Source: an uncultured Eubacteriales bacterium (GTDB lineage: Bacteria; Acidobacteriota; Aminicenantia; Aminicenantales; Saccharicenantaceae). From it: 64,000 nucleotides of DNA. Below are positions 1-64,000 of this stretch, one piece after another. Both the position numbers and the translations under genes were made by a program. Position 1 is the first letter of the stretch. Every line of letters starts with the position of its first letter. The DNA is taken from assembly GCA_964585685.1 (NCBI GenBank), contig CAZPEP010000044.1, positions 5,458 through 69,457 of the forward strand. Reading direction: 5' to 3'. The notes under the pieces are model-generated. The model was not told where the DNA came from and searched no databases. It saw nothing but the letters and a program-made list of their open reading frames with translations.

Positions 1-35
1 TCAGAACGTGGATTAAGAGGAAGGAAACAACTTCT

Positions 36-581
36 ATGGCCGGCCCATGGTCCTCGGACAGGGATCTCGAAGCCCTTCTGGCCCGGTTCACGAACTTCAT
101 CCGGGCCCAAATCCAGAAGTTCGAGGTCCAGAGGTTCGGGATCGATCCGGACGATATCGCTCAGGAGGTTCGGATCAAGATCTGGAAACTCATCAAGAGT
201 GAGAAAAATATCAGCAGTTATGCGGCCTATATTAAGAAGATCGTGGATACCGTGGTGATAGACCAGCTCCGGCTGCTGAAGAAGGACGAACAGCTCTATA
301 GAATGGAGAAGCAAAAACAGGTCGCAGAGCAATTGAACGGATACAGGCCCGAGGTCCTTCGGAACGCCCTGATGAAGGAGGCCGTCGGAAAGGCTGTCGA
401 ATCCCTCATCGAGAGCCGAAGGAACGTGGTCAAGCTCTACCTTTTCGAACTGAGCATCGAGGAGATCTCCCGGTTTTACGGCTGGAGTCTGCACAAGACG
501 CGCAATCTTCTGTATAGGGGCCTGGCCGACCTGAAAAGGTCCCTAAAAAGGGCGGATATCGGAAATGGGCATGAGCGATAG
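36..581 (+). CDS. ECF-type RNA polymerase sigma-70 family factor
   Basis: 181 aa. Sigma region 2 and region 4 helix-turn-helix (LYLFELSIEEISRFYGWSLHKTRNLLYRGLADLKRSL). The 3' end overlaps the downstream anti-sigma start by 17 nt, as in typical sigma/anti-sigma operons. Confidence 0.85.
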   Translation: MAGPWSSDRDLEALLARFTNFIRAQIQKFEVQRFGIDPDDIAQEVRIKIWKLIKSEKNISSYAAYIKKIVDTVVIDQLRLLKKDEQLYRMEKQKQVAEQLNGYRPEVLRNALMKEAVGKAVESLIESRRNVVKLYLFELSIEEISRFYGWSLHKTRNLLYRGLADLKRSLKRADIGNGHER

Positions 582-1248
582 CGAACTTCGTCGGATCTAT
601 CGGTCCTACGTCTCGGGAAGGACCTTGGCGGCCAGGGAAGGATGCCCTCCTATCGAGGACCTCCGGGAGGCCTTCGAGGACACGACACCGCAAGCGGCCA
701 AGTACGAGATCGTCGATCATATCTCCGCCTGTTCGGATTGCGCCCGGGAATTCGAGTTCATCCGAGAGGTTCGGGCGAGGGAAAAGGAACTTGCCGCGGG
801 GATACGGGAGCTCACCCGGCACCGCCGCCCCCCCATCCTGTTCCTTTCCCGGCCCCTCCGGGGCTATGCTTTCGGAATGCTGATGCTCGCCGTCGTGATC
901 TCGGGCGTCATCGTGTTCAAGCATGACCGCGCCCAAGACGAGGGACGGAGCGGGTCCACCACGATCCCCGAGGCCCTCTCCCCGTCCGGATTCGTCGAGG
1001 CTCCTCCCCCCCTGATATTCAGGTGGAAGCCGGTCATTCGGGCCGCCTCCTATGTCGTCGAGATCTACGATGAGTCCCTGCAGCTTATTTGGGAAAGCCC
1101 CCCGGTCTCGACCACAGTGGCGATTCTTCCCGATCCGCTAAAGGAAGCGCTTTCGAGCGACAAGAATTACTATTGGTCGGTGCTGGCGCTCGATTCGGAA
1201 GGGAAAATCGGCGAATCGAAGTTCGAAGCCTTCTCCCTCGATCGCTGA
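565..1248 (+). CDS. Anti-sigma factor: zf-HC2 zinc finger, single transmembrane helix, periplasmic C-terminal domain
   Basis: N-terminal HxxxCxxC motif (HISACSDCAREF). Hydrophobic helix LRGYAFGMLMLAVVISGVIVF. The C-terminal roughly 90 aa are paralogous to the C-terminus of the 59159..59812 product. Confidence 0.7.
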   Translation: MGMSDSELRRIYRSYVSGRTLAAREGCPPIEDLREAFEDTTPQAAKYEIVDHISACSDCAREFEFIREVRAREKELAAGIRELTRHRRPPILFLSRPLRGYAFGMLMLAVVISGVIVFKHDRAQDEGRSGSTTIPEALSPSGFVEAPPPLIFRWKPVIRAASYVVEIYDESLQLIWESPPVSTTVAILPDPLKEALSSDKNYYWSVLALDSEGKIGESKFEAFSLDR

Positions 1249-4178
1249 CCCACGGAGGCGCTTCCCCGCCCCCTCCCTTCGCGTGAGGAATCCGGGCCGA
1301 AATCCCCGTTCAAAACGAACGCGGCCCAGTGGAACGGATGGGCATATTTTGATCGCAGCATCCGGACCTTGGCAAACCTCAGGGCCGCGGCCTTGCCGTA
1401 GCCCCGCGACAGGTATTCATAGAAACCATCCATGAAATAGGCCGTAGACCTGTCCCCGATAGGCCAGAGCGTCGATACCACCGATTTTGATCCGGCATAG
1501 AAGAACATCCTTGGGAGCCCCAAAAGCCCTTCGCCTCGCTCCAGACTGCCCCGTCCCGTTTGACAGGCCGACAGGACGACGAGGTCGGCGTCCAACCTCA
1601 GGTTATAGATCTCCCGTGCCTGAAGGATCCCGTCCTCCCCGTCGTTCCGACCGACCGAGAGGATCAGGGCTGATCGAAACGGGACCTTCTCATCCAAGAG
1701 CCCATGACAAGCGAAATGGACGATCCGGTAATCCTCAAGGGCCAGCACTTTCAGGTCCTCCTCCGCGGCCCGGGTCCCAAGCAGGATGTCTTTGGACCCT
1801 TTGGGGAAATGCCCGGCGATATCCAAGACCTCTTTCTTGCTGAACGGCAACTGGGAAAGATCGAAACCCTGTCCCTTATAGATCTCACCGACCGTCCATC
1901 CCGCCGTGGCATGCCCTTCCTTATCGACCGTCCCCGCCTTTGTCAAGGCGGGAGCGCCGAGGGCCAGAAGCGTCTTGCGCCACGGCCCAGCCGCTTTCCG
2001 GGAAAGGAAAACGAGGGAAGAAGAAGAAGGGGCATAGGATATCTCGAATCGTTCGATAAGATATCCCGAGACCGGAGCGCCGGACGGACGCAGCGTCTCG
2101 AACGGAAGGTAGTAAAGGATGCCGTCAGGGACGATAATGAGTCGTTTGAGCCCCTCGACGGGAAGGCCGGCGAGGGGCGGGAGGAGCTCGTCGGCGATCC
2201 TTTCCGCCGCGAGTCTCCCAGTAAACCCCTTCCTATCGGGAATCGAGAGGGCCTTGAGATAGCCCCTCAAGGACCTTTCGATCACCTCTCTGGGAGGGAG
2301 ATCGAAGAGCCTCACGCCGTTCTTGGTGATGAAGAACATGTAGGACCGGGCATCGCCGAGGAAGTATTCGATCAGACCCGTCTTTTCGTCCAGAAATTCG
2401 TTCCGAAGTCTTTGGATCGAATAAAGATCGGACGAGACCAAGCCCACAAGTCCGGGCTGTTCGGCTTTCATTTCGGAGATGAGCCTCAGCGATTCGTCTT
2501 CGGCGCGGCCGAGCTTCTTGAGCTTCTCGCCACGCTCCGCCTGCCTCAGGGCAGGATTGGATAACTCCAGAATGAGCGCCGAGATCTCCCTGGATATCTC
2601 TTCCTCCCTCTCCTTCAGGCCCTGCGTCAACCCGACCCGAAAATCGATCCTGGCCTCTCCCAGGCACTCGAGAAAAGCGCGGGCTTTCGCCTTTTCGACG
2701 ATGACGAACATCTCCTCGAGGCGGGTCCCGGACGGGTCCTCGTGGGAGAGCCTAAACAAAAGATTCAGAAGGCTCTCGAAGATCCCGAGCTTGTTCCTGG
2801 CAAAGCCGGCCTTGAACGTTTCCAGGAAGATCCGGCTCCTGATCGTATCGATCACGTCCACGGATTTCTGATAATAATGGAGGGCGTTGACGAGGTCTCC
2901 CCGTTTTTCGAGACATTGACCGAGCCCAAAGTAGGATTCCCAGACGGTATCTTTAAATAGATGAATCGCAGGAAGATCAACCGCATTTGAAAAGAGCTTT
3001 CGAGATTCGTTCAATCTATTCATTTTAAGAAAAACATTTCCTAAATTATTATATATGTTGCCAATAGCCTCTATGTTTTTTTGCTCGTTTGCCTTTGATA
3101 GTGCTAATTTAAAAAAGCTGATTGCGGTATCATATTCATTAAGATTTATATATATCGTCCCTTTATTATTTAAAACTTCAATTTCGGTTTTGACATCTGG
3201 AGACTTGCTCAGCATGTTCAAGCATCTATTAAAATAGCCAAGAGCCTCAATAAAATCGGACCTAATGTTGCTCTGATATGCTTTCTTCTCGAGTACCACA
3301 CCAATGTTGTTGTATGTTTTACATACATCAAGTGCTCGCCCATTCTCTAAGTCAATAGACAATGAATTCTTAAAGTGAATGAGCGCGTTATCATAATCAC
3401 CAAGATTCATGCTAATAAGACCAATATTGCTAACACATTCTGCTTCGGTTTGGCTGTCATTAAGCGGCCTTAAAATAAGAAGCGCCTGCTGGAAATGTCG
3501 GAGGGCCTTTGAATAGTCCGTCGATTTCCAGAAGTAGAGGCCGAGGTTGTTCAGGCATCGCCCCTGTTCGATCTTGAGGTTGAGTCTCATTGCGATTTTC
3601 AGGGCCTCTTCATTGTTCGAGAGGAAGCTCTTCAGGTCGTTCATTTGCCAGTATGTCCCGCTCATCTGACGGAGGCACTTGGCGACGAACTCCTCGCCTT
3701 TGATCCTCCGGCCGATCGCGAGCGCTTCTGAGAACGCCTCCAGGGACCGGGGCAGGGCGTTCGAGAGACGGAGGTCCTTCCCCTGATTGTACAGCCGGAT
3801 GATGTCCAGGGCCGCCCGGCTGATGAAAAGTACTCCGTCCGAGCCGGGAGTCCCGGCCTTCCGGGAGGCCTCGGAAAAGTTCCCCTCGGCCTCGCGGATT
3901 CGCCCCAGGTTCCATTGGAGAAGTCCCAGCTTCATCAGGCACGCGGCTTCGGCCGCCGTATCGTTCGCTTGCCGCGAGATCGTCAAGGCCTCTTGGAACC
4001 GGTCGATGGAACTCTCGAAATCGCCGCGGGCCCTGGCCTCTTCCCCCTTCCGGAAAGCCAGAGTGTAGGCTCCATTGTCCCGAACCCCCGGCTTGTCGGG
4101 GAGGTCCGTCCCCGTCGCGGCCGCGAACCCGGCGAGGGCCCCCGCCAGAAGAATGATGACCCTGCTTCCCCTCCGCAT
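1170..4178 (-). CDS. Secreted TPR-repeat / CHAT-domain (caspase-like His-Cys) protein
   Basis: 1002 aa. N-terminal signal peptide. Long run of TPR-like repeats. C-terminal CHAT hallmarks HFACHG ... LSACQTG. Convergent 79-nt overlap with the anti-sigma gene. Contains an AT-rich internal segment. Confidence 0.8.
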   Translation of the reverse strand: MRRGSRVIILLAGALAGFAAATGTDLPDKPGVRDNGAYTLAFRKGEEARARGDFESSIDRFQEALTISRQANDTAAEAACLMKLGLLQWNLGRIREAEGNFSEASRKAGTPGSDGVLFISRAALDIIRLYNQGKDLRLSNALPRSLEAFSEALAIGRRIKGEEFVAKCLRQMSGTYWQMNDLKSFLSNNEEALKIAMRLNLKIEQGRCLNNLGLYFWKSTDYSKALRHFQQALLILRPLNDSQTEAECVSNIGLISMNLGDYDNALIHFKNSLSIDLENGRALDVCKTYNNIGVVLEKKAYQSNIRSDFIEALGYFNRCLNMLSKSPDVKTEIEVLNNKGTIYINLNEYDTAISFFKLALSKANEQKNIEAIGNIYNNLGNVFLKMNRLNESRKLFSNAVDLPAIHLFKDTVWESYFGLGQCLEKRGDLVNALHYYQKSVDVIDTIRSRIFLETFKAGFARNKLGIFESLLNLLFRLSHEDPSGTRLEEMFVIVEKAKARAFLECLGEARIDFRVGLTQGLKEREEEISREISALILELSNPALRQAERGEKLKKLGRAEDESLRLISEMKAEQPGLVGLVSSDLYSIQRLRNEFLDEKTGLIEYFLGDARSYMFFITKNGVRLFDLPPREVIERSLRGYLKALSIPDRKGFTGRLAAERIADELLPPLAGLPVEGLKRLIIVPDGILYYLPFETLRPSGAPVSGYLIERFEISYAPSSSSLVFLSRKAAGPWRKTLLALGAPALTKAGTVDKEGHATAGWTVGEIYKGQGFDLSQLPFSKKEVLDIAGHFPKGSKDILLGTRAAEEDLKVLALEDYRIVHFACHGLLDEKVPFRSALILSVGRNDGEDGILQAREIYNLRLDADLVVLSACQTGRGSLERGEGLLGLPRMFFYAGSKSVVSTLWPIGDRSTAYFMDGFYEYLSRGYGKAAALRFAKVRMLRSKYAHPFHWAAFVLNGDFGPDSSREGRGRGSASVGQRSREKASNFDSPIFPSESSASTDQ

Positions 4179-4195
4179 TGAAAAATTCCAAATCT

Positions 4196-4286
4196 ATATA
4201 ATATGAGACCGTCCGGGATGTCAATTTTATCTCATTCCCTGAAAACCTACCCGTTTCATTGACTTTTCTCCGTTCCGGCCTATACT
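4196..4286. promoter_or_regulatory. Divergent sigma-70-like promoters: TTGACT-16-TATACT (+, 4259..4286) and TTGACA-17-TTATAT (-, 4196..4224)
   Basis: Hexamers read directly in the AT-rich gap between the CHAT start (4178, minus) and the 4309 plus-strand gene. Confidence 0.45.
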
Positions 4287-4308
4287 TGTTTCCGGCCTGA
4301 CCCCTACA

Positions 4309-5265
4309 ATGAGACGTGCAACGATCCTGGCTGCGGCGGCGATCCTCCTGATCGTTGGACCTCTGTCCGCCCAGGCGAAAAGGACGCGGACGGCCGGGAA
4401 GCGATTGGTCGCCACCGTCCCTTTATCGTTCAAGTTCACGGGTTGGGTGTCCGGCGCACCGGCCAAAAAGCTGACGGGCAAGGCTCTTGTCGCTTATCTC
4501 GGCGGGGCCGCCGATGTGGCCCTGCAGTACGGAGTCAAGGACGTTTCCGTCCACCGCTTCAGGCCGGCGGCCCGCACGAAGAAGACCGCTGGCCGGGAAT
4601 TCACCCTCGAGCTGTTCCGGATGGATTCAGCCGCCGACGCTTTTGGCCTTTTCTCTCTCGGGCGCCGGAACGCGGACCGAGCGTCGGCCGCCGTGGCCGC
4701 GCCGAACGTAACCGGGCCGGACAGGGCCGCTTTCGTCAAAGGTTACGTCTATGTCAATATCCGGACAAAGGGGTGCGAGGAGGTCGATGTTGAGAAGATC
4801 GCGGCCGCCGCGGCCAAACGGATCGGTCTTCCCGCGGACCCGCCCCCGCCCGGAATCGCTGGACTCCCCAGGTCGAACATCGTCCCGGGAAGCGAGCGCT
4901 ACATCCGGGGGAATATCACGGCCGGGGCCGAATCTCCGCTCTTGAACAGGGATTTCTGGGGATTCCGGACGGGGACGAGCCGGGCCTTCACGGCCCGCTA
5001 CAGGCCCAAGGACAGTAAGCTCATCGTCGTGGAATTCGTCGAATTGCCTGAGGGCCTCGCCCGAAGCGCCCTCGAGCTCTTCAAGGAATATCTGGAGGAC
5101 GTCCGGGAAGAGGGCGGCGTCGTGACCGGCGCCGATGTCGCCGGAGGCGTCTGTCTCTTCGGCGTGTCCGGGAAGACCGCCGCTCTGATCATCGGAGAGC
5201 CGGACCCGGGGATCGCGCGGGCCCGCCTTTCGGAAGCTCTGGCCGAACCCGGGGACCGGAAATGA
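4309..5265 (+). CDS. Secreted hypothetical protein
   Basis: 318 aa. Signal peptide MRRATILAAAAILLIVGPLSAQA. Consistent GC3-rich codon usage. No recognisable catalytic motif. Confidence 0.5.
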   Translation: MRRATILAAAAILLIVGPLSAQAKRTRTAGKRLVATVPLSFKFTGWVSGAPAKKLTGKALVAYLGGAADVALQYGVKDVSVHRFRPAARTKKTAGREFTLELFRMDSAADAFGLFSLGRRNADRASAAVAAPNVTGPDRAAFVKGYVYVNIRTKGCEEVDVEKIAAAAAKRIGLPADPPPPGIAGLPRSNIVPGSERYIRGNITAGAESPLLNRDFWGFRTGTSRAFTARYRPKDSKLIVVEFVELPEGLARSALELFKEYLEDVREEGGVVTGADVAGGVCLFGVSGKTAALIIGEPDPGIARARLSEALAEPGDRK

Positions 5266-5287
5266 TTTTTTAGAGCGGCGCGGCCGG

Positions 5288-5752
5288 TCAAACAGGAGAT
5301 GTCAGCGCCGAGAACGTAAAGTCCCTATAGTGTTCAAGGATGTCCAGGATGAGGGCCTCCTTGGTGATCTTCATGATCTCCCCAGGGGAAAGTTCCTTCA
5401 TGAACTCCATGGCCCTCTCTTCCAAGACGGCGGACTTCGACTTTCTTCCTCTGAGAACGAGCCCAAGCTTGAGTTCGTAGGCGTTCTTCGGAAGGACGAC
5501 CCGATAGTGGAGGTTGTCCGTGTTCGAGCCGGGAAAGCTCAGTTCGAAGTTGATGGAACGGCCCTTGTCTTCGCGGAAACGGACCTTGACGCCGTAATCC
5601 CGCATCTCTTCCTTAAGGCTTTCGAAGGCCGGTTCAGCGATGAATTCGCAGAACTGGGCGAAGCTCTCCAAGGTATCGGCCTTGGCCTTCTCTATGAGCT
5701 TAAAGGCATCGAAGTGCTTTCTTAGCTCGTCCTTCCAGGTTTCTCCGGACAT
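5288..5752 (-). CDS. Hypothetical cytoplasmic protein
   Basis: 154-aa ORF with plausible composition; no recognised domain. Confidence 0.4.
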   Translation of the reverse strand: MSGETWKDELRKHFDAFKLIEKAKADTLESFAQFCEFIAEPAFESLKEEMRDYGVKVRFREDKGRSINFELSFPGSNTDNLHYRVVLPKNAYELKLGLVLRGRKSKSAVLEERAMEFMKELSPGEIMKITKEALILDILEHYRDFTFSALTSPV

Positions 5753-5971
5753 GGGCCCTTCCGTTTCCTAAGATATACGAATGATAGCACACTCCGGGAC
5801 GGAGTTTAAGGAGAAAGAACCCCCCGGGGGGGTTGGTGCCGGCTGATGTCAGCAAAAGGGGGGTGATGATTGAAAATTTGAGGGAGCCCTCTCCAGCCGG
5901 CCAAAGAGAGCCATTCCCATTATATCAGAGCCGAAGGCGAACGCAAGAAGAAACGCAGGATATTTTTGTTG

Positions 5972-6920
5972 TTAATAAATTTCGCCGCTTTCGCGGAGTG
6001 CCCCCCAAACAACTTCCGCGTCGAGGTTCGAAAGGGCGCGAGCGGCTAGCACACGGGTCCGGCCGAAAGGTTCCCAAGCGGGGATGTTCTCTTCGAGGAA
6101 GAGGGCCGTCACGCGCGCGCCGCATGCCGCCGCCAGATGGGTGATCCCCGAATCGTTTCCCAGATAAAGTGGGGCCTCAGCCAGGAGCCCCGCGAGCCCG
6201 AGGATCGACGGCCTCCGCGCCCAGGTCCAGCCGTGCGGGAGAGCCCCCCCCGCGAGGCGCCCGGCGATCGCGGGCCGTTCCTCCGCTTCCCCTGTGACGA
6301 AAACGCCGGGGATCCCTGCGTCCGCCAGCCGGCGGGCGATCTCAAGGAAATTTACGAAAGGCCAAAGCTTGGCCCTGCCCCCGCTTCCCGGATGGACGAC
6401 GGCGAACCGGCCTCCGCTAGGCAGATCGGTCCGGAGCCCGGCGCGCGCCGCGGTCATCCCTCCTTTCTTCGATCGAAGCCGGGAACACTCGTCAAAATCG
6501 GGCACGATCCCGTCCGGAAGAGGAAATCCGGATTCGGTGACCGCGAAAAATCGTCGGCTGATTGAAACGGAATGGGGAGGGGTCGGCGCGGTGAAAAGGA
6601 CCGTTCGGGCTCCCCGCGACTTCAATTCCCCTTCCATTTCGGGCGGGGGCGGCTTCTGCATCCAGCCGACGGCGAGGGACAACTCCGGCCGGGGGCCTGA
6701 CGGCGGAAAGCCCGCGTCCGCGAAAAGCGCCGAGGCCTCACGGCCCTCCACCGGGACTATCCCGTCCGTAATCCCGGCATCGAGGAACAGCCCCCCGTAC
6801 TCTCCCCTGCACAGGAGCGCAAATCGGCGCCCCGGCATAGTCCGGCGCACGTAGGTCATCGAGGGCAGGGCGACGAGAAGGTCGCCCAGGCCTCCCAGGC
6901 GGATCAGGAGAACATCCATG
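5972..6920 (-). CDS. Glycosyltransferase family 9 (LPS heptosyltransferase-like)
   Basis: MDVLLIRLGGLGDLLVALP N-terminus and LYLGNDSGITHLAAACG motif typical of GT9. The ORF-track start (7084) is over-extended; the real start is at the MDVLL methionine, about 6920. Confidence 0.75.
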
Positions 6921-7164
6921 GCGCCCTTAGATTGGGCAAAACGGCGGCCGAAGTCAATCCCTTGACTCCCCGGCATGAATGCCGGGGCCGGGCTTCCCAG
7001 TCCCGGTCCTGGCAAGGCAGGGACCGGGGCTTGTTCGGGGTTAACCCTGAGCCTCGCTACGCGCTTCGCGTTCCCGCCCTTCATGGCGGGGTAGCGTCGG
7101 CGAACGGGTCAAGAGGCCGGCCGCGTTCGTTGAACAGGCCACTTTTTGCGGTTCCCGCCGATTT

Positions 7165-8151
7165 ATGATAAGAATTGTCCCGATGAATTTACTCCCCGAA
7201 CGCAGGCCGCCGTCGCAGAGGCGCACTCTCCTCCTGGTTCTCAAAGTGTTTTTCAGCGTCTCCATCCTCTCCCTCATTCTCATTTATAAGGCACCGGTCC
7301 GGGACATCCTGGGAGTCTTATGGTCGGTCGGCCTCGGCTGGCTTGCCATGGCCTTTTCGCTCCACTCCATCGGGATCTTCGCGAGCGCTTATCGATGGCA
7401 GATCCTGGCCCGGGCCCAGGGGGACGAGATCCCCCTCGGCTACCTCATGAGATCCTACCTGGTAGGGACGTTCTTCAGCAATTTCCTTCCGTCGAGCTTC
7501 GGGGGCGATATCGTGCGCATCTGGGACGGCTCTCGGTACTCTCGGTCCCTGGTCCGGGCGTCGGCAGTCGTCGTCGTCGAACGGGCCACCGGGATCATCG
7601 TTCTGTTCCTCTTCGCTCTCATCGGCTCGCTCTTCAGGCTGGACATGGCCAATGACGTCCCGATCATATGGGCGGCGCTCGTCCTGGGGCTCGCCGGCTT
7701 GGCCCTAGCGGCCCTGTTCTTCACGCCCTTCGCGGAACGCCTCATCCGGGGGCTCCCCGGCGGAAAATTCCTCAGGGCCCCGAAAGAAAAGGTCCTCGCC
7801 TTCCGCACGATCATCCTCGATTATCGGCACCATAAAGGCCCGTTCCTCCGGGCCACTTTCTGGGCTTTGGTCCTCCAGGCCAACGTCGTGCTCTATTTCT
7901 TCCTTATCGGCAAGGCCTTCCGGCTCGATATCGGGTTCCCGGACTACTTCATTTTCGTTCCCATCGTCCTCCTCGTCCAAGCCATCCCCGTGACCATCAA
8001 CGGCCTGGGCCTCCGGGAGGGATCGACCGTCGAGATCTTCAGGTTCTACCTCATCCCCGCGGGGACGGCCGTCGCCTTCTCGCTCGTGGACGTGGGCTTC
8101 CGGCTGGTCCTGGGGGCGGTCGGCGGGATCATCTACGCTTTCAGGAAATGA
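7165..8151 (+). CDS. Flippase-like / lysyl-phosphatidylglycerol-synthase-TM-domain family integral membrane protein
   Basis: 328 aa, about 8 predicted TM helices. Conserved GGDIVRI and LGLREG motifs of the UPF0104/LPG_synthase_TM family. Confidence 0.6.
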   Translation: MIRIVPMNLLPERRPPSQRRTLLLVLKVFFSVSILSLILIYKAPVRDILGVLWSVGLGWLAMAFSLHSIGIFASAYRWQILARAQGDEIPLGYLMRSYLVGTFFSNFLPSSFGGDIVRIWDGSRYSRSLVRASAVVVVERATGIIVLFLFALIGSLFRLDMANDVPIIWAALVLGLAGLALAALFFTPFAERLIRGLPGGKFLRAPKEKVLAFRTIILDYRHHKGPFLRATFWALVLQANVVLYFFLIGKAFRLDIGFPDYFIFVPIVLLVQAIPVTINGLGLREGSTVEIFRFYLIPAGTAVAFSLVDVGFRLVLGAVGGIIYAFRK

Positions 8152-9311
8152 ACGCGCGCCTCCCCTTCCAGGCTCTCGGCCTCGGCCTCCTCGTCATCGT
8201 CGCAAACTCAGCGCCTGCTCTCCAGCGGGACGTCTCCGACTTCGAGACCCGCATCGCAAAGATAAACGCGCAGATCCGAGACCTCCAAGCAAAACTCGCA
8301 GACGAGGAGAAGAAGGAATCGTCCATCCTGTCCGCGCTCGAGCGAATCGGCCTCAGGAAGCGGCTGATCCGCGCGGAACTGGCGGCCGGCGCCGTCTCCG
8401 TCGAACGGACGGACGGCGAACTCGAGGCCCTCAGGAAGGAGATCGTGTTCCGGCGGATCGCGCTCGAGTCGGAGAGGCGTTCGGTCGAGAGAACCCTGGT
8501 GACGCTTTACAAGTTCGGGCGGTTCGACCTCCTTCAATTCATCCTGCGGTCCGATAACATCGAGGCGGTCCTTGCTGAGAGCAAGAGCTTGGCCTACCTC
8601 GCCCGCCACCGGAACGACGTCGTCGCGGGTTACTTGGCCTCCCTCTTCGAGCTGGGCGCGGCCGAAGCCAAGCTGGAAGCCAAGAAGGGCGAGATCACCG
8701 GCCTCCTCCGGACAGCAGGAGAGAAAAAGAAAGAGCTTGAGGCCGAGGAACGGAAAAACCGCGAGCTCGTTGCCGGCATCCAGCGCCACAAGAGGTCCTA
8801 CGCCCAGGCCCTCGAGGAGCTCGCGGAAAGCGGCCTTCAGCTCCAGGCCCTGATGAAGAGGATCGTTGACGAAAAGTACGAACTCCCCTACCCGTTCGTC
8901 CCCCTCTATGAGAGGATGGGGAAGCTCGCCTGGCCCGTTTCGGGAAGGATCATCACCCCCTTCGGGCCTCAGAAAAACGCCAGGTTCAACACGATCACCA
9001 CGAATAACGGCGTTGAGATCTCCCCGAAGAAGGAGAGCGCCCCCGTTCTGGCCGTCCATCCGGGCCGGGTCGTCTACGTGGACGCCTTCGAGGGGTACGG
9101 CAACCTGATCATCGTCGACCACGGCCTGACCTATTACACCCTCTACGGCCACTGTTCCGAGTTCCTGGCCGCCAAGGGGGACGCCGTCCAGGCGGGGCAA
9201 CCCATCGCCCTGTCCGGGGATTCAGGTTCCCTCAAGGGGGAATGCCTCTATTTCGAGATCCGGTTCAGGACGAAGGCCCTCGATCCCTTGAAATGGCTCA
9301 AGCGAAAGTGA
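8148..9311 (+). CDS. M23 family metallopeptidase with N-terminal coiled coil (EnvC-like murein hydrolase activator)
   Basis: Signal peptide. Long coiled-coil region. C-terminal LytM/M23 domain (HPGRVVYVDAFEGYGNLIIVDHGLTYYTLYGH). Start overlaps the preceding gene as ATGA. Confidence 0.8.
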   Translation: MNARLPFQALGLGLLVIVANSAPALQRDVSDFETRIAKINAQIRDLQAKLADEEKKESSILSALERIGLRKRLIRAELAAGAVSVERTDGELEALRKEIVFRRIALESERRSVERTLVTLYKFGRFDLLQFILRSDNIEAVLAESKSLAYLARHRNDVVAGYLASLFELGAAEAKLEAKKGEITGLLRTAGEKKKELEAEERKNRELVAGIQRHKRSYAQALEELAESGLQLQALMKRIVDEKYELPYPFVPLYERMGKLAWPVSGRIITPFGPQKNARFNTITTNNGVEISPKKESAPVLAVHPGRVVYVDAFEGYGNLIIVDHGLTYYTLYGHCSEFLAAKGDAVQAGQPIALSGDSGSLKGECLYFEIRFRTKALDPLKWLKRK

Positions 9312-9320
9312 TATAATGTA

Positions 9321-10469
9321 TTGTTTGAAACCATGAAATCCCCTCGCCTTCGACTCATCTTCCTCACGGCCTGCATCGGGCTATGCCTTTTCTTCGTCCT
9401 TGAGAGGAGTTTCCTTCCCGGCGTCCCGCAGAGGCCGTCCTTCAGGGGATTCGACCTGCTGGGCTCCGTTGCGCGTCTCGTCAAGAACGACTACCTCGAA
9501 GAGAGGGACCCGGCCCGGACGTTGGAGGGGGCTTGCCGGGGCCTCATCGATTCCCTTGACCCCGTCTCGAGCTATTTCGGCCGCGACGCCACGGCCAAGT
9601 ATCTCCGGCGGGATTCCCGCTGGGCCGATATCGGCGTCGTGCTCTTCAAGCGGTCCCACGGGCTGTTCCCTCAGGTCGCGGGGCTGGTGGAGGGCTCTCC
9701 AGCCGAAAAAGCCGGGGTCCGGCTCGACGATACCATCAGCGCCATGGACGGCCGGGGCACGCTCGACATGAGTTCCCTGGAAGCCAATCTCCACCTCAAG
9801 GATCTCGAACAGAAGCCGGTCGCCCTCAAGGTTGTCCGGGACGACAAGACCCTGGAGATCACGGTCCCGCGGGCCGTGATCTTCCCCGAGCCCTTCGCGT
9901 ACGCGGCGGAGGGCGCCTTCGCCGTCCTCGAGATCCACGGCCTTTACGCCCCATGCGTCGACGACATCGGGACCAAGGTCGTGCCGCTCCTTAAGGCCAG
10001 AAAGGCCCCTTATGTCCTTGACCTTAGGAACTGTTCCGAGGGCGAGATCGAGGAAGCGCAAAAGCTCCTTAACGTTTTCGTTCAATCGCCGAAGATCGGC
10101 GACTTCGAGAAGAAGGGCGGGATCAAAGAACCTGTCGCCTGCGCAGCCGCCCCCGACCTGGACCGGCTTCCCGTCGCTGTATGGGTCAACGGTGCAACGA
10201 TGGGGCCGGCCGAGCTCGTGGCGGCCGTCCTGCAGGAGACCCGGAAGGTCAGGGTCATCGGCGCCGCGACGCCGGGGCTCGTCTCGAGGCAGGAGCTGTT
10301 CCCTCTCGAGGACGACAGTTCCGTCCTCGTCACGTCGGGTGTTTTCACCCTCGCTTCGGGAAAGAAGCTCTGGGAGGAAGGCGTGACGCCGGACGACCGT
10401 CTCGACGCAGGAGACCAGGGCACCGCCGCCTACGTCAAGAGGACCTCGGCCCTCCTTCCCAAACGCTGA
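9321..10469 (+). CDS. S41 C-terminal processing (tail-specific) peptidase with PDZ domain
   Basis: N-terminal TM/signal segment. PDZ-like GLVEGSPAEKAGVRLDDTISAMDG. Peptidase S41 core downstream. Gene order envC-like / ctp / yibQ is a common envelope module. Confidence 0.75.
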   Translation: MFETMKSPRLRLIFLTACIGLCLFFVLERSFLPGVPQRPSFRGFDLLGSVARLVKNDYLEERDPARTLEGACRGLIDSLDPVSSYFGRDATAKYLRRDSRWADIGVVLFKRSHGLFPQVAGLVEGSPAEKAGVRLDDTISAMDGRGTLDMSSLEANLHLKDLEQKPVALKVVRDDKTLEITVPRAVIFPEPFAYAAEGAFAVLEIHGLYAPCVDDIGTKVVPLLKARKAPYVLDLRNCSEGEIEEAQKLLNVFVQSPKIGDFEKKGGIKEPVACAAAPDLDRLPVAVWVNGATMGPAELVAAVLQETRKVRVIGAATPGLVSRQELFPLEDDSSVLVTSGVFTLASGKKLWEEGVTPDDRLDAGDQGTAAYVKRTSALLPKR

Positions 10470-10472
10470 CCC

Positions 10473-11453
10473 ATGAGAAAGCGGCTCCTGCCGAAAGTGT
10501 TCTCCCATTGGCCTATCACCACGCTTGCCGCATGGGTTCTTTGCGGGCTGGCGGTCTCCGCGACGCTTATCCTCGACCATAGGAACTGGACGAGGGGCGA
10601 GAGGTCCTATGTTTTCACCGGGAGCCGCGAAAAGAAGGCCCCGGCGGCACGGCCGAAGGCCGCCCCTCTCCCCCCGATCCCCGAAAAGGCGAAACCGGAG
10701 AAGGCTCCCGAGCCAAAGGTCTCCGTGGTTCCGAAGGCGATCGCGCCCGTCAAGGAACCGCCCGCGGTCAAATCTTCCGCCCCAGCGGGCAAGGTCGCTC
10801 TGGTCGTAGATGACATGGGGAACAGCCTGGAAGCGCTGGATGAGCTCGTAGGCCTCGGCGAGCCCGTTACCGTCGCCGTCCTCCCCTACAGCCCCCATGC
10901 TCTAGAGACCGCCCGTAGGGCCCACGAGAAAGGCCTCGAGGTTCTCCTCCACCTCCCCCTGGAATCCCTGAACGGGAATGGCTCCGAAGCCGGCACGGAG
11001 GGTCTGATCCGTTCCGAGATGGGCGACGAAGAGATCCGGTCGCTCATGGCCGAGGAACTCGACCGGGTCCCGTACGTCCGGGGCGTTAACAACCACATGG
11101 GGTCCAAGGTCACGGCCGACACGGCGATGATGCGGACGATCCTGGAGCCACTCAGGGAACGGGGCCTCTTCTTCCTCGATAGCCGGACGAGCGGGAAATC
11201 CGTCGCTTATGATGTGGCCGTGGACATGGGCATGCCGGCGGTTTCCCGCCAGGTTTTCCTCGACGCCGACGGCGACGCCGGCCTGATCCGGGAGCGCCTG
11301 CTCGAGCTCTTCCGGATTGCCCGGAGGGACGGCCGGGCCGTCGGCATCTGCCATCCTTTCAAGGAGACCCTGCGGACACTCCGGGACAACTTCGGCCTGC
11401 TCCGGAGCTACCGGCTCGAAGCCGTCTTCGCGTCCGAGATGGCCCACCGTTAG
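10473..11453 (+). CDS. Divergent polysaccharide deacetylase (YibQ family)
   Basis: N-terminal TM helix, Pro/Lys-rich linker, then YibQ-type domain (VVDDMGNS ... HLPLE ... NNHMGSKVT). Confidence 0.7.
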   Translation: MRKRLLPKVFSHWPITTLAAWVLCGLAVSATLILDHRNWTRGERSYVFTGSREKKAPAARPKAAPLPPIPEKAKPEKAPEPKVSVVPKAIAPVKEPPAVKSSAPAGKVALVVDDMGNSLEALDELVGLGEPVTVAVLPYSPHALETARRAHEKGLEVLLHLPLESLNGNGSEAGTEGLIRSEMGDEEIRSLMAEELDRVPYVRGVNNHMGSKVTADTAMMRTILEPLRERGLFFLDSRTSGKSVAYDVAVDMGMPAVSRQVFLDADGDAGLIRERLLELFRIARRDGRAVGICHPFKETLRTLRDNFGLLRSYRLEAVFASEMAHR

Positions 11454-11528
11454 CCCGGGACGGACGCGCCCGGCTTGAATTCGTCCCCTCCATCCATTAT
11501 ATTAAACCTGACCGACAGGAGGCTTCCC

Positions 11529-12080
11529 ATGAAAAAGACCGCGAGCGTATGCCTGATGATGGCGAGCGTCCTCGCCGCCCTCTTCATGTATTCCTGCAGG
11601 TCCGTCCCGACCGAGGAGCTGAAAGCGTCCATCCTGGTGACGGACGTCGAGACCCAATGGGTCTCCAAATATTATCAGCCATGGCCTCCCCGGCTCATCC
11701 TCGTCCCCGTCGTATCCTTCCGGGTCAAGAACATCGGCACCTCGCCCCTCCAACACGTCAATTTCAACGCCATCTTCAAGTTCAAAGGGGACCCCGAGAA
11801 CTTGGGAGACAACTTCCTGGCCGCCATCCGCAACAAGGCCGTAAACCCGGGCGAAACGAGCGAGATCATCACCCTGAAGAGCAACTTCGGGGTCGAGGGT
11901 AAGACCGTCGCCTCCTTCAAGAACAACGTCCAGTGGAAGCCGACCGAGGTCAAGATCTTTGCCCGTTCGAGGGGGTCCCAGTTCACCCTCCTCGGTGAAT
12001 GGGACATTTCTCGGACGATCGATTTCGTCGAGCCTGCCCCCGTCGACGTCAAGAAAGGAAAACTGGGCCAGCCCGAATAA
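11529..12080 (+). CDS. Putative lipoprotein, function unknown
   Basis: Strong RBS aggagg before ATG at 11529. Signal peptide ending in a lipobox-like FMYSC. The ORF-track start at 11475 is over-extended. Confidence 0.5.
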   Translation: MKKTASVCLMMASVLAALFMYSCRSVPTEELKASILVTDVETQWVSKYYQPWPPRLILVPVVSFRVKNIGTSPLQHVNFNAIFKFKGDPENLGDNFLAAIRNKAVNPGETSEIITLKSNFGVEGKTVASFKNNVQWKPTEVKIFARSRGSQFTLLGEWDISRTIDFVEPAPVDVKKGKLGQPE

Positions 12081-12206
12081 ACGTGATCCTGCCCGCCAAG
12101 ATCTTCCTGACGCGGGGAAACGGACGACATAAGGAGAAGTTTGTCAGTTTCGAGATCGCACTGAGGGAAGCGGGGGCAATCCCCTCAACCGCCCTGGTCA
12201 CCTGAC

Positions 12207-13178
12207 CTACAGGTCCAGGGGGTTCGGCTTCAAGATCTTGATGTAGCTCTTCTCCTTGAGAGTCTTGAGGTAATCCTCGAGCTTCTTCTGCTTTTTCTCG
12301 GAGTAGAGCTTCTCCTCGACTTCCTTCTTGACCTCTTCGAACGTCCTTAGCCGGCTGTCCTTCTTCTCCTCCAGCTTGAGGATGTACCAGCCGTTTTTCG
12401 TCTGTACCCAGTCGCTCGTCTCACCCGCTTTGAGCTTGGCCGCCGATTGTTCGAGGGCCTTGTCCAATTCGCCCTTCCGGAACCGGCCGAGGTCCCCTTC
12501 GGCCTCCTTCGCCGGGCCGTCCGAGTATTCTTTGGCCAGCGCGTTGAAGGGCTCCCCGGCCTTGACCTTGCCGGAGATGAGCTTCCGCGCCTCTTCCAGG
12601 GCCTCCGGGGCCTTCCCCTCCGTGGAGAGGTAGATCGCGCGGACATGGTATTCCTCGGGCTCCGTAAACTCCTCGGGATGGAGCTTGTAATAGCCGACGA
12701 TCTCCGAATCATCAAGGACGATCGTCCGGTCCACCTCGGAATAGATGGTGGCCTGCCTCAGCATGTTGTCCTCGAGCTGTTTAACCCACTGGGCATAATC
12801 CAGCCCCTGCTGCTGGAGGCCCCTCTTCAGGTCGTCGTCGGACTCGATGTTGTTCTCCTTCTTGATGTTGTCGACGGCCATCTTGACCTGATCAGAGACG
12901 TTAAGGTTCTTCTCCTTGGCCTGCTGCATGAGGAGCAGGTCGGTGATCATCATGTTCAGCATTTCGTTCTTCAGCATCTGGTACTGCTTCTCGTACTCCT
13001 CCCCCTGAAGGGCGGACCGGAGCTGCTGGACGGTAGCATCGAACTGTTCCTTGTACTGGCTCAGGGTGATGACGTCATCGTTGACGACGGCGACGATCTC
13101 TTCGACGACCTGCCCGACGGCAGGCGCCAGGAAAACGGCGAGCCCTAAGAGGGCGAAGACGGGAATTTTTTTTCTCAT
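12207..13178 (-). CDS. SurA-like periplasmic chaperone / parvulin-type peptidyl-prolyl isomerase
   Basis: Signal peptide. SurA_N-like region. Parvulin rotamase domain (HVRAIYL ... GDLGRFRKGEL ... GWYILKLEE). Confidence 0.75.
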   Translation of the reverse strand: MRKKIPVFALLGLAVFLAPAVGQVVEEIVAVVNDDVITLSQYKEQFDATVQQLRSALQGEEYEKQYQMLKNEMLNMMITDLLLMQQAKEKNLNVSDQVKMAVDNIKKENNIESDDDLKRGLQQQGLDYAQWVKQLEDNMLRQATIYSEVDRTIVLDDSEIVGYYKLHPEEFTEPEEYHVRAIYLSTEGKAPEALEEARKLISGKVKAGEPFNALAKEYSDGPAKEAEGDLGRFRKGELDKALEQSAAKLKAGETSDWVQTKNGWYILKLEEKKDSRLRTFEEVKKEVEEKLYSEKKQKKLEDYLKTLKEKSYIKILKPNPLDL

Positions 13179-14155
13179 GGGAGGTTCCTTTGATAAGCGA
13201 AGGGTAATCTGTCGGGGTGCGAGCTCCAGGCGAGGGTCCTCTTGAGCTCTTCCAGGTGCGCGGCCAAGGCGTCTTTGACCTTGCCGGCCAGGACCTTGAG
13301 ACGGATGGCCGGGACCGCTTCCGCTTCCGGGAGGAGTTGGGGCGGGAACTTCCGGTCCACCCGGAATATATGGTAGCCGTAGGAGGATTCGACAACGGGA
13401 CTGAGGCGACCTTCCTCGAGCGGAAACACGACCTTCTCCATCTCGAAGGGTAGGTTCCCCGCCTTGAAGACCCCCATGGCGCCCCCCTTGAAGGCTTCAG
13501 GGCCGATCGATTCCTCCCGGGCGATCTTTCGGAACTCCTCTTCGGAAGCGTTCCTGAGCCTGCGGAGGACCTCCACAGCTTCATTTTCGGTCTCGAGGAG
13601 GATCTGGCTCACCCGGACCCGCTCGGAGACCAGGAAGTCCCTTTTATTCTCCTCGTAGAAAGCATGGACCTCGTCGTCCCGGACGCTGAGGCTGGCGAGG
13701 AATCGGCCGGAATATTTTTCGATAAGGGGCCTGTCAAACAGGTGCGGATCTCCCTCCGTCATGGTACCAGTTTCTCCGGGCGGGGCCTCGCCGGAAAGCT
13801 TCGCCAGATAGGTCTTCTCCTCTTCGGACGTCAGTGTCACGCCCTGCCCGCGGGCCGCCGCGAGGAGGAGCTTTTCCTCGACGAATCTGTCGTAAAGGCG
13901 GCTCAGCGAGACGGGCGAGAGCTCGCCCTTCCCGGCGTTGTCCCGGACATACCGGTCCAGGTCCGAATTGCGGAATTCCGTCCCTTCGACCTCTAGGATG
14001 ACCGTCTCCGCGGCCTTCGCGCCTCCGGAGGCCGAAGCTCTTCCGGCCTTCCCCCGGTCCCCGCAGGCGGCAGCGCAGGCGAAGCCGAGGATCGCCACGA
14101 GGGCGGCCGGCGGGAAGGTTCTGGAAAACGGGGCTCTCATCTTTTTTATATTCAA
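13175..14155 (-). CDS. Parvulin-type peptidyl-prolyl isomerase (PrsA/SurA-like), second copy
   Basis: Lipoprotein-like N-terminus (LGFACAAAC). Parvulin domain (VRVSQILL ... GGAMGVFKAGNL ... YGYHIFRVD). Translationally coupled to the upstream SurA-like gene. Confidence 0.7.
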   Translation of the reverse strand: MNIKKMRAPFSRTFPPAALVAILGFACAAACGDRGKAGRASASGGAKAAETVILEVEGTEFRNSDLDRYVRDNAGKGELSPVSLSRLYDRFVEEKLLLAAARGQGVTLTSEEEKTYLAKLSGEAPPGETGTMTEGDPHLFDRPLIEKYSGRFLASLSVRDDEVHAFYEENKRDFLVSERVRVSQILLETENEAVEVLRRLRNASEEEFRKIAREESIGPEAFKGGAMGVFKAGNLPFEMEKVVFPLEEGRLSPVVESSYGYHIFRVDRKFPPQLLPEAEAVPAIRLKVLAGKVKDALAAHLEELKRTLAWSSHPDRLPFAYQRNLP

Positions 14156-17100
14156 TTCATTGTAGTATAACCGGTCAACTCCTTCAAGATGCCGATGGTT
14201 GCCTCCAGGAAATCTGCGTCCGCCGCCGCGCCGAGGGTCAGCGCCATGACTCCCTGCGGGGTCATCGACCCGCGGTGCTTCTTGAGGAGGGCCGGGACGC
14301 GGGCGAGGTCCACGCCAGTGGTCGGCTCGAACTTGAAGACGAGTCTGTCCCCCGCCCGGTCCAACGATTCGATCCTGAGCCGGACTGCCAAGAACTTGAT
14401 CGCGCCGTAGCGCATAAGGTTCCCGACGCTCGCCGGGAGGTCCCCAAACCTGTCCCGGATCTCGCCTCGGATCCGATCGATCTCGCCCAGGTCCTCGATG
14501 GAGGACAGCCGCTTGTATAGGTTGAGCCTGAGGTTCACCTGCGGCAGGTAGTCCTCGGGCACCCGAATATCGGCCTTGAGGTTGATCTCCGTCTTGACCT
14601 CCTCGACCACCTCCCCTTTCTGTTCGCGGATGGCCTGGTCGAGCAGATGCATGAAATATTCGTAGCCGACCGCCTCGATGGTCCCGCTCTGCCGGTGGCC
14701 GAGGAGGTTGCCGGCGCCGCGGATCTCGAGGTCCTTAGCTGCCAGCCGGAACCCGGAACCCAGCTCGGAGAACTCCTTAAGGGCCTTAAGCCGCTCCCGG
14801 GCGAGCGGCGTGAGCTCCGTCAGCGGGGGCACGAGGAAATATGCGGTGGCCTGGCGGGAGGAGCGGCCCACCCGACCGCGCAATTGATAGAGCTGGGCCA
14901 GCCCAAAGAGGTCGGCCCGGTCGACGATCAGGGTATTGACCAGGGGGATGTCAATGCCGTTCTCGATGATCGTCGTGGAGACGAGGACGTTGTATTCGCG
15001 GGCGATGAAAGCCATCATCCGCTTCTCGAGTGCGGCGCCGGACATTTGGCCGTGAATCGTGACGACCCGGGCCTGCGGGACCAGTTTTTCCACGAGGCGG
15101 GCCACCCGGTCGATGTCCTCGATGCGGTTGTGGACGTAAAAGACCTGTCCCCCACGGTTGAGTTCCTGGCGGACGGCCGAAGCCACGAGCTTGGCATTCC
15201 ACGGGGTCACGACGGTGTGGACGGACAACCGGTCCCGGGGCGGCGTCTCGATCAGGCTGATGTCCCTGAGCCCGGTCAGGGACATGTTGAGGGTCCGGGG
15301 GATCGGCGTTGCCGTTAGGGTCAAGACGTCGATGTTCGCCCTGAGGCCCTTGATCCTCTCCTTGTGACTGACGCCGAACCTCTGCTCTTCGTCGACGATG
15401 AGGAGCCCGAGGTCCTTGAAAACGACATCCTTGGAAAGGATCCGATGCGTCCCGACGAGGATGTCGACGAACCCTTTTCCGACGTCCCCGAGGACGGCCT
15501 TCTGCTCGATTCGGGATTGGAGCCGGGTCAGCCCCTCGACGCTCACCGGGAAGAGAACCATCCGGGCCTTGAACGTCTTGAGGTGCTGGCTCGCCAGGAC
15601 CGTGGTCGGGCAAAGGACGGCCACCTGTTTCCCGTCCATGACGGCCTTGAAGGCGGCGCGCATCGCAACCTCGGTCTTCCCATAGCCGACATCGCCGCAG
15701 AGCAGGCGATCCATGGGAGTTTCCGACTCCATGTCCTTTATGATCTCGCGAATGGACTTAAGCTGGTCCTCCGTCTCCTCGTGCTCGAAGATCTTTTCGA
15801 ACTCCGTCCCCCACAGACCCTCGGGGCTGAAGGATATGCCCCGGACCGACTTCCTCAGGGCGTAGAGCTCGAGGAGCTCCCGGGCGATAGCTTCGACGGC
15901 CTTTCTGGTCCGGGCCTTGGTCTTCTGCCACGTGATCGTCCCCAGCTTGTCGAGGGGGGGCGCGGCGTCGCCGGCCTTGGAAAATTTCTGGACGAGGTTC
16001 AGGTCCTCGACCGGGACAAGCAGCTTGTCGCCGTCGCGGTAGAGGAGCTCGATGAACTCCCGGGACCTTCCGTCGACCTCGACCCGCCGCAGGCCGTGGA
16101 AGATGCCGACGCCGTAATCCGTATGAACGACGAGGTCGCCGCTTTCGAGGTCCTGGAACTGGGAGAAGAAAGGCTTCCGGGAAGCACGATGGACGAGGAC
16201 CTTCTCCTCGGTGAAGATGTCCCGCTCGGCAAAGATGATGACCTTGGCCCGCGGATAAGCGAACCCTTCGCCCAGGCCGCCGAGGAGGAGGCTGATCTCA
16301 CCGCTCTTCGGAACGGCGAGGGGATCGGAGGATTCGATCGCCTGGATGCCGCTTTCCTCGAGCAGGGTGGCCAGCCTCTGCCGGGTGCCCTGGTTGGAGA
16401 GATAGACATAACAAAGCTCCCGTTCCCACTGGAGCTTCTTGAGGTATTCCAGGAAGAACCCGATCTTGTTTTCGAACTTTGGGACCGGCTGGAAGGCAAA
16501 CGAGACCGTCTTCCGATCCGGCTCGGCGACCAGTTCCTGGATGACGAGGGCGTCCCGGGAAACGGCCTTCCAGAGGGAGGGCGGGTAGATCGTCCCGGGC
16601 GGGAGGGCGAAGGTCCTGCTTCCCGCCAGTTCGCCGTGATGGCTCACGAGTTCCTCCCTGGCCTTTACCCATTCCCGCTCGATCTCGTCCCGGTCGTCGA
16701 GGATGAAAACGGAGTCCCCGAGATACCGGGTGAACGGGACGAACCGATCCGCGGCGAGGAGGGACAGATAGACGAACGAGGGGAGGTATTCGCCGCCCTC
16801 AAGGAAGCGAATCTTCTCCTCGAGGTCCGCCCGGGCCTCCCCGCCGGCCTTGCGGGCGAGCCGGACCCAGTCCTCAAGGAACTCGGGCGTGCCGGGGAAC
16901 TCCCGGAGGGAGGGCACGAGAGCCCGGTCCAGGCGGCGGAGCGAGCGTTGGGTACCCGTATCGAATTCTCTGAGCGAGGCCACTGTGTCGGCGGCGAACT
17001 CGATCCGGACGGGATTCGCCTGCCAGGGCGGAAAGACGTCCACGATACCGCCGCGCCAGGCGTATTCTCCGGGCGAAGCGATGATGTCCTCACGCGAATA

Positions 17101-17589
17101 CCCGTATTCGGCGAAGGTTCGGAGGAGGATATCTCGGTCGGCATTTTCCCCGACCTCAAGCTTCATGAACGAGCGCTCAAGCTCCTCCGGGCAAGGGATG
17201 GGCTTCAAGAGCCCGAACGGGTTCGTCAGGACCAGCGAAGGCTTCCCGGGCCGGGCCTCGTGCAGGAATCGCATCCTCGAGGATACCGCCTCGAGGGAAG
17301 GGGGGATCTCCAGGTACGGGTCGTCGGAGAGCGCCGGAAGGACGCCCGTCCCGAGCGTCGAGCGGAATTGGCCCAGGAAGAACCGGCATTCCTTTTCGAG
17401 GGGAGAGAGGTCCCGGGAAGGAGGGCGGACGCATACCATCCTCCTCCCGAGCTTCAGGGCGAGACAGGCCAGGAGATAGGGTTTGGCGGCGTCCGTGATG
17501 CCGGCGATCCGGAGCCCCTTGTCTCCGCTCAGGACGGACTCGAGGATCTCCTTGAATTCCGGCGTATCGAAGAGAAAACCCAGACTCAC
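14152..17589 (-). CDS. mfd: Transcription-repair coupling factor Mfd
   Basis: 1145 aa. UvrB-homology N-terminus. RNAP-interacting domain. DEAD/DEAH superfamily 2 helicase motifs (GDVGYGKTEVAMRAAF, DEEQRFGV). TRG motif region. Confidence 0.95.
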   Translation of the reverse strand: MSLGFLFDTPEFKEILESVLSGDKGLRIAGITDAAKPYLLACLALKLGRRMVCVRPPSRDLSPLEKECRFFLGQFRSTLGTGVLPALSDDPYLEIPPSLEAVSSRMRFLHEARPGKPSLVLTNPFGLLKPIPCPEELERSFMKLEVGENADRDILLRTFAEYGYSREDIIASPGEYAWRGGIVDVFPPWQANPVRIEFAADTVASLREFDTGTQRSLRRLDRALVPSLREFPGTPEFLEDWVRLARKAGGEARADLEEKIRFLEGGEYLPSFVYLSLLAADRFVPFTRYLGDSVFILDDRDEIEREWVKAREELVSHHGELAGSRTFALPPGTIYPPSLWKAVSRDALVIQELVAEPDRKTVSFAFQPVPKFENKIGFFLEYLKKLQWERELCYVYLSNQGTRQRLATLLEESGIQAIESSDPLAVPKSGEISLLLGGLGEGFAYPRAKVIIFAERDIFTEEKVLVHRASRKPFFSQFQDLESGDLVVHTDYGVGIFHGLRRVEVDGRSREFIELLYRDGDKLLVPVEDLNLVQKFSKAGDAAPPLDKLGTITWQKTKARTRKAVEAIARELLELYALRKSVRGISFSPEGLWGTEFEKIFEHEETEDQLKSIREIIKDMESETPMDRLLCGDVGYGKTEVAMRAAFKAVMDGKQVAVLCPTTVLASQHLKTFKARMVLFPVSVEGLTRLQSRIEQKAVLGDVGKGFVDILVGTHRILSKDVVFKDLGLLIVDEEQRFGVSHKERIKGLRANIDVLTLTATPIPRTLNMSLTGLRDISLIETPPRDRLSVHTVVTPWNAKLVASAVRQELNRGGQVFYVHNRIEDIDRVARLVEKLVPQARVVTIHGQMSGAALEKRMMAFIAREYNVLVSTTIIENGIDIPLVNTLIVDRADLFGLAQLYQLRGRVGRSSRQATAYFLVPPLTELTPLARERLKALKEFSELGSGFRLAAKDLEIRGAGNLLGHRQSGTIEAVGYEYFMHLLDQAIREQKGEVVEEVKTEINLKADIRVPEDYLPQVNLRLNLYKRLSSIEDLGEIDRIRGEIRDRFGDLPASVGNLMRYGAIKFLAVRLRIESLDRAGDRLVFKFEPTTGVDLARVPALLKKHRGSMTPQGVMALTLGAAADADFLEATIGILKELTGYTTMN

Positions 17590-17632
17590 CCGGACATTCT
17601 AGACCATTCGTCCGATTCCGTCCATTTTCCCC

Positions 17633-19789
17633 CTAGATCCTCAGCCAGTAGGAGAACTTGAGATAGATGCTGTAGTTCTTCCGGTCGTACCGGCGGAAGA
17701 TGTTCCGGTCATAGTTGCTGTCGAATCCCGCGTAGATCAGCGTCCCAGGCCCGACGACGTAGCTCGCCAGGACGCTGCCGAAGATCTGCTTGTAAAAGAG
17801 ATTGTAGTCAAGGATGGCCCTGAAGGCGAGCTTCTTCGAGGCCTGGCAGGTCGTCCGTAGCCGGACGACGTTGTAGTCCCAGAGCCGGTCCCCTCCCCAT
17901 TTCCTCCAGAAGGTCTCCTTGCTGAAGTCCGTACCCACCTGGATCCGCTTGCTCGGCTTGAAATTCAGGGAGATCCCGTACCGGTTGCTGTAGCCGAGGA
18001 AGGGGTCCTCCGGGTCGTAGTTGACGGCGTTTCCCGTCATGAAGAAGAAACTGAAAGGGAGCCGGCGGATAATGCTGAACTGGGACTGAACCTCGAGGGT
18101 GGTCTTGTTGAACGCGACGCCCGCGAATCGTTCCAAGCTCGAGATCAGGACGGCCTCCAACTGGTTGAACTCCGTGAAGCGGAAGGAGATCCGGGACCTG
18201 AACCAACGGTCCTGGACCGTATCGGAGAAATAGGCCTCCCTCTGCCCCGCCTCGAGGTTCAGGTTGACGCGGTTGAGGAACCGCTTATCCGGATAGAGCG
18301 TGAAGAACACGTAGGCGCCAGCCGACCGGTAATCGACGCGGTTGACGAAGCCCGAGGAGGCTTCGAAGTCCGGATGGAGGGACTTCCAATAGGCCCCGCC
18401 TCCCCAATATTTCGAGAAGTAGTAGGCATCCGCGTAGAGGGCGGGGGCGAAGGTCGTCTCCTGGCCATCGTCCCGGCTCTTCGACCCCACGGCCTGGAAC
18501 GTGAAGAACCACTTGTCATTGAAACGGAACTGGCCGTCGAAGCCGGCGACCCTGTTCCAAGAACCGTCGATCTCCTTGTCGGCCAAGGAAAAGCCCAGGT
18601 AGGATTCCTTGAAGACGTCGGTCTTCAACCGGACGATATTGAACAGGGCCTTGTCGTCCTTCGCGGCGCTCCCGCCGTCGTGGACGTCCCAGAGGCTCTC
18701 GGAAGGATGCCGGTCGTAGGCCGAAAGGAGGGCGTAGGCGATCCGTCCTGTCTTCCCTGAGAGCTTAACCCCCCAAGCCGGGTCGATGATCCGGCGTGTG
18801 TAGACCATCTCGATCTCGGGAAACTGGAACAACTCCATCCCTTCGAGGAAGAAGGGCCTCTTTTCCTGGTACCGGAGGGCGTACCTCAGGTTGACGTCGA
18901 TCTGGGGGGCGTCGGCTTCGATATGGCTGAAGTCCGGATTGGCGGTGAGGTCCAAGGTCATGTCGGAGTTGATCCCGTACTTGAGGTTAACGCCCGGCTC
19001 GAGATCGGGCTTTTCGCCCTCCCTCTTCAGGGCGGTCAGGATGGGCATGATCTCCAGGTTCTTCCCCTTCTCGACCTTTCCCCGGACTAGGAATTGCCCG
19101 CCCTGCGAGAGGAGCCCCGGGATATCCCTCGAGACGGTCGGCCAGATGATGATCTCTCCCGTCCGGGGGAGGTTCCGGCCGAGGACGATGTTCCATAACT
19201 TGTCCTCGCTATCCGGGAAACGGAAGCTCTTGAAGGGGATGGCGGCTTCGATCGTATAGCCCAGCTCGTCGATCCGCCCGTCGGACGCGAAGACCGTGTC
19301 CCAACTGTCGTCGATGTTATCGTTGCCGCCGCCCTCGGTCCGCATGCCGTCCATCTGGATCCCGACCGGGTTCAGGATGAACGTGAACGCGCGGCGCTTC
19401 TCGTTGAACGTGTCGAGGAACAGGACGATCCAGTCATCGTCAATGATGTTATCGCGGTTGGTGATAGAACAGCGGATCTTTCCGGGCTGTACATCGAAGC
19501 AACGGAACGCGATGTAAAGGTTCTTCGCGTCGTGGCCCAGGTAGGCGATCGTCCGTTCGGTCGGTATCCCGTTCTCCTTGGGCGTGAGCTGGACGAAGTT
19601 CTCGATCTTAAGCGCCCCGGCTTCCCAGAGGGGTTCGTCCAGGACACCATCGATCTTCGGGGTCATCGTAAGCCTGGGGATCTCGAGGCGTTCCCCGGTC
19701 CCGGCGAAAGCGGCCACGGACGCCATCGACGCCAAGAGTCCGATGCCCGTCACCGAAAAAAGCCTTCGTATCGAACCTGATATGGTCAT
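17633..19789 (-). CDS. DUF5916 / CBM9-like domain outer-membrane protein
   Basis: 718 aa. Signal peptide. N-terminal carbohydrate-binding-family-9-like region (PKIDGVLDEPLWEAG). Long beta-rich C-terminal part ending in an aromatic residue pattern (YWLRI) typical of OM beta-barrels. Confidence 0.6.
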   Translation of the reverse strand: MTISGSIRRLFSVTGIGLLASMASVAAFAGTGERLEIPRLTMTPKIDGVLDEPLWEAGALKIENFVQLTPKENGIPTERTIAYLGHDAKNLYIAFRCFDVQPGKIRCSITNRDNIIDDDWIVLFLDTFNEKRRAFTFILNPVGIQMDGMRTEGGGNDNIDDSWDTVFASDGRIDELGYTIEAAIPFKSFRFPDSEDKLWNIVLGRNLPRTGEIIIWPTVSRDIPGLLSQGGQFLVRGKVEKGKNLEIMPILTALKREGEKPDLEPGVNLKYGINSDMTLDLTANPDFSHIEADAPQIDVNLRYALRYQEKRPFFLEGMELFQFPEIEMVYTRRIIDPAWGVKLSGKTGRIAYALLSAYDRHPSESLWDVHDGGSAAKDDKALFNIVRLKTDVFKESYLGFSLADKEIDGSWNRVAGFDGQFRFNDKWFFTFQAVGSKSRDDGQETTFAPALYADAYYFSKYWGGGAYWKSLHPDFEASSGFVNRVDYRSAGAYVFFTLYPDKRFLNRVNLNLEAGQREAYFSDTVQDRWFRSRISFRFTEFNQLEAVLISSLERFAGVAFNKTTLEVQSQFSIIRRLPFSFFFMTGNAVNYDPEDPFLGYSNRYGISLNFKPSKRIQVGTDFSKETFWRKWGGDRLWDYNVVRLRTTCQASKKLAFRAILDYNLFYKQIFGSVLASYVVGPGTLIYAGFDSNYDRNIFRRYDRKNYSIYLKFSYWLRI

Positions 19790-19900
19790 GCGTGCAGTTT
19801 CTTTCCCAACGTGTTAACGAAAAGCCGGCCCAAAAGGTTCGAGGGGAACACCCGGAATCTCAAGACGCGGCGCCGGAGACGGCGCGGACCGAATTTTGGA

Positions 19901-20107
19901 TCACGGCTTCGGGGCCGCCACGTCCACGACCCGGCCGTCCTCGAGACGGCATCGGAAGAGATCCGTGACCTCGCCCGTCTTCGGGTCGAGCGTCCGTTTT
20001 CTTGAAAGAACATCCCGGACTTCCAGCCGGCGGCCTTCGATGACGGTGAAGCGCGGGGTCTCGGCAGCCTTGTGGCCGGCGTAGAATTCGCCGGAAACGG
20101 TCTTCAT
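19901..20107 (-). CDS. Small hypothetical protein (68 aa)
   Basis: Has its own extended -10 promoter (TGaTATAAT, minus strand at 20138..20146) and a G-rich RBS. Non-shadow composition. Confidence 0.4.
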   Translation of the reverse strand: MKTVSGEFYAGHKAAETPRFTVIEGRRLEVRDVLSRKRTLDPKTGEVTDLFRCRLEDGRVVDVAAPKP

Positions 20108-20137
20108 GTGCGCTCCCCCGAGGTTATCGAAGATGTC

Positions 20138-20177
20138 ATTATATCATGTTGTCAAAGCCCCGCCGGGCCGATATAAT
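20138..20177. promoter_or_regulatory. Bidirectional promoter: TTGTCA-17-TATAAT on + (20149..20177) for the 20231 gene; extended -10 TGaTATAAT on - (20138..20146) for the 68-aa ORF
   Basis: Near-perfect sigma-70 consensus hexamers with exact 17-nt spacing, read directly. AGGAGGGA RBS precedes ATG 20231. Confidence 0.6.
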
Positions 20178-20230
20178 TCCAGTCCAGCGTCGGCGGAATC
20201 CCGTCCGACGAACCGAACCAGGAGGGAACG

Positions 20231-21379
20231 ATGAAACTGATCGGGCTCAAAAAAACCGCGGGCTTCGCTCTCGGCATCCTGGCCGTTTCGGCGCTCCTCG
20301 GCGCCCAAGCGCCGGAACGCTTCTTTGACACCGCGTCCGTCAAACACGAGGGCGTGCGGCTCGTCGTCTTCTATCCCTCCGTCGGATCGATCCGGGCCCT
20401 CTCGGCCCTAAGGAAGACGGGGGCCCTGGACGTTCCGGGGCTCGTCGTCGTCGGCGTCCATCACGCCCGGGAAGCGACCGAATATGAGGACGCTCGCGCC
20501 TATGTCCGGGAGAACGGCATCGACTGGTTCCGTTTCCACACCGTCTCGGCGGACATCTCCGAAGACGCTCTCTTCAGGATGAACGCCTGCACTCCCGAGT
20601 ACGAGAGGATCTTCCGGGCCTCCGACGGCATCATCTTCTTCGGCGGCCCCGATATTCCCCCCTCCATCTACAACGAAAAGACGAATCTCCTGACCGTGAT
20701 CGAGGACCCCGTTCGCCATGATTTCGAGATCTCCGCATTATTCCACCTTTTGGGCGGGCTCCAGGATCCGGCATTTAAGGCGCTCCTCGACGACAAGCCC
20801 GGCTTCCCGGTCCTGGGGATCTGTCTGGGCTGTCAGAGCCTGAACGTCGCCACGGGCGGGACCCTCATCCAGGATATCTGGTCCGAGGTCTACAACAAGC
20901 CGGACGTTGAGGATGTCCTCGCCCTCGACCCCGAGCTTTGGCACAACAATCCCTATAACCGGATTTATCCCCAGGAAAATCTGATGCCCCAAAACTTCCA
21001 CGGGATCCGGCTTGAAGAGCACGGGATCTTCTGTTCGGAAATGGGCTTCGGAACGGCCGACCATCCGCGCGTCCTCAGCTCCCACCACCAGGCGTTGGAA
21101 AAATTGGGCAAAGAGCTCAAGGTCATCGCCACTTCCATGGATGGGAAGATCGTTGAGGCCGTCGCGCATGAGAAATACCCCAACGTCCTCGGCATCCAAT
21201 TCCACCCGGAGAACCGGATGCTCTGGGAGAGCGATCCCGTCCACCGCCAGGCCCCCGGCGAAGCGCCTTTCAGCTTCAAGGGGCTCCTCGAGGAGACACC
21301 GCCGAGCACCGAATTCAACAGGGATATCTGGCGGTGGCTCGGCCAAAAGCTGATCAAGGCGTCCAGGCCGCGGGCTTAG
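20231..21379 (+). CDS. Secreted class-I glutamine amidotransferase-like hydrolase (peptidase C26 / gamma-glutamyl hydrolase-like)
   Basis: Signal peptide. Catalytic Cys motif GICLGCQ. Histidine region with IQFHPE. Confidence 0.7.
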   Translation: MKLIGLKKTAGFALGILAVSALLGAQAPERFFDTASVKHEGVRLVVFYPSVGSIRALSALRKTGALDVPGLVVVGVHHAREATEYEDARAYVRENGIDWFRFHTVSADISEDALFRMNACTPEYERIFRASDGIIFFGGPDIPPSIYNEKTNLLTVIEDPVRHDFEISALFHLLGGLQDPAFKALLDDKPGFPVLGICLGCQSLNVATGGTLIQDIWSEVYNKPDVEDVLALDPELWHNNPYNRIYPQENLMPQNFHGIRLEEHGIFCSEMGFGTADHPRVLSSHHQALEKLGKELKVIATSMDGKIVEAVAHEKYPNVLGIQFHPENRMLWESDPVHRQAPGEAPFSFKGLLEETPPSTEFNRDIWRWLGQKLIKASRPRA

Positions 21380-21468
21380 GGAACCGGATCGAGACCTCCG
21401 CGCCCCGCGCCTTGACAATACACTATTATTATTATAGGATATAGGAAGATTTAACGAAAGGAGCTCTC

Positions 21469-21543
21469 ATGAAGCGTTTCCTGATTCCGAGAGTATCGCA
21501 CTGTAAAAGCGGCTGCTTGCCGCCCTCCCGAGCAAGAGGCTAA
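21469..21543 (+). CDS. Possible 24-aa upstream ORF / leader peptide (MKRFLIPRVSHCKSGCLPPSRARG)
   Basis: Strong RBS (aaaggag) 7 nt before ATG. Sits 108 nt upstream of the parvulin lipoprotein gene. Shares the MKRF start with the downstream paralog 24203. Confidence 0.25.
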   Translation: MKRFLIPRVSHCKSGCLPPSRARG

Positions 21544-21651
21544 AAGGCTCGCCCGAGAGAGGGCCTGATCCAACCGACGCCTCGGTTGCAAACAGATCCT
21601 CAATATGGTTAACTCTCTTTCCGCCTCTAATGGGCTTAAAAGGAGATCAAG

Positions 21652-22665
21652 ATGAAGAGGATACCGGTTTTATTGCTTGTTTTCGCATTCCTTTTCCCGA
21701 GCTGTAACCGTAAGGCCGAAAAAATGGTGCTCAAGGATGGCACCCCGGCCTTCAAGCTTGCCAGGGACCTGGCGGTCAAGATCCCCATGCTTGATCCCGT
21801 GGAGAATAATGTCCTCATCCGGACCCGGAAGTTTGACATAACGACCGGCGAGACCATACAGGTCCTCCTGGGGAACTTCGGGAATCAAACCGAACAGCTC
21901 AAGGAGTTCGACTCTATTCAACTGAGGGAGTCCATCGAGACCGCCGCCGTCGAGCTCGCCGAGAAAAAACTCCTGCTCCAAGAAGCCGAGAGGGCCAAGG
22001 TGTTCGTCGACCCCGCTGTCCTGGACGAGGTCATTAAGGCTGAACACGAGCGGCTCGGCGGCAAAGAGAAGTTCCTGGAGTCTCTAAAGACGATCGAAGT
22101 CGATGCCGAAACCATCATGAAGAGCCTTGCGGAACAGGTCCGGATAGATGCCTTCTTGGAGAAGACGCTGAACAAGAACGTTACCGTCACGGCTGAAGAA
22201 GTGGCCAGGACCTACGGAGAGGACCTGACGGCTTCCGTCCGCCACATCCTCCTTCTGACACAGGGAAAGACAGGGCCGGAAAAGACTAAAATCCGGAAGC
22301 GGATGGCGGGGATCCTGGCCAGGGCCCGATCCGGGGAGGACTTCGCTGAGCTGGCGAAACAGTACTCCGAAGAGCCGGGCAGCAAGGAGAGCGGGGGCAT
22401 GTATGCGGTCCTCCGCGGGATTACGGACAAGGCCTTTGAGGATGCCGCCTTCTCCGTTCCGATCGGCCAGATTAGCGACATCGTGGAAACGACCTATGGG
22501 TATCACATCCTCCAGATCATCAGCCGGGAGAAAGAGACCCGACCGTTTGACGAGGTCAAGGGCGAGATCGAAAAGCGTATCGCCGGGAGAAAGCGAAAAG
22601 TGATCTTGGACACCTTCCTGACAAAAATAAGGGACAAAGCAGGATTCAAGACCGTGGGCTTCTGA
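21652..22665 (+). CDS. Parvulin-type PPIase lipoprotein (PrsA-like), paralog 1
   Basis: Lipobox LFPSC. Parvulin domain (SVRHILLL ... YGYHILQI). About 60% identical to the 24203..25222 product. Lower GC than paralog 2. Confidence 0.75.
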   Translation: MKRIPVLLLVFAFLFPSCNRKAEKMVLKDGTPAFKLARDLAVKIPMLDPVENNVLIRTRKFDITTGETIQVLLGNFGNQTEQLKEFDSIQLRESIETAAVELAEKKLLLQEAERAKVFVDPAVLDEVIKAEHERLGGKEKFLESLKTIEVDAETIMKSLAEQVRIDAFLEKTLNKNVTVTAEEVARTYGEDLTASVRHILLLTQGKTGPEKTKIRKRMAGILARARSGEDFAELAKQYSEEPGSKESGGMYAVLRGITDKAFEDAAFSVPIGQISDIVETTYGYHILQIISREKETRPFDEVKGEIEKRIAGRKRKVILDTFLTKIRDKAGFKTVGF

Positions 22666-22712
22666 TCCCGCACGTCCGTTCTCCATCCCGGGAAGATGAC
22701 TTCCGGACTTGA

Positions 22713-22740
22713 ACGTCCCGGCGGACGTTTATGTTTCTCT
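22713..22740 (+). terminator. Putative intrinsic terminator after PPIase paralog 1
   Basis: Stem ACGTCC (22713..22718), loop CGGC, stem GGACGT (22723..22728), followed by T-rich TTATGTTTCTCT. Confidence 0.4.
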
Positions 22741-22944
22741 GTCCCGCGGATTCGAATTGACAGCCGCGGGGCCGACCTCTACAATGACACCGTGACCACC
22801 GCTAGGTTCCGCCGCCCCCCGACATCCGAAGGCATCCACGCGCACCTCGTCGGCTACGTCAACCTCTTCAGCGGGCTGTAATCCCAATTCGGCCCATCCC
22901 CGTCCCACCAGCGGCTCACCCCCATATTCGCTGAAGGAGGCATC

Positions 22945-24087
22945 ATGAAAAAGATCGTCGTGTTAGGCTCGGGCCTGGTCGGCGGCCCGATAGCCCTCGA
23001 CCTCGCCAAGGATAAGGATTTCAAGGTCACTGTCGTCGATATCGATGCCCAAGCTCTGGCTCGGGTCAAGAAGACCAGGGGCGTCACCGCCATCCAGGAA
23101 GATCTTTCGGACGCGAAGATCGTCCGAAGGATCGTCCAGAAGCACGACATGGTCGTCAGCGCCGTACCCGGCTTCATGGGCTTCAAAACCCTCCAGACCG
23201 TTCTCGAAGCCGGCAGGACCGTGGTCGACATCGCGTTCTTCCCCGAGGACGCGTTCGAACTGGACGCCCTCGCCCGGAAGAACGACGTCACCGCCGTCGT
23301 GGACTGCGGCGTCGCCCCCGGCATGAGCAACATCCTCGCCGCCCACGCCTGCCAGAAGCTCGACGAGCCCGCAAGCATCACGATCTACGTCGGCGGCCTG
23401 CCCGAGGTCCGGGAGTGGCCCTATGAATACAAGGCTGTCTTCTCCCCGGCCGACGTCATCGAAGAATACGTCCGGCCGGCCCGCTACATAGAGAACGGGC
23501 AGATGGTGATCCGCCCCGCCCTGTCCGACCCCGAGCTCATGAACTTCCCGGTCGTCGGGACCCTCGAGGCCTTCAACACGGACGGCCTGCGCACCCTGGC
23601 CAGGACCCTTGACGTCCCCAACATGAAGGAGAAGACCCTCCGCTACCCCGGCCACATCGAGAAGATGGCCGTCCTGAGGGAGACGGGCTTCTTCGAAACC
23701 CGGGAGATCGAGATCAATGGAGCCCGCATCCGCCCGGTCGATTTCACGGCGAAGCTCCTCTTCCCGAAATGGAAGCTTCATGAAGGCGAGGTTGACCTCA
23801 CCGTCATGAGGGTCCTCGTCGAAGGCCGGAAGAAGGGCCGGTCCGTCAGCATGACCTACGACCTCTTCGACCGCTATGACGAAGCGACCGGCGTCCATTC
23901 CATGGCCCGGACGACCGGCTACACGGCCACTGTGGCGGCCCGCATGATCGCCCGCGGCCTGTTCGTCCGCAAGGGCGTCTCGGCCCCCGAATCCATCGGC
24001 CAGGTCCCCGAATGCGTGAAGTTCATGCTGGACGGGCTGAAGGAGCGCGGCATCGTCTATCACGAAACCGTCGTGACGTGCAAATGA
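22945..24087 (+). CDS. Saccharopine dehydrogenase NADP-binding family oxidoreductase
   Basis: Rossmann motif VVLGSGLVGG. Family-typical core (VVDCGVAPGMSN, YPGH). Confidence 0.8.
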   Translation: MKKIVVLGSGLVGGPIALDLAKDKDFKVTVVDIDAQALARVKKTRGVTAIQEDLSDAKIVRRIVQKHDMVVSAVPGFMGFKTLQTVLEAGRTVVDIAFFPEDAFELDALARKNDVTAVVDCGVAPGMSNILAAHACQKLDEPASITIYVGGLPEVREWPYEYKAVFSPADVIEEYVRPARYIENGQMVIRPALSDPELMNFPVVGTLEAFNTDGLRTLARTLDVPNMKEKTLRYPGHIEKMAVLRETGFFETREIEINGARIRPVDFTAKLLFPKWKLHEGEVDLTVMRVLVEGRKKGRSVSMTYDLFDRYDEATGVHSMARTTGYTATVAARMIARGLFVRKGVSAPESIGQVPECVKFMLDGLKERGIVYHETVVTCK

Positions 24088-24202
24088 CGTGTAAATAAGG
24101 AGCGAGATAGGCGAGACGAGTCGTCGGGCGGGACGGGGCATTTGAATATGGACACGCGATGTGGTTTAATATCTATCCGATTCCAGCGGCTTCAAGGAGA
24201 CA

Positions 24203-25222
24203 ATGATGAAGAGATTCGCGGCATTATCGCTCGCCTTGGCGTTCCTCCTCCCGGGTTGCGCTCGGAAGGCCGAGAACGTCGGGCTCAAGGAAGGAACGCC
24301 GGCTTTCCAGCTGGCCAAGGACCTTTCAGCCAAGGTCCCCTCGCTCGACCCGGCAGCCAACAACGTCCTCGTCAGGACTAAAAGGTTCAACGTCACCACC
24401 GGGGATGTCCTCCTGGCTCTCCGGGACAACGCGGGAACCCAGACCGCCCGGCTCAAGGACCTCGAAATCGCCCAGCTGAAATCGGTCATCGAGCGCACCG
24501 CCATTCAGTTCGCAGAGAAGGAGCTCCTGCTCAACGAGGCCATAAAGGCCAAGACCGCCGCTCCAGCCGGGTATCTGGAGAACACCCTCAAAGCCGAGTA
24601 TGAACAGGCCGGCGGGGAACAAAAGTTTCTCGACAACCTGAAGGCGAACGAGCTCGACATCGAACATATCAAGAAGAGCTTCGGTGAGCAGATCCTTATC
24701 AACGCCTTCCTTGAATCCAAGCTGTCCAAGGAAATCGCCGTCGCTCCCGAGGACGTCGCCAAGGCCTACGCGGAGGATAGGACAGCCTCCGTCCGGCACA
24801 TCCTCCTGCTGACGCAGGGGAAGACGGACACCGAGAAGACCGAGGCCCGCAAGAAGATCGAGGAGATCCTCGCCAAGGCCAAGGCCGGCGAGGATTTCGC
24901 CGCCTTGGCCAAGCAGTACTCCGAGGACCCGGGGTCCAAGGAAAACGGCGGCCTGTACGAGAATTTCGGCCGCGGGGCCATGGTCAAGCCGTTTGAGGAC
25001 GCCGCCTTCTCAGTTCCCGTCGGGGAGCTCAGCGGAATCGTGGAAACGACTTACGGCTACCACCTCCTGAAGATCGTCGACCGCAAGAAGGAGACCCGCG
25101 CGCTGGACGAGGCCAAGGGCGAGATCGAAGCGCAGCTCAAGCAGGGGAAACAGCAGGGGGCTTACACGTCCTTTATGACGAAGCTAAAGGAGAAAGCCGG
25201 CTTCAAGACCGTGGGCTTCTGA
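24203..25222 (+). CDS. Parvulin-type PPIase lipoprotein (PrsA-like), paralog 2
   Basis: Lipobox LLPGC. Parvulin domain. Same C-terminus (KAGFKTVGF) and conserved 3' flank as paralog 1. Confidence 0.75.
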   Translation: MMKRFAALSLALAFLLPGCARKAENVGLKEGTPAFQLAKDLSAKVPSLDPAANNVLVRTKRFNVTTGDVLLALRDNAGTQTARLKDLEIAQLKSVIERTAIQFAEKELLLNEAIKAKTAAPAGYLENTLKAEYEQAGGEQKFLDNLKANELDIEHIKKSFGEQILINAFLESKLSKEIAVAPEDVAKAYAEDRTASVRHILLLTQGKTDTEKTEARKKIEEILAKAKAGEDFAALAKQYSEDPGSKENGGLYENFGRGAMVKPFEDAAFSVPVGELSGIVETTYGYHLLKIVDRKKETRALDEAKGEIEAQLKQGKQQGAYTSFMTKLKEKAGFKTVGF

Positions 25223-25301
25223 TCCCGGACGTTCGTTCGTTTTCCGGCGTGAAAAATCTCCCGGCCTTGAACGGGTCCGGCGATAGGACTATCATCGGCC
25301 C

Positions 25302-26078
25302 ATGGATCTGCTGACGATTGCCTTGCTGGCCCTGATCCAAGGGATCACCGAGTTTCTGCCGGTGTCCTCGTCCGGCCACTTGGTCATCGCCCAGCATTTT
25401 CTTTCCTGGAATCGGGACAACGTCCTTCTCGACGCGACGCTCCATCTCGGGACGGCGGCCGCCATCGTCTGGGTGTTCCGGAACGACATCCGGACGCTCG
25501 TCGCGGGCCTCTTCTCGCGGGACGCAGCGAAGAAGCGGGACTCTTTCCGCACCTCGGCGTTCCTGGCCCTCGGGACGATCCCGGCCGCGGCGGCGGGACT
25601 GGCCTTCAAGGGTTTCTTCGAACGGATGTTCCTCGACCCCCGGACGACGGGAGCCCTGTTCTTCGTTACGGCGGCCTTCCTCTTCGCCTCCGCCCTGCGA
25701 AAAAGGCTGTCCGCCCCGCTCAATGCCCGGAAAGCGGCCGCGATCGGATTCGCCCAAGCCCTGGCCATCTTGCCCGGCGTGTCCCGTTCTGGTACGACGA
25801 TCAGCACCGCGCTCCTGCTCGGAACGGAAAGAAAGGAAGCCGGGCGCTTCTCCTTTCTCCTGGGGCTGCCGGTCATCTTCGGGGCCGCCCTCCTGGAGCT
25901 GCGGGGGGTGTCCGCAACGTCCCTGCCCCCCGGGTTGTTCCTCGCAGCGTTCGCCATCAGCCTCGCCGTCGGCGTCATCGCCCTGAAGCTGCTGCTTGGT
26001 TTCATCGACCGCGGCAAGCTCCATTATTTCGGATATTATCTGGTCGCGCTAGGGGTCGCCTGCCTCGTTTTCTTATGA
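25302..26078 (+). CDS. uppP: Undecaprenyl-diphosphatase
   Basis: BacA/UppP signature N-terminus (QGITEFLPVSSSGHL). 8-TM architecture. PGVSRSG motif. Confidence 0.9.
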   Translation: MDLLTIALLALIQGITEFLPVSSSGHLVIAQHFLSWNRDNVLLDATLHLGTAAAIVWVFRNDIRTLVAGLFSRDAAKKRDSFRTSAFLALGTIPAAAAGLAFKGFFERMFLDPRTTGALFFVTAAFLFASALRKRLSAPLNARKAAAIGFAQALAILPGVSRSGTTISTALLLGTERKEAGRFSFLLGLPVIFGAALLELRGVSATSLPPGLFLAAFAISLAVGVIALKLLLGFIDRGKLHYFGYYLVALGVACLVFL

Positions 26079-26102
26079 ACGGCCCCGGGGCGATGGCATG
26101 AC

Positions 26103-27155
26103 ATGAAAAGGCTATTCGGCATTCTCGCCGCCGTGATCGTCGCCACGCCCCTCGCGGCCGGAACGACCCGACCCGTCCGCGACGACGTCGGCTTCTGTTG
26201 GAACCCTGCCGGCATGGCCCGGCTCGTAGTATACCTGGACTCCCGGGACAAGGACGGCTTTCCCGGCGAGGGGCTGGTCGCGGCCATCGCGCCCCACGAC
26301 GATTACCTCTACGCGGGACGTATCTATCATCCGCTCTTCAAGACCCTCCGGGCGAAGGAAGTCGTCATCTTCGGCGTCACGCACGGCGCGGTCCGTAAGG
26401 AGATCGGCGACCCCCACGGCGTCCTCATTCTCGAAGGATACGACGCGTTTCCGGGGCTGACGAAACCGATCGGGATCTCAGGGCTCCGGGAGCGCATCAA
26501 GGCCCGTCTGGACAAGGACATGTTTTTGGTCAGCGACAGGGCCCACGAGCTCGAGCACTCCATCGAAGCGCTCCTGCCCTTCCTCCAGTACTACAACCCG
26601 GACGTGAAGATCACACCCATTATGGTCGCGCCCATGCCGTACGACAGGATGGACACGGTCGCGACAAAGCTGGCCGCCGTCATCGCGGGGTACATCAAGG
26701 AAAAGGGTCTGGTCCCCGGAAAGGACATCGCCTTCCTCATCTCCTCGGACGGCAACCATTATGGGAAGGATTTCGATAACTCCCCGTTCGGCGAGGGGGC
26801 CGAGGCCTGGGAAAAGGCGACTGCCCTCGACCGTCATCTCATCGCAAGCTACCTCACAGGTCCGATGGATGCGGCCAAGATCGAGGGGCTAACGAAAGAG
26901 CTCTGGGGCGAGACCTATATCGATTACAGGAACACCTACTGGTGCGGCAAATATTCCGTCCCCTTCGGGCTCCTCGCCGCGGAGAAGATCGTCGCCCTGG
27001 CAGCGAACAAGAAGCTCTCGGGAACGCTTTTCCGTTATTCGGACACCTACAGCGAGGGCGCCATCCCGCTCACCAAGACGGGAATGGGTACGACCGCTCC
27101 CTTCTCCCTGCGCCACTGGGTCAGTTTCTGTTCGATCGGCTATGGCGTCGAATAG
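26103..27155 (+). CDS. MEMO1-family protein (AmmeMemoRadiSam system protein B homolog) with N-terminal signal peptide
   Basis: IAPHDDY and HSIE metal-site motifs of the Memo/extradiol-dioxygenase-like fold. Hydrophobic N-terminal signal. Confidence 0.7.
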   Translation: MKRLFGILAAVIVATPLAAGTTRPVRDDVGFCWNPAGMARLVVYLDSRDKDGFPGEGLVAAIAPHDDYLYAGRIYHPLFKTLRAKEVVIFGVTHGAVRKEIGDPHGVLILEGYDAFPGLTKPIGISGLRERIKARLDKDMFLVSDRAHELEHSIEALLPFLQYYNPDVKITPIMVAPMPYDRMDTVATKLAAVIAGYIKEKGLVPGKDIAFLISSDGNHYGKDFDNSPFGEGAEAWEKATALDRHLIASYLTGPMDAAKIEGLTKELWGETYIDYRNTYWCGKYSVPFGLLAAEKIVALAANKKLSGTLFRYSDTYSEGAIPLTKTGMGTTAPFSLRHWVSFCSIGYGVE

Positions 27156-27190
27156 AGCCCCGGGAGGACGGCGGCGAGACAGGCCAGCCC

Positions 27191-27679
27191 TCAACGCCGA
27201 GACGCGGCGGCCTTGATCCTGTCGATGAGGCTCGAGCTGGAGTGCCCGTCGAGATAGGGTACGATGACGACCCTACCGCCGGCGGCCTCGACCTCGGCCC
27301 GGCCCACCACCCGGTCGGGGCCCCAATCTCCGCCCTTGACCAGGACGTCGGGCAGGAGCTCGGCGACGATCTTCCGGGGCGTCGGCTCCACGAACCATGT
27401 CACGTAGTCAACGTCCGCGAAGGCGGACAGGACCTCGAGCCTCTCGCGGAGCGGAAAAACGGGGCGCGCCCGCCCCTTGAGCCTTCGGATCGAGGCGTCC
27501 GTATTCAGGGCAACGATGAGGACGTCCCCTTTCTCCCGGGCTTTGCGAAAGAGTCGGACATGCCCGGCATGCATGAGGTCGAAACAACCGTTCGTGAAGA
27601 CAACCGTCTTCCCCTTCCTCTTGAGCGCCAACCGGATGGGGAGGAGCTCGCGACGGCTCTTGATCTTGGGGTTTCTCAC
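27191..27679 (-). CDS. hldC: D-glycero-beta-D-manno-heptose 1-phosphate adenylyltransferase (RfaE domain II, cytidylyltransferase fold)
   Basis: VVFTNGCFDLMHAGHV nucleotidyltransferase motif. About 163 aa. GTG start overlaps the wzt stop as GTGA. The ORF-track ORF 27191..28132 is over-extended into wzt. Confidence 0.8.
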   Translation of the reverse strand: MRNPKIKSRRELLPIRLALKRKGKTVVFTNGCFDLMHAGHVRLFRKAREKGDVLIVALNTDASIRRLKGRARPVFPLRERLEVLSAFADVDYVTWFVEPTPRKIVAELLPDVLVKGGDWGPDRVVGRAEVEAAGGRVVIVPYLDGHSSSSLIDRIKAAASRR

Positions 27680-28956
27680 GGCCGCTTCTTGCCCGGGGAC
27701 CCCATCTCGACCGTCGGGCTGAAGGTCCACTCGTGCGGCAGACGGGCGATGCCGACGTCCTTGGTGGGGGAGGAAACCAGGAACGAATAGAGGTTCTGAT
27801 GATAGTCGTAGGGATAGCCGTCCCTCTTGTGAACGGCCACGTCGAGGTAGTACGTCCCGTTGATCAGGTTGAGCTTCCCGATCCGGAACTCGACCCGCCC
27901 CTCGCCGCCGATGCGCACGGGCTCCAGGTCCTCGAGATGCGTGTTGGTCCCGTAGCAGGAGATGCCCTGGGAGTTGAAGATCCCGACCCCGAAGACGAAA
28001 TCCGACGCCGGGGAAGGCGCAGCGACATCCATCTCGATGACCAGGCCCTCGTCCGGAGAAAAGACGTGCTTCGGCTGGCCCTGGAGGTTCCGGAGGGTCA
28101 CCTTGCGGATCTCGATCTCGCGTCCCCCCCATCGGTTCTCGCGCCGCTCGTCACCGCTGCCCTCGGAGGTGGCCGCGCCCTCGATCTTCTTCTCGAAGGC
28201 CTTTTCCTGCTTCACGGTGACGTCCTGGAGGTAGGCGTCAACAATCCTTTTCGGCTCGCCGGCGGCCGCCACGCGGCCGTTCTTGAGCCAGACGACCCGG
28301 TCGCAGATCTTCTCCACGGTGGCCAGATCGTGGCTGACGAAGAGGATGGTCTTCTTCCGGCGGCGGAAGTCGTCGATCCGGTCGAGGCACTTGGGGATGA
28401 AGGAGGCGTCGCCGACGGCCAGGACCTCGTCGATGAGGAGGATCTCCGGATTGACGTTGATGGCCACGGAGAAGCCGAGCCGCATGTACATCCCGGAGCT
28501 ATAGGTCTTGACGGGGGCGTCGATGAAGTCCTCGAGCTCGGCGAACCGGACGATCTCATCGAACTTCTCGTTGATCTCTTTCTTGGTCAGACCCAGCATG
28601 ATGCCGTTGATGAAGACGTTCTCCCGGCCGGTGATCTCGGGGTGGAACCCGGCGCCGAGCTCGATGAGAGCCGAGACCTTGCCCACCGTGGCGACCCGGC
28701 CGGAGCTCGGCTTGGCGATCCCGGCCACGATCTTGAGCATCGTGCTTTTGCCCGAGCCGTTCTCTCCGATGAGCCCGAAGGTCCGGCCCTTTTCGACATT
28801 GAAACTGACGCCGTCAAGGGCGGTCACCAGCTCGTCCCCTTTGATGGATCCGATCAGGTCGCCCTTGACCATTGCGCTCTTGAACGTCTGGAAGCGGTGC
28901 CGGGCGGAATATTTCTGGTAGAAGCGGGAAACGTTGTCGACCTCGATGGCATACAC
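27676..28956 (-). CDS. wzt: O-antigen/polysaccharide ABC exporter ATP-binding protein with C-terminal carbohydrate-binding domain
   Basis: Walker A GENGSGKST, ABC signature and Walker B. About 170-aa C-terminal extension beyond the NBD, as in Wzt. Confidence 0.85.
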   Translation of the reverse strand: MYAIEVDNVSRFYQKYSARHRFQTFKSAMVKGDLIGSIKGDELVTALDGVSFNVEKGRTFGLIGENGSGKSTMLKIVAGIAKPSSGRVATVGKVSALIELGAGFHPEITGRENVFINGIMLGLTKKEINEKFDEIVRFAELEDFIDAPVKTYSSGMYMRLGFSVAINVNPEILLIDEVLAVGDASFIPKCLDRIDDFRRRKKTILFVSHDLATVEKICDRVVWLKNGRVAAAGEPKRIVDAYLQDVTVKQEKAFEKKIEGAATSEGSGDERRENRWGGREIEIRKVTLRNLQGQPKHVFSPDEGLVIEMDVAAPSPASDFVFGVGIFNSQGISCYGTNTHLEDLEPVRIGGEGRVEFRIGKLNLINGTYYLDVAVHKRDGYPYDYHQNLYSFLVSSPTKDVGIARLPHEWTFSPTVEMGSPGKKRP

Positions 28957-29772
28957 TCAGACCTCCTCCGAGAACGAGTCGCGCAGCCTGTCGAAGACGG
29001 TGTACCCGATCACGAACAACAGCAGGCCGGCGAGGAGGGTGACGCCGAGCTTTTTCCAATGGATCAGTTCCCCGTAGAACAGGCAGCTCTGATAGCCGCT
29101 GATGATGTGGGTCATGGGATTAAGGTTGAGGAGGACGCTAAGGAAGTGCGATTTTTTGATGGCCGGCAGGTCGAGCGAGTAGATGATCGGCGTGGAGAAG
29201 AACCAGAAGGTGAGGAGATTGGCCAGGATGTCCTTTATGTCGCGAAAATGCACGGTGAGCGATGAGATGAGCAGGCTGAGCCCCAGGCAGAAGACATACT
29301 GGACCAGGATGACGACGGGCAAGAAGAGTATCCAGAGCGTAAACGACTTTCCCATGATTGGGATGAAGATGAGCAGGATGGGCAGACCGAACAGGAAATG
29401 GACGAGATTGCTCGTCACCGTGACCACGGGCAGGATCTCAGCCGGGAAAAGGATCTTCTTGATCAGGTTGCCGTTGATCATCAGGACGTTGGCCGATTCC
29501 AGGGACGATGAGGTGAACCAGGTCCAAGGCAGGACGCCGCAGAACATATATAGGGCATAAAGCCATGGCGTATCGCCGATGCTCAGGTCTTTGGGCTTGA
29601 GGATGAAGCCGAAGACGACCGTGTAGACGGTCATGAGGAGGAGGGGGTTAAAGAAGGACCAGAGGAAGCCCAGGACGGTGCCGCGATAACGGGCCTTGAG
29701 TTCCCGGCTGACCAGATTCTGGATGAGGACCCGGTACTTCCATACTCCCTTTAGGTTCCGAAACAGGTTCAT
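28957..29772 (-). CDS. wzm: ABC-2 type polysaccharide exporter permease
   Basis: 271 aa, 6 TM helices, ABC-2 family. Immediately adjacent to wzt. Confidence 0.8.
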   Translation of the reverse strand: MNLFRNLKGVWKYRVLIQNLVSRELKARYRGTVLGFLWSFFNPLLLMTVYTVVFGFILKPKDLSIGDTPWLYALYMFCGVLPWTWFTSSSLESANVLMINGNLIKKILFPAEILPVVTVTSNLVHFLFGLPILLIFIPIMGKSFTLWILFLPVVILVQYVFCLGLSLLISSLTVHFRDIKDILANLLTFWFFSTPIIYSLDLPAIKKSHFLSVLLNLNPMTHIISGYQSCLFYGELIHWKKLGVTLLAGLLLFVIGYTVFDRLRDSFSEEV

Positions 29773-30486
29773 GGCCCCGTCCTCCCGGAAAAGACCGCCT
29801 CAGCCTCGGCGGTGTACTCCCCGTCTCTGCCGTAGAGGATGAAGTGCGGAAGGACCCGTGTCTCAGGAGACTCGCGCCCGCACTCCACCAGGAAAAGATT
29901 GGCCGCTTGGCCCTCGCGCGGGCAAATGGGCCGGATGGCCTTGAGTTTCAGGTCATGCCCGTTCACAGCGTCTTCGAAGTCCTTTCTCCGCCTTTCCGGA
30001 TAGACGAAATAGGCCCGGCCGCCTCCTTTGAGGAAGGCCCGAGTCGCCCGCATTATATCAAAAATGTCGCCGTTAATCTCATGCTTGGCGACGCTCTTCT
30101 CCTCGCTCGCACTGAGCCGGCCGGTCCGGCCGCGGATATAGGGGGGATTGGCGAAGACGACGTCGAACCTCCGGCCGGGGTCCCACGTCCGGAAATCGGC
30201 CCGGACGACCTCGATCCGGTCTTCGAGCCCGTTGAGGATGACGTTCCGCCGGGCCAGGTCGGCCAGACCTTCCTGGATTTCAATGGCCGTGATGCGCGCG
30301 AACGGCTTGATGCTGAGCAGGATGGAAATGACACCGCTCCCCGTCCCCAGCTCGAGGAGCTCGTCGGACGGACGCGTCCTCACGAAGTCCGCGAGGAGCG
30401 GGGCATCCACCGAGAACCGGTACCCCTTCCGCCCCTGGAGGATGCGGAAGCGCCCGTGGTAGAAAGGGTCCAGGGTCTCGTCCCGG

Positions 30487-30512
<26 letters not shown>
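29769..30512 (-). CDS. N6-adenine-specific methyltransferase (tRNA m6A37 TrmN6/YfiC-like)
   Basis: SAM-binding LELGTGSG and catalytic VVFANPPY motifs. Confidence 0.6.
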
Positions 30513-32195
<1,683 letters not shown>

Positions 32196-32204
32196 TCATA
32201 AAGG

Positions 32205-33068
32205 CTATTTGGCCAGCGCATCGACCGCGGTCATGATCTCCAGAAGTTCCTTGGTGATCGTCGCCTGCCGGATCTTGTTCAGCACGAGGACAAGGTCCGT
32301 GATGAGGTCCCCGGCGTTCTTGGTGGCGTTGTCCATGGCCATCATCCGGGCCGCCTGTTCAGCCGCCTGAGACTCGCCGAGAGCGTGGAGAACCTGGCTC
32401 TCCACGTAGAGGGGCAGGACCGCCGCGACCAGCCCGGCGGCCTCGGGCTCCCAGTCGGACGGGGCGGCAGGGACCCCGTCGGTGGCCGGCGGCAAGGACA
32501 CCGGCAGTAGCCGGTCGACGACGATGCGGGGGGCGACGATGGACTTGAACTCGTTGTAAACGAGGTAGATCGCGTCGGTCCTTTGAAGGGCATAGAGCCT
32601 AATCAGGAACCCGGCGAGTTCCCGGACCTCGTCCCGGCCGAGCTTGTCCGTCCGTTCGGGATACGCCCGGTCGACGCGGAGGCGGGCCCTCCGGAACTCG
32701 TTGACGGCCTTTTTGCCTAAGAGGACGAGCCCCGGCTCGGCCGTCAGGGACTTTTCCTTGAGGAAGGACCGGGCCTTCGCCAGGAGGTTGGCGTTGAAAG
32801 CCCCGGCCAGGCCCTTGTCCGAAGTCACGATCACGACCTCGGCCTTCATCTCCCTCCGCTCGGCAAGCAGGGGATGGCCCTCCGCCCCCGCCAGGGAGGC
32901 GACCCGGGCGGCGATCTCGGGGAAGACGTGCCAATACGGCCTCGATTCGAGGACGTGCCTATGGGCATTTTTATACTTGACCATTGAGACGGTCTTCATC
33001 GCCTGGGTGATCTGCTGGCTGTTCCGGACGCTCCGGATGCGTCGGCGGAGGTTGATGAGGGTGGGCAC
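32205..33068 (-). CDS. atpG: ATP synthase F1 gamma subunit
   Basis: LINLRRRIRSVRNSQQITQAMKTV conserved N-terminus. Likely GTG start near 33068, just after the atpA stop. Confidence 0.9.
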   Translation of the reverse strand: MPTLINLRRRIRSVRNSQQITQAMKTVSMVKYKNAHRHVLESRPYWHVFPEIAARVASLAGAEGHPLLAERREMKAEVVIVTSDKGLAGAFNANLLAKARSFLKEKSLTAEPGLVLLGKKAVNEFRRARLRVDRAYPERTDKLGRDEVRELAGFLIRLYALQRTDAIYLVYNEFKSIVAPRIVVDRLLPVSLPPATDGVPAAPSDWEPEAAGLVAAVLPLYVESQVLHALGESQAAEQAARMMAMDNATKNAGDLITDLVLVLNKIRQATITKELLEIMTAVDALAK

Positions 33069-33069
33069 G

Positions 33070-34596
33070 CTATTTCGCCGCCGCTTTGAACCGGACGTTG
33101 AATTCGGCGAGGGCCGCTCCGATGTCCTCGTCAAGGGACGCGTCGATCTGCTTTTTCGTGGCGATCCGGGTCAGCAAGTCAGGCCGCTCCGCCTCGACGA
33201 ACGCGAAAAGCTTCTTTTCGTATTCCCGGACCCGGTCGAGACCGAAAACGTCGAGGAACCCGCGGTTACCGGCGTAAATAATGAGGACCTGCTTCTCCAC
33301 CGGGAGCGGGACGAACTGGTCCTGCTTGAGAATCTCGGTCAGTCGCACGCCCCTGTCGAGCTGGGCCTGACTCGTCTTATCGAGCTCCGTCCCGAACTGG
33401 GCGAATGTCTGGAGCTCGCGATACTGGGTCAGATCGAGCCGGAGCCTACCGGCAACCTGCTTCATGGCCTTGATCTGGGCGTTCCCGCCGACCCGAGAGA
33501 CCGAGATGCCGACATCGATGGCGGGCCGGATGCCCGAGTTGAAAAGCTCGGGAACGAGGTAGATCTGCCCGTCGGTGATGGAAATGACGTTGGTCGGGAT
33601 GTATCCTGAGACGTCCCCGGCCTGGGTCTCGATGATCGGCACGGCCGTGAGGGATCCGCCGCCCTGCTCGTCGTTGAGCTTGGCCGCCCGCTCGAGGAGT
33701 CGGGAGTGAAGATAGAAGACGTCGCCCGGGTAGGCCTCCCGTCCCGGTGGGCGCCTCAGGAGGAGGGAGATCTCGCGGTAGGCCGCGGCGTGCTTTGACA
33801 GGTCGTCGTAGATGATGAGGGCGTGCCCACCGTTGTCCCGGAAGTACTCGCCGATGGCGCAGCCCGAATAGGGGGCCAGGTACTGGAGGGGGGACGGGTC
33901 GCTGGCCGAGGACGCGACGACGATGGTGTACTCCATAGCCCCATGGTCCTCGAGGCTCTTGACGATCTGGGCGATCGTCGAGTTCTTCTGGCCGATAGCA
34001 ACGTAGACGCAGATGACGCCGGAGCCCTTCTGATTGAGGATCGTGTCGGTGGCGATGACGGTCTTGCCGGTCTGGCGGTCGCCGATGATGAGCTCGCGCT
34101 GGCCGCGCCCGATAGGGATGATGGCGTCGATGGCCTTGATGCCCGTCTGGAGGGGCTCCCGTACCGGTTGGCGCTCCACGACGCCAGGGGCGAGCCGTTC
34201 GATGGCCATGTAGACGTCGGTCCTGATGGGGCCCTTCCCGTCCAGCGGCTTCCCCAGGGGATTGACCACGCGGCCGATGAGGGCCGGCCCGGCGGGAACC
34301 TGCATGATCTTATGGGTCCTCTTGACCACGTCGCCTTCCCTGACGAGGGAACTCTCGCCGAGGAGGACGGCCCCTACGCTTTCCTCCTCCAGGTTCAGGG
34401 CGATCCCGAAAACGCCCTGGGGGAACTCGAGCAGTTCGTTGTACATCGCGTGGTCTAGACCATGGATCCGGGCGATGCCGTCGCCGACCGAGGTCACCGT
34501 CCCGACCTCCCGGATGTCGACGTAGCTCTCGTAGCCCTCGATCTGGCGCTGGATGATTTTCGTGATCTCGTCGGCTTTGATGTCCATGGTCGTCAC
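33070..34596 (-). CDS. atpA: ATP synthase F1 alpha subunit
   Basis: GDRQTGKT P-loop and conserved alpha-subunit sequence. Confidence 0.95.
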
Positions 34597-35138
34597 TGCC
34601 CTTCCGTGATCTTTTCCTTGAGCCTGAGGAGGTCGCCCGCGACCGAGGCGTCGTAGACGATGTTCCCCTTCCGGAGGGCCAGCCCCCCGATGATCCCTGG
34701 GTCGATCCGGTAGCCCAGGCTCACCGGCCTTCCCTCCAGGCGCTCGAGGGCCGCCTCCAGGCGGACCTTCTGATCGTCCGTCAGCGGGACGACTGAAGAG
34801 ACCTCGAGTGTCGCAACCCCCCGTCTCTCGTTCCAGGCCTCGGGAGCGCCAGTCACGATCTCCGGGAGGAGCTCCAGCCGCCCGTGCTCTGCGAGGAGGA
34901 GGACGAGCCGGACGGTCTTGTCCAGGGCGCTCGCCCTTTCGAGGACCTCGCGGACGATCCCGGCCTTCTTCCGGGCGTTCATAAAGGGGTTCACCAGGGC
35001 CCGCCGGAGGTCGTCCCGGTCCCGGACCAGGCCGGCGAAGCCCTCGAGCTCCCCGAGGGCCCGGCGGAACTCGGCCCCGTCCGCTAGGGCGGCAACAAGC
35101 CCCTGGGTATACTTCTTAACCAGAATGGGATTTTTCAT
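34593..35138 (-). CDS. atpH: ATP synthase F1 delta subunit (OSCP)
   Basis: 181 aa, OSCP-like. Overlaps the atpA start by 4 nt. Confidence 0.8.
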
Positions 35139-35700
35139 TCAGCCTGGAAAGCCTTTCAATGGACTTGTCGACGAGCGCGCCCTGATCCCCCGCGGTGAGC
35201 CCTTTGCGGATCCTCTCCCGGGCGATCGAGGTCGCGGCTTCGGCGACGAAAGCTTTGAGCTCCCGGACGGCGGTCTTGGCCTGGGCGTCAATCTCCCTCC
35301 CGGCAAGGTCCCTGAGCCGAGCGCCCTCCTCGTCGGCCGCCCGCGCGATCCGTTCCTTCTCGAGCCGCCCGCGCGAAGCGGCCTCCGCCTTCATTCGCCC
35401 GATCTCGGCGGCGACGCCGTCCAGCCTCGTCCCGGCCGCCGCGCGCTTCTCCTCGGCCTCGACCCGGGAGGCATGAGCCTCGTCGAGGGAACGCCTGACG
35501 TCCGCCGATCGCTTTTCGAGGAGCGTCCGGACGGGCTTGTGGAGGAGAAAGCCCAGCCCGCCGAAGAGGATGAGGAAATTGACAACCTTCCCCAGGAAAT
35601 TCATGGGGGCTGCCGGGCGCCCGCCTTCCTCGGGGCTCGCCCCCATAAAGAGGAGCGCGAGGAGGATGATTGCGGCGGGTCCGATCTTCTTGAGCTTCAA
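35116..35700 (-). CDS. atpF: ATP synthase Fo subunit b
   Basis: N-terminal TM helix followed by a long charged helix (EAEEKRAAA ...). Confidence 0.75.
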   Translation of the reverse strand: MKLKKIGPAAIILLALLFMGASPEEGGRPAAPMNFLGKVVNFLILFGGLGFLLHKPVRTLLEKRSADVRRSLDEAHASRVEAEEKRAAAGTRLDGVAAEIGRMKAEAASRGRLEKERIARAADEEGARLRDLAGREIDAQAKTAVRELKAFVAEAATSIARERIRKGLTAGDQGALVDKSIERLSRLNEKSHSG

Positions 35701-36113
35701 TGCGCGACCTTCTTTTCGATGATGTCAGCCAAGCGCCCAGCTTCGCCCTCGAGCTGGTCCTTGAGCCGGCGGACCTGGTCCTCGATCTCGGCCTTAGCCT
35801 TCTCGATCCGGTCTCGGGCGTCCGCCTGGACCTCGGAGATGATTCGAGCCTTTTCCCCGAGGGCCTGGGCCTCGAGCTCCTCCCTGAGCCGTTCGGAGGA
35901 AGCCCGGGCCTCCTTAATCTCATCCTCGATCCGGCGGAGGTCCAGCTCGCCGGCCTCCAAGGCCTCCCGGGTCGCTTCTCTGTCCGCGGACTCGCTGGCT
36001 CGCCGTTTCTCCATGATCCGGCCCACAGGTTTGAAGAACACCCGGGTCAGGACGAGGACGAGGATCCAGACCAGGAGGAAGATGACGATGAACGTAAGAT
36101 CGATGGCCAACAT
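35697..36113 (-). CDS. ATP synthase Fo subunit b' (second b-type subunit)
   Basis: 138 aa. TM helix plus charged coiled helix. Precedes atpF with a 4-nt overlap. Confidence 0.7.
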   Translation of the reverse strand: MLAIDLTFIVIFLLVWILVLVLTRVFFKPVGRIMEKRRASESADREATREALEAGELDLRRIEDEIKEARASSERLREELEAQALGEKARIISEVQADARDRIEKAKAEIEDQVRRLKDQLEGEAGRLADIIEKKVAH

Positions 36114-36203
36114 GTCATTTTCCTGTCCGTAAGCGAAAAAAATGTAACATTTTCAGGCCGAAAAAGCAACTCGCCCCCCCGGCACCGCCCGTCCCGCCGG
36201 GGA

Positions 36204-37502
36204 TCAGGGCTCTCCGCGGGGAAGCGCCCTCTTGATTTCCCCGACGAGGAACAGGGAGCCTGCCGCCAGGATGGGCGTCCGCGCCCCGGCGAGGCGCTTG
36301 GCCAGTTCCAGGGCCTTCCCGACGTCCGGCTCGGTCAGAATATTGTCCCGGCGCCCCTTCCAGCAGCGGAGCACCTCCTCCGGTTCCGCCGCCCGGGCCA
36401 TCGGGACCCTCGTCAGGATGACCGTCCGGGCCAGGGGGAATAGGGGCGCGGCGATCGCCCGGATGTCCTTGTCCTTCATCGAGTCAAAGATCAGAATGAC
36501 CGGTTTCCGGACGATGTCGCGGACATAGGCGGCGAGCGCGGCGGCGCCCTCGGGGTTGTGGGCTCCGTCCAGGATGACCAGCGGCTTCAGGCCGATCCTC
36601 TCGAGGCGGCCTTCCCAATGGGTGCGGCCGACGGCCTCGACCGTCTTCCGTCGATCAAGCGGCCTCCAGACCCGGCCGAGGACCTCGGCCGCCCGAATGG
36701 TCACGGCCGCGTTCTCGCCCTGATGGAACCCCGGGAGGGACGGCTTGAATTCGTATCGGGTTCGTCCCGTGTTATATGCGAACTTGAAACCGCCCTTCGC
36801 CGGGCGGGAGGCGAAAGCCGTTCCGGGGCCGAAGACCTCGATGACGGGAGCCCGGAGTTCCCGGGCCCGCCGGCGGATCACCCTCAGGGCCGTTCCCTCG
36901 CGGACGCCGCAGACGAGCGGGACGCTTTCCTTGATGATCCCCGCCTTCTCGAAGGCGACCTCTCCCAGCGTGCGCCCCAGGTAATTCTGATGGTCCATGG
37001 ATACGGTCGTGATGACGGACAGAAGAGGCGTCACCGCGTTTGTGGCGTCGAACCTCCCGCCCATGCCGACCTCAAGGACCGCGAAGTCGACGGCTTCTTC
37101 TGCGAAATGGACCAGGGCCGCCGCCGTGAGGACCTCGAAGTACGTCGGCGGGTGGACGAGGCCCCCGGAGACAAGGAGCGCTTCGGCCCCTTTCCTGACG
37201 GCCGCAAGGGTGCGGCAGAAGTCCTTTTCGGGAATGATGTCGTCGCCGATCCGGATCCGCTCCTCGACGCTGACGAGATGGGGGGACGTGTACAGACCGG
37301 TCCGGAAGCCATGGTCTGACAGGATGCGGGCGAGCATGGCGGCGACCGACCCCTTTCCGTTCGTCCCTGCGATTAGGGCGGAAGGGAACCTCCGGTCGGG
37401 ATCCCCGAGGGACCCGAGAAGCGCCCGGATGTTTTCGAGGCCGAGCTTGATCCCGAACCGCTGGAGGGATTTCAGGTACTCGAGGCACCGCCCATGGGTC
37501 AT
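36204..37502 (-). CDS. folC: Folylpolyglutamate synthase / dihydrofolate synthase
   Basis: Mur-ligase P-loop AGTNGKGSV and FolC-type C-terminal domain. ATGA overlap with the accD stop. Confidence 0.85.
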   Translation of the reverse strand: MTHGRCLEYLKSLQRFGIKLGLENIRALLGSLGDPDRRFPSALIAGTNGKGSVAAMLARILSDHGFRTGLYTSPHLVSVEERIRIGDDIIPEKDFCRTLAAVRKGAEALLVSGGLVHPPTYFEVLTAAALVHFAEEAVDFAVLEVGMGGRFDATNAVTPLLSVITTVSMDHQNYLGRTLGEVAFEKAGIIKESVPLVCGVREGTALRVIRRRARELRAPVIEVFGPGTAFASRPAKGGFKFAYNTGRTRYEFKPSLPGFHQGENAAVTIRAAEVLGRVWRPLDRRKTVEAVGRTHWEGRLERIGLKPLVILDGAHNPEGAAALAAYVRDIVRKPVILIFDSMKDKDIRAIAAPLFPLARTVILTRVPMARAAEPEEVLRCWKGRRDNILTEPDVGKALELAKRLAGARTPILAAGSLFLVGEIKRALPRGEP

Positions 37503-38293
37503 TGGGCCCTGTTCAAGAAGAGGCGGAGCGCCCGGATGAGGTAGTCCCTAAGCTTCTTCCGGTCAACAACGTCGTCGACCATGCCGTGCTCGAGGAGGAA
37601 TTCCGACCTCTGAAACCCCTTGGGGAGCTTCTCCTTGATGGTCTGTTCGATGACCCTGGGGCCGGCGAAGCCGATCAAGGCCTGCGGCTCAGCGACGTTG
37701 ATGTCGCCCAGCATGGCGAAGCTCGCCGTCGTCCCGCCGGTCGTCGGGTCGGCCAGGACGGAGATGAAAGGGACCTTCGCCTCGCCCATCCGGGCGATCG
37801 CAGCGCTCGTCTTCATCATCTGCATCAGGGACATCATGCCTTCCTGCATTCTCATGCCGCCGGAACAGGAGACGATGATCACGGGGCGCCGCTCCTCGAC
37901 GGCCCTTTCGCAGGCACGGGCGATCTTCTCGCCGACGACCGACGCCACGCTGCCGCCCATGAAACCGAACTCCATGGCCAGGACGTAGACGGGGATGCCG
38001 CCCATCGTCCCCCGGGCCGTCTGAATGGCCTCGGAGAGGCCCGTGCGTGCCTGGCTGTCAGCGAGCCGCCGGGCGTATTTCTGGGTATCCTCGAAGCCCA
38101 GAAAATCGACCGGGAAGATGTTCTCGTCGAGCGTCTCGTACCGGCCGTCGTCGAACAGCATCCTGAGTCGCTCCGTCGAGGAGATCCGGAAGTGGAAATT
38201 GCAGGCGGGGCAGACGGAGAAATTGTCCAAAATATCCTGCTTATAGAGGATGCGCTGGCAGGAATTGCATCGGGTCCAGAGGCTGTCGTTCAT
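37499..38293 (-). CDS. accD: Acetyl-CoA carboxylase carboxyltransferase beta subunit
   Basis: N-terminal Zn-ribbon CNSCQ ... CPAC. Conserved carboxyltransferase core. Real start at MNDSLW (about 38293); the ORF-track start 38533 is over-extended. Confidence 0.9.
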   Translation of the reverse strand: MNDSLWTRCNSCQRILYKQDILDNFSVCPACNFHFRISSTERLRMLFDDGRYETLDENIFPVDFLGFEDTQKYARRLADSQARTGLSEAIQTARGTMGGIPVYVLAMEFGFMGGSVASVVGEKIARACERAVEERRPVIIVSCSGGMRMQEGMMSLMQMMKTSAAIARMGEAKVPFISVLADPTTGGTTASFAMLGDINVAEPQALIGFAGPRVIEQTIKEKLPKGFQRSEFLLEHGMVDDVVDRKKLRDYLIRALRLFLNRAQ

Positions 38294-38312
38294 GGTCCCT
38301 CTCTCGGCCGGC

Positions 38313-38810
38313 TCAGGCGGACACGTCTTTCTCTCGGACGGTTTTGTCCTTCGTCCGGGATGGCTTCGGCTTGATCTTCTGGGATAGGCCCTCGATGACA
38401 GCATCGGAGTCGGGGAGATCCTCTTCGATATCCTCCTCGTCGTGGAGGAGCTGCATGACCGAAGCGACGAACTTATCCGGGTCGACAGGCTTTTCAAAAT
38501 AGTCGGCGGCGCCGAAGGACGACAGGGCTTCATGCTTGTACTGGGGCCCCCTATAAAGCCCTGTGACGATGATCACCGGAACGCGCCCCCCCGACTCCTG
38601 GGAAATTTTCTTGGTCAGGTCGAAGCCGTGGATCTTGGGGAGGATGGCTTCCAAGACGACGAGGTCGGGCTTCTCGGACTTGAACTTATCGTAGGCCGCC
38701 TGCCCGTCCGCGGCCTTGATGATCTGGACCTTCTGCGTTTTCAGAAGCTTGACCATCGCCTCGAGGCTCACGCTGTCGTAATCGACGATGAGAACTTTTT
38801 TCCCGATCAT
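38313..38810 (-). CDS. Stand-alone receiver (REC) domain protein with Glu at the phospho-acceptor position
   Basis: MIGKKVLIVDYD ... KPDLVVLE(54)AILP ... VIIVTG ... FEKP. The canonical Asp of the LVVLD motif is Glu. Real start at MIGKK (about 38810). Confidence 0.7.
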   Translation of the reverse strand: MIGKKVLIVDYDSVSLEAMVKLLKTQKVQIIKAADGQAAYDKFKSEKPDLVVLEAILPKIHGFDLTKKISQESGGRVPVIIVTGLYRGPQYKHEALSSFGAADYFEKPVDPDKFVASVMQLLHDEEDIEEDLPDSDAVIEGLSQKIKPKPSRTKDKTVREKDVSA

Positions 38811-38963
38811 GGCGCACCGCGTCCGATTGTATTTAAATTGGTCACGGATGTCAACGAACCCCGGGGCCTGCGGCGGCAACATGACGGGTGCCAAGGGGCG
38901 TATGGCGGGAACGGGTGACATAGGATAAAATGGCCCTGGTAGACTCGGTATCGAGGGACAGGA

Positions 38964-40517
38964 ATGCACCAGGCTTCGCAAACGGGAGCGTATATTGAAG
39001 AGATCTATGGGAAGCTGCTCGGCCGCAAGCCCGATAAAGAAGGTCTGGCCTACTACACCGGCAGGCTGGATCGGGGCGAGCTGACCCTGCCGGAATTCGT
39101 ACGCCAACTGAAAAATTCAACGGAGTACTGGCTGCGCCGTTTCCCCGGGGATATCCCACGACGAACCCTGGAAAATACAGTACTGAACGACCGCGAGACC
39201 CGGGAAAAAAGAACCGTCCTACAGTCCCGGCCCTATATCTTTAACATCGACTTGATCGGGATCTGCAATATGATCCCGCCCTGCAGCATGTGTTACAATT
39301 GGAAAAACGGCGTGGGGCCGCGTCATCATCGCGGGCTGAAGATCAAAGAGATCAAGCGTTTCGGTGAGCACCTGGAGTTGGCCCACGAGGTGATCAACTG
39401 CGGCATCGGCGAGCCCCTTCTCAACCGCGAGTTGATCCCCATCCTGCAGCTTTTCTATAATTGGGGCAAACCCTTCGGCTTTAACACCAACGGCCTCGCC
39501 CTCAGCCCAGCCATGACCGAGCGTATGGTCCCGTATTTTGAGATTCTGACCATCCTCTTCTCCCTGGACGCCGCCACGGGGGAAACTTACGCTAAGGTCA
39601 GGGGCCGCTTTTTCGACCGCGTGGTGAAGAACATCGCCTATTATAGCGCCAGAAGGCGAGAAGTGGCGCCTGATGGGCTCGCCTCTAAGACCGGAATCGT
39701 TTTCATGCCCATGCGCTGTAACCGCCACGAGACGGCCGACTTTATCCGTTTAGGGGCTCGCCTGGGTGTCGACGTTGTAGAGCTCCGGGCTCTGAACCAG
39801 ATCAATGAAAACTGGGTCGTCCGTCGCGGCGACTTCACCTTTAACTACCAACAGGAGATTCTCACCCCGGCCGAACTCGAAGAGATCAGACAGGAGGCGG
39901 CGGAAGTCGCCGTCTCTGAAGGAGTTCGCCTGGATTGCCAGTATCAGGTATCCCCGGAGAGCACCTTTTTCTTTTTTATCCCGCCCCAATACCGGGATCT
40001 GGGCATCCGCTGCATCCTGCCCTGGCGTTTCATCCTGCCCTATCAGAACGGCAATACTGTCCCATGCTGCTTCATCTCTGACGATCTCGGCGACTGGCGC
40101 AAAACCGGCCTAGAAAAACTGTGGAACGGCCCGTTCATGCAGAAGCTGCGGGGCCAGATGGCCACGGGGAACCTGCCCGGTTTGTGCCGCCGTTTCCCCT
40201 CCTGCCCGGTGGTACAGGCCACGCTGTCCGAGGAAAAGCGCCTCCATTCCGGATCCGTTAGCCCGCCGGTCATTCCCCCGGCGATGGATATCTCCGCAAT
40301 GCAGCCGGCCTTGCGGATGAGGGCGTCGCAGAAGCAAACCTTTATGAAACATGCCGTCCATGCGTTGAGGAAACGCTTCAATTTGGAATTGAACCACAGC
40401 CTGGGCGAGCTGTTCGCACGCCAGGAGAAGATCAATCGCGACCTAGCCGAGGAGGTCGAACGCCTGAAGGCCGAGGTAGCGGAAGTGCGCCGGGAGAAGG
40501 ATAAACAGCAGGGCTGA
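38964..40517 (+). CDS. DUF4214 - radical SAM - SPASM-like domain protein with C-terminal coiled-coil module
   Basis: N-terminal DUF4214 signature (LLGRKPDKEGLAYYTGRLDRGELTLPEFVRQLKNSTEY). Cys cluster CNMIPPCSMC (CX5CX2C). C-terminal Cys-rich SPASM/twitch-like region (VPCCF ... CRRFPSCP). About 50-aa coiled-coil tail. Confidence 0.65.
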   Translation: MHQASQTGAYIEEIYGKLLGRKPDKEGLAYYTGRLDRGELTLPEFVRQLKNSTEYWLRRFPGDIPRRTLENTVLNDRETREKRTVLQSRPYIFNIDLIGICNMIPPCSMCYNWKNGVGPRHHRGLKIKEIKRFGEHLELAHEVINCGIGEPLLNRELIPILQLFYNWGKPFGFNTNGLALSPAMTERMVPYFEILTILFSLDAATGETYAKVRGRFFDRVVKNIAYYSARRREVAPDGLASKTGIVFMPMRCNRHETADFIRLGARLGVDVVELRALNQINENWVVRRGDFTFNYQQEILTPAELEEIRQEAAEVAVSEGVRLDCQYQVSPESTFFFFIPPQYRDLGIRCILPWRFILPYQNGNTVPCCFISDDLGDWRKTGLEKLWNGPFMQKLRGQMATGNLPGLCRRFPSCPVVQATLSEEKRLHSGSVSPPVIPPAMDISAMQPALRMRASQKQTFMKHAVHALRKRFNLELNHSLGELFARQEKINRDLAEEVERLKAEVAEVRREKDKQQG

Positions 40518-40556
40518 GCGATTGACTTTCCACGGGGCCTCTCATACAATCAGGCC

Positions 40557-40853
40557 ATGGAACGCCCGGAAATGCTTGCCCGCATTGCCGCGATCAAAGC
40601 CGAGGTCGACGCGGCCAACCCCGACATCATCCGCCGCCTGATCACCGGGCACCGCGTCTTCGTTCAGACATCGCACCGGGCCTCCCTTCCAGCCAGGCTG
40701 ATCAACAGCATCCGGCGGAAACTGCTCTTCGAGGTGGAGCGGGGGCTGGAGCCCGCGTTCGAGCGGCAGCGGGAGATCAACCTGCGCCTGCTCAAGGAGA
40801 TCGAGGCCCTTAAAGTGGCGCTGGAGCAAAAGGGGCATGGCGCCTGCGGCTGA
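40557..40853 (+). CDS. Small coiled-coil protein (98 aa) carrying the recurrent RQ-x2-IN ... EIE-x-LK module
   Basis: Same strand and operon context as flanking genes. C-terminal motif matches the tail of the preceding rSAM enzyme and the 43121..43648 protein. Confidence 0.45.
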   Translation: MERPEMLARIAAIKAEVDAANPDIIRRLITGHRVFVQTSHRASLPARLINSIRRKLLFEVERGLEPAFERQREINLRLLKEIEALKVALEQKGHGACG

Positions 40854-41925
40854 AGCTCGGGCCGAAGCCGGCCGCTCTCTGACCATCGCCGTCTGTGCGC
40901 CTCAGGTGCCTTTCGTCAGCGGCGGAGCCGAGGAGCACGTGGCCTCCCTGTGCCGGGAGTTGCGCGTCCGGGGTCACCGGGTGGAGCTGATCACCCTCCC
41001 TTACAAATGGTATCCCCGGGCCCAGTTATGGCGCAGCATGAAGATGTGGGAAATGGCCGACCTGAGCGAAGCGAACGGTCTCAAGATCGACCTGGTCATC
41101 GCCACCAAGTTTCCGTCCTATTTCGTTCACCACAGCCGCCAGGTGCTGTGGCTAATCCATCAATACCGTCAACTCTACGATCTCTACGGCACCCCGTATT
41201 CGGAATACACTCCGAACCGGTGGCGCGACCGTCGGCTCCACCGCCGCTTCGTGGCCCGCGATACAGCCGCGCTTGCCCGTTTTGCCAAACGTTTCACCAA
41301 TTCGGACAACACCCGGCAACGGATGTACAGATACAACGGGTTGGAGGCCGAGACCCTCTACCACCCCCCCAAGCTGGCCGATCGCCTTCAATGTCTGGAA
41401 TACGGCGATTACATTCTTTCGGTGGGCCGTTTGGACCAGCTCAAGAGGACCGAAGGCCTGATCCATGCTTTGGCGCGGACGAAGTCTGCGGTCCGGGCCG
41501 TGATCGCCGGAACCGGGCCCGAAGAGCACGGCCTCAAGCAGCTGACCCGTGACCTGGGCCTTACGGCGCGGGTGGAGTTTCCCGGATATGTCGATGACGA
41601 TCGTCTGATCGACCTTTATGGCCGCTGCCTGGCCGTTTTTTTCGCTCCGCTCGACGAGGATTACGGGTACGTCACCTTGGAGGCCTTCCTAGCCGCCAAA
41701 CCCGTTCTGACCTGCAGCGACTCCGGCGGGTCCTTGGAATTCGTGGCTCACGAACGGAACGGGTTCGTTCTGCCGCCCGGAGATTGGGCCGCGGCGGCTT
41801 CCTGCATCGACCGCCTCTACCGCGACCGTGAGCTCTGCCGGAGCCTGGGCGCAACCGGCAGGGCAGCGGTGAGCGCCCTCACGTGGGATCATGTGCTTAC
41901 CCGATTGCTGGAGGGAGCGGTATGA
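40837..41925 (+). CDS. Glycosyltransferase family 4
   Basis: GT-B fold. C-terminal EX7E-type region (TLEAFLAAKPVLTCSDSGGSLEFVAHERNGFV). Confidence 0.8.
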   Translation: MAPAAEARAEAGRSLTIAVCAPQVPFVSGGAEEHVASLCRELRVRGHRVELITLPYKWYPRAQLWRSMKMWEMADLSEANGLKIDLVIATKFPSYFVHHSRQVLWLIHQYRQLYDLYGTPYSEYTPNRWRDRRLHRRFVARDTAALARFAKRFTNSDNTRQRMYRYNGLEAETLYHPPKLADRLQCLEYGDYILSVGRLDQLKRTEGLIHALARTKSAVRAVIAGTGPEEHGLKQLTRDLGLTARVEFPGYVDDDRLIDLYGRCLAVFFAPLDEDYGYVTLEAFLAAKPVLTCSDSGGSLEFVAHERNGFVLPPGDWAAAASCIDRLYRDRELCRSLGATGRAAVSALTWDHVLTRLLEGAV

Positions 41926-43124
41926 AGATCGCCTGGTTCAGCCCGCTTTCCCCCGTACCGAGCGGTATCGCCGATTATAGCGAAGAGCTGCTGCCGAGCC
42001 TCGCCCGGCATGCGAGCATCGATATCTATATCGACCCCTCCTACACCCCGAGCAATGCCGGGATCGCCCGTTCTTTCTCCATCCGGCCGTTCGACCCGAG
42101 GGCTTTCAAGGCCGAGGATTATGACCGCATCGTGTATCATATGGGCAACGACTTCTTGGCCCACCGCTATATCCATGAAGCCATGCTGCGCTTTCCCGGG
42201 GTGGTAGTCCTCCACGATCTCGTGCTGATGGGCTTCTACGCCGCCCGCCAGGGTGCCGGCAGGGACTTCCCCGGCTTCATCCGCTTCCTGCAGCAGTTGT
42301 ACCCGGATAAAGCGGCTTGGATAGGAGAGCAGTGTGCCGGTCGCTACCCCTTTCCGCTCTGGGAAAGCAGGATGGCGCTGCAACTGCCGATGAACGAAGA
42401 GGTCTGCCGCCTGGCCGCGGGCGTCATCGCCCATTCCCATTACGTCATGGCACGGCTCTGGCTGCAGGACGGAAAACCCGCCGCCGTCATCCCCCACCAT
42501 GGCCACCCCACCCATCCCTTCGACCGGGAGGCGATTCGGGCCGGGCTCGGCGTGAAGCCAGAACAGATCTTCCTCGTCTCCACCGGATATGTCACCCGCA
42601 ATAAGCGCTATGGCCTGGTGTTGGACGTATTGAAGGAGCTGGGCCGGCCCGACCTGAGCTACCTGATCGTGGGCCGCGACGACGACGGCATTTTGCCGCG
42701 GATGCTGAACACCGGCCGGCCTGACGTGCAAACCCGGGGATTCGCGCCCTTGGCGGAGTTGGAACAGATGATCGCCGCCTGCGATATCGGCATAAACCTG
42801 CGCAATCCCACCATGGGCGAAAGCTCCGGATCTCTCCTGCGCATGATGAGCTACGGCCGGCCGGTCATCGTGAGCGACAGTGGTTCCTACAGCGAGATTC
42901 CCGATCATTGTGCCGTCAAGATCGATACCGGGATCGATGAAAAGGAAATGCTCAAAGATTTCATCGTTGCCCTGGCCGATGGCCCCGACTTGCGGGCCGC
43001 CCTGGGCCGCGAGGCGGCGCGCTATGCCGGCGAAACATGCGGCATCGACCGTTGTGCCGACATGTACGCAGCGTTTCTGCGCGACATGCAACCCGTGCGC
43101 CCGGCGCGGAGGGAACCTCGATGA
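41922..43124 (+). CDS. Glycosyltransferase family 4
   Basis: Start at MKIAWFS (41922; the ORF-track start is over-extended). GESSGSLLRMMSYGRPVIVSD donor-binding motif. Confidence 0.75.
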   Translation: MKIAWFSPLSPVPSGIADYSEELLPSLARHASIDIYIDPSYTPSNAGIARSFSIRPFDPRAFKAEDYDRIVYHMGNDFLAHRYIHEAMLRFPGVVVLHDLVLMGFYAARQGAGRDFPGFIRFLQQLYPDKAAWIGEQCAGRYPFPLWESRMALQLPMNEEVCRLAAGVIAHSHYVMARLWLQDGKPAAVIPHHGHPTHPFDREAIRAGLGVKPEQIFLVSTGYVTRNKRYGLVLDVLKELGRPDLSYLIVGRDDDGILPRMLNTGRPDVQTRGFAPLAELEQMIAACDIGINLRNPTMGESSGSLLRMMSYGRPVIVSDSGSYSEIPDHCAVKIDTGIDEKEMLKDFIVALADGPDLRAALGREAARYAGETCGIDRCADMYAAFLRDMQPVRPARREPR

Positions 43125-43648
43125 GCGAGATGAATCAGAACAAAACGGACATCAGCGGGAGGCTGCAGGGACTGCGCCGGGAATTCGCCCTCCGGGCGGA
43201 AGGGGCCGGAACCATCGAAGCCATTGCCGGCGGCCCGGTGGACCGCGATCTTCCGCCGGATTACTGGGGCTTTACCGATGAAGACTTGGAAAACGAACTT
43301 TGGAACCGCCTCCTCGAGTTGGACCGGGCCCCGCTTGACCCGGCTCAGGCCATGGATATCCCGCCCGGCAGCCTTTCACCGGCCAAGCACGGTCTATCGG
43401 GAAAGATCAAAGGCGGATTCAAGAACCTTCTGCTGCAGCTGGCCAAGCCCCTGGTGCGTATTACGCTGGCGAGGCAAGGCAATCTGAACCGCCAACTCGA
43501 ACACCTCCAATTCATCCAGTTCCTGGCGGTCAAGCAACTGCGTCAGCGCCTGCAGCGGCTGGAACGTGAGAATCGCGATCTGCGCTTCCGCTTGGCCGAA
43601 CTGGAAATCGAGAATGCCCCCGATGGAGAGACCTCCGGCCATGAGTGA
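43121..43648 (+). CDS. Coiled-coil protein (about 175 aa) with C-terminal recurrent module
   Basis: Start MSEMNQ overlaps the preceding GT4 stop as ATGA. C-terminal LARQGNLNRQLEHLQ ... RLERENRDLRFRLAELE coiled coil. Confidence 0.5.
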   Translation: MSEMNQNKTDISGRLQGLRREFALRAEGAGTIEAIAGGPVDRDLPPDYWGFTDEDLENELWNRLLELDRAPLDPAQAMDIPPGSLSPAKHGLSGKIKGGFKNLLLQLAKPLVRITLARQGNLNRQLEHLQFIQFLAVKQLRQRLQRLERENRDLRFRLAELEIENAPDGETSGHE

Positions 43649-45032
43649 GCGTTCCCCGGCCGAACGGCCGGCCCGACATGCTCCGGCAGGGCGGGTTTGG
43701 GAAAAGGCATTTCTGAAGCGGATCGCCGAACAGGGACAGGCGGGAACCTGGGAATACGCGCGGGCCATCACCGAGTGCCTGCAAACTTCGGTGGCGAGCT
43801 CCGACCTGTTGGACCGGATCGGCAACGCCATTGCCGATCGCGCAGGTCTTCGCACCGCCATCAATACCGTCGACCTCTGCCAGCTGCTGCTCGGACTGAG
43901 AAAGCCGCGCATCGCCATCTACGACCACACCTGGCAGTTCATCGGCGGGGCGCAGAAATACGGCGCCACGCTGGCCGAAGCCTTGCAGGATATGGGCGAG
44001 ATCACCTTGATCGGAAATCGCCCCTTCTCCACCGAGCAGCTGTCCGCCTGGTACCGGCTGGATCTCAAGGATTGCTCCAGCCGCCTGATAGCCCTCCCCT
44101 TTTTCGAGGAAAAGGGCGGTGATTATATCGATCCCGCCGAGATCGTCTCGCGCGCCATGGCCAATCCGTTTCATGCCGTCAGCCGGGCGACTCTGGGCTA
44201 CGACCTCTTCATCAACAATGGCATGTTGGAAATGGTCTTGCCCCTGGCCACCCGCTCTATCTTCATCACTCACTTCCCGGAACGGCGGGCGCGCAGCTAT
44301 TTCTACGTGGACCGCTACGACCGCGTTGTGTGCAACAGCCGCTATACCGCCGGCTGGATCGAAAAGCGTTGGGGGCTCGAACCCCATGTTCAAATCTATC
44401 CCCCCGTCGACATGCCGGGGCCGCGCCCTGAAAACAAGGAGCCGATCATCCTGTCGGCAGCGCGCTTCGATCCCGGGGGGAACAAGCAACAGCTCGACAT
44501 GATCCGCGTTCTTCAAGCGCTCATCCGCCGTCACGCCCGGGCCAGCCGCGGCTGGCGCTTGATCCTTGCCGGCGGCAGCCATGGCGATAACCCATATCTC
44601 CATCAGGTACAACAGTTCCTGACGGACAACCCTGGTCTGCCGGTGGAGCTGCGGGTGAACATCTCGGCGGCCGAGCTTCAGGAATTGTATCGCCGGGCCT
44701 CCCTGTTCTGGCATTTCTGCGGTCTGGGACAAAGCGACCCGGCCCTTGTGGAGCATTTCGGCATGACCGTTGCCGAGGCTATGCAGAGCGGCTGCATTCC
44801 CCTGGTCTTCGATGGCGGCGGCATGCGCGAGATCGTCCGATCCGCAGAGAATGGCTATCTTTTCTCAAGCCTCGTCGAATTGGTCGGCGTCACCGCCAGG
44901 CTGTTCGACAGGCCCGCGTTGCGTGCCAACCTGGCCGAGGCGGCCTGGAACGCCGGACGGGCTTTCGCTAAAGAGATTTTCGCCGGACGCGTGCGGGCCC
45001 TGGTCCGGGAGCTGCTGGCCCCGGCGCCATAA
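43641..45032 (+). CDS. Glycosyltransferase family 4
   Basis: Start MSERSP overlaps the previous stop as ATGA. EHFGMTVAEAMQSGCIPLVFDGGG motif. Confidence 0.75.
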   Translation: MSERSPAERPARHAPAGRVWEKAFLKRIAEQGQAGTWEYARAITECLQTSVASSDLLDRIGNAIADRAGLRTAINTVDLCQLLLGLRKPRIAIYDHTWQFIGGAQKYGATLAEALQDMGEITLIGNRPFSTEQLSAWYRLDLKDCSSRLIALPFFEEKGGDYIDPAEIVSRAMANPFHAVSRATLGYDLFINNGMLEMVLPLATRSIFITHFPERRARSYFYVDRYDRVVCNSRYTAGWIEKRWGLEPHVQIYPPVDMPGPRPENKEPIILSAARFDPGGNKQQLDMIRVLQALIRRHARASRGWRLILAGGSHGDNPYLHQVQQFLTDNPGLPVELRVNISAAELQELYRRASLFWHFCGLGQSDPALVEHFGMTVAEAMQSGCIPLVFDGGGMREIVRSAENGYLFSSLVELVGVTARLFDRPALRANLAEAAWNAGRAFAKEIFAGRVRALVRELLAPAP

Positions 45033-45114
45033 GCTACCCAAGGACACCCCTCTTTCAAGGCTCTGGCCTTTTTAGGATGGACTGGAGGCGGCTGTTTGTG
45101 CTATATTTTATAAG

Positions 45115-46083
45115 ATGAACATAACAGGACGGATAGAGATTTCCTTGGTCATCCCCGTCTATAACGAGGAGGAAAGCCTCCCCGAGCTTTATGAACAGCT
45201 CGGCCGGGTCTGCCCCGGCCTGGGGAAACATTACGAGATCATATTTGTCGACGACGGGAGCACCGATGGCTCTTTCGAGGTCCTGACGCGCCTCCGGGCG
45301 GGAGACCCGCGGGTCAAGATCATCCGGTTCCGGAGGAACTTCGGCCAGACGGCCGCCCTGGCCGCAGGGTTCGACAACGCCCGGGGGGAGGTCATCGTCA
45401 CCCTGGACGCCGACCTCCAGAACGATCCCGCCGATATCGCCGCCCTCATCGGGAAGATCGACGAAGGCTTCGACATCGTCTCGGGTTGGAGGAAAAACCG
45501 GAAGGACCGGTTCCTGTCCCGGAGACTCCCCTCCATCCTGGCGAACCGCCTCATCTCCCGATTCACGGGGGTCAAGCTTCACGATTACGGCTGCACGCTC
45601 AAGGCCTTCCGTAAGGAAGTCGTCAAGAACATCAGCCTCTACGGCGAGCTTCACCGGTTCATCCCGGCCATCGCCAGCACGATGGGCGTCTCCATCGCCG
45701 AGATCGAGGTCCGCCACCGGCCCCGCCTGAAGGGCAAGTCCAAGTACAATATCATGAGGACCCCCAAGGTCCTCCTGGACCTCCTAACGGTCAAGTTCCT
45801 CCTGAGCTATTCGACCCGCCCCCTGCAGATCTTCGGCCTGTTCGGCATGGCCGGCGGCCTGGCGGGCGGGGTCATGGGCCTCTGGCTTTCGTACGAGAGG
45901 CTCGTCCTCAAGCACAGTATCGCCAACCGGCCCCTGCTCCTCCTGGCTGTTCTGCTTGTCGTCATCGGCATCCAGTTCATCACTCTCGGCCTCCTGGCCG
46001 AGATCATGGTCCGCGCCTACCACGAATCCTCCGCTAAGAAGATCTACCACATCAAGGAAACCGTCGAATCCGACCGGCCATGA
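45115..46083 (+). CDS. GT2 polyprenyl-phosphate glycosyltransferase (ArnC/GtrB-like) with two C-terminal TM helices
   Basis: SLVIPVYNEEESL, DDGSTDGS and DADLQNDP (DXD) motifs. C-terminal membrane anchor. Preceded by an AT-rich promoter-like gap (45033..45114). Confidence 0.85.
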   Translation: MNITGRIEISLVIPVYNEEESLPELYEQLGRVCPGLGKHYEIIFVDDGSTDGSFEVLTRLRAGDPRVKIIRFRRNFGQTAALAAGFDNARGEVIVTLDADLQNDPADIAALIGKIDEGFDIVSGWRKNRKDRFLSRRLPSILANRLISRFTGVKLHDYGCTLKAFRKEVVKNISLYGELHRFIPAIASTMGVSIAEIEVRHRPRLKGKSKYNIMRTPKVLLDLLTVKFLLSYSTRPLQIFGLFGMAGGLAGGVMGLWLSYERLVLKHSIANRPLLLLAVLLVVIGIQFITLGLLAEIMVRAYHESSAKKIYHIKETVESDRP

Positions 46084-47246
46084 AGATCCTCATGCTCGCC
46101 CCCGAGCCGTTCTTCCAGCCTCGGGGAACCCCCATAAGCGTCTATTTCCGGAACGCAGCGCTCACCGCCCTCGGCCATGAAGTCGACCTCGTCACCTACC
46201 CCCTGGGCGAGGACGTAAAGATGGCCAATCTAAGGATCTTCCGCTTGCCGAACTTCCTCTGCCTCGGAAAGATCAAGATTGGCCCCTCTGCCGCCAAAGT
46301 CCCGCTCGACGTGGCCCTCACCCTGAAGGCCCTCGGCCTGATCCTCCGTTCGCGCTATGACCTCGTCTACTCCCACGAGGAAGCGGCTTTCCCCGGCATC
46401 CTCCTGAGCAAGCTCGCCCGTATTCCCCATCTCTACGACATGCACTCGAGCCTGCCCCAGCAGCTCGAAAACTTCGAGTTCACGAGATCGCCCCTGCTCA
46501 AACGGCTCTTCACCCGCATGGAGCGATTCATTCTCAGGAACTCGCACGCTGTCATCGTGATCTGCCCCGACCTCATGAACAAGGTCCGGGCCGAGGGCTT
46601 CGGAGACAAGACCATCCTCATCGAGAACGTCCTCGATTTCCCCGCCCCTGAAACCGGCCCGGGAGAGTTCGAGCTCATGAAGCGCGAACTGGCCCCCGGC
46701 GGCGAAAAGATCATCCTTTACGCCGGGAACTTCGGGCCTTATCAAGGTGTGTCGCTGCTCGTCGAAGCCGCGGCCCATATCCGGGAGAAGGCTATCCTCG
46801 TCCTTCTCGGCGGGAGCCCGGCCGAACGGGCGGAACTCGAGACCAAAGCCGCCGGGCTCGGCGTTGCGGACCGGGTCGTCGTCCTCGACAGGGTCGCCCC
46901 CACCCGCGTCCCGCTGTTCGTGAAGGCCGCCGACGTCCTCGTCTCGCCTAGGATGACGGGCACGAACACGCCCCTGAAGATTTATTCCTTCCTCAAGTCG
47001 GGCAAGCCGCTCGTCGCGACGCGGCTCTATACACACACCCAGGTCCTAGACGACACGATCTCCGTCCTGGTCGAGGCGACGCCGGAGGCCATGGCCGCAG
47101 GGTTGGATTTCGCGCTGACGGACCCGGAAGCGGGGCGGCGGGCCGCGGCGGCCGCGGCGCTCGCGAAGCGGGAATACACGTTCGCGGCCTACCGGGACAG
47201 GATCGTTCGATGTCTCGGGATGGCCATGGAGAACTTCGGGCGGTAG
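46080..47246 (+). CDS. Glycosyltransferase family 4
   Basis: GT-B fold; ILYAGNFGPYQG ... SPRMTGTNTPLKIYSFLKSGKPLVAT. Confidence 0.8.
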   Translation: MKILMLAPEPFFQPRGTPISVYFRNAALTALGHEVDLVTYPLGEDVKMANLRIFRLPNFLCLGKIKIGPSAAKVPLDVALTLKALGLILRSRYDLVYSHEEAAFPGILLSKLARIPHLYDMHSSLPQQLENFEFTRSPLLKRLFTRMERFILRNSHAVIVICPDLMNKVRAEGFGDKTILIENVLDFPAPETGPGEFELMKRELAPGGEKIILYAGNFGPYQGVSLLVEAAAHIREKAILVLLGGSPAERAELETKAAGLGVADRVVVLDRVAPTRVPLFVKAADVLVSPRMTGTNTPLKIYSFLKSGKPLVATRLYTHTQVLDDTISVLVEATPEAMAAGLDFALTDPEAGRRAAAAAALAKREYTFAAYRDRIVRCLGMAMENFGR

Positions 47247-47256
47247 GAGCCTTCGG

Positions 47257-48225
47257 ATGCAGGCATTCGTCACGGGCGCGTCCGGATTCATCGGGGCCCA
47301 TCTCGTCCGCCGCCTGGCGGCGGGCGGTTGGAAGGTCCGCGTTCTTGTCCATACGAGTCCCGTTTCTCTCGTCCCGGGCCTCGAGACCGTCTACGGCGAT
47401 ATCCGAGACCCCGGCTCCTGGAAGGAAGCCCTCGCGGGGACGAACGTCCTCTTCCATTTGGCGGCGGCCCTCGGCTCTTCCCGCCTCTCCGGGGACGAGT
47501 TCCTGAAGATCAACGCCCTGGGAACGGAAGCCCTCCTCGGGGCGGCTCAGGAAACCGGCGTCGGAAAGACCGTCCACGTCAGTTCGGCCGGCGTCATCGG
47601 TGCGGTCAAGCCCGGGGCGATCGCAGATGAAGGCATGTCTCCGAACCCCCGGAACGACTACGACCGGAGCAAGGTCGAGGCGGAACGGATCGCCATGGAC
47701 TTCGCGGGGCGCGGGATGGACCTCGTCATCGCCCGGCCCGGCTGGGTTTACGGACCCGGTGACCACCGGACCTTAAAGATCATCAAGGCCGTCGCCGACC
47801 GCCGGTTCGCCCTCGTCGCGCCGGACCACGGCCGGCAAACCCCCGTCTTCATCGGCGATCTTGTCGACGGCCTCCTGCTCGCGGCCGAAAAAGGAAAACG
47901 CGGGGAGATCTATCACCTGACGGGAGACGAGGTGCTCACGGTCCGCCGCATGGCCGCGGTCCTCGCAGACGCCTGCGGCGTCCCGGTCCCGAAGCTGCGC
48001 ATCCCCGTGCTTCCGGCGAAGCTCGCCGCCTGGGCGCTCGAAAAGGCCTTCGCGCCATTCGGGAGGGAAGCCCCGCTCAACCGGTCGAGGCTTGCCTTCT
48101 TCATCCACCCCAAAGCTCTGTCGAACGAAAAGGCCCGGCGCGAGCTCGGCTTCCGGCCGGAAGTCGATTTCCGGACGGGGATGGCCCGGGCGGTCGCCTG
48201 GTACCGGCAGCAGGGCTGGCTATAG
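47257..48225 (+). CDS. NAD-dependent epimerase/dehydratase (extended SDR)
   Basis: VTGASGFIGAHL Rossmann motif. YxxxK catalytic pair (YDRSK). Confidence 0.85.
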   Translation: MQAFVTGASGFIGAHLVRRLAAGGWKVRVLVHTSPVSLVPGLETVYGDIRDPGSWKEALAGTNVLFHLAAALGSSRLSGDEFLKINALGTEALLGAAQETGVGKTVHVSSAGVIGAVKPGAIADEGMSPNPRNDYDRSKVEAERIAMDFAGRGMDLVIARPGWVYGPGDHRTLKIIKAVADRRFALVAPDHGRQTPVFIGDLVDGLLLAAEKGKRGEIYHLTGDEVLTVRRMAAVLADACGVPVPKLRIPVLPAKLAAWALEKAFAPFGREAPLNRSRLAFFIHPKALSNEKARRELGFRPEVDFRTGMARAVAWYRQQGWL

Positions 48226-48383
48226 GCCGACCCGGTCCCGTCTCTAGTTCTTTTCACGGAAAAGAAGACCTCTTTTTCATCTGAATTTCCAATCTACCAA
48301 CCGAATCGAACAAGATATGAACACCACGGGGATTTGGGAGCATCAAACTAAAGTAAGGTTAGAGGCCTAGGATTCGGAGCTCG

Positions 48384-49139
48384 TCAGGCCCCGGGGTCGC
48401 GGCGGTCATGGATCTTGAGTTGGCGCACACCGCGGGCGAAGGAAAATTCGGGAACGGGCCCCGTGACCACCGACCCGGCTCCGACGACGCTGCTCCGGCC
48501 GACGGTGACGCCGTCGAGGACGAGGACGCCCGCCCCGAGCCAAACGTCGTCGTCGATCCGGATCCCGTTCTTCGAGAGCGACGGCTGGAACATGACGGGC
48601 TTCGCGAGGTCCGCAAAACTGTGGTTGCCGCCGGCCACGAGGTAGCAATTTCCGGCCAGGATGCAGTATTTCCCGAGGCGCACCTCGGTCTCCGAGAGGA
48701 TCGTGCAGTTGGCAGAGACGTTGCAGTAATCCCCCAAGTATATGGACCCTTCCTTGCAACTCAGGATGGCGTTCCGGCCGATGTAGGCGTTCTCCCCGAT
48801 GACGATGCCCTCGTTCGCCGAGCCCTTGGCGTCGAGGACCGCGCGGTCGTCGACGAATGTCCCAGCGCCGACACTGATCTTGTGGGGATGGCGGATAGTG
48901 ATCCCCCTGCCGAAGACGCACCCTTTCCCGACCGACTTGAAGAGGCACGGATAGAAGACCTTCCGGAGGAAATAGCCGAAGGCGCCCGGGGCGTCGGACA
49001 CGCACGACGTGACGAACTCATACTTGAGGAGGCTCCAGATTCCCTTCCGGCCAGGGAAGATCTCCATGTATTTAGCGGTCAGGGACCGGTCCCCTGCCAG
49101 GAGCTCCTTATGGATGCTGCCGCGGAATTCTTCGTTCAC
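48384..49139 (-). CDS. Hexapeptide-repeat (left-handed beta-helix) acetyltransferase, WcaF-like
   Basis: Repeated [LIV]-G-x-x-x-x hexapeptides (IGENAYIGRNAILS ...). Encoded antisense to the surrounding plus-strand GT operon. Confidence 0.8.
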   Translation of the reverse strand: MNEEFRGSIHKELLAGDRSLTAKYMEIFPGRKGIWSLLKYEFVTSCVSDAPGAFGYFLRKVFYPCLFKSVGKGCVFGRGITIRHPHKISVGAGTFVDDRAVLDAKGSANEGIVIGENAYIGRNAILSCKEGSIYLGDYCNVSANCTILSETEVRLGKYCILAGNCYLVAGGNHSFADLAKPVMFQPSLSKNGIRIDDDVWLGAGVLVLDGVTVGRSSVVGAGSVVTGPVPEFSFARGVRQLKIHDRRDPGA

Positions 49140-49191
49140 GCTCCACCTCTGTTCGTGATCCCGGCATCATTATAACACGGGGCCGAGCCGA

Positions 49192-50352
49192 TTGTCTTCG
49201 CAGGGGAAATATGGCATAAATAGGGGCGGAAACGCCGCCATGACGAGCCCCATCAACAACGACTGCGCCCATTTCCGCGGGGATAAGCCCTGCGGGTTCA
49301 AGCGTCTCTGCGGGGATTGTCCCGAATACGACCCTCTCGGCGCGCGGACGAAGGTCCTCGTCCTCAAGTGCCGGGCCCAGGGAGACGTCCTGAGGACGAC
49401 CGCCCTCCTGCCGGGTCTAAAGCGGAAGTACCCAAGGGGCCACGTCACCTGGCTCGTGGACGGCGAGAGCATCGATCTCCTGGTGGGCAATCCGCTCGTG
49501 GACGCCGTCCTCCCCTTCGGGTTGGAAGCGACCCTGCCGCTCGAGGTTCGGGAATTCGACGTCCTCGTCTGCCTCGATAAGGAACCGGGGATAGCGGCCC
49601 TCGCGACGAAGGTCCGGGCCGTACGAAAGTACGGGTTCGGGATGAACGCCCATGGGAACCTCTCGGCCTTCAACGATGCCGCGGCCTATGCCCTGCGGCT
49701 GGGGATCGACGACGACCTCAAGTACCGGACGAACCTGAAGACCTACCAGGAGATCGCGGCCGAGGCGGCGGAGGTCGAATACGCACGGGACGAATACGTC
49801 TACGAGCTCGGGGACGAAGAAAAGCGGAAGGCCCGGGAGTTCATGAAGACGCATGGCATCGACGCCTCCCGGCCGACCGTCGGGCTCAACACGGGCGCGG
49901 GAACGAAATTCGAGACCAAGCAATGGCCGGCGGAGCACTATCGGGAGCTCGTCCGCGGCCTGGCCGATGAGCTCGGCGCGAACGTATTCCTCCTTGGCGG
50001 ACCAAGGGAAGAGGCGCTTAACACGACCATCACCGCGGGGGCTCCGCCTCGGGTCTACAACACCGGAAACAGCCACTCTCTTCCCGACTTCGCCGGCTTT
50101 ATCTCCCTGATGGACGTCCTCGTCACCTCGGATACGCTGGGCATGCACCTGGCCATCGCCTTGAAAAAGAAAGTCGTTGCCCTGTTCGGCCCGACCTGCC
50201 CTCAGGAGATCGACCTCTATGATCGCGGCGTGAAGCTCTTCACGGGGGCCGCGTGCGCTCCGTGCTACAAACAGACCTGCCCGGATGCCGTCTGCATGAA
50301 GGGGATCCGGCCGGACCGGGTCCTCGAAGAGGTCGGGCGCCTTATCGCCTGA
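49192..50352 (+). CDS. Glycosyltransferase family 9 (heptosyltransferase-like) with Cys-rich N- and C-terminal extensions
   Basis: GT9 core (KVLVLKCRAQGDVLRTTALLPGLK ... TSDTLGMHLAIAL). N-terminal CX8CX5CX2C cluster. C-terminal CAPCYKQTCPDAVC. Start probably MTSPINN (about 49240). Confidence 0.75.
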   Translation: MSSQGKYGINRGGNAAMTSPINNDCAHFRGDKPCGFKRLCGDCPEYDPLGARTKVLVLKCRAQGDVLRTTALLPGLKRKYPRGHVTWLVDGESIDLLVGNPLVDAVLPFGLEATLPLEVREFDVLVCLDKEPGIAALATKVRAVRKYGFGMNAHGNLSAFNDAAAYALRLGIDDDLKYRTNLKTYQEIAAEAAEVEYARDEYVYELGDEEKRKAREFMKTHGIDASRPTVGLNTGAGTKFETKQWPAEHYRELVRGLADELGANVFLLGGPREEALNTTITAGAPPRVYNTGNSHSLPDFAGFISLMDVLVTSDTLGMHLAIALKKKVVALFGPTCPQEIDLYDRGVKLFTGAACAPCYKQTCPDAVCMKGIRPDRVLEEVGRLIA

Positions 50353-50357
50353 ACGTC

Positions 50358-51119
50358 ATGGCCGACGAACGCCGTCGCATCGTCGTGATGATCCCGACCT
50401 ACAACGAGGCGGAGAACATCGCCGGCCTCGTGCGCGAGATCCTTTCCCTACCGATGGGCGCCGACCTGAGCGTCCTTGTCGTCGACGACGACTCCCCGGA
50501 CGGGACCGGGCGCATCGCGAAAGCGCTGGGCCGGGAGGACGGCCATGTCCATGCCCTCATCCGGACGAAGCGGAGGGGCCGGGGGGCCGCCGGGATTGAC
50601 GGGTTCAAGGCCGCCCTGGCCCTCGCACCGGACTTCGTCGTCGAGATGGACGGGGACTTCTCCCACCCTCCTCGGCACATCCCGGAACTGGTCGCGGCCA
50701 TGGACCGGTATGATGTCGTCCTGGGTTCGCGCTTCGTTCCGGGAGGCCGGGATGCAGACCGGGGCCTCGTCCGCAGGTTCATCACCCTCCTTGTCCGCCT
50801 ATTCATCCGGAGGAAGTTCCGTTTCCAGGTGAAGGACGTTTCCTCGGGCTTCCGCTGTTTTCGGAGGGAGGTCCTCGAAGCCGTCGACCTCGACGACTGC
50901 ATCTCGGTCGGCCCGTCCGTCGTCCTCGAGGTCCTGTACAAGGCTTCCCTCCGGGGCTTCCGGCTCGGCGAGATTCCCATCGTCTTTGTCGACCGGAAGA
51001 AAGGGAAGACCAAGCTCGATCTCCTCACGCTCGTCGAGACCCTGGTAACGGCCCTAAGGATTGAGCGCCGCTTCCGGCCGGTCCCCGGGTCCTCCCGGGA
51101 GGGCCCTGGTCAGACATGA
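50358..51119 (+). CDS. GT2 polyprenyl-phosphate mannose/glucose synthase-like (DPM1-like, no membrane anchor)
   Basis: VVMIPTYNEAENI, DDDSPDGT and EMDGDFSHPP motifs. Start at MADERRR (50358). Confidence 0.8.
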   Translation: MADERRRIVVMIPTYNEAENIAGLVREILSLPMGADLSVLVVDDDSPDGTGRIAKALGREDGHVHALIRTKRRGRGAAGIDGFKAALALAPDFVVEMDGDFSHPPRHIPELVAAMDRYDVVLGSRFVPGGRDADRGLVRRFITLLVRLFIRRKFRFQVKDVSSGFRCFRREVLEAVDLDDCISVGPSVVLEVLYKASLRGFRLGEIPIVFVDRKKGKTKLDLLTLVETLVTALRIERRFRPVPGSSREGPGQT

Positions 51120-51943
51120 AAAGAACACGACGTCACGCCCTCGGCCAGCATTTTCTCGTCAACCGCTCCGTCCTCGACAAGATCGTCCGGACGATCGCCC
51201 CGGAGGCATCCGACGTCATCGTCGAGATCGGCCCGGGGAAGGGCGGCCTGACCTTCCTCCTCGCCGAGCGGGCGGGCCGCGTTATCGCCATCGAGAAGGA
51301 CCCGGCCTTCATCCCCCTCCTCAGGGAAAAGGCGGGCCCGAACCTGAGCGTCGTCGAGGCGGACATCCTCAAAACGGACTTCGTGAGCCTTCTCGAGGAC
51401 GCGGGCGGCGCGTTCGGACGGGCGAAGCTCGTCGGGAACCTCCCCTATTCCGTGTCCTCTCCCATCCTGTTCATGGCCCTCGCCGCCCACGCCATATTCG
51501 CGAAGTGCGTCTTCCTCATCCAGAAGGAGGTCGCCGAAAGGGTCTGCGGCCGGCCGGGCACCAAGGACCATGCGCCCATATCCATCCTCCTCCAGAATCG
51601 CTTCGAGGCTCGCATCGAATTCCGCGTCTCCCCGGGGTCCTTCTCCCCGCCGCCCAAGGTCGATTCGGCTCTCCTCTCCCTGACGCGCCGGGAAACGTCG
51701 CTCTTTCGCTTCGACGACGAGGACAGGTTCCGCGCCTTCCTCCGCGCGGCCTTCGCTCACCGCCGGAAGCTGCTCGCCAAAAACCTTGAAATGAGCGGCC
51801 TCCCCCGCGCCCGCATCGAAGCGGCCTACGGCGCCCTCGGGCTCGCCCGCAACGCCCGCGCCGAAGAGCTCCCCGCCAACCGCCTCGTCACCCTCTACCG
51901 CGCTCTTTACGAATCTCCGGACAGCGCTGTTCCAACGTCCTGA
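51116..51943 (+). CDS. rsmA: 16S rRNA (adenine1518/1519-N6)-dimethyltransferase
   Basis: LGQHFLVN and VIVEIGPGKGGLT KsgA signatures. Confidence 0.9.
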   Translation: MKRTRRHALGQHFLVNRSVLDKIVRTIAPEASDVIVEIGPGKGGLTFLLAERAGRVIAIEKDPAFIPLLREKAGPNLSVVEADILKTDFVSLLEDAGGAFGRAKLVGNLPYSVSSPILFMALAAHAIFAKCVFLIQKEVAERVCGRPGTKDHAPISILLQNRFEARIEFRVSPGSFSPPPKVDSALLSLTRRETSLFRFDDEDRFRAFLRAAFAHRRKLLAKNLEMSGLPRARIEAAYGALGLARNARAEELPANRLVTLYRALYESPDSAVPTS

Positions 51944-52025
51944 GAATGGGATCGCCTTCTCAATGGTCGATTGAATTGCGTGCCCGCTTTTTACATGTTA
52001 TAAATGACGGCGGGATATTACGTCC

Positions 52026-53003
52026 ATGACGAAGCTCGAGTACTACCGGAGGCTGTGGGCCATCTTCCGGGCCTACAGGAAGAGGGAAACGATCCTCCCC
52101 TATCTCCCCATCCGGCTCTGGATCGAACCGACGAGTTTCTGCAACCTCAAGTGCGTCATGTGCCCGAACAAGGACCTTGACCGGAGGGACAAGGGCTATA
52201 TGCCGCTCGAGCTCTTCCGGAAGATCGTCGACGAGGCCGCCGGGTTCGTCCACGAGGCCAACCTCATCCACCGAGGCGAATCCCTCCTTCACCCGGATTT
52301 CTTCGAGATGGTCCGGGCCGCGAGCGCGGCGGGGATCGTGACCAAGCTCCACACGAACGCCACACTCCTTGACGCAGACAAGGCCCATCGGCTTATCGAA
52401 GCGGGGCTCCATCAGCTGACCTTCTCCTTCGACGGCTACGACAAGGCCACCTACGAGCGCATCCGGGTCAACGGCACGTTCGAGAAGACCATCGAGAACA
52501 TCCGCAGCTTCCACCGGGTGCGGAAAGAGCTCGGGGCGAAGAGGCCGCGCACGATCCTGGAGCTCATCGATTTCCCCGATATCTACCGGAACGTCGGCCG
52601 GCAGGAAAAGCGGGCATTCCTCGAAAGATTCAAGGAATTCCCGCCGGACAGGATCCGGATCAAGGACATGCATAACTGGGCGGGCGATATCGGCGGACCG
52701 GGAAAGGGCCGGACGTACGCACCGTGCACGTTCCCCTGGGCGTCCCTCATCGTCTTCTGGGACGGCCGGGTCCTCCCGTGCACCCAGGATTTTTTCGGGG
52801 ACCTCGCGGTCGGCGACGCCGGCAAGTCGTCCTTGGCCGACATTTGGAACGGCGAGCGCATGGTCGAGATCCGAAAAAGGGCCGCCGAAGGGGATATCAA
52901 GGACCTCGCCCCGTGCTCGGCCTGCGACCGGCCCTGGCGGGAAACGTTCCTCGGGGTGCCCAGGGAATACATCTGGAAGCTCCTCCTGCGCCGGATGCCC
53001 TGA
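52026..53003 (+). CDS. Radical SAM / SPASM-domain protein
   Basis: Canonical CNLKCVMCP (CX3CX2C). C-terminal auxiliary-cluster cysteines (CTFPW ... LPCTQD ... APCSACDRP). Confidence 0.8.
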   Translation: MTKLEYYRRLWAIFRAYRKRETILPYLPIRLWIEPTSFCNLKCVMCPNKDLDRRDKGYMPLELFRKIVDEAAGFVHEANLIHRGESLLHPDFFEMVRAASAAGIVTKLHTNATLLDADKAHRLIEAGLHQLTFSFDGYDKATYERIRVNGTFEKTIENIRSFHRVRKELGAKRPRTILELIDFPDIYRNVGRQEKRAFLERFKEFPPDRIRIKDMHNWAGDIGGPGKGRTYAPCTFPWASLIVFWDGRVLPCTQDFFGDLAVGDAGKSSLADIWNGERMVEIRKRAAEGDIKDLAPCSACDRPWRETFLGVPREYIWKLLLRRMP

Positions 53004-53039
53004 TCCGGCCCTCGCCAAATTGACACCCCTTTCGCGGCC

Positions 53040-54989
53040 GTGATATATTCGGTCCGGAAAATGAAGGTTTCGAACCTCGCCTCGGTGTTCCTGGTCCTTT
53101 CGTCGAGCCTTATCCCGGCCTATCCGAGCGACAGGGCATGGTTCGCCATAAGCAGGCCAACCTCATCGCTCCCCCGCCTCAAGGAGGACCGGGCCGGAGC
53201 CCTGCGCGCCCTTTGGCTCGAAGGCGGGGAAGGCGGGAGCTCGATCGTACTCGGACGCGTCGGCGGTGACTCCGTCGAGAGGGACGGCATCGTGGCGGCA
53301 ACGAACGGGACCGCTCTTTCCCCCGATTTCGATTTCGACGCCCTCAACAGGCCCTGGGTCGCCTGGATAGACAATGCCGGGGAAACGCCCCGGGTCTGCG
53401 TCCGGGAGCCCGTCACGAACCGGACATGGAGGATCAGCCCTCCGTCCCTCCTCTCCGCCTCCAGGGTTAAGGTCCTGGCGGGAGGCCCGTCGGAGGTTTG
53501 GGTCTTCTGGACGGGGCACGACCTCGGCCGGGACGAAACGTTCTTCCGCCGCTTCAACGGAGCGGCGTGGTCGCCAACCGCGCGGCTCCACGCGGACAGC
53601 GCTTCTCCCCGGATCCTGATGGATGCGGTGTTGAGCCCGGACGGGCGCCCATGGGTCGTCTGGTCCCGTTATGACGGGGAGGATTACGAGGTCTACGGCT
53701 CCCGGTGGGAAGGGGCCGGATGGTCAGGCGAGGAAACGCTCACGGACGACACGGGTTCCGACGCCTGGCCCGGCATCGTTTGCCTCCGAGGCTCTCTCCC
53801 TGCCGTCGTCTGGGCCAACGTCCACGGACGGGCGAACTCCCTGCGCGCCCGAGTATTCGCCGCAGGCTCATGGGGGCCGACGCTCGAACTCCTCGCCACG
53901 GGAGAAGAGATCGCCGAACCCCGCGTCTCGACCCGCGAAGGAAGGCTCGTCATCGCCTGGAGGTCCGACGGGGAGATCCGCTCGATGACCCTGTCCTATG
54001 ACCAGCTGAGGACGCGGAGAAACCCCGCCCCGGAGGCGGGCGACCCTGCCCTCGCGGAGGTCGGGCGGGACGAGAACACGTACACGGCGTTCGGCGACGA
54101 GATCACGTACGGCTGGATCGACGGCGGCCCCGCCGTTGAGCTCGGCTACGTTCCGAGGCTCGAAACCCGCCTTACGGAGCGTTTCGGCTTTTCTGCGGTC
54201 GCCAACGAGGGTGTCCCCGGCGAGACCACGGTCAACGGTTTGGGCCGGATGAACGACGTCCTCGCGAGCAACCCTGGCCGCTACCTCCTTCTGATGGAGG
54301 GGACCAACGACGTCGTCACGCCGGACCTTTCGCTTGACGCGAGCGCCTTCAACCTCGAGCAGATGGTCCTGAAGTGCGTCGACGCCGGCGTCCTTCCCGT
54401 CCTCTCGACCATCATTCCGAGGAACGACTCCTATTGGAGCGACGCGCTCTTCCGGAAACGGATCGCCGGCCTCAACGACGAGGTCGCCCGGATCGCCCTG
54501 AACCTAAAACTCCCGTTCGTCGACATGTTCAACACCTTCCTGGATTTCCCCGAGGCCGACGGGGGCTGGCCCTCTCTGCTTTCCGACTACGCCCACCCCA
54601 ACGAGCGGGGATACGAGGTCATCGCCCGAACCTGGGCCGAGGCGATAGGGAGGATCCCTTTCCCCCCTTCCCCGATCACGGTCCGCCGTTCGACGGAGCG
54701 GTCCCTCCTCGCCAACCGGAAGGTCAATTACCTGACCTGGCGCCACAGCCAGAAGATCCGAAACCCGTTCCTGTTCCGAAGCTACAGGATCTTCAAGAAG
54801 GACCTGGCGGAGCCCATAGCTGAATACCGACTGATCGCCGTCCTCCCTTACTCGCCGTTCCACAACCCGCAGAAGTACAACGACCTCGATATCCTCGAGA
54901 CCCACCGCTACCGCTACGCCGTCTCCCTAGTCGCCGTCGACGGCATCGAGGGCCCCCTGTCCGACCCCGCGGACGAATTCGAACTGTGA
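53040..54989 (+). CDS. Secreted multidomain protein: W-rich tandem repeats / SGNH-fold hydrolase domain with GDE in place of GDS / C-terminal Fn3-like domain
   Basis: Signal peptide. Five spaced [VW]xW motifs. SGNH blocks AFGDEITYG (block I, Glu354 at 54099..54101), MEGTNDV (block III), DYAHPNERG (block V). Confidence 0.55.
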   Translation: MIYSVRKMKVSNLASVFLVLSSSLIPAYPSDRAWFAISRPTSSLPRLKEDRAGALRALWLEGGEGGSSIVLGRVGGDSVERDGIVAATNGTALSPDFDFDALNRPWVAWIDNAGETPRVCVREPVTNRTWRISPPSLLSASRVKVLAGGPSEVWVFWTGHDLGRDETFFRRFNGAAWSPTARLHADSASPRILMDAVLSPDGRPWVVWSRYDGEDYEVYGSRWEGAGWSGEETLTDDTGSDAWPGIVCLRGSLPAVVWANVHGRANSLRARVFAAGSWGPTLELLATGEEIAEPRVSTREGRLVIAWRSDGEIRSMTLSYDQLRTRRNPAPEAGDPALAEVGRDENTYTAFGDEITYGWIDGGPAVELGYVPRLETRLTERFGFSAVANEGVPGETTVNGLGRMNDVLASNPGRYLLLMEGTNDVVTPDLSLDASAFNLEQMVLKCVDAGVLPVLSTIIPRNDSYWSDALFRKRIAGLNDEVARIALNLKLPFVDMFNTFLDFPEADGGWPSLLSDYAHPNERGYEVIARTWAEAIGRIPFPPSPITVRRSTERSLLANRKVNYLTWRHSQKIRNPFLFRSYRIFKKDLAEPIAEYRLIAVLPYSPFHNPQKYNDLDILETHRYRYAVSLVAVDGIEGPLSDPADEFEL

Positions 54990-55002
54990 TATAATCCGGT
55001 CC

Positions 55003-57354
55003 ATGAAACGTTCCCAGGCGAAGAGGAACGGCACGTCGTCGCGCCCGGAAAAGCGCAAGCCGGGCTTGGCCGTCGAGATCGTCGCCGTCCTTATGATCTT
55101 CGTCGGCATCTTCGCTCTCCTCAGTCTGGCTAGCTACAATCACCGCGACCCGTCTTGGGCCAATTCCCTGGAGGCGGGGCACGGCGTGCACAACTACGCC
55201 GGCCGGGCGGGAGCCCATTTCGCCGAAGCCCTGCTCCAGTTCCTCGGACTCATGGCCTTTTTCATCCCCTTCGCCTTCGGGTTCGTCGGGATCAAGGCCA
55301 TTCTCCCCGACGGCCGGTCCCGGCTCGTCGCCCGGACGGTCGGAGTCGTGCTCCTGCTCCTCATCCTCTGCCCCCTGCTCTTCCTCCTTTTCGGGAGCTT
55401 CCCGTGGGGGAAGGCCGAGATCCGGGCGGGAGGGATCCTGGGGGACCTTCTGTCTTCAGCCCTCGTCGGCTACCTGAATCCCACCGGCTCGCTTATTCTG
55501 CTGGCCGCCGCACTCGTCCTCTTTCTCCTGTTCTCCACGCGCTGGTCGCTCGCCCGGACGGCGCGGCTCTCCCGCAAGGCATTCGATTCGGCGTTCCAGA
55601 ACGTCACGATCAAGGTCACCCGTTACCAGAAGACCAAAGAACGGGAGAAGCGACGGGAAAAGGTTGCCAAGAAGTGGGCCGCCGCGGCCGTAACACCCGA
55701 GGAAAAGCCGGACGCCGAGGGAACCGACCGGAAGGAAGCCCGGCAGCTGGAAAAGGAACGGGAGAAAGAGCGGAAACGCCGGGAAAAGGAGGCGAAAAAG
55801 AAGAAGGAGAGGGCTCCCGCCGGCCCGGCCCCCGCCGAGAACCTGCTTTTTCCCGACCTCGGCAAGAAGGGCGATTATAACTTCCCCCCGTTCAGCCTCC
55901 TCGAACCGGGCAAGCCCTCGGAGAAGATCGACAAGAACGAGCTCTACGAGAAGAAGCGGCGGATCGAGGATAAGCTCAAGGAGTTTGACGTGGCCGGCGA
56001 GGTTCGCGAGTACCACCCCGGCCCGGTTATCACGACCTACGAGCTGTTCCCCGACCCCGGCATCAAGGTCTCCCGGGTGGCCAGCCTCACCGAGGACCTG
56101 TCCCTCGCCCTCGAGGCCGAGTCGGTCCGCATCCAGAGGATCCCGGGCAAATCCTCTCTCGGCGTCGAGATCCCCAACAACAAGCGCGAGGTCATCAAGC
56201 TCCGGGACATCATCCAGTCGGAGAAGTTCCTGAATTCGCAATCGAAGCTGACGATCGCCCTGGGCAAGAACGTCCACGGCGAGGTCTACATCACCGACCT
56301 GGCCATCATGCCCCATCTCCTGATCGCCGGGGCCACAGGGTCGGGAAAGAGCGTCGCCCTCAACGCGATCATCGCCAGCATCCTTTACAAAGCAACGCCG
56401 GACGAGGTCAAGCTCCTCCTCATCGATCCCAAGCGGCTCGAGTTCTCGCTCTACGAGGGCATCCCCCACCTTCTGGCGCCGGTCATCAACGATCCGAAGA
56501 AAGCGGGCTTCATCCTCTTCGACGCCGTCCGGAAGATGGAGGAGAGGCTGCGTCTCCTCGGCCAGATGAAGGTCCGGGACATCACCCAGTTCAACAAGAC
56601 CGTCGAGCAGACGCTCCAGGAAAAGAAGGGGAAGCTGACCGAGGAGGAGAAGAAGATCCTCAAGCCCCTCCCCTACATCGTCATCATCATCGACGAGCTG
56701 GCCGAGCTGATGATGGTCAGCGCCCAGGAGGTCGAGAGCAGCATCACCCGCCTGGCCCAGCTGGCCCGGGCCGTCGGCATCCACCTCGTCATGGCCACCC
56801 AGCGGCCCTCGATCGACGTCATCACCGGGACGATCAAGAACAACTTTGGCTGCCGCATCGCCTTCCGCGTCCCGTCCAAGATCGACTCCCGGATTATTCT
56901 CGACGGGGGCGGCGCCGACAAGCTGCTCGGCCTCGGCGACATGCTCTTCCTGCCGCCGAACTTCCCGCGCCTGATGAGGCTCCACTGCGCCTATATCTCT
57001 ATTCCCGAGGTCAAGAGGCTCGTCAAGTTCGTCAAGGAGCAGGGCACGCCCGAATACGACGAGCGCATCGTCGAAGCCGTCAAGGGCGACATCGACCAGC
57101 TCTGGGAGGAGTTCGGGGAAAAGGACGAACTCTACGACAAGGCCCTCGAGCTCGTGCTCCTCACGGGCCAGGCCTCGGCCTCGTACCTCCAGCGACGCCT
57201 GAAGCTTGGCTACGCCCGCGCGGCGCGGATCATCGACCAGATGGAGAACGACGGGGTCATCGGCCATTCCGAGGGCAGCAAAGCCCGGGAGATCCTCGTC
57301 GACGCCAAGTCCTACCTAAAGGACAATGTGCGTCGCCAGCCCCGCAACGAATGA
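55003..57354 (+). CDS. ftsK: DNA translocase FtsK
   Basis: N-terminal TM domain. Pro/Lys/Glu-rich linker. Motor domain with Walker A GATGSGKS. C-terminal gamma (winged-helix) domain. Confidence 0.9.
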   Translation: MKRSQAKRNGTSSRPEKRKPGLAVEIVAVLMIFVGIFALLSLASYNHRDPSWANSLEAGHGVHNYAGRAGAHFAEALLQFLGLMAFFIPFAFGFVGIKAILPDGRSRLVARTVGVVLLLLILCPLLFLLFGSFPWGKAEIRAGGILGDLLSSALVGYLNPTGSLILLAAALVLFLLFSTRWSLARTARLSRKAFDSAFQNVTIKVTRYQKTKEREKRREKVAKKWAAAAVTPEEKPDAEGTDRKEARQLEKEREKERKRREKEAKKKKERAPAGPAPAENLLFPDLGKKGDYNFPPFSLLEPGKPSEKIDKNELYEKKRRIEDKLKEFDVAGEVREYHPGPVITTYELFPDPGIKVSRVASLTEDLSLALEAESVRIQRIPGKSSLGVEIPNNKREVIKLRDIIQSEKFLNSQSKLTIALGKNVHGEVYITDLAIMPHLLIAGATGSGKSVALNAIIASILYKATPDEVKLLLIDPKRLEFSLYEGIPHLLAPVINDPKKAGFILFDAVRKMEERLRLLGQMKVRDITQFNKTVEQTLQEKKGKLTEEEKKILKPLPYIVIIIDELAELMMVSAQEVESSITRLAQLARAVGIHLVMATQRPSIDVITGTIKNNFGCRIAFRVPSKIDSRIILDGGGADKLLGLGDMLFLPPNFPRLMRLHCAYISIPEVKRLVKFVKEQGTPEYDERIVEAVKGDIDQLWEEFGEKDELYDKALELVLLTGQASASYLQRRLKLGYARAARIIDQMENDGVIGHSEGSKAREILVDAKSYLKDNVRRQPRNE

Positions 57355-57381
57355 AGTGCCCTCCTGCCCTCCGCCAATCCT

Positions 57382-57524
57382 AAATCCCCATTTTTTCAAA
57401 AATCCCCCAATAGTCCCCCTTTTTCAAAGGGGGATACTGATGAGGTGTCCACCTTTTTTATAGGGGTTAGGGGGGACTTAGTAGCTACCCCCCTTTGTAA
57501 AAGGGGGGCTGGGGGGATTTAATT
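57382..57524. repeat. Nested G5/C5 palindromic element with two GC hairpins, overlapping the HD-GYP stop codon
   Basis: Hairpin 1: TCCCCC-TTTTTCAAA-GGGGGA (57414..57434). Hairpin 2: CCCCCC-TTTGTAAAA-GGGGGG (57488..57508). Outer inverted repeats AAATCCCCC (57400..57408) / GGGGGGATTT (57511..57520) and AGTCCCCC (57412..57419) / GGGGGACT (57471..57478). Confidence 0.5.
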
Positions 57525-58292
57525 GACCGAGGGGAGCAGACCGGGAAATCGGACATCGGTCCGAGCCTGGCGCCAGGAGGAGACGGGGATGGACAGGAAT
57601 ACGTCCACGACGGCGGGATCGAACTGCCTGCCGCTTGCTCTTCCGATCTCCCGGAGGGCCTCCTCGAAGCGCCACCCCTTGCGATAGGGACGGTCGGAGG
57701 TGATGGCATCCAGGGTGTCGGCCAGGGCGAAGACCCGGGCCACGAGGGGAATGCTCCGGCCGGCGAGCCCGCGCGGATAGCCCGTGCCGTCGAACCGCTC
57801 GTGGTGACAGAGAATGATCTCCCCGGCCTCCTCCAGGAAACCGAGCCCCTCGGTCATTTTGTAACCAAGGACGGGGTGCTCCCTGACAATCTCCCTCTCG
57901 ATGGCGGTCAGGGCGCCGGGTTTGTTCAGGATGGAGGCGGGCACGCCCGCCTTCCCTATGTCATGGAGGAGGGCGCCGCGTTCTATGCCCGCCAAGGTCC
58001 GGTGATCCCGGATTCCCATGGCGTCGGCCAGGATGGACGCATAGGCGGCCACGAACCGGGAATGCCCGTCGGCTTCCCCTCCTCCGGCTTCGGCCGCGAG
58101 GAGCCCGACCAAGCGGGAATTGAAGAACGTCCCGATGCCGGATGGACGGGAGGCGCGGGATCCGCTCCGGTCCCCGGATTCCCTACCGCCGGGTTCCGCC
58201 GGCGGCGCGGACGGGAACACGTAGAAATAGGTCCTGAGTCCGTTCGCGTCTTCCAAAACGAGCCGTTTTTCCCTGTCCATCATCCCGATCAT
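57519..58292 (-). CDS. HD-GYP domain c-di-GMP phosphodiesterase
   Basis: HDIGK ... GYP-type metal-dependent phosphohydrolase motifs (LLHDIGKAGVP, ILCHHERFDGTGYP). Confidence 0.85.
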   Translation of the reverse strand: MIGMMDREKRLVLEDANGLRTYFYVFPSAPPAEPGGRESGDRSGSRASRPSGIGTFFNSRLVGLLAAEAGGGEADGHSRFVAAYASILADAMGIRDHRTLAGIERGALLHDIGKAGVPASILNKPGALTAIEREIVREHPVLGYKMTEGLGFLEEAGEIILCHHERFDGTGYPRGLAGRSIPLVARVFALADTLDAITSDRPYRKGWRFEEALREIGRASGRQFDPAVVDVFLSIPVSSWRQARTDVRFPGLLPSVN

Positions 58293-58566
58293 CTCACGTT
58301 TCCCTTTTTTCTCCGGGAGCGCTCAAAAGGCTCCGGCGCTCAAGCAGGGGCCCCAGCCGGCGATCGGGCTGGTTTCGACGAGTTCGAAGCCGTCCTCCCT
58401 GAGCCGTGTCTCGATGTAAGAGCAGAATTCCTGTTCGTCCCTGATCACAACACAGTCGCGTTCCCGGGGGCCTTTCGAAAATTCACTTTCGATCATGGGC
58501 ATCCGTCCTTTCATCGAGCAATAGGTTAGTCGGGGGATAGGGCGGAAAATTGACGGAAATCCAGGC

Positions 58567-58595
58567 TTGTCAACTCATTGGGCGCCCTTTATAAT
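58567..58595 (+). promoter_or_regulatory. Sigma-70 consensus promoter TTGTCA-17-TATAAT upstream of the second ECF sigma gene
   Basis: Exact hexamers with 17-nt spacer. Lies inside the over-extended ORF-track start, so the real start codon is downstream (TTG about 58629). Confidence 0.55.
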
Positions 58596-59102
58596 ACGGG
58601 CGTGACCGAGAACAGGGCCGGGATCGACTTGGATGAGCTTGTCCTCAAGTTCAGGCCCGTCGTGGCCTTCCGGGTCCGAAAGGCCATCGGGGGGGCTACC
58701 CCAGACTGGGAGGACGTGGCCGACGGGGTCATCACCCAGGTCATTGAAAAGATCCGGAACGGGGAATTCCGCGGGGAATCCTCCATAGGGACGTTCATCT
58801 ACACCATCACGAGCCGCCGGATCATCGACCACATCCGTGAGAAGACCAAGGTCCTGAGGCACGCCCCGGAGCCCGCCCCCTTTCCGGACCCCAGCGAGGC
58901 GGTCGAGACTCAGGAACGGGCCGCCCTGATCGCCGAAGCCGTTAAGGGGCTCAAGCCGAAGTTCCGGGAAGTCCTTTACCTCTATTACTATAAGGAATTG
59001 CCCCGGGAGGAAGTGGCCAAAAGGCTGGGGATCCCGCCCCGCCGGGTCAGCGAACGCGTCAATTACGCCCTCAAGCTCATCAAAAAGGACATGAAAAAAT
59101 GA
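58578..59102 (+). CDS. ECF-type sigma-70 family factor (second copy); true start probably about 58629
   Basis: Region 2 (DWEDVADGVITQVIEKIRNGEF) and region 4 HTH (LYLYYYKELPREEVAKRLGIPPRRVSERV). Confidence 0.8.
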   Translation: MGALYNTGVTENRAGIDLDELVLKFRPVVAFRVRKAIGGATPDWEDVADGVITQVIEKIRNGEFRGESSIGTFIYTITSRRIIDHIREKTKVLRHAPEPAPFPDPSEAVETQERAALIAEAVKGLKPKFREVLYLYYYKELPREEVAKRLGIPPRRVSERVNYALKLIKKDMKK

Positions 59103-59158
59103 GCCTTTCTTCCATTTTCCCCTCTCCCGGACGACTAAAGGGTTGAAATCAAGGAAAG

Positions 59159-59812
59159 GTGGCGGAAATGAAGACATGCCGTTATGAGAGTTGGATCGAC
59201 GGCTACCTCCTCGGGAAGCTCAGCGAGAAGGAGACCGGGGAGTTCGAGAAACATTATTTCGAGTGCGCTCCCTGTTTCGCGAAGCTGGCCGAGCAGGACG
59301 AGATCATCGGCGTGCTGAAGCGCGACCGGTCTGCGTTCGTCGCCGAGGAGCGGCCTGCCATCGAGACGAGGAAGACCGCCTGGTACGATAGGGCCTTCTC
59401 ATTCTTCACCCCCCGCCAGTGGGCGTTCGCCGGAGCGGCCGCCGCCCTGCTCGTCGCCGTCCTCACCGTCACCTCCCTCTTCCGCAACGCCCCGCCCGAG
59501 TTCGTGTTGAACGGGGAGGACACGGTCCGCGGGAGCTCCCTGACCCTGATCTCCCCGGTCATCGACATCGGCTCCATACCCGCCTTTTTCGAGTGGAGGG
59601 CGCTCGGGACGGACGTGGAATACCAGGTCTCCATCTACAACGGCAAGCTCCTCTGGAAGACGACGACCAGGGACAGCCGCCTCAGTCTCCCCGACGACAT
59701 CAAGGCCCTTATGACCGCCGGCCAAAAGTACTCCTGGCAGGTCAAGGCCTTCTCCTCCCAGGGCACCCTCATTGCCGTCTCCAGCCGGGTCCAGTTCACG
59801 ATCAATCATTGA
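59159..59812 (+). CDS. Anti-sigma factor: zf-HC2, transmembrane helix, periplasmic domain paralogous to 565..1248
   Basis: HYFECAPCFAKL zinc finger. TM helix FAGAAAALLVAVLTV. C-terminal FxWR ... IY ... LxW ... LPD ... YxWxVxA pattern shared with the first anti-sigma. Confidence 0.7.
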   Translation: MAEMKTCRYESWIDGYLLGKLSEKETGEFEKHYFECAPCFAKLAEQDEIIGVLKRDRSAFVAEERPAIETRKTAWYDRAFSFFTPRQWAFAGAAAALLVAVLTVTSLFRNAPPEFVLNGEDTVRGSSLTLISPVIDIGSIPAFFEWRALGTDVEYQVSIYNGKLLWKTTTRDSRLSLPDDIKALMTAGQKYSWQVKAFSSQGTLIAVSSRVQFTINH

Positions 59813-60115
59813 GACCCAAGGCCGCCCCGTATCCGAGGTCCTCGCTCGTGCCCGCCTTCGAAGGGCTGAGAGATTCCCTGCAAGGCGTTCTCAATCGGAG
59901 AGGATTGCCGCACGAAGGACGGAGGGGATATCCTGACGGAAGCTCTCTGGAGGTAGGAGCGGGCAAGGTTCCCCGTCCGTAAGGACGGGGAGAGCGACGA
60001 CCGGAAGGGGAGCGGAATTGACACGCTGGGGCAATTCCGCGTCTTCCGGAAGGATGTCCCTGAGTCCTTCGAAGGCAATCCCACTCAGAATCAGAAGGAG
60101 CCTGCGAAGGGGATT

Positions 60116-60802
60116 CTAATCCTCGATGTTGTGGTCGTCCATGTCCTCGATGTAGAGCCGGCCCTTGGTTTGCTCCTCGAAGGCCAGACAGCACATCAGC
60201 CGCCCGCAGAGGCCGGAGATCTTCGTCGGGTTGATGACGATCTGCTGTTTTCGGGCCTTCTGGATGGTCACGGGCTCGAACGTCCTCATAAAGGTCGCGC
60301 AACAGAGCATCCGGCCGCACGTCCCCAGCCCGCCGATCATCTTGGCCTCGTCCCGGACGCCGACCTGGCGCATTTCGATCCGCATCCTCAGCTCCTTGGC
60401 CAGGTCTTTGACAAGCTGGCGGAAATCAATCCGGCCGTCCGCCGTATAATAGAAGATCCCCTTCTTTTCGTTGAAGAAGTAGCGCACCGAGACCAGCTTC
60501 ATCGGCAGATTCCGGGACGTAATCCTCTGGAGGCAGAGCTCAAAGGCCAGCCCTTCCTTTTCCTGGAGCCAGGCGAACTTCTGCCGGTCATCCTCGGTGG
60601 CCTTCCGGATGATCTGGACCGCCCCCAGGCCCGCCCGCGGGTTGCAGCAGACCGGACTGGAATCGTCGACGACGACCGCCAGGTCCCCGCCGAGCTCCGA
60701 TTCCAAGATGCAGTAGTCCCCGGCGCTCAGGGGCTCCTCGCCCTTCCGGGCGCGGACGATCTTCCCCGTCGATTCGGATAACAGACAAACGATGTCAGGC
60801 AT
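60116..60802 (-). CDS. yaaT: PSP1 C-terminal domain protein (YaaT/RicT-like)
   Basis: Conserved PSP1 core with Cys-rich C-terminal half (GTCGRMLCC ... GLCGRLMCC). Located directly downstream of holB. Confidence 0.85.
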   Translation of the reverse strand: MPDIVCLLSESTGKIVRARKGEEPLSAGDYCILESELGGDLAVVVDDSSPVCCNPRAGLGAVQIIRKATEDDRQKFAWLQEKEGLAFELCLQRITSRNLPMKLVSVRYFFNEKKGIFYYTADGRIDFRQLVKDLAKELRMRIEMRQVGVRDEAKMIGGLGTCGRMLCCATFMRTFEPVTIQKARKQQIVINPTKISGLCGRLMCCLAFEEQTKGRLYIEDMDDHNIED

Positions 60803-61817
60803 GTGGCGCTTCCCCTAAATTCGAATAGAACGCGGCCGCCAGGAGGTTGAGGTTCATGTTCCTGTCCAGGCCCGTCAGGGCCGCGTCAACGGAACCCAGG
60901 CACGACTGGAGCTGCCGGAGGTTCCAGAGCTCCGTCGCTGCCCGGATCTCTTCCTCGAGGTCGGGGTTGAGCAGGAACCGGCCCTCCCCGCCCTCCTTGA
61001 TCAAGAGGACGTCCCGGGCGAAGGAGGCGAACAGCTTCAGCGTCCGCCGGAGGTCGTCCCCCCCCATGGCGCGCGTAACAAAGGCGAACTCGTTCAGGAA
61101 ATCGGACCCCCCTCCTCCCGCGAGCAGGGCCCGGAACAGGGCCCAGGCTCCCTGCCGTCCCTCAAGGGCCTCGTCCCAGTCCCGGTCGAGGGCGTTTTCC
61201 ATGCTGCCGTTGGCCAGGAACGCGAGGAGTTTCGCCCGGTCGGCGGGGTGCCCCCCGGCAACGAGGGCCCGGGCGATCTCCTCCCTGGCGACGAGGGAGA
61301 ATTCTAGGGTTCGGCACCGGGACCGGATCGTGGGCAGGACGAGGTGCGGTTTTTCGGTGACCAGGATAAGAGTCGAGGCGGCCGGGGGCTCTTCGAGGAC
61401 CTTCAGGATGGAGTTGGAGGCTTCTTCGCTCATGACGTCCGCCCCCCGGACGATGAAGACCCGAGCCCTGCCGGACATCGGCCTGAGGTAGGCCATCTGC
61501 TTGAGCAGGCGGATCTGTTCGATCGCGATCTTCTTCTTGTTCTCTACGATCGAGACGAGCATGACGTCCGGGGCGAGGCCCTGCTTCTCAGGGTCCCGAG
61601 AGGCCGCCTCGATCACCCGGCAGGACGAGCAGGCATCGCAGGCGTCGTCCTCGAGGTTCAGGCAGTTCAAGGCCTTGGCTACGGTCACGGCCGTCGCCGT
61701 CTTGCCCACGCCCTCCGGGCCGGAGAACAGGAGCGAATTGGGGAGCCTGTGCCTCCGGAGAGCCATCTGCAGGATGTGCTTGACCCGGTCGTTGCCTGTG
61801 ATGTCTATAAACGCCAT
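60795..61817 (-). CDS. holB: DNA polymerase III delta-prime subunit
   Basis: AAA+ clamp-loader P-loop GPEGVGKT. Zn-module cysteines (CLNLEDDACDACSSC). SRC motif (TIRSRC). Confidence 0.8.
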   Translation of the reverse strand: MAFIDITGNDRVKHILQMALRRHRLPNSLLFSGPEGVGKTATAVTVAKALNCLNLEDDACDACSSCRVIEAASRDPEKQGLAPDVMLVSIVENKKKIAIEQIRLLKQMAYLRPMSGRARVFIVRGADVMSEEASNSILKVLEEPPAASTLILVTEKPHLVLPTIRSRCRTLEFSLVAREEIARALVAGGHPADRAKLLAFLANGSMENALDRDWDEALEGRQGAWALFRALLAGGGGSDFLNEFAFVTRAMGGDDLRRTLKLFASFARDVLLIKEGGEGRFLLNPDLEEEIRAATELWNLRQLQSCLGSVDAALTGLDRNMNLNLLAAAFYSNLGEAPHA

Positions 61818-61823
61818 GGTACC

Positions 61824-64000
61824 CTAGCCGTCCTTCTTTCCGGCGGGATCGACGGGGAGCGACTTCCGGAGGAAGCGGCCGGTGTGGGACCCCTCGACGG
61901 CCGCGACCTCCTCTGGAGTCCCTTGGGCGACGATCCGCCCGCCGTCCTCGCCCCCCTCGGGCCCGAGGTCAATAATATAATCGCAAAACTTGATGACATC
62001 AAGGTTGTGTTCGATGACGAGGACCGTGTTCCCCATCCCCGTGAGCTCCGCGAGAACTTCGAGGAGCTTGCGGACGTCGTCGAAGTGGAGCCCTGTCGTC
62101 GGCTCGTCCAAGAGGTAGAGAGTCCGGCCCGTGCCCTTCCGCCCCAGTTCCTTGGTCAGCTTGATGCGCTGAGCTTCGCCGCCCGAAAGGGTTGGGGCAG
62201 GCTGTCCGAGGCGGACGTATCCCAGTCCGACGCGCTTCAGGGTGGCGAGCTTCCGTTTTAGGGCGGGATCGGTCTTCAGATATTCGTAGGCCTCGTCCAC
62301 GGTCATCGCGAGGAAATCGGCGATGTTCCGGCCCTTGTAGGCAACCGCCAGAGTCTCCTTGTTGTACCGCTTCCCCCCGCAGCGGTCGCAGGTCACGAAG
62401 ACGTCGGGCAGGAAGTGCATCTCGATCTTCCGGACGCCCGCCCCCTGGCATTCTTCGCACCGGCCGGCTTTGACGTTGAAGCTGAACCGGCCCGAGCCGA
62501 ATCCCCGGGCCCTGGCCTCGGGCGTCCGCGCGAAGAGCTCGCGCAGGACCGTGAAGAGCCCCGTGTAGGTCGCCGGGTTGGAGCGCGGCGTCCTACCGAT
62601 GGGTTTCTGATCGACCGAGATGACCTTGTCGATCTGGTCCGCTCCGGTCATGCCGGCGTGGACCCCGGCCTTGTGGCCGGCCTTGTAGAGGGAGTTGACG
62701 AGGCTCTTGTACAGGATGTCGTGGACAAGGGTGCTCTTCCCCGATCCGGAGACCCCGGTAACGGCCGTCATCACGGACAGGGGGAGTCGGACGTCGATCC
62801 CCTTGAGATTGTGCTCGGTCGCCTTGTGCACGGTCAGCCAGCCCGTCGGGCGCCGCCGCGACGCGGGCACGGGGACGCATTTCTCGCCGCGCAGGTACTG
62901 GGCGGTGAGGGAATCTGAAGACTCCAGAATCTCGGCGAGCGGCCCCTCGGCCACCTTGAATCCCCCGCCTTCGCCCGCGCCGGGCCCGAGGTCCAGGATG
63001 TGGTCGGCGGCCCGGATCGTCTGCTCGTCGTGCTCCACGACGACGATGGTGTTTCCGGCGTCCCGCAGGCCCTTGAGCATGGAGATCAGGCGGCCGTTGT
63101 CTCTTTGGTGGAGCCCGATGGTCGGTTCGTCCAGAACGTAGAGGACCCCCCTCAGCCCGGCGCCGACCTGGGCGGCCAACCGGACCCGCTGGGCCTCCCC
63201 GCCCGAGAGGGAGATCGTGGGCCGACCCAGCTGGAGATAGGACATCCCCAGCCGGTCCATGATCTCGAGGCGGTCGCGGATCTCTTTGACGATCTTCTCG
63301 GCCACCTCTCTCAGGGCCGGCCGGAAGGCGAAGGCCGCCGCTTCCTCCCTCAGGCGGCCGATGGGCAGGTCGGCGAGCTCGATGATGTTCCGGCCCTGGA
63401 CCTTGACCATCAGGCTCTCTCTTTTGAGCCGGGCGCCCCCGCACAGGGGACAGACGTCCTCGGTCAGCTTGACCTCCCCCCAATCGTTCTCCGCGGTCCG
63501 GGAGCCCAGACCGTGGCATTCGGGGCAGGCCCCGTAAGGGCTGTTGAAGGAGAAATTGCGGGGCTCGGGCTCGGGAAGGCTGATCTCGCAGGCCGGGCAC
63601 CGAAGCCTCAGGGAGAAATAATGCTCCCTCCCCGTGCCGTTAACGACGAGGACCTCGCCCTCGGAAACATCGACGGCCTTGGCGACGGCCTCGGCCAGCC
63701 GGCGGCGGGAGATCTCGGAGACTCGGACCTCGTCGACGAGGACCTCGACCGTGTGCTTCCGGGTCTTTTCCAGGGGGATCGGATCGTCCAGGTCCCGTAT
63801 CGTGCCGTTGACGCGGACGCGGAGGAAGCCCTTCTTCCGCAGGCGCTCGAAGAGCCGGTGGTACTCTCCCTTCCGGCCTTTGACCACGGGGGCGAGGATC
63901 CTGACGGTCTGCCCGCGGAACGCGGCCAGGACCCTCGCGAGGATCTGGTCGGGGGTCTGGGGGACGACCTCCTTCCCGCAGCCGGGGCAGTGCGGGGTCC
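61824..64000 (-). CDS. uvrA: Excinuclease ABC subunit A (5'-truncated by window edge)
   Basis: Two ABC ATPase modules and Zn-finger motifs (CPECHGLG, CEECQGAG). The reading frame continues without a stop to position 64000. Confidence 0.95.
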   Translation of the reverse strand, partial: TPHCPGCGKEVVPQTPDQILARVLAAFRGQTVRILAPVVKGRKGEYHRLFERLRKKGFLRVRVNGTIRDLDDPIPLEKTRKHTVEVLVDEVRVSEISRRRLAEAVAKAVDVSEGEVLVVNGTGREHYFSLRLRCPACEISLPEPEPRNFSFNSPYGACPECHGLGSRTAENDWGEVKLTEDVCPLCGGARLKRESLMVKVQGRNIIELADLPIGRLREEAAAFAFRPALREVAEKIVKEIRDRLEIMDRLGMSYLQLGRPTISLSGGEAQRVRLAAQVGAGLRGVLYVLDEPTIGLHQRDNGRLISMLKGLRDAGNTIVVVEHDEQTIRAADHILDLGPGAGEGGGFKVAEGPLAEILESSDSLTAQYLRGEKCVPVPASRRRPTGWLTVHKATEHNLKGIDVRLPLSVMTAVTGVSGSGKSTLVHDILYKSLVNSLYKAGHKAGVHAGMTGADQIDKVISVDQKPIGRTPRSNPATYTGLFTVLRELFARTPEARARGFGSGRFSFNVKAGRCEECQGAGVRKIEMHFLPDVFVTCDRCGGKRYNKETLAVAYKGRNIADFLAMTVDEAYEYLKTDPALKRKLATLKRVGLGYVRLGQPAPTLSGGEAQRIKLTKELGRKGTGRTLYLLDEPTTGLHFDDVRKLLEVLAELTGMGNTVLVIEHNLDVIKFCDYIIDLGPEGGEDGGRIVAQGTPEEVAAVEGSHTGRFLRKSLPVDPAGKKDG

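Follow-up and report, generated by a model that had tools for sequence, protein, structure and literature searches.

Organisation of the locus

The window, i.e., the whole stretch of 64,000 nucleotides that was analysed, carries at its left end an ECF-type sigma factor gene, a single-pass anti-sigma gene and, on the opposite strand, a gene for a TPR-CHAT protein, here called CHAT1. The three reading frames lie where an earlier note on this DNA had placed them, and the ORF coordinates agree with both overlaps that it described, of which the one between sigma and anti-sigma genes measures 17 nt. The features of the locus are the following:

L080 14190-14227, just left of window position 1: conserved promoter of the window sigma gene
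36..581, + strand: ECF-type sigma gene, 181 aa, with sigma-2 and sigma-4 regions only
565..1248, + strand: single-pass anti-sigma gene, 227 aa
codons 643-741, + strand: CHCC zinc motif of the anti-sigma, H-x3-C-x2-C (HISACSDC), translated
about 853-921, + strand: hydrophobic membrane segment of the anti-sigma, within AlphaFold helix 97-125
about 922-1008, + strand: disordered linker of the anti-sigma, AlphaFold pLDDT <50 over residues 118-144
about 1009-1239, + strand: FN3-like periplasmic domain of the anti-sigma, AlphaFold beta-sandwich 151-224, pLDDT about 85
1170..1248, no strand: 79 nt over which the anti-sigma and CHAT1 genes overlap convergently at their 3' ends, ORF coordinates
1170..4178, - strand: TPR-CHAT gene (CHAT1), 1002 aa
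1173-1301, - strand: disordered lineage-specific tail of CHAT1, AlphaFold pLDDT about 30
1302-2210, - strand: CHAT domain, Pfam CHAT (PF12770) E 1.9e-70, residues 657-959
1563-1565, - strand: Cys872, dyad residue
1704-1706, - strand: His825, dyad residue
about 2829-4073, - strand: TPR superhelix of CHAT1, many Pfam TPR matches
4113-4178, - strand: signal-like N-terminus of CHAT1, MRRGSR followed by VIILLAGALAGFAAA
4196..4234, - strand: CHAT1 promoter region, read from the sequence
TTGACA 4219-4224, N17, TTATAT 4196-4201, - strand: housekeeping-type promoter of CHAT1
TGAGAT 4229-4234, N17, CGGTCT 4206-4211, - strand: near-miss ECF-type motif of CHAT1, overlapping the housekeeping-type promoter

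Judged by its sequence, the sigma factor is a divergent ECF-type (group IV sigma-70) member. Its Pfam matches are barely over threshold (Sigma70_r2, 24.5 bits, cut-off 24; Sigma70_r4_2, 26.3 bits, cut-off 25.7), its score against NCBIfam sigma70-ECF (TIGR02937) is under the cut-off (39.2 bits vs 42.9), and a sequence search of the PDB returned no sigma match at E<=0.001. Orthologues were found in 37 genome loci, scoring 188-282 bits against a local HMM, and also in 80 metagenome loci. As expected of an ECF factor, the gene is paired, through the 17-nt overlap, with a co-transcribed cognate anti-sigma and has its own conserved bipartite promoter, TGAGAA-N17-CATCTATA.

The anti-sigma had been called a zf-HC2 protein. 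Its H-x3-C-x2-C motif is indeed present, and C27, H52, C56 and C59 are invariant across 25 homologues, in line with the ZAS pattern of this motif plus an upstream Cys/His ligand; the Pfam zf-HC2 model itself, however, gave no match to the window protein at E<=0.01. The curated cut-off of this model is reached by the related or analogous anti-sigmas of L047, L077, L064 and L052, and those of L068, L075 and the window's second ECF/anti-sigma pair score just under it. Foldseek searches with the model of the C-terminal beta-sandwich returned FN3 domains. We propose that this single-pass CHCC-zinc protein would hold the ECF sigma at the membrane, with a predicted inhibitory role.

The His-Cys dyad described for the TPR-CHAT protein was recovered by translation (HFACHG, 1701-1718; SACQTG, 1554-1571), and His825 and Cys872 are invariant in 103 homologues, as is required of CHAT peptidases. 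The AlphaFold model (pLDDT 85.5, pTM 0.82) found DdvA as its top Foldseek match in the PDB (E 1.6e-16), matched Csx29 with E 5e-15, and has separase as a structural relative; by sequence, DdvA was the only CHAT-domain PDB chain retrieved (E about 1e-5). CHAT1 is a predicted caspase-like protease. An extracytoplasmic location through a signal peptide is plausible, because MRRGSR is followed by VIILLAGALAGFAAA, the model has a helix at residues 3-21 and then a disordered stretch, and hydrophobic N-terminal segments occur in most of the listed CHAT1 orthologues having a complete N-terminus. Among the relatives listed, the 43-aa tail that causes the 79-nt overlap is confined to the closer ones and missing from several of these; proteins with less than about 45% identity stop 4-12 residues past the conserved NGD.

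Across the sigma gene from CHAT1, a short way beyond the window, lies a second TPR-CHAT paralogue, CHAT2, overlooked by the earlier note. It is C-terminally membrane-anchored and flanks the sigma/anti-sigma pair; given its presence, a CHAT1-CHAT2 hetero-dimer is conceivable.

Co-conservation of the three genes

When CHAT1-type genes followed by 1.2 kb or more of sequence were taken as anchors, the sigma/anti-sigma pair was found in 29-33 of 35 genome loci, and in 29 of the 35 the CHAT1-type gene and the pair abut convergently. Among the particular cases, L054 has a broken CHAT ORF and still the pair, L027 has the sigma only, in L068 (Terriglobia) the pair is operonic with the CHAT1-type gene, and three CHAT1-type loci are without the pair. 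In the opposite direction, the anti-sigma accompanies the sigma in 79 of the 80 sigma-anchored metagenome loci, and a convergent CHAT1 is present in 61 of the 63 with enough flank. The absence of such co-conservation in relatives had been named in advance as what would speak against a link; the genomes gave the opposite. Since the loci are mostly from a single class, Aminicenantia, these counts are not independent events. The recurrence in dozens of divergent genomes places the arrangement far beyond chance: in Aminicenantes, the sigma, the membrane anti-sigma and the separately encoded, putatively exported TPR-CHAT protease are a tightly co-inherited three-gene unit.

That functionally unrelated neighbours are kept together merely by inherited synteny is highly improbable and disfavoured. 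The predominance of one class would suit such an explanation, as would CHAT2, which stays beside ndk with or without the sigma cassette. By contrast, sets of ECF sigma, zf-HC2 anti-sigma and TPR-CHAT recur in Bacteroidales, Acidobacteriaceae, Terriglobia and Blastocatellia, with distant sigma families, and adjacency outlasts inversion and re-ordering: the genes are convergent in Aminicenantes and elsewhere operonic, in the order sigma, anti-sigma, TPR-CHAT in Terriglobia, Acidobacteriaceae and Bacteroidales. Moreover, where one Aminicenantes contig holds two paralogous modules, each has its own CHAT (L036, L161), and a fused form, DdvA, exists.

Promoters of the sigma operon and of CHAT1

The ECF-type promoter TGAGAA-N17-CATCTATA was found upstream of the sigma operon in 23 of 38 and 54 of 75 loci (shuffle means <=0.06), and would be recognised by the window sigma itself; a sigma70-like promoter was never seen upstream of sigma in the same surveys of 38 and 75 loci. 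Upstream of CHAT1, a sigma70-like promoter occurs in 11/33 and 23/32 loci (shuffle means <=1.1) and TGAGAA-N16-18-CGTC, which shares the -35 element and the spacing of the sigma promoter, in 11/33 and 10/32 (shuffle means <=0.09); the imperfect match of the window was excluded from these family-level counts. The same survey for CHAT2 gave 0/46. As read from these sequences, the CHAT1 promoter is mostly housekeeping-type, and about one genome in three has a related ECF-type promoter as well.

The ECF-type motif raises the alternative that CHAT1 is an output of the sigma regulon, a secreted protease produced under envelope or environmental stress and taking no part in sigma activation. This we regard as rather unlikely. 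It would agree with the motif counts, which are well above the shuffles, with the other phyla in which CHAT is co-transcribed downstream of sigma/anti-sigma, and with the caution of the authors of the ECF classification, who stress that neighbours may be targets and not regulators. Against it, a sigma70-like promoter replaces or accompanies the ECF-type one at most CHAT1 genes (23/32), the window itself has an imperfect ECF match, the periplasmic part of the anti-sigma co-varies specifically with CHAT1 (see below), and fused DdvA, together with operons of FN3-like proteins and CHAT, points to a physical partnership.

Co-variation of protein distances

The distances of the anti-sigma periplasmic part correlate with those of CHAT1 (r = 0.68-0.70) and less with those of sigma (0.46). 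Controlling for sigma, the partial correlation with CHAT1 is 0.59 (p <= 0.0005), whereas with sigma, given CHAT1, it is -0.21; the cytoplasmic N-terminal part correlates with sigma given TPR (partial r 0.53), which lends indirect support to the predicted binding and inhibition of sigma. The CHAT1-specific signal persists after control by CHAT2 (0.47 vs 0.12). The anti-sigma C-terminal part also correlates with CHAT2 given sigma (0.51), and these distance correlations are therefore confounded by compartment-wide rate effects. With this reading, the periplasmic FN3-like domain co-varies with CHAT1 and the cytoplasmic domain with sigma. The functional link between protease and sigma/anti-sigma pair suggested in the earlier note is strongly supported by two-way co-conservation, by adjacency despite re-ordering and by this co-variation, and most likely CHAT1 acts on, or with, the anti-sigma periplasmic part.

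Acting with it is the basis of a further alternative, to which we assign a small likelihood: CHAT1 would be a periplasmic co-sensor or partner, RseB-like or ligand-presenting, that gates another site-1 protease through the FN3/linker region, its own catalysis being directed at itself or at substrates other than the anti-sigma. Co-conservation and co-variation fit this too, protein binding is the role of TPR arrays, and a largely constitutive promoter is expected of a standing partner. In DdvA, moreover, the bulky TPR-CHAT blocks RseP, proteolysis is unproven and catalytic mutants were like the wild type under the conditions tested (PMC11506125). On the other hand, the invariance of the dyad in 103 homologues indicates that catalysis is under selection, and Csx29, the closest characterised TPR-CHAT acting in trans, cleaves a sigma inhibitor, Csx30 (PMC10028731).

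It is also possible to reverse the direction of control, although this appears quite doubtful to us. The linker/FN3 region of the anti-sigma would tether CHAT1 to the membrane and inhibit it as a securin-like pseudo-substrate; once cleaved, it would free an active protease for other periplasmic targets, with release of sigma as a by-product. The model for this is separase, held by its pseudo-substrate securin (PMC11506125); in addition, Rhodothermales and Bacteroidales encode secreted proteins with the same FN3-like domain directly upstream of TPR-CHAT genes where sigma is absent. However, the argument works by analogy alone, the analysis turned up no inhibitor-like motif, and the window's second, CHAT-less pair shares the conserved juxtamembrane Arg motif of the linker, so that this motif is not CHAT-specific evidence.

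Proposed mechanism

We prefer, and give an even chance to, the reading that the three components form an extracytoplasmic signalling module, equivalent to a split DdvA-DdvS, in which CHAT1 would clip the anti-sigma. Besides co-conservation, promoters and co-variation, it is favoured by the pairing of secreted FN3-like proteins with TPR-CHAT, by the match to DdvA, by the precedent of Csx29 and by the invariant dyad. Genes and domains, two-way co-conservation, promoter motifs, co-variation and structural class were established computationally; export of CHAT1, its docking, the cleavage, the signal and the site-2 step are what we infer. The ECF sigma would be tethered at the membrane by the CHCC-zinc single-pass anti-sigma, whose periplasmic side would be a flexible linker with the FN3-like domain. 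CHAT1 would be exported separately and, being mostly under a housekeeping-type promoter, would be present before induction. The FN3/linker region would then dock CHAT1; a signal would activate the His825/Cys872 dyad, probably in the form of a protein or peptide that the TPR superhelix binds; the dyad would perform the site-1 cleavage of the anti-sigma periplasmic part; and the release of sigma would then fall to a site-2 protease in the membrane and to proteases of the cytoplasm. Finally, sigma would transcribe its own operon from TGAGAA-N17-CATCTATA; in some genomes, TGAGAA-N17-CGTC would also bring CHAT1 and the gene of a nearby sigma-54 activator under its control.

Several observations weigh against this split-DdvA mechanism: the ECF-type promoter on about a third of CHAT1 genes fits equally a CHAT1 that is sigma output; the window's second ECF/anti-sigma pair has a homologous FN3-like domain and no CHAT in its neighbourhood; and there are the three CHAT1-type loci that lack the pair. 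The wild-type behaviour of the DdvA catalytic mutants, the rate effects in the distance correlations, the missing resemblance of sigma and anti-sigma N-terminus to DdvS/DdvA (see below) and the failure to identify a site-2 protease count against it as well. A split module would permit a direct test of whether TPR-CHAT proteases switch on sigma factors.

Comparison with known systems

The earlier note had considered such a mechanism uncharacterised, a statement now outdated by DdvA (PMC11506125), by Csx29/Csx30 (PMC10028731) and by the CHAT genes noted beside ECF54 (PMC8999054); through DdvA and the craspase, the idea has precedents.

In the DegS-RseA-RseP-sigmaE cascade the logic is that of our proposal, a periplasmic cut by a sensor-protease, an intramembrane cut and sigma release. 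DegS, however, belongs to the HtrA-type serine proteases and senses through a PDZ domain, whereas CHAT1, a predicted caspase-like cysteine protease, would sense through its TPR array; RseB, DegS, RseP or another site-2 protease were not identified here. In CalpL-CalpT-CalpS, too, an anti-sigma-like protein is cut by a protease of its own, which frees a sigma fragment complex, but the enzyme is a SAVED-Lon protease, cyclic oligoadenylate-activated, cytoplasmic and CRISPR-associated.

For ECF54, CHAT-domain and other peptidase genes are conserved in the genomic context of the sigma, and proteolytic control has been put forward (PMC8999054, citing Huang 2015 and Casas-Pastor 2021). That group lacks an anti-sigma and was defined in Actinobacteria; the window sigma belongs to Aminicenantes and has a cognate ZAS-type anti-sigma, found in 79/80 loci, and in this it departs from the ECF54 pattern.

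In the craspase (Cas7-11-Csx29/Csx30/CASP-sigma), a TPR-CHAT with the overall fold of CHAT1 acts in trans on the inhibitor of an ECF-like sigma (PMC10028731). Unlike the window system, it works in the cytoplasm under RNA guidance and involves no membrane step, and Csx30 is unrelated to ZAS anti-sigmas. CHAT1 is not a Csx29: it scores 15.1 bits against NF041237 (cut-off 300), has a signal-like N-terminus, and the 20 kb examined near the module hold no cas genes, nor other CRISPR or CBASS genes.

The closest likeness is to DdvA-DdvS of Myxococcus xanthus (PDB 8rot/8rw5), which likewise combines an ECF sigma, a CHCC-zinc single-pass anti-sigma and a TPR-CHAT with a His-Cys dyad. In DdvA the anti-sigma is fused to a periplasmic TPR-CHAT, proposed as the site-1 protease acting before RseP (PMC11506125); its CHAT active site, without the three-helix motif, is completed in trans within a dimer, and reports of such fused proteins are confined to Myxococcota and a single Comamonas. 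CHAT1 has the TPR superhelix, the CHAT fold and the dyad, and its signal-like N-terminus is the one feature that points to an extracytoplasmic location. Neither the sigma nor the N-terminus of the anti-sigma shows detectable sequence similarity to DdvS/DdvA, and for this reason the split system and the fused one may have assembled independently. In the present system, by contrast with DdvA, a gene of its own encodes the TPR-CHAT, which begins with a signal-like N-terminus and is mostly under a housekeeping-type promoter; the anti-sigma bears a small FN3-like domain in its place, and CHAT2 flanks the pair. Since anti-sigma and TPR-CHAT are two genes on opposite strands, the locus is not a member of the DdvA-like fused anti-sigmas but, rather, DdvA-like with a split architecture.

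Sequence and Predicted Structure of the Three Genes

The earlier note had described an ECF-type sigma gene, an anti-sigma gene and a gene for an exported TPR-CHAT protease (CHAT1) at the left end of the window, and all three open reading frames are present as follows:

36-581, + strand: sigma, a short and divergent ECF-type factor, with Pfam regions 2 and 4 just over the cut-offs
565-1248, + strand: anti-sigma, with an H-x3-C-x2-C motif plus an upstream Cys
1170-4178, − strand: CHAT1, a TPR-CHAT protein of 1002 aa (CHAT E 2e-70, many TPR matches)

The sigma factor scores just under the cut-off of the NCBIfam ECF superfamily model, and the start of the anti-sigma gene overlaps its gene by 17 nt. 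The anti-sigma had been labelled zf-HC2; Pfam makes no such call, but the cysteine and histidine residues expected of it were found, and C27, H52, C56 and C59 are invariant in 25 homologues. In the AlphaFold model of the anti-sigma a helical N-terminal part is followed by a long helix (97-125) holding the hydrophobic membrane-spanning stretch, by a linker modelled as disordered (pLDDT below 50 at residues 118-144) and, at the C-terminus, by a beta-sandwich predicted with confidence (151-224), whose structural matches are fibronectin type III (FN3) domains. A conserved arginine of the juxtamembrane linker, R128, was considered as a possible site of cleavage by CHAT; the same motif occurs in a paralogous anti-sigma of the window (59159-59812) that has no CHAT neighbour and, for this reason, it was not counted as cleavage-site evidence.

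The HFACHG and SACQTG motifs of the proposed His-Cys dyad of CHAT1 were verified, H825 and C872 being invariant in 103 homologues. The protein is predicted to be exported, on the basis of a signal-like N-terminus that is conserved in the orthologues. Its AlphaFold model is confident (pLDDT 85.5, pTM 0.82) and shows an N-terminal helix (3-21) and, after a stretch of disorder, a long TPR superhelix, with a helical middle region between it and the CHAT domain. The 3' ends of the anti-sigma and CHAT1 genes overlap convergently by 79 nt (window 1170-1248) because CHAT1 has a disordered tail of 43 aa, which was found only among the closer relatives listed, several of them being without it. The sequence coding for the tail runs antisense to the conserved FN3 coding sequence of the anti-sigma. 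No terminator-like site was found between the two genes, so convergent transcription may interfere.

Conservation of the Module and of Its Neighbourhood

A CHAT protein identical to that of the window was found, with flanks, on a JGI metagenome contig (L080), and the same gene order occurs on one Aminicenantes MAG contig at 77% CHAT identity; nearly all relatives belong to Candidatus Aminicenantes. In 79 genome loci anchored on CHAT, local HMM searches gave the conserved order ndk > CHAT2 > [in some loci a sigma-54 activator, opposite strand] > sigma > anti-sigma < CHAT1, in which CHAT2 is a second TPR-CHAT protein. The genes flanking the module are:

L080 15248-18307, about 1.1-4.1 kb left of window position 1, − strand: CHAT2, TPR-CHAT paralogue of 1019 aa
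L080 14279-15223, just left of the window, + strand: sigma-54 activator of 314 aa, with AAA+ and HTH domains and no receiver domain
Window 4309-5265, + strand: secreted DUF6599 protein, divergent from CHAT1, with a sigma70-like promoter (TTGACT-16-TATACT) at 4259-4286
Window 5288-5752, − strand: protein of 154 aa, without Pfam family or signal peptide

The N-terminus of CHAT2 is signal-like, and at its C-terminus a conserved membrane anchor precedes basic residues; genes of the CHAT2 type are tied to ndk in Aminicenantes with or without the sigma cassette, which is often absent. The sigma-54 activator adjoins the sigma gene divergently in 39 loci. The DUF6599 gene was rejected as a member of the module, as it is not co-conserved (one weak match in 79 loci); a DUF6599-like ORF (E 1e-9) also lies upstream in a Bacteroidales module (L064). 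The gene of the 154-aa protein, upstream of CHAT1 on the same strand, is kept in 7 genome loci (136-158 bits). A second pair, made up of a distant ECF-like sigma and an anti-sigma-like protein, is found upstream of CHAT1 in two loci, about 1.2 kb away in L001 (3097-4640) and about 4.5 kb away in L002 (3-1249), and the protease gene thus has such a pair on both sides.

A lack of co-conservation between CHAT and anti-sigma would have spoken against the proposal of the earlier note. By strict criteria, the sigma/anti-sigma pair abuts the protease gene convergently in 29 of the 35 CHAT1-type genes for which 1.2 kb or more of DNA is available downstream. The others comprise one locus with a broken CHAT ORF that keeps the pair, one with the sigma only, three without the pair, and one from Terriglobia in which the same sigma family forms an operon sigma > anti-sigma > CHAT. 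The reverse scan, anchored on the sigma, gave 80 metagenome loci (sigma identity 47-86%); the anti-sigma is present in 79, and a convergent CHAT1 in 61 of the 63 where the sequence continues for 150 nt or more past the anti-sigma. A TPR-CHAT gene also directly adjoins more distant pairs of ECF sigma and zf-HC2 anti-sigma in Bacteroidales, Acidobacteriaceae, Terriglobia and Blastocatellia, mostly in a co-directional, operon-like arrangement, and one Aminicenantes contig (CAWEYF010000012.1) holds two paralogous modules, which are separated by 130 kb and have a CHAT each (L036, 101299-115923; L161, 245711-256713). Taken together, the two-way counts, the distant operons and the paralogous modules indicate that the association is real, two-way and robust to rearrangement, and it is very probable that the sigma/anti-sigma pair and CHAT1 are functionally coupled. 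The module is abundant in Aminicenantes of sediments, wetlands and peat, and more than 580 relatives of the sigma were found in one metagenome scan.

The window holds a second pair:

Window 58578-59102, + strand: ECF sigma (Pfam regions 2 and 4)
Window 59159-59812, + strand: zf-HC2 anti-sigma

The periplasmic domain of this anti-sigma and the FN3-like domain of the first one are homologous (28% identity, E 2e-8). No CHAT gene adjoins the pair, whose neighbours encode an HD-domain protein and a PSP1 protein; CHAT2 or CHAT1 might serve this pair in trans.

Promoters and Regulation of the Module

Upstream of sigma we observed a bipartite motif of fixed spacing, TGAGAA-N17-(C/A)(A/C)TCTATA, also written TGAGAA-N17-CATCTATA, in 23 of 38 genome loci, and an independent check on metagenome loci gave it in 54 of 75 (shuffle means ≤ 0.06); no sigma70-like promoter was found upstream of sigma in these loci. 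In the genome of the window the motif lies just outside it, at L080 14190-14227. Since ECF sigma factors usually autoregulate, we infer that this is the sigma's own promoter and a candidate for the sigma family. In a divergent subgroup (L036, L041 and L042) a different upstream motif, ATGACGA in L036 and ATAACGAC in the other two, precedes a similar CATCT(A/G)TAC element, which suggests that promoter specificities may be insulated. A TGAGAA-N19-TCTTAT-like match (PWM 18-19 bits) was also noticed inside the sigma coding sequence at L007 5663-5700, L008 9891-9928 and L028 8218-8255, where the stretch encodes a conserved sigma segment (..NEKKIK.YSSYI..); it may be an internal promoter, but is probably a by-product of codon content.

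The possibility that CHAT1 is simply an output of the sigma was considered in the light of its own upstream region. An ECF variant with the same −35 element and spacing and a CGTC −10 element is found before CHAT1 in 11/33 genome and 10/32 metagenome loci (shuffle mean ≤ 0.09), and before CHAT2 in 0/46. A sigma70-like promoter, TTGACN-N16-18-TWNNWT, precedes CHAT1 in 11/33 and 23/32 loci (shuffle means 0.4 and 1.1). In the window, the CHAT1 promoter region (4196-4234, − strand) holds TTGACA-N17-TTATAT overlapping a near-miss, TGAGAT-N17-CGGTCT; the sigma70-like site is not listed by a promoter scan with a stricter −10 rule, and is called from the looser pattern and the family-level counts. CHAT1 thus appears, from these motifs, to be constitutive in most genomes and boosted by the sigma in some, which would suit a standing sensor/protease with feedback better than a pure output.

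Further copies of the ECF-type promoter were sought in the 64-kb window by PWM and pattern searches, with nothing above chance. On the L080 contig a perfect TGAGAA-N17-CGTC lies 36 nt before the start of the sigma-54 activator, suggesting a possible cascade from the ECF sigma to the sigma-54 activator on this contig; as a general member of the regulon the activator was rejected, the motif occurring in 4/39 loci only, the window's own contig among them.

Co-Variation of Anti-Sigma and CHAT1 and the FN3-Like Domain

In 64 modules, the distances of the periplasmic part of the anti-sigma correlated with those of CHAT1 (r 0.68-0.70) more than with those of the sigma (0.46) or of its own cytoplasmic part (0.44), while the cytoplasmic part tracked the sigma (0.53). 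Given the sigma, the partial r between the periplasmic part and CHAT1 was 0.59 (permutation p ≤ 0.0005); that between the periplasmic part and the sigma, given CHAT1, was −0.21. A CHAT1-specific component persisted (0.47 vs 0.12) when CHAT2 served as a control from the same compartment (n = 18); the co-variation is supportive only, because compartment-wide rate effects clearly exist.

The same FN3-like domain is found in secreted proteins encoded immediately upstream of TPR-CHAT genes, with no sigma, in one Rhodothermales and one Bacteroidales locus:

L072 846-1874, + strand, Rhodothermales MAG: secreted protein with the FN3-like domain (HMM i-E 2e-6) and, after it, TPR repeats
L076 4385-5512, + strand, Bacteroidales MAG: secreted protein with the FN3-like domain (HMM i-E 3e-7) and, after it, TPR repeats

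From this, the FN3-like domain appears to be the element paired with TPR-CHAT, and it is a candidate recognition domain.

Of the earlier interpretation, functional coupling stands strongly, whereas specific cleavage of the anti-sigma by CHAT1 has about an even chance. It is nonetheless the single most likely mechanism, with CHAT1 as the site-1 protease of the anti-sigma; the rival readings are that CHAT1 is a non-cleaving partner of the anti-sigma or an output of the sigma, or that control runs in reverse between the two. A broader model is put forward more tentatively, at somewhat less than even odds: a large class of ECF sigma/anti-sigma pairs, spread over several phyla, would have separate exported TPR-CHATs as dedicated site-1 proteases or as obligate sensor subunits, which would recognise a specific FN3-like periplasmic domain; genomes would hold several insulated copies of the module, and soluble CHAT1 might hetero-dimerise with anchored CHAT2, by analogy with the dimer of DdvA, an anti-sigma of Myxococcus xanthus. 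If true, it would be the first case in which a caspase-like protein of the periplasm triggers regulated intramembrane proteolysis in trans. If binding and cleavage were confirmed, a caspase-like way of activating ECF sigmas, and a widespread one, would be added to those known, and some of the many orphan CHAT proteins of bacteria would gain a function; the analysis also yields a candidate promoter motif for the sigma family and a candidate FN3-like recognition domain.

Comparison with Known Systems

A Foldseek search of the PDB with the CHAT1 model placed DdvA first (E 1.6e-16, about 980 columns), ahead of the craspase protease Csx29 and separase, and DdvA is the sole CHAT-domain PDB chain detectable by sequence. 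DdvA joins a zinc anti-sigma and a periplasmic TPR-CHAT in a single chain (PMC11506125), so that the anti-sigma and CHAT1 correspond to two halves of one known protein: CHAT1 shares its protease class and architecture, and the CHCC arrangement of our anti-sigma resembles that described for it. However, the defining fusion is absent, and the window system is therefore not a member of the DdvA family, although it most likely works like DdvA. PDB sequence searches with the sigma and the anti-sigma profile gave nothing useful, with no detectable similarity of the sigma and the anti-sigma N-terminus to DdvA and its sigma DdvS; the split and the fused system may therefore have arisen by independent assembly.

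The logic from periplasmic protease to anti-sigma to sigma release is the same as in DegS/RseA/RseP, and CalpL/T/S is another known triad of protease, anti-sigma and sigma. Cleavage of a sigma inhibitor by a trans-acting TPR-CHAT has been experimentally shown in the cytoplasm for Csx29/Csx30 (PMC10028731). CHAT genes have been noted in the context of ECF54 sigmas, which are without anti-sigmas (PMC8999054), and the main text of the ECF classification of Casas-Pastor 2021 does not mention CHAT. Our literature search found no published description of the split three-gene form.

Fused DdvA-like proteins are known, according to the DdvA authors, only from Myxococcota and one Comamonas; the proteolytic step is a hypothesis, and the catalytic mutants showed no phenotype in the absence of the trigger signal (PMC11506125). 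The way in which the TPR-CHAT of DdvA activates the sigma is hard to resolve, partly because a single chain is both protease and substrate. In the window system the corresponding parts are separate proteins, which makes binding and cleavage directly testable; with analogous operons in Bacteroidota and other Acidobacteriota, the split module would be widespread and convenient for experiments on a mechanism so far only hypothesised for DdvA.

Follow-up and report, generated by a model that had tools for sequence, protein, structure and literature searches.

The closest described relative of the protein considered here is DdvA of M. xanthus, a TPR-CHAT anti-sigma factor for which roles as a sensor of a protein signal and as a site-1 protease have been proposed; its periplasmic TPR-CHAT part dimerizes through an interface that is mainly TPR-TPR, and DdvA-like fused proteins have been reported only in the Myxococcota and in one Comamonas (PMC11506125). 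The craspases, which also combine TPRs with a CHAT protease, have putative anti-sigma factors as their targets, according to the summary given in PMC11506125. Allelic dimorphism and compositional mosaicism are not, in our reading, described in the DdvA paper, and in the literature that we searched no paper connects Aminicenantes with CHAT proteins.

Here we describe a TPR-CHAT gene, CHAT1, of Candidatus Aminicenantes, which is contained in a 64-kb stretch of DNA that was analysed as a whole and is called the window below. The locus resembles that of DdvA-DdvS in combining an ECF sigma factor, a single-pass anti-sigma factor with a ZAS motif and a putatively exported TPR-CHAT protein with a His-Cys dyad; the ECF sigma gene is adjacent, as in DdvA-like systems, with family matches that are weak. 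The CHAT domain weakly matches 8rot_B, a 991-aa 'CHAT domain-containing protein' (E 7e-5), which we take to be DdvA. Unlike DdvA, in which the ZAS, TM and TPR-CHAT parts form one polypeptide, the TPR-CHAT protein is here encoded by a separate ORF, and the ZAS and TM parts by the gene for a 227-aa protein. Two TPR-CHAT paralogues flank the sigma/anti-sigma pair, which is a further departure from DdvA, as are the presence of a sigma54 activator and of neighbours that are envelope genes rather than CBASS or CRISPR genes. We think it probable, rather than certain, that a strongly AT-rich block within CHAT1 is an ancient, co-adapted and balanced dimorphic TPR specificity cassette in a periplasmic TPR-CHAT protease, and that its AT-richness is a by-product.

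Genes of the locus

The product of CHAT1 (Table 1) starts with a stretch resembling a signal peptide and has about 11 TPRs and a CHAT domain (Pfam PF12770, residues 657-959, E 1.9e-70, 238 bits against a cut-off of 24), and it matches multiple TPR Pfam families; 863 homologues were found, with orthologue identities ranging from 89 % down to 50 %. Residues H821/H825 and C872 are invariant in an alignment of 22 CHAT1 orthologues, and the protein carries a caspase-like His-Cys dyad that is predicted to be catalytic. Judging from its N-terminus, CHAT1 is probably exported (secreted, periplasmic). A second TPR-CHAT paralogue, CHAT2, is located about 5 kb from CHAT1, just outside the window, and is a distinct gene beside both of the classes described below; the His/Cys motifs are intact and the N-termini signal-peptide-like in both proteins. 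In a structure model the TPR array of CHAT1 is a continuous helical-repeat solenoid (residues 36-445, pLDDT 80-95); the CHAT domain is badly modelled (pLDDT <50), and the cassette is not placeable relative to the active site. Foldseek searches with this model returned only generic TPR solenoids, for example LGN/Pins, and the CHAT1 solenoid appears to resemble the LGN-like peptide-binding type, a function that would be assigned by analogy.

The ECF sigma factor is recognized by Pfam Sigma70_r2 and r4_2 matches that are barely over their cut-offs and by an NCBIfam sigma70-ECF score (39.2 bits) that is under its cut-off of 42.9; its gene overlaps the start of the putative anti-sigma gene, and the synteny is conserved in all loci compared. 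The putative anti-sigma factor has an HISACSDC motif, one TM helix and a small predicted periplasmic domain, and the 3' end of its gene overlaps the 3' end of CHAT1 by 79 bp. It has no match to a Pfam anti-sigma family and is assigned from motif and context; it adjoins the ECF sigma gene in all loci and is not differentiated between the classes. The DUF6599 gene, which is transcribed divergently, is also a conserved neighbour and shows ordinary identity in both classes. Genes within about 10 kb are of the envelope type (GT9, LPG synthase, M23 and S41 peptidases), there are no CRISPR or cas genes among the called neighbours in the inspected ~19-kb locus, and PADLOC gave generic matches only, with no specific defence family, for seven locus proteins. 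The neighbours suggest envelope biogenesis rather than defence, and an analogy with phage sensing is a loose one.

Table 1. Coordinates of features at the CHAT1 locus (positions in the window)
Feature	Position	Strand	Basis
ECF-type sigma-70 factor, 181 aa	36..581	+	Pfam, NCBIfam, synteny
Putative ZAS-type transmembrane anti-sigma factor, 227 aa	565..1248	+	Motif and context
CHAT1, predicted TPR-CHAT protease gene containing the cassette, 1002 aa	1170..4178	-	ORF, translation, Pfam
CHAT1 predicted catalytic motifs HFACHG (821-826) and SACQT (870-874)	1557..1718	-	Motif positions
3' junction motif WESYFGLGQC, codons 413-422, invariant, directly downstream of block	2913..2942	-	A/B alignment
Class A allele of the dimorphic AT-rich TPR cassette, codons 233-412	2943..3482	-	L086 vs L087 comparison
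5' junction motif HFQQA, codons 228-232, conserved, directly upstream of block	3483..3497	-	A/B alignment
CHAT1 signal-peptide-like N-terminus (MRRGSRVIILLAGALAGFAAATG)	4110..4178	-	Read from translation
DUF6599 protein, signal-peptide-like N-terminus	4309..5265	+	Pfam DUF6599 E 5e-23, translation

Base composition of CHAT1

The preliminary description drew attention to an AT-rich segment at positions 2950-3540, and a sliding-window scan of the whole 64 kb bears this out (GC 0.360), although the background, which had been put at 67 % GC, is 62.2 %. The lowest-GC 591-bp window of the 64 kb is that at 2948-3538 (GC 0.357), about 6.7 sd below the mean of 0.622 (sd 0.040), and the second-lowest region in the same scan has a GC of 0.516; the minimum for 200-bp windows is 0.285. 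The biological block as defined below occupies 2943-3482 (GC 0.34), and the range given earlier was thus right as to the location of the AT-richness and about 60 bp too long at its high-coordinate end. GC3 falls from about 0.8 to 0.2-0.5 over codons ~226-420, with GC1 and GC2 dropping as well, and is 0.34 in the cassette against 0.74-0.82 outside it. The segment had also been remarked upon for its N, K, I and Y residues; FYMINK residues make up 37 % of it against 25 % of the flanking TPRs. In composition the cassette is as atypical as would be expected of a foreign island (GC 0.36 against 0.62).

Two classes of cassette

Loci L086 and L087 are 99.9 % identical over 5.7 kb apart from a block of 536 bp, in which DNA identity is 40-55 %; the ~5.2 kb outside the block contains five mismatches. 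The cassette so delimited is 180 codons long and encodes four TPR units, or eight helices (H242-258 to H389-401 in the structure model, pLDDT 80-95). There are two cassette classes, A (that of the present window) and B, which are about 33 % identical and have the TPR framework alone in common. At the 5' junction the identity of A and B alleles stops directly after CAGCAGGCGCT, a position common to clades 0, 1 and 2; at the 3' junction it restarts at CTGGGAATCATACTTTGG, a boundary that is identical in every A/B pair, and all of the 22 orthologues compared have W413 and E414.

Every CHAT1 orthologue has an AT-rich block at codons 233-412, and this holds for at least three clades and for identities as low as ~55 %. 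Clades 0, 1 and 2 each have both classes at this locus, and A and B loci of clades 0 and 2 have the same boundaries. Individual pairs may be identical in their flanks and only 32 % identical in the cassette (P0004/P0006), and similar values are seen for P0013/P0016 (98 % flank, 38 % cassette) and P0011/P0012 (92 % and 30 %). When the 139 pairs with a flank identity of at least 0.85 are considered, cassette identity is bimodal, with 43 pairs at 30-40 %, none at 40-50 % and 96 at 50 % or above. Neighbour-joining (NJ) trees give 100 % bootstrap support to the A|B split for the cassette and to the clade split for the flanks, and 0 % to the alternatives. L098 (class A) and L087 (class B), which are contigs of one sample series, are 100.000 % identical over 4772 + 127 bp of flank, so that 4.9 kb of flanking sequence is the same and the cassettes differ. 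The cassette moves as a block by homologous recombination in the conserved junctions, and through such exchange the flanks can be 100 % identical while the cassettes differ. To this extent the 'shuffling' proposed in the preliminary description was correct, the cassette being exchanged as a unit, with sharp junctions, between flanks that are 99.9-100 % identical (L086/L087 and L098/L087).

Within a class, cassettes of different clades are 45 % identical against 62 % for the flanks, and this lower similarity of the cassette indicates old co-divergence rather than import. The within-class dN/dS of the cassette is 0.06-0.23 in most pairs, rising to 0.29-0.48 in three pairs of class-A cassettes from clade 0, and that of the flanks is 0.06-0.26, mostly 0.12-0.19. 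Each cassette class evolves under purifying selection; positive selection within classes was considered and rejected, dN/dS being well below 1. The result is a trans-specific dimorphism, in which two discrete and deeply divergent classes with the same locus and junctions persist in several clades, and two attributes of a balanced specificity-cassette polymorphism are present, namely discrete classes in conserved flanks and classes that are older than the clades that carry them. Sharing of cassettes between distant lineages was also sought, and only six pairs, all marginal, are closer in the cassette than in the flanks; none of the six involves this clade. P0121, considered as a possible hybrid or silent copy, is a class-A orthologue truncated by a contig end.

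Co-variation with CHAT2

Along 19 kb, the A and B loci fail to align only at the CHAT1 cassette and at the TPR half of CHAT2. Identity in the CHAT2 TPR zone is 0.54-0.88 between a types, 0.64-0.81 between b types and 0.45-0.52 between a and b, and the protease half of CHAT2 groups by clade. The class of the CHAT1 cassette co-varies with the TPR half of CHAT2, in perfect association at 9/9 loci from four clades, which are not phylogenetically independent. Contig Ga0315273_10003579 combines class B with a b-type CHAT2; on the L098 contig, Ga0315275_10001730, of which 5.4 of 19.4 kb was covered, CHAT2 is unreadable. The DNA between the CHAT1 cassette and CHAT2, which encodes the ECF sigma/anti-sigma pair, is undifferentiated between the classes; from the cassette to the TPR half of CHAT2 the distance is ~7 kb. 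The TPR half of CHAT2 is also AT-rich, and in both genes the AT-rich zones are the differentiated zones. The CHAT1 cassette and the CHAT2 core show no charge complementarity; the co-variation suggests that the two modules may interact physically.

Origin of the cassette and of its AT-richness

Across one phylum, the GC3 of the cassette remains at 0.26-0.37 while that of the flanks spans 0.25-0.74 (GC3_cassette = 0.24 + 0.20 x GC3_flank; 97 genes). Substitutions polarised by parsimony, which is error-prone at the dS of 0.3-0.5 concerned, number S>W 435 : W>S 215 in the flanks (GC 0.57, implied GC* 0.40) and S>W 70 : W>S 94 in the cassette (GC 0.35, GC* 0.42; Fisher p 2e-8 for cassette against flank). 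Per-site substitution rates of the cassette are about those of the flanks, and its present GC lies near the mutational GC*. An old import would by now have ameliorated, given the saturation of synonymous sites between clades, and the low GC thus represents a maintained equilibrium. As a control, GC-rich CHAT-TPR paralogue families lack the dip and have a GC3 of 0.83 in the equivalent TPRs. The difference between flank and cassette (dGC3) is 0.18-0.37 in dimorphic clades and mostly ~0 in single-class clades, two of which, with 2-3 sequences each, still dip (dGC3 0.25 and 0.13).

The suggestion first made was that a resident gene had recently received a TPR cassette, by acquisition or shuffling, from a donor of low GC; this would account for a composition that is atypical at all three codon positions and for the exchange of the cassette as a block, and low-GC Aminicenantes with homologous genes do exist (genome GC down to 0.26). 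We now regard this as extremely improbable, as homologues in relatives carry the same AT-rich block, in all orthologues and at least three clades, the within-class cassette has diverged more than the flanks between clades, and the cassette is near compositional equilibrium rather than ameliorating strongly. An exhaustive representative search for a donor with the segment gave nothing above 39 % identity in other protein contexts, the matches being generic multi-TPR proteins only (24-39 %), and phage and plasmid collections held no match or nothing above 31 %; the cassette is neither absent from relatives nor closer in a donor, as a foreign insert would be. Programmed intragenomic switching, in which a silent alternative cassette is converted into CHAT1 in the manner of pilE/pilS-type antigenic variation, is very unlikely, even though L098 and L087 carry alternative cassettes in identical 4.9-kb flanks within one sample series, the junctions are sharp and conserved, and contigs break at the cassette. 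Searches by tblastn and blastn of the 64-kb window and the fetched loci, which represent parts of genomes, detected neither class a second time, identity of the neighbouring paralogue to A and to B is only 31-34 %, and the linkage with CHAT2 type would require two coordinated switches. There are no tandem, direct or inverted repeats involving the segment, a result that also led us to reject repeat-driven concerted evolution.

Confinement of the variable region within an otherwise conserved gene might recall targeted hypermutation by a diversity-generating retroelement (DGR) or similar device, to which we attach next to no credence: neither the window nor the loci contain a template repeat, the alleles form two discrete classes with indels rather than an adenine-specific scatter, purifying selection operates within the classes, and a typical DGR variable region is far shorter than 536 bp. 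Just as negligible is the prospect of an artefact, through chimeric assembly, which had been raised at the outset, or through two paralogues being mistaken for alleles. All of the data are metagenome assemblies and the paralogue CHAT2 is nearby, but the same in-frame mosaic with the same junctions is seen in independent short-read and long-read assemblies (JGI, Logan, ENA and NCBI), the A and B alleles share identical neighbours on both sides, and CHAT2 is present alongside both classes. It is conceivable, and in our view unlikely, that the AT-richness itself is selected, either for rare-codon slowing during TPR folding or export or as AT-rich binding or silencing DNA. Such selection would fit the steadiness of cassette GC3 over the wide range of flank GC3, the AT-richness of both variable modules, and the purifying selection on the cassette, which is hence not decaying. 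Against it, A and B share only ~45 % DNA identity, so that there is no conserved DNA or RNA element, there is no Rfam hit and no terminator, and promoter-like sites and small ORFs occur at chance level; moreover, in paralogue families that are just as GC-rich the same TPRs are encoded at the GC3 of 0.83 given above, substitution rates match those of the flanks with standing GC near the mutational GC*, and the dip tracks the dimorphism across clades.

We suggest instead that the AT-richness is a by-product. The block would be recombinationally isolated between the classes, each of which may pass through recurrent low frequencies, and it would thereby escape GC-biased gene conversion or weak selection, the force that would hold the rest of the genome above an AT-biased mutational equilibrium. 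The ideas that mutation is AT-biased and that GC is linked to recombination are both established (PMC2936535, PMC2936529, PMC4450053). By our estimate, halving recombination or Ne would bring GC3 to only ~0.57, not 0.35, and extra assumptions such as frequency oscillations are therefore needed.

Possible role and implications

In the reading that we prefer, that of an ancient balanced dimorphism, the two classes would be kept by balancing selection, probably frequency-dependent, and the cassette would set what CHAT1 recognises. The CHAT1 and CHAT2 modules may be co-adapted through mutual contact, as the mainly TPR-TPR dimer interface of DdvA suggests by analogy, or through binding of one common polymorphic ligand. 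In line with the proposal made for DdvA, both proteases would be signal-gated site-1 proteases whose target is the neighbouring ZAS anti-sigma/ECF sigma pair; protease activity, substrate, ligand and CHAT1-CHAT2 contact are all predicted from related systems.

More tentatively, and with considerable doubt, the locus might be viewed as a 'specificity supergene in miniature', in which two exported TPR-CHAT proteases, through variable TPR modules that match each other, form two mating-type-like ancient haplotypes that gate an ECF sigma pathway. If this were so, the haplotypes could serve in kin or non-self recognition, or in sensing of a polymorphic phage or competitor protein, and epistatic selection would hold them together over 5 kb of DNA that recombines freely. 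AT-richness would then be a general mark from which long-term isolation from recombination could be read in GC-rich bacteria, and the locus would amount to a natural experiment on the forces that keep the GC of bacterial genomes high.

A sharp intragenic drop in GC, which is usually read as recent transfer, can mark ancient balanced polymorphism, which is of consequence for the reading of compositional anomalies in genome scans. The likely specificity module of a periplasmic TPR-CHAT/ECF sigma system has also been located, in a group whose only characterised member, DdvA, has no known signal, and the two natural alleles and their co-varying partner provide handles for finding what such sensors recognise. 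With a steady cassette GC3 of ~0.3 and recent substitution spectra that are similar in cassette and flanks, the gene offers an unusually clean internal contrast, by which recombination-linked forces such as GC-biased gene conversion on the one hand and selection on the other can be tested as what holds bacterial GC above mutational equilibrium.

Comparison with known systems

The combination of a TPR array with a CHAT caspase-like protease is shared with the craspase Csx29 of type III-E CRISPR (PMC10028731, PMC9729208). Csx29 is cytoplasmic and RNA-guided via Cas7-11, whereas CHAT1 has a signal-peptide-like N-terminus and scores only 15 bits against NCBIfam CAS_csx29 (cut-off 300), and it is thus not Csx29.

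The narrow footprint of putative ancient balancing selection (~0.5 kb here), the trans-specific allele classes and the free recombination up to the block boundaries are as in fungal heterokaryon-incompatibility genes (PMC11138114). Unlike those genes, the present system is prokaryotic and haploid, with recombination by gene conversion or transformation. To our knowledge the fungal cases show nothing like the shift in composition seen in the block.

Staphylococcus agr groups and PlcR-PapR pherotypes are the same kind of specificity-group polymorphism as the comQXPA pherotypes of Bacillus. With the latter the CHAT locus shares discrete divergent classes in conserved flanks and two components that co-vary, and in both the classes cut across species and do not follow the phylogeny of the strains (PMC4408185, PMC6334282). 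No signal peptide gene of the pherotype type was identified at the CHAT locus. Pherotype loci hold signal and receptor in one contiguous block, whereas the modules described here are ~5 kb apart with undifferentiated, recombining genes between them, and the proteins, of two classes so far, are predicted proteases rather than kinases or regulators.

The AT-rich segment and its host gene

The preliminary description placed a strong dip in G+C content at 2950-3540, and this is borne out (GC 0.360). The minimum-GC 591-bp interval of the 64 kb lies at 2948-3538 with a value of 0.357 (mean 0.622, SD 0.040), the second-lowest region of the window reaches 0.516, and the minimum in 200-bp intervals is 0.285; the background, first put at about 67 %, is 62 %. 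The segment lies within a gene that we call CHAT1, whose product combines a CHAT caspase-like domain (Pfam PF12770, E-value 1.9e-70) with a long array of TPRs, behind an N-terminus that resembles a signal peptide. The repeats are rich in N, K, I and Y as had been noted, with FYMINK residues at 37 % against 25 % in the flanking TPRs, in the same direction as the nucleotide shift. This is not the whole cause, however, since all three codon positions are AT-enriched and GC3 (GC at third codon positions) drops from about 0.8 to 0.2-0.5 across codons ~226-420, which places the anomaly at the nucleotide level. Nor is AT-richness forced by TPR coding, since in Aminicenantes genomes that are just as GC-rich, other CHAT-TPR paralogue families have the equivalent TPRs at GC3 0.66-0.83. 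The other mildly low-GC spots do not come near the cassette value, and no Rfam family was found at gathering score across window positions 1-64000.

Positions of features in the window and on its contig (L168)
Feature	Position	Strand	Remark
CHAT1 ORF, 1002 aa	1170..4178	-	Contains the AT-rich segment
Cassette block	2943-3482 (codons 233-412)		From comparison of loci L086 and L087
CHAT1/putative anti-sigma 3′ overlap	1170-1248	-/+	Convergent, 79 bp
Low-GC spot	5389-5979		GC 0.525; 154-aa ORF and adjoining spacer
Low-GC spot	21412-22002		GC 0.516
Low-GC spot	29049-29639		GC 0.538
tRNA-Pro CGG	63148-63237	-	Sole tRNA of the window
Sigma54-dependent activator	L168:14279-15223		Outside the window
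CHAT2	L168 15248-18307		Just left of window position 1

Full-length CHAT1 orthologues form a graded series, from 89 % to about 50 % identity, in Candidatus Aminicenantes. Their DNA, from independent JGI, Logan, ENA and NCBI assemblies of short and long reads, keeps the gene order DUF6599, CHAT1, a 227-aa protein, ECF sigma, sigma54 activator and a second TPR-CHAT gene (CHAT2), and in every one GC3 is low (0.2-0.5) over the corresponding codons; relatives with the same AT-rich segment were among the findings that the preliminary description said would argue against a recent insertion. Several species-representative metagenome-assembled genomes (MAGs) with clear CHAT1-family homologues (L016, L028, L011, L014 and others) are labelled Promethearchaeota, Atribacteria, 'uncultured Eubacteriales' or Saccharibacteria, which probably reflects binning contamination or placeholder taxonomy.

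Two classes of cassette

An alignment of 22 orthologues separates the segment into two classes, A (that of the window) and B, with about 30-33 % mutual identity. Proteins P0004 and P0006 are 100 % identical in their flanks and 32 % identical in the cassette; the corresponding values are 98 and 38 % for P0013 and P0016, and 92 and 30 % for P0011 and P0012. Among 133 unique full-length genes, the 139 pairs with flanks at least 85 % identical are strictly bimodal in cassette identity (43 at 30-40 %, none at 40-50 % and 96 at 50 % or above). Locus L086 (class A) matches L087 (class B) at about 99.9 % identity over 5.7 kb, with five mismatches outside a single 536-bp block that is AT-rich in both and only 40-55 % identical. 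L098 (class A), from a JGI sample numbered consecutively with that of L087, matches L087 at 100.000 % identity both downstream of the block, over 4772 bp, and upstream of it, over 127 bp. Cassette exchange, one part of the original proposal, is thus real. The junctions fall in conserved motifs, HFQQA upstream and WESYFGLGQC downstream, and their residue positions are shared by clades 0, 1 and 2 of the family; the block is confidently modelled as four TPR units (eight helices) in mid-solenoid, with both junctions predicted to fall within helices.

Breaks in metagenome contigs tend to fall at or inside the cassette (at L098:1-130, where the contig begins 127 bp upstream of it, and in the 3152-bp contig of P0121, which ends at codon 271), as expected of an assembly graph for a sample in which the two alleles occur together. 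Frameshifts or truncations affect CHAT1 or CHAT2 within the AT-rich zone in several long-read MAGs (contig-named ENA/MFD assemblies; L008:4679-5249, L010, L169:12584-14890); they may stem from homopolymer errors in sequencing or from genuine pseudogenisation.

Age of the classes and selection

In neighbour-joining trees (500 bootstraps) the cassette splits A from B, and the flanks split clade 0 from clade 1, each at 100 %, with the alternative splits at 0 %. Mean cassette and flank identities are 0.33 and 0.84 for A1-B1 (class letter, clade number), 0.45 and 0.62 for A1-A0, and 0.43 and 0.60 for B1-B0. On these comparisons the cassette classes predate the clades. Within a class the cassette diverges alongside the clades, slightly faster than the flanks, contrary to the expectation for recent lateral import; in only six pairs overall, all marginal, is it more similar than the flanks. 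In within-class cassette comparisons dN/dS mostly lies at 0.06-0.23, rising to 0.29-0.48 in three clade-0 pairs of class A, and for the flanks it is 0.06-0.26, mostly 0.12-0.19; such purifying selection indicates that both classes are functional alleles. The dimorphism is, as judged from sequence, trans-specific with a very narrow footprint, and we infer that it is under balancing selection.

A co-varying partner

CHAT2, about 5 kb away, is also a compositional mosaic, with GC3 of 0.2-0.5 over the TPR half (about 600 N-terminal codons) and 0.7-0.9 over the protease half. When class-A loci and four class-B loci were compared with the window feature by feature along 19 kb of DNA, all other genes showed ordinary identity in keeping with phylogeny, the class-B loci L087 and L003 being nearer the window than the class-A locus L002. 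The only two exceptions, the CHAT1 cassette (GC 0.34) and the CHAT2 TPR half (GC 0.40), align with the A-loci only and with essentially none of the four B-loci; no third class-specific gene was found within the 19 kb. Across four clades the CHAT2 TPR zone groups by CHAT1 class (a-a 0.54-0.88, b-b 0.64-0.81, a-b 0.45-0.52, where a and b are the matching CHAT2 types), whereas the protease half groups by clade. Class and type are associated in all nine loci (roughly p = 0.008, ignoring phylogeny), and CHAT2 differentiation peaks at residues ~251-400, homologous to the CHAT1 cassette. The ~5 kb between the modules, comprising the CHAT1 C-terminal part, anti-sigma, ECF sigma, sigma54 activator and CHAT2 protease half, shows no class differentiation. 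Linkage across recombining DNA argues for epistatic selection, and the two variable modules appear to be co-adapted.

Recent horizontal acquisition of the cassette from a low-GC donor, as first proposed, is rejected on the basis of the AT-rich block in all orthologues and of within-class co-divergence with the clades, and assembly artefact or paralogue confusion on that of the independent assemblies and identical synteny; diversity-generating retroelement (DGR) activity or hypermutation was likewise rejected as the source of variation. Programmed switching from a silent copy is unlikely, as ~70 kb contain no such copy and it would take two coordinated switches. The best reading of the feature is a balanced specificity-cassette polymorphism that is distinctive in its composition and has a co-varying partner at a physically separate site.

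Maintenance of low G+C

With clades 0 and 1 saturated at synonymous sites, a single old import would have ameliorated, and the low GC must therefore reflect an equilibrium that is maintained. When substitutions from four independent triplets are polarised and pooled, those of the flanks run strongly from GC to AT (435:215; standing GC 0.57, implied equilibrium 0.40), AT-biased input being usual in GC-rich bacteria (PMC2936535, PMC2936529), and those of the cassette are balanced (70:94; standing GC 0.35, implied 0.42; Fisher p = 2e-8 for the contrast), at similar per-site rates in both zones. Over 97 family members cassette GC3 follows 0.24 + 0.20 x flank GC3, remaining at 0.26-0.37 while flank GC3 spans 0.25-0.74. 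The AT-rich zone is the class-differentiated zone in both CHAT1 and CHAT2. Among clades with flank GC3 of at least 0.40, the GC3 dip of the cassette relative to the flank is 0.18-0.37 in dimorphic clades and mostly about 0 in single-class ones (p ~0.014, small n). Two poorly sampled single-class clades keep a dip, of 0.25 in clade 7 (L011, L120, L123) and 0.13 in clade 12 (L118, L124); either their second class is unsampled or the dip is not strictly dependent on dimorphism.

The cassette appears to sit at mutational equilibrium, escaping whatever force raises GC elsewhere, with weak selection and recombination-linked biased gene conversion (PMC4450053) as candidates: the block would be recombinationally isolated between classes, and the long-term effective size of each class probably reduced. 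By our estimate, simply halving this force gives GC3 of ~0.57, short of 0.35, and direct selection for AT-richness itself is therefore a live, if improbable, rival to such an escape.

Neighbouring genes and possible function

The 227-aa protein, the putative anti-sigma factor, has a ZAS-type H-x3-C-x2-C motif (HISACSDC), one transmembrane helix and a small periplasmic domain, and its gene overlaps the start of the ECF sigma gene, whose family match is weak. Its convergent overlap with CHAT1 is also called in L001, L003, L086 and L087. Past residue ~960 the CHAT1 tail is of low complexity and little conserved, so that the functional C-terminus, or the real stop codon, may be earlier. The sigma54-dependent activator (309-322 aa) has AAA+ and HTH parts only, without a receiver or sensor domain, and a PADLOC match to the PspF/RtcR-type AAA_HTH region; wherever a locus reaches far enough, it lies between ECF sigma and CHAT2, the one exception being L169, a fragmented assembly of long reads with no call for this gene. 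Two alternative sigma systems may accordingly be integrated in the module. Within about 10 kb the neighbours look like envelope genes rather than a defence island, and PADLOC on seven of the locus proteins yielded nothing beyond generic hits.

Each of the two TPR-CHAT proteins begins with a signal-peptide-like stretch and keeps its His/Cys motifs intact, and the modelled TPR solenoid resembles peptide-binding LGN/Pins arrays. In the DdvA-DdvS system of M. xanthus a ZAS anti-sigma is combined with a periplasmic TPR-CHAT, which dimerises mainly through its TPRs and is proposed to be a protein-signal sensor and its own site-1 protease ahead of RseP cleavage (PMC11506125). By analogy, CHAT1 and CHAT2 may be signal-gated periplasmic proteases that act on the anti-sigma, with the variable TPR modules as the surface that recognises either the partner module or a shared polymorphic ligand.

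We found no published report of a balanced specificity-cassette polymorphism in this TPR-CHAT family, and the literature library searched contained nothing that connects Aminicenantes with CHAT proteins. Fungal het genes provide a comparable trans-specific balanced polymorphism with a narrow footprint (PMC11138114), and the closest characterised system is DdvA-DdvS, although the parts that are fused in DdvA are split into separate genes here.

Follow-up and report, generated by a model that had tools for sequence, protein, structure and literature searches.

We show that a 24-codon open reading frame (ORF) in the analysed window, i.e. the whole stretch of 64,000 nt of DNA from an uncultured Aminicenantes bacterium, is the local and formerly unannotated copy of a conserved unit of ~165 nt, termed EL, which lies directly 3' of a C26 gene in >85 Aminicenantes contigs regardless of the identity of the next gene. 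In the window this next gene is par1 (21652-22665; coordinates are on the + strand unless stated otherwise). We consider it likely that par1 derives from a par2 gene of this Aminicenantes sub-clade (par2 of the window, 24203-25222), that the copy took its flanks with it when it landed in the EL terminator and was kept as a specialised foldase, and that EL is an independent micro-gene. The parvulin duplication is in itself ordinary and the new part is the conserved EL micro-gene. All relatives compared are metagenome assemblies.

EL combines a consensus promoter, in which a dyad is embedded, with an SD that does not vary, the peptide MKRFxIPRVSHCKxGC, a pair of short covarying helices and, usually, a terminator. 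A consensus scan placed the promoter at 21412..21440 (TTGACA-17-TAGGAT), and TTGAC(A)-17-TAG(T/G)AT was present in 82 of 85 unique relatives. Positions 21423-21437, within the promoter spacer, are a degenerate version of a dyad seen in relatives (CCTACTAT-A-ATAGTAGG), the centre of which shows 70% complementarity across 63 unique promoters; one dyad-like site was found within the window. An ORF with a strong RBS had already been noticed upstream of par1 from the letters alone, and was confirmed at 21469-21543. The full micro-ORF feature (21460..21543) comprises the SD GGAG (21460-21463), located 5 nt ahead of the ATG at 21469, and 24 codons (MKRFLIPRVSHCKSGCLPPSRARG) followed by a stop at 21541-21543. 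This micro-ORF is conserved at 87 metagenome loci and also in six lineages recovered without using the peptide. Third-position variation was 8/15 vs 5/30 (Fisher p=0.015), and changes within codons 1-16 of these six lineages were largely synonymous and at third positions, with replacements limited to codons 5, 6 and 9. The unconstrained codon 14 encodes Ser by AGC as well as TCC. These patterns, together with the invariance of the SD and ATG, suggest that EL is a micro-gene in its own right, the ORF of which would be translated into a basic Cys/His peptide.

Alternatively, EL may be non-coding, either as a cis-regulatory leader RNA of the riboswitch or attenuator type or solely as a small RNA, and the 24-codon frame would then be incidental; we find this reading rather unlikely given the codon pattern described above. 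Two helices cross at the end of the ORF (21524..21551), with CCUC (21524-21527) pairing with GAGG (21536-21539) and CGAGC (21529-21533) with GCUCG (21547-21551), and these may form an H-type pseudoknot or alternative hairpins. Both contain compensatory changes in a region outside the search pattern: at pair 90/103, 72 sequences have CG and 7 have AU, with none broken, and at pair 96/114, 68 have AU, 6 GC, 2 GU and 3 another combination. An RNA function would also explain why the position of the stop varies (codon 21, 23 or 25) in a conserved nucleotide sequence, why 43/85 copies have a hairpin and T-run ~135 nt after the ATG, and why an anti-SD-like CCUCC is conserved. Against a dedicated cis-regulator, the next gene is variable and at times convergent; no Rfam, Pfam or NCBIfam model was matched by EL, and shuffled sequence folds as well as the leader of the window copy (z=-0.48). 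EL may still be a dual-function small RNA.

The sequence-only reading had offered two explanations for the ORF, neither of which is supported. The first, that a third parvulin copy has decayed and left the ORF as its 5' end, has in its favour the shared MKRF start and a Cys at a lipobox-like distance (SGC, residues 14-16). We judge this extremely improbable: the ORF is conserved and constrained in lineages that lack par1, where it lies directly after C26 and before DUF6786, SDH (saccharopine-dehydrogenase family) or other, unrelated cargo, nucleotide similarity to par1 and par2 ends at ATGAAG.G.TTC, and par-derived DNA begins only at ~21586. The second, that of a dedicated leader peptide, conflicts with the changing or convergent next gene in relatives and with the terminator that the unit usually possesses. 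Leader-peptide attenuators (trpL, hisL, pheL), arrest peptides (TnaC, SpeFL) and dual-function small RNAs encoding small proteins (SgrS/SgrT, SR1/SR1P, RNAIII/hld) are familiar systems with short ORFs. EL resembles these systems in the short ORF, strong SD, ~165 nt transcript, conserved RNA helices and frequent intrinsic terminator, and conservation of the EL peptide is as strong as that of arrest peptides. EL differs in having no regulatory codon run, in that its N-terminal part is conserved and its C-terminal tail variable, and in its inconstant, sometimes convergent, downstream gene.

Comparative synteny bears on how par1 came to lie behind EL. The order C26-EL-(DUF6786)-SDH-par2-uppP-Memo occurs in lineages L004, L006, L007, L127, L149 and L151, and C26-EL-SDH-par2-uppP occurs in L170 and L171. 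SDH-par2-uppP, present in all relatives, is the ancestral order, with par2 fixed in an SDH-par2-uppP-Memo block across the clade, so that par1 is the inserted copy and not, as had been proposed from the window alone, the SDH gene (22945..24087), which by synteny is the ancestral upstream neighbour of par2. In sister lineages the slot 3' of EL, occupied here by par1, is filled by a DUF6786 lipoprotein gene or by 3-7 kb of other cargo, or is empty. None of the three par1-bearing lineages has an intact DUF6786: the gene is missing from the window, survives as a 144-nt remnant in L083 and is broken into 274+54 aa in the P0060 contig. The order C26-ORF-par1(-SDH) is the same in three independent assemblies, which excludes an assembly artefact.

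Alignment with L004 and L007 places the left junction of the insertion at about 21582-21585. These two lineages retain the EL terminator (GGCCCG...CGGGCC and T8), whereas the window keeps only its 5' half (21561..21581; GGGCCTGATCCAACCGACGCC), the 3' half and T-run having gone, and a terminator search of the window EL copy found none. Insertion of par1 would have removed the terminator here, and because of this loss the strong EL promoter probably reads into par1, with the ORF situated upstream on the same transcript. The right junction lies at about 22724-22740, since sequence homologous to that ahead of SDH in L004, L007, L083 and L127 begins at 22741. A terminator-like hairpin (UGAACGUCC-CGGC-GGACGUUUA, then UGUUUCUCU) occupies 22710..22731. 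Beyond the junction, 22757..22881 comprises a promoter (22757-22785; TTGACA-17-TACAAT) and a leaderless upstream ORF of ~30 codons (GTG 22792 to TAA 22881; V/M-TTARFRRPPTSEGIHAHLVGYVNLFSGL) ahead of SDH, a feature which is kept in L004, L006, L007, L083, L120, L127 and L170 and absent in L171.

The sequence-only reading had also proposed a duplicated 3' flank and staked this on a comparison of the flanks, in which we found that similarity extends beyond the coding region. The post-stop local alignment spans 58-60 nt and scores 29, against 13.8 +/- 2.3 (maximum 25) in 2000 shuffles (z=6.8). The par1 3' flank (22666..22723) corresponds to 25223-25282 of the par2-uppP spacer (25223..25295) and extends to the -35-like TTGAAC of the uppP promoter-like site (25267-25295; TTGAAC-17-TATCAT). 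The 5' flanks match less strongly (pairwise vs shuffles, z=2.8 and p=0.02 over 45 nt), and their similarity reaches ~45-65 nt upstream, taking in a promoter-like site and RBS. A multiple alignment of par2 upstream regions from five lineages with that of L083 par1 showed TTGnAn-17-(TGG)TTnAnT and the RBS to be common to par1 and par2 orthologues. In the window these elements are TTGCAA (21586-91), a 17-nt spacer, TGG-TTAACT (21609-14) and AAGGAG (21640-45) within the par1 5' flank (21586..21651), and TTGAAT-17-TGG-TTTAAT (24142-24170) and AAGGAG (24194-24199) ahead of par2 (24142..24202). Sequence comparison thus supports par1 and par2 as paralogues and supports a non-coding flank that would have travelled with the gene copy. 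As regards direction and mechanism, we infer that a unit of ~1.15 kb was copied and inserted in the terminator of EL, which itself lies directly 3' of the C26/GATase-like gene. This unit would run from the promoter-like site and RBS of par2 through the gene and into ~58 nt of the spacer beyond it, as far as the uppP -35-like element.

Similarity in the non-coding flanks roughly equals that in the coding DNA despite near-saturated synonymous sites, which requires constraint or subsequent gene conversion. Later conversion in this lineage, rather than a leftover of the original copying, could account for the 44/49 matching bases around the stop codons (vs 68.6% for the genes overall), for the best score of the par1 3' flank being against the par2 flank of its own genome (z 6.6, vs 5.1, 4.2 and 3.6 for other lineages) and for the lack of a similar 3' flank in L083-lineage par1. 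We regard this as unlikely because no tract of >80% identity occurs elsewhere in the gene, flank identity is only ~70% past the first 16 nt, and the par1 flank also resembles the par2 flanks of L007, L004 and L127. A 24-nt 3' coding motif kept in both paralogues in all close lineages fits constraint.

The par1 clade is rare, being represented by only 4 clusters among 5.8 billion proteins. Beyond these, par1 matches best the par2 proteins nearest to that of the window (57-59%), and identity drops to 54-56% and then 50% with increasingly distant par2 groups. A neighbour-joining tree recovered a monophyletic par1 clade in 200/200 bootstraps, with the close par2 clade as its sister in 106/200; this 53% value and the long par1 branch are the weak point of the placement. 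The dS between par1 and par2 is 1.15, more than twice that between lineages differing in par1 presence (~0.45), which points to either several losses of par1 or lateral movement among relatives, so that par1 may first have arisen in a related lineage and not in this genome. par1 may thus be a xenologue that had already diverged when it arrived from another Aminicenantes lineage, through recombination (homologous or IS-mediated) at the C26/EL anchor and with no duplication in direct ancestors, a route that we hold to be a real, though minority, possibility. par1 is patchy in close lineages (absent from L007, present in its near relative L105/L083), and its GC (0.560) and GC3 (0.749) are the lowest of the neighbourhood (neighbouring genes, GC 0.57-0.645; par2, 0.606 and 0.835), in line with the earlier remark that the first copy is more AT-rich. 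The par1 of L083/L105, together with an IS4 transposase remnant, is bracketed by two 93.6% identical copies of the anchor (C26 3' end and EL), and a directly duplicated anchor is the expected look, judged from the end product, of IS-assisted or Campbell-type (single-crossover) recombination. The window, however, has neither a second anchor nor an IS remnant, and its par1 has par2-type 5' and 3' flanks closest to those of its own par2. The same par2 clade would still be the ultimate source. This route bears on the arrival of par1 and not on paralogy, and is compatible with copying from par2 as the main explanation.

Following its probable copying from par2, par1 evolved more quickly than par2 and became more AT-rich while remaining under purifying selection, with dN/dS of 0.30 for par1 orthologues and 0.23 for par2 orthologues. 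All four par1-clade proteins keep the signature GITDK and a one-residue deletion; other family members nearly always have Met (113/114) and Val (112/114) in this motif. par1 has thus fixed a remodelled proline-binding pocket (GxMVKPF to GITDKxF, with one residue lost) and is probably a biochemically altered, specialised foldase rather than a decaying copy.

par1 and par2 encode SurA/PrsA-like parvulin lipoproteins of 337 and 339 aa, the former a derived, fast-evolving paralogue and the latter the ancestral copy. The true start of par2 is probably the second ATG (24206), because orthologues have 338 aa and the RBS spacing then equals that of par1. The proteins share 56% identity and 74% positives over their full length (BLASTP, E=4e-133), so that the close paralogy suggested earlier stands at a figure below the ~60% estimated, and at the DNA level 21603-22681 aligns with 24159-25238 at 68.6% (blastn). 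Both copies do end in KAGFKTVGF, as had been observed, but this tail is conserved across the family and is therefore not peculiar to the pair. Both exceed the Pfam gathering scores for Rotamase_3 and Rotamase, have a lipobox read by eye (LPGC, FPSC; Pro at -2) and combine a single parvulin domain with a helical N-domain and a C-terminal helix; their products are putative membrane-anchored periplasmic chaperones of SurA/PrsA architecture.

The nearest solved structures by sequence are those of PrsA, a foldase lipoprotein found in Firmicutes (B. cereus 6VJ6, the top match at E=7e-21; B. anthracis 6VJ4; B. subtilis 4WO7; Listeria PrsA1 5HTF), which have the same lipoprotein signal and domain layout and the SEDPGSK...GG...GxMVxxF...GYHI motifs also found in par2. 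Nevertheless, par1 and par2 fall far under the NCBIfam PrsA cut-offs (72-93 bits vs 343-361), and in par1 Thr-Asp replaces Met-Val and Glu replaces the catalytic-site Asp. The host encodes SurA-like proteins and its relatives encode TonB-dependent receptors and OMP barrels; the host is therefore presumably diderm, and the par proteins would be periplasmic, unlike PrsA at the Gram-positive membrane-wall interface. For a structural model (pLDDT 85.5) the best Foldseek matches were SurA, PrsA and PEB4, the top matches including SurA (9HG5, 1M5Y, 2PV3) and the small SurA-like chaperones PEB4/Cj1289 of C. jejuni (3RFW/3RGC) and HP0175 of H. pylori (5EZ1). SurA, PEB4 and HP0175 are parvulin chaperones of the periplasm, built on an N+C helical core like that of par1 and par2, and PEB4 and HP0175 likewise have a single parvulin domain. 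SurA differs in being soluble with two parvulin domains, whereas par1 and par2 have a lipobox cysteine and score 44-50 against an NCBIfam SurA cut-off of 394.

Two more parvulin genes lie on the - strand (12207-13178 and 13175-14155), with 4-nt overlaps with each other and with mfd. The count of four parvulins in the window is correct, but their supposedly unusual density needs qualification, as three (the mfd-adjacent pair and par2) belong to synteny conserved throughout the clade and only par1 has been added; the mfd-adjacent arrangement is the same in L170, L171 and the P0060 contig. One of the pair has a parvulin domain only and the other is SurA-like with SurA_N, the genuinely SurA-like gene of the genome being that at 12207-13178.

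Gene calls and homology place, on the plus strand, a secreted C26/GATase-like protein gene (the C26 gene, 20231-21379), a saccharopine-dehydrogenase-family gene (SDH, 22945-24087), uppP (25302-26078) and a Memo-like gene (26103-27155); par1 (21652-22665) lies between the C26 gene and SDH and par2 (24203-25222) between SDH and uppP, both on the same strand and both recognized by their parvulin domain. On the minus strand are two further parvulin genes (13175-14155 and 12207-13178), mfd (14152-17589), a DUF5916 gene (17633-19789) and a conserved 68-codon ORF (19901-20107). The C26-small ORF-par1(-SDH) segment is identical in JGI 3300036982 Ga0393266_0000076 and in two further independent assemblies, and the arrangement is thus no assembly artefact. 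The closest genome records to the window are MAGs labelled Candidatus Aminicenantes.

The par1 and par2 proteins are 56% identical over their full length, and blastn aligned 21603-22681 to 24159-25238 at 68.6%. The homology continues past the coding region on both sides and exceeds chance, contrary to the confinement to coding sequence that would have refuted the sequence-only reading. Beyond the stop codons, 58-60 nt align with a score of 29 against 13.8 +/- 2.3 in 2000 shuffles (z=6.8, p<0.0005), and upstream 45 nt align pairwise (z=2.8, p=0.02), a similarity that stretches to ~65 nt in a multiple alignment with par2 orthologues of four other lineages and a second par1 lineage. This alignment also revealed that a promoter-like TTGnAn-17-(TGG)TTnAnT and an RBS are common to the two upstream regions, with the par1 elements being TTGCAA at 21586 and TTAACT at 21609 on the plus strand. 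Flank homology on both sides therefore defines a copied unit of ~21586 to ~22723. These findings bear out the proposal of the sequence-only reading that the two genes are paralogues with copied flanks, and point to a segmental duplication in which the flanks were co-duplicated. The copies are not strictly tandem, as the ancestral SDH and its upstream ORF intervene and par1 occupies a different slot, behind a conserved ~165-nt unit (EL) that holds a 24-codon ORF (21469-21543). The lower GC content remarked upon for the first copy was also evident (GC 0.560 and GC3 0.749 for par1 vs 0.606 and 0.835 for par2), par1 being the most AT-rich gene nearby. The identical KAGFKTVGF ends are indeed present in both copies but are a family-wide feature and not specific to this pair.

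Around the stop codons (22636-22684 and 25193-25241), 44 of 49 bases match, 26 nt of them without interruption (TTCAAGACCGTGGGCTTCTGATCCCG). This near-identity could be a short gene-conversion tract or reflect a constraint on the 3' end. A sliding-window search for a long conversion tract inside the genes gave 54-77% identity without an outlier, such that only the 49 nt at the stop codon stand out, and both 3' flanks fold no better than shuffled sequences (z=-0.2 and -1.0). At the other end of par2 there is an adjacent ATG pair (24203-24208); the true start is probably 24206 rather than 24203, because the orthologues are 338 aa long and the RBS AAGGAG (24194-24199) lies 6 nt from the second ATG, a spacing equal to that of par1.

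Relatives gathered both by par2 homology and by a DNA pattern indicated the direction of the event. All of those fetched by either route have the order SDH-par2-uppP(-Memo), so it is par1 that was inserted. The suggestion that SDH had been inserted between two pre-existing copies hence misread the direction of the event, with par1 being the newcomer. In many relatives, including L004, L006, L007 and L127, a 410-aa DUF6786 lipoprotein gene separates the C26 gene from SDH, a slot that in L170 and L171 contains nothing beyond EL. The par1 gene itself was found in three lineages only, namely the window, the L083/L105/L144 loci (74% identical) and the P0060 contig (77% identical). Among 5.8 billion proteins searched, only four clusters (100, 95, 77 and 74%) were of the par1 type, with the next match at 59%.

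The junctions show what par1 displaced. On the left, the sequence 3' of the small ORF tracks the terminator of the relatives as far as ...CCGACGCC (21581) and then becomes par-type sequence, leaving the window copy without the 3' half of the EL terminator hairpin and without the T-run. On the right, par2-type flank stops at ~22723, within a terminator-like hairpin (22710-22731, plus strand), and from 22741 there is homology to the region 3' of the DUF6786 stop codon in L004, L007 and L127. The positions of these junctions imply that, in the window, the par1 unit has taken the exact place of DUF6786. Downstream of par1, the P0060 contig has DUF6786 in two pieces of 274 and 54 aa, and all that is left of this gene in L083 is 144 nt from its 3' end. 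The order in L083/L105 is a first copy of the anchor (the C26 3' end plus EL), par1, a 217-nt stretch, a second anchor copy (93.6% identical to the first and 94% to L007), the DUF6786 remnant and SDH. Within the 217-nt stretch is the Y-2-R-3-E-6-K motif from the C-terminus of an IS4-type DDE transposase, with E=3.9e-4 to Pfam DDE_Tnp_1 and E of about 1e-3 to the IS4 models of NCBIfam. This layout is the product expected of an IS-assisted or single-crossover insertion at the anchor, and such an insertion explains why the close relatives L007 and L105 differ in the presence of par1. Recombination between the two anchor copies would remove par1 again, while the first par1 copy may have arisen by tandem duplication followed by deletion or by direct illegitimate insertion. 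The remnant of the transposase C-terminus, YLTRWRIEDVIRFIK, is found at 1319-1535 of L083 (and equally in L105, on the reverse strand), directly after the par1 orthologue.

Outside its own clade, par1 is nearest to those par2 proteins that are closest to the par2 of the window (57-59%), with identity falling to 54-56% for the 68-70% par2 group and to 50% for the 63-65% group. In an NJ tree the par1 clade was recovered in 200/200 bootstraps on a long branch, with the close par2 clade as its moderately supported sister group (106/200). Divergence between par1 and par2 amounts to a dS of 1.15 and a dN of 0.30. The dN/dS ratios of 0.30 among par1 orthologues and 0.23 among par2 orthologues indicate that par1 is a selected gene whose replacement sites are evolving ~1.5 times faster. 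One change is located in the G-x-M-V-K-P-F motif, where Met is present in 113/114 and Val in 112/114 other family members; all four par1-clade proteins have G-I-T-D-K-x-F and a one-residue deletion just before the motif. The par2 protein has the usual Met here. The catalytic Cys/Asp position is Asp in par2 and in 114/114 relatives, and Glu in the window par1 and P0085 only. The two active-site His residues (VRHIL... and ...GYHI/L) are retained in 114/114 other family members and in 4/4 par1-clade proteins. We take the catalytic Cys/Asp and pocket Met columns to be equivalent to C113 and M130 of Pin1; this parvulin Met lines the proline pocket. As the pocket change is conserved under purifying selection, it suggests that par1 has an altered substrate preference. 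The pair thus provides a well-documented case of an envelope-folding factor that was duplicated with its own control regions, one copy of which then probably specialized, through a proline-pocket change conserved under purifying selection, and probably moved between related uncultured lineages at a constant site in the genome. Such a duplication is ordinary biology with a well-resolved history, which refines and does not overturn existing knowledge.

Each protein has one parvulin domain, with Pfam Rotamase_3 (PF13616) and Rotamase (PF00639) scores of 92.6 and 81.0 bits for par1 and of 119.5 and 96.6 bits for par2 (gathering cut-offs 22.5 and 21.7). The NCBIfam PrsA equivalogs NF002846 and NF002827 gave 72.3 and 67.8 bits for par1 and 93.1 and 68.1 bits for par2, below the cut-offs of 361 and 343, and the SurA equivalog NF008038, whose cut-off is 394, gave 44.5 and 50.2 bits. 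Because the PrsA and SurA cut-offs are missed so widely, we describe both as SurA/PrsA-like parvulins, presumably lipoproteins, and not as PrsA. The putative lipoboxes, located by eye, are MKRIPVLLLVFAFLFPS-C18 in par1 and (M)MKRFAALSLALAFLLPG-C in par2, with an unusual Pro at -2; those of the relatives are canonical (LAGC, IAGC or AVGC). The nearest solved structure by sequence was Bacillus PrsA 6VJ6 (E=7e-21 for par1 and 4e-26 for par2), followed by SurA and then by other PrsA proteins and PEB4. The AlphaFold2 model obtained for par1 (pLDDT 85.5) comprises a parvulin domain, an N-domain made of helices and a long helix at the C-terminus. Foldseek matches to this model were led by SurA, PrsA, PEB4/Cj1289 and HP0175, with E-values of 4e-12 to 2e-10 and probability 1.00 for the PrsA structures 6VJ6, 6VJ4, 4WO7, 5HTF and 5TVL. 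The model agrees with the PrsA fold, in which a parvulin domain is inserted in a helical N+C chaperone domain, whereas SurA comprises an N-domain, two parvulin domains and a C-tail and so differs from the single-domain par1 and par2.

The parvulin pair adjacent to mfd is only 27-33% identical to par1/par2 in the parvulin region and is found in the same position in L170, L171 and the P0060 contig. The count of four parvulin genes in the window was correct, but since the mfd-side pair is conserved in these relatives, three parvulins within ~12 kb are the norm for the clade and par1 is the only extra. The mfd-parvulin-SurA-like order is also retained in the three relatives. Within 12207-17589 (minus strand) there are 4-nt overlaps between mfd and parvulin (14152-14155) and between the two parvulins (13175-13178), which suggests that the three genes form one operon.

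The 24-codon ORF ahead of par1 had been interpreted as either a relic of a third parvulin copy or a regulatory leader peptide. The first interpretation is excluded by membership of the ORF in EL, which also follows the C26 gene immediately in L170 and L171, with MKRFLVPRVSHCKSGCLRSS and MKRFIVPRVSHCKSGCPPASRA, respectively. An alignment of the C26-downstream region (window, L004, L006 and L007) showed that the EL block is far better conserved than the neighbouring genes, and a degenerate peptide pattern retrieved 87 metagenome loci, in nearly all of which EL is directly 3' of C26. As this pattern biases the peptide, the two lineages L170 and L171 were fetched by par2 homologues (64-65% identical) only. 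Among the six lineages found without the peptide, third codon positions vary at 8/15 sites vs 5/30 for first and second positions (Fisher p=0.015), with replacements at codons 5, 6 and 9 only and all other changes being synonymous. The predicted product is MKRFLIPRVSHCK. Several features that the search pattern did not cover are likewise conserved: the SD GAAAGGAG shows no variation, a promoter TTGAC(A)-17-TAG(T/G)AT, whose spacer contains the dyad CCTACTAT-A-ATAGTAGG, is present in 82/85 unique copies, and a 3' segment reads CCUCC(C/U)GAGCA-N-GAGG-NN-AAA-NN-GCUC. A scan of the window for this dyad returned the EL site as sole match, at chance level. In the 3' segment, the CCUC/GAGG helix has seven C-G to A-U double changes and none that break it, and the GAGC/GCUC helix has six A-U to G-C changes; as the two helices cross, they would form a small H-type pseudoknot or alternative hairpins. 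The stop codon moves among codons 21, 23 and 25 by single changes while the nucleotides of the helix segment stay conserved. A hairpin and T-run, absent from the window copy, end a median of ~135 nt past the ATG in 43/85 unique copies.

The leader-peptide interpretation is contradicted by the genes that follow EL. A transcription attenuator of this type has a constant same-strand gene downstream, whereas EL is followed on the same strand by DUF6786, par1, SDH or LuxR-TPR, and in other cases by an oppositely oriented TonB-dependent receptor or subtilase+OMP. Given this variety of following genes, some of them convergent, we interpret EL not as a leader of par1 but, most plausibly, as an independent micro-gene that may be a dual-function RNA. 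Two other structures were considered and rejected. Pairing of the SD-AUG spacer with codons 7-9 is possible over ~5 bp in each of the three main sequence types, but in differing registers, and fails in several minor variants and in L170; an RNAalifold consensus with SD:CCUCC pairing is weak (-7.5 kcal/mol) and is opposed by CATCC/GATG covariation. The EL leader of the window folds no better than shuffled sequences (z=-0.48). Rfam 15 gave no match in the whole window at gathering score, and only chance-level matches at permissive E-values in 21300-25400, 21400-21660 and 8420-8650 of L171. Pfam and NCBIfam had no match to the 24-aa peptide, a length at which power is low; an nhmmer EL profile run against the window and 80 par2-anchored genome loci detected no additional or divergent copy, and a literature search on Aminicenantes small ORFs or RNAs found nothing relevant.

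The slot behind EL also accepts unrelated genes. In ~13 loci other genes, partly in opposite orientation, fill 3-7 kb between EL and DUF6786 (L084, L090, L093, L094, L104, L106, L134, L141, L149, L156, L165, L168 and L169); they include LuxR-TPR regulators, TonB-dependent-receptor-like barrels and subtilase + OMP (OmpW-like barrel) genes. The presence of this unrelated cargo indicates that the site acts as an insertion hot spot for envelope genes. A plausible but still tentative reading is that EL represents a previously undescribed Aminicenantes micro-gene family: a ~165-nt unit with a near-consensus promoter and operator-like dyad, a basic peptide of 20-24 residues that starts with a nearly invariant MKRFxIPRVSHCKxGC, whose His-Cys-x3-Cys may be metal- or redox-active, and a small 3' pseudoknot, maybe functioning as a dual-function small RNA. 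This family would be fixed behind the secreted C26/GATase-like gene and mark a recombination hot spot at which lipoprotein and envelope genes (par1, DUF6786, TonB-dependent receptors, subtilase and LuxR-TPR regulators) are swapped between lineages.

A second small ORF precedes SDH. This leaderless ORF of ~30 codons, V/M-TTARFRRPPTSEGIHAHLVGYVNLFSGL, runs on the plus strand from a GTG at 22792 to a TAA at 22881, ending 63 nt before the SDH start, and is conserved in relatives. Its C-terminal LVGYVNLFSGL and the underlying nucleotides are kept in L004, L006, L007, L083, L120 and L127, with LIGVLNLFSGL in L170 and no such ORF ahead of SDH in L171. A near-consensus promoter, TTGACA-17-TACAAT, begins at 22757, and the ORF starts 6 nt after it. 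The ORF may serve the SDH-family gene as a leader peptide or as a small protein. The greater value of this locus lies in EL and the leaderless ORF, both overlooked by automatic annotation and, as judged by comparison with relatives, both conserved; in EL the first 16 residues are almost unchanged while neighbouring proteins drop to 50-65% identity. The two are candidate small-protein or RNA regulators in a candidate phylum without a cultured representative, and EL provides a sequence landmark for locating variable envelope-gene cassettes in Aminicenantes metagenomes.

Two minor observations concern the surroundings of the C26 gene. The 68-codon ORF, which begins MKTVSGEFYAGHKAAETPRF and is divergent from C26, has no Pfam match; most relatives keep it beside C26, with 47-78% identity. 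In the more distant L172 (par2 63% identical), the region upstream of par2 (3418-9515) holds, instead of the C26-EL-SDH block, a pair of ABC exporter genes and a radical-SAM/SPASM pair together with several small ORFs, a gene set that looks like a RiPP-type cluster.
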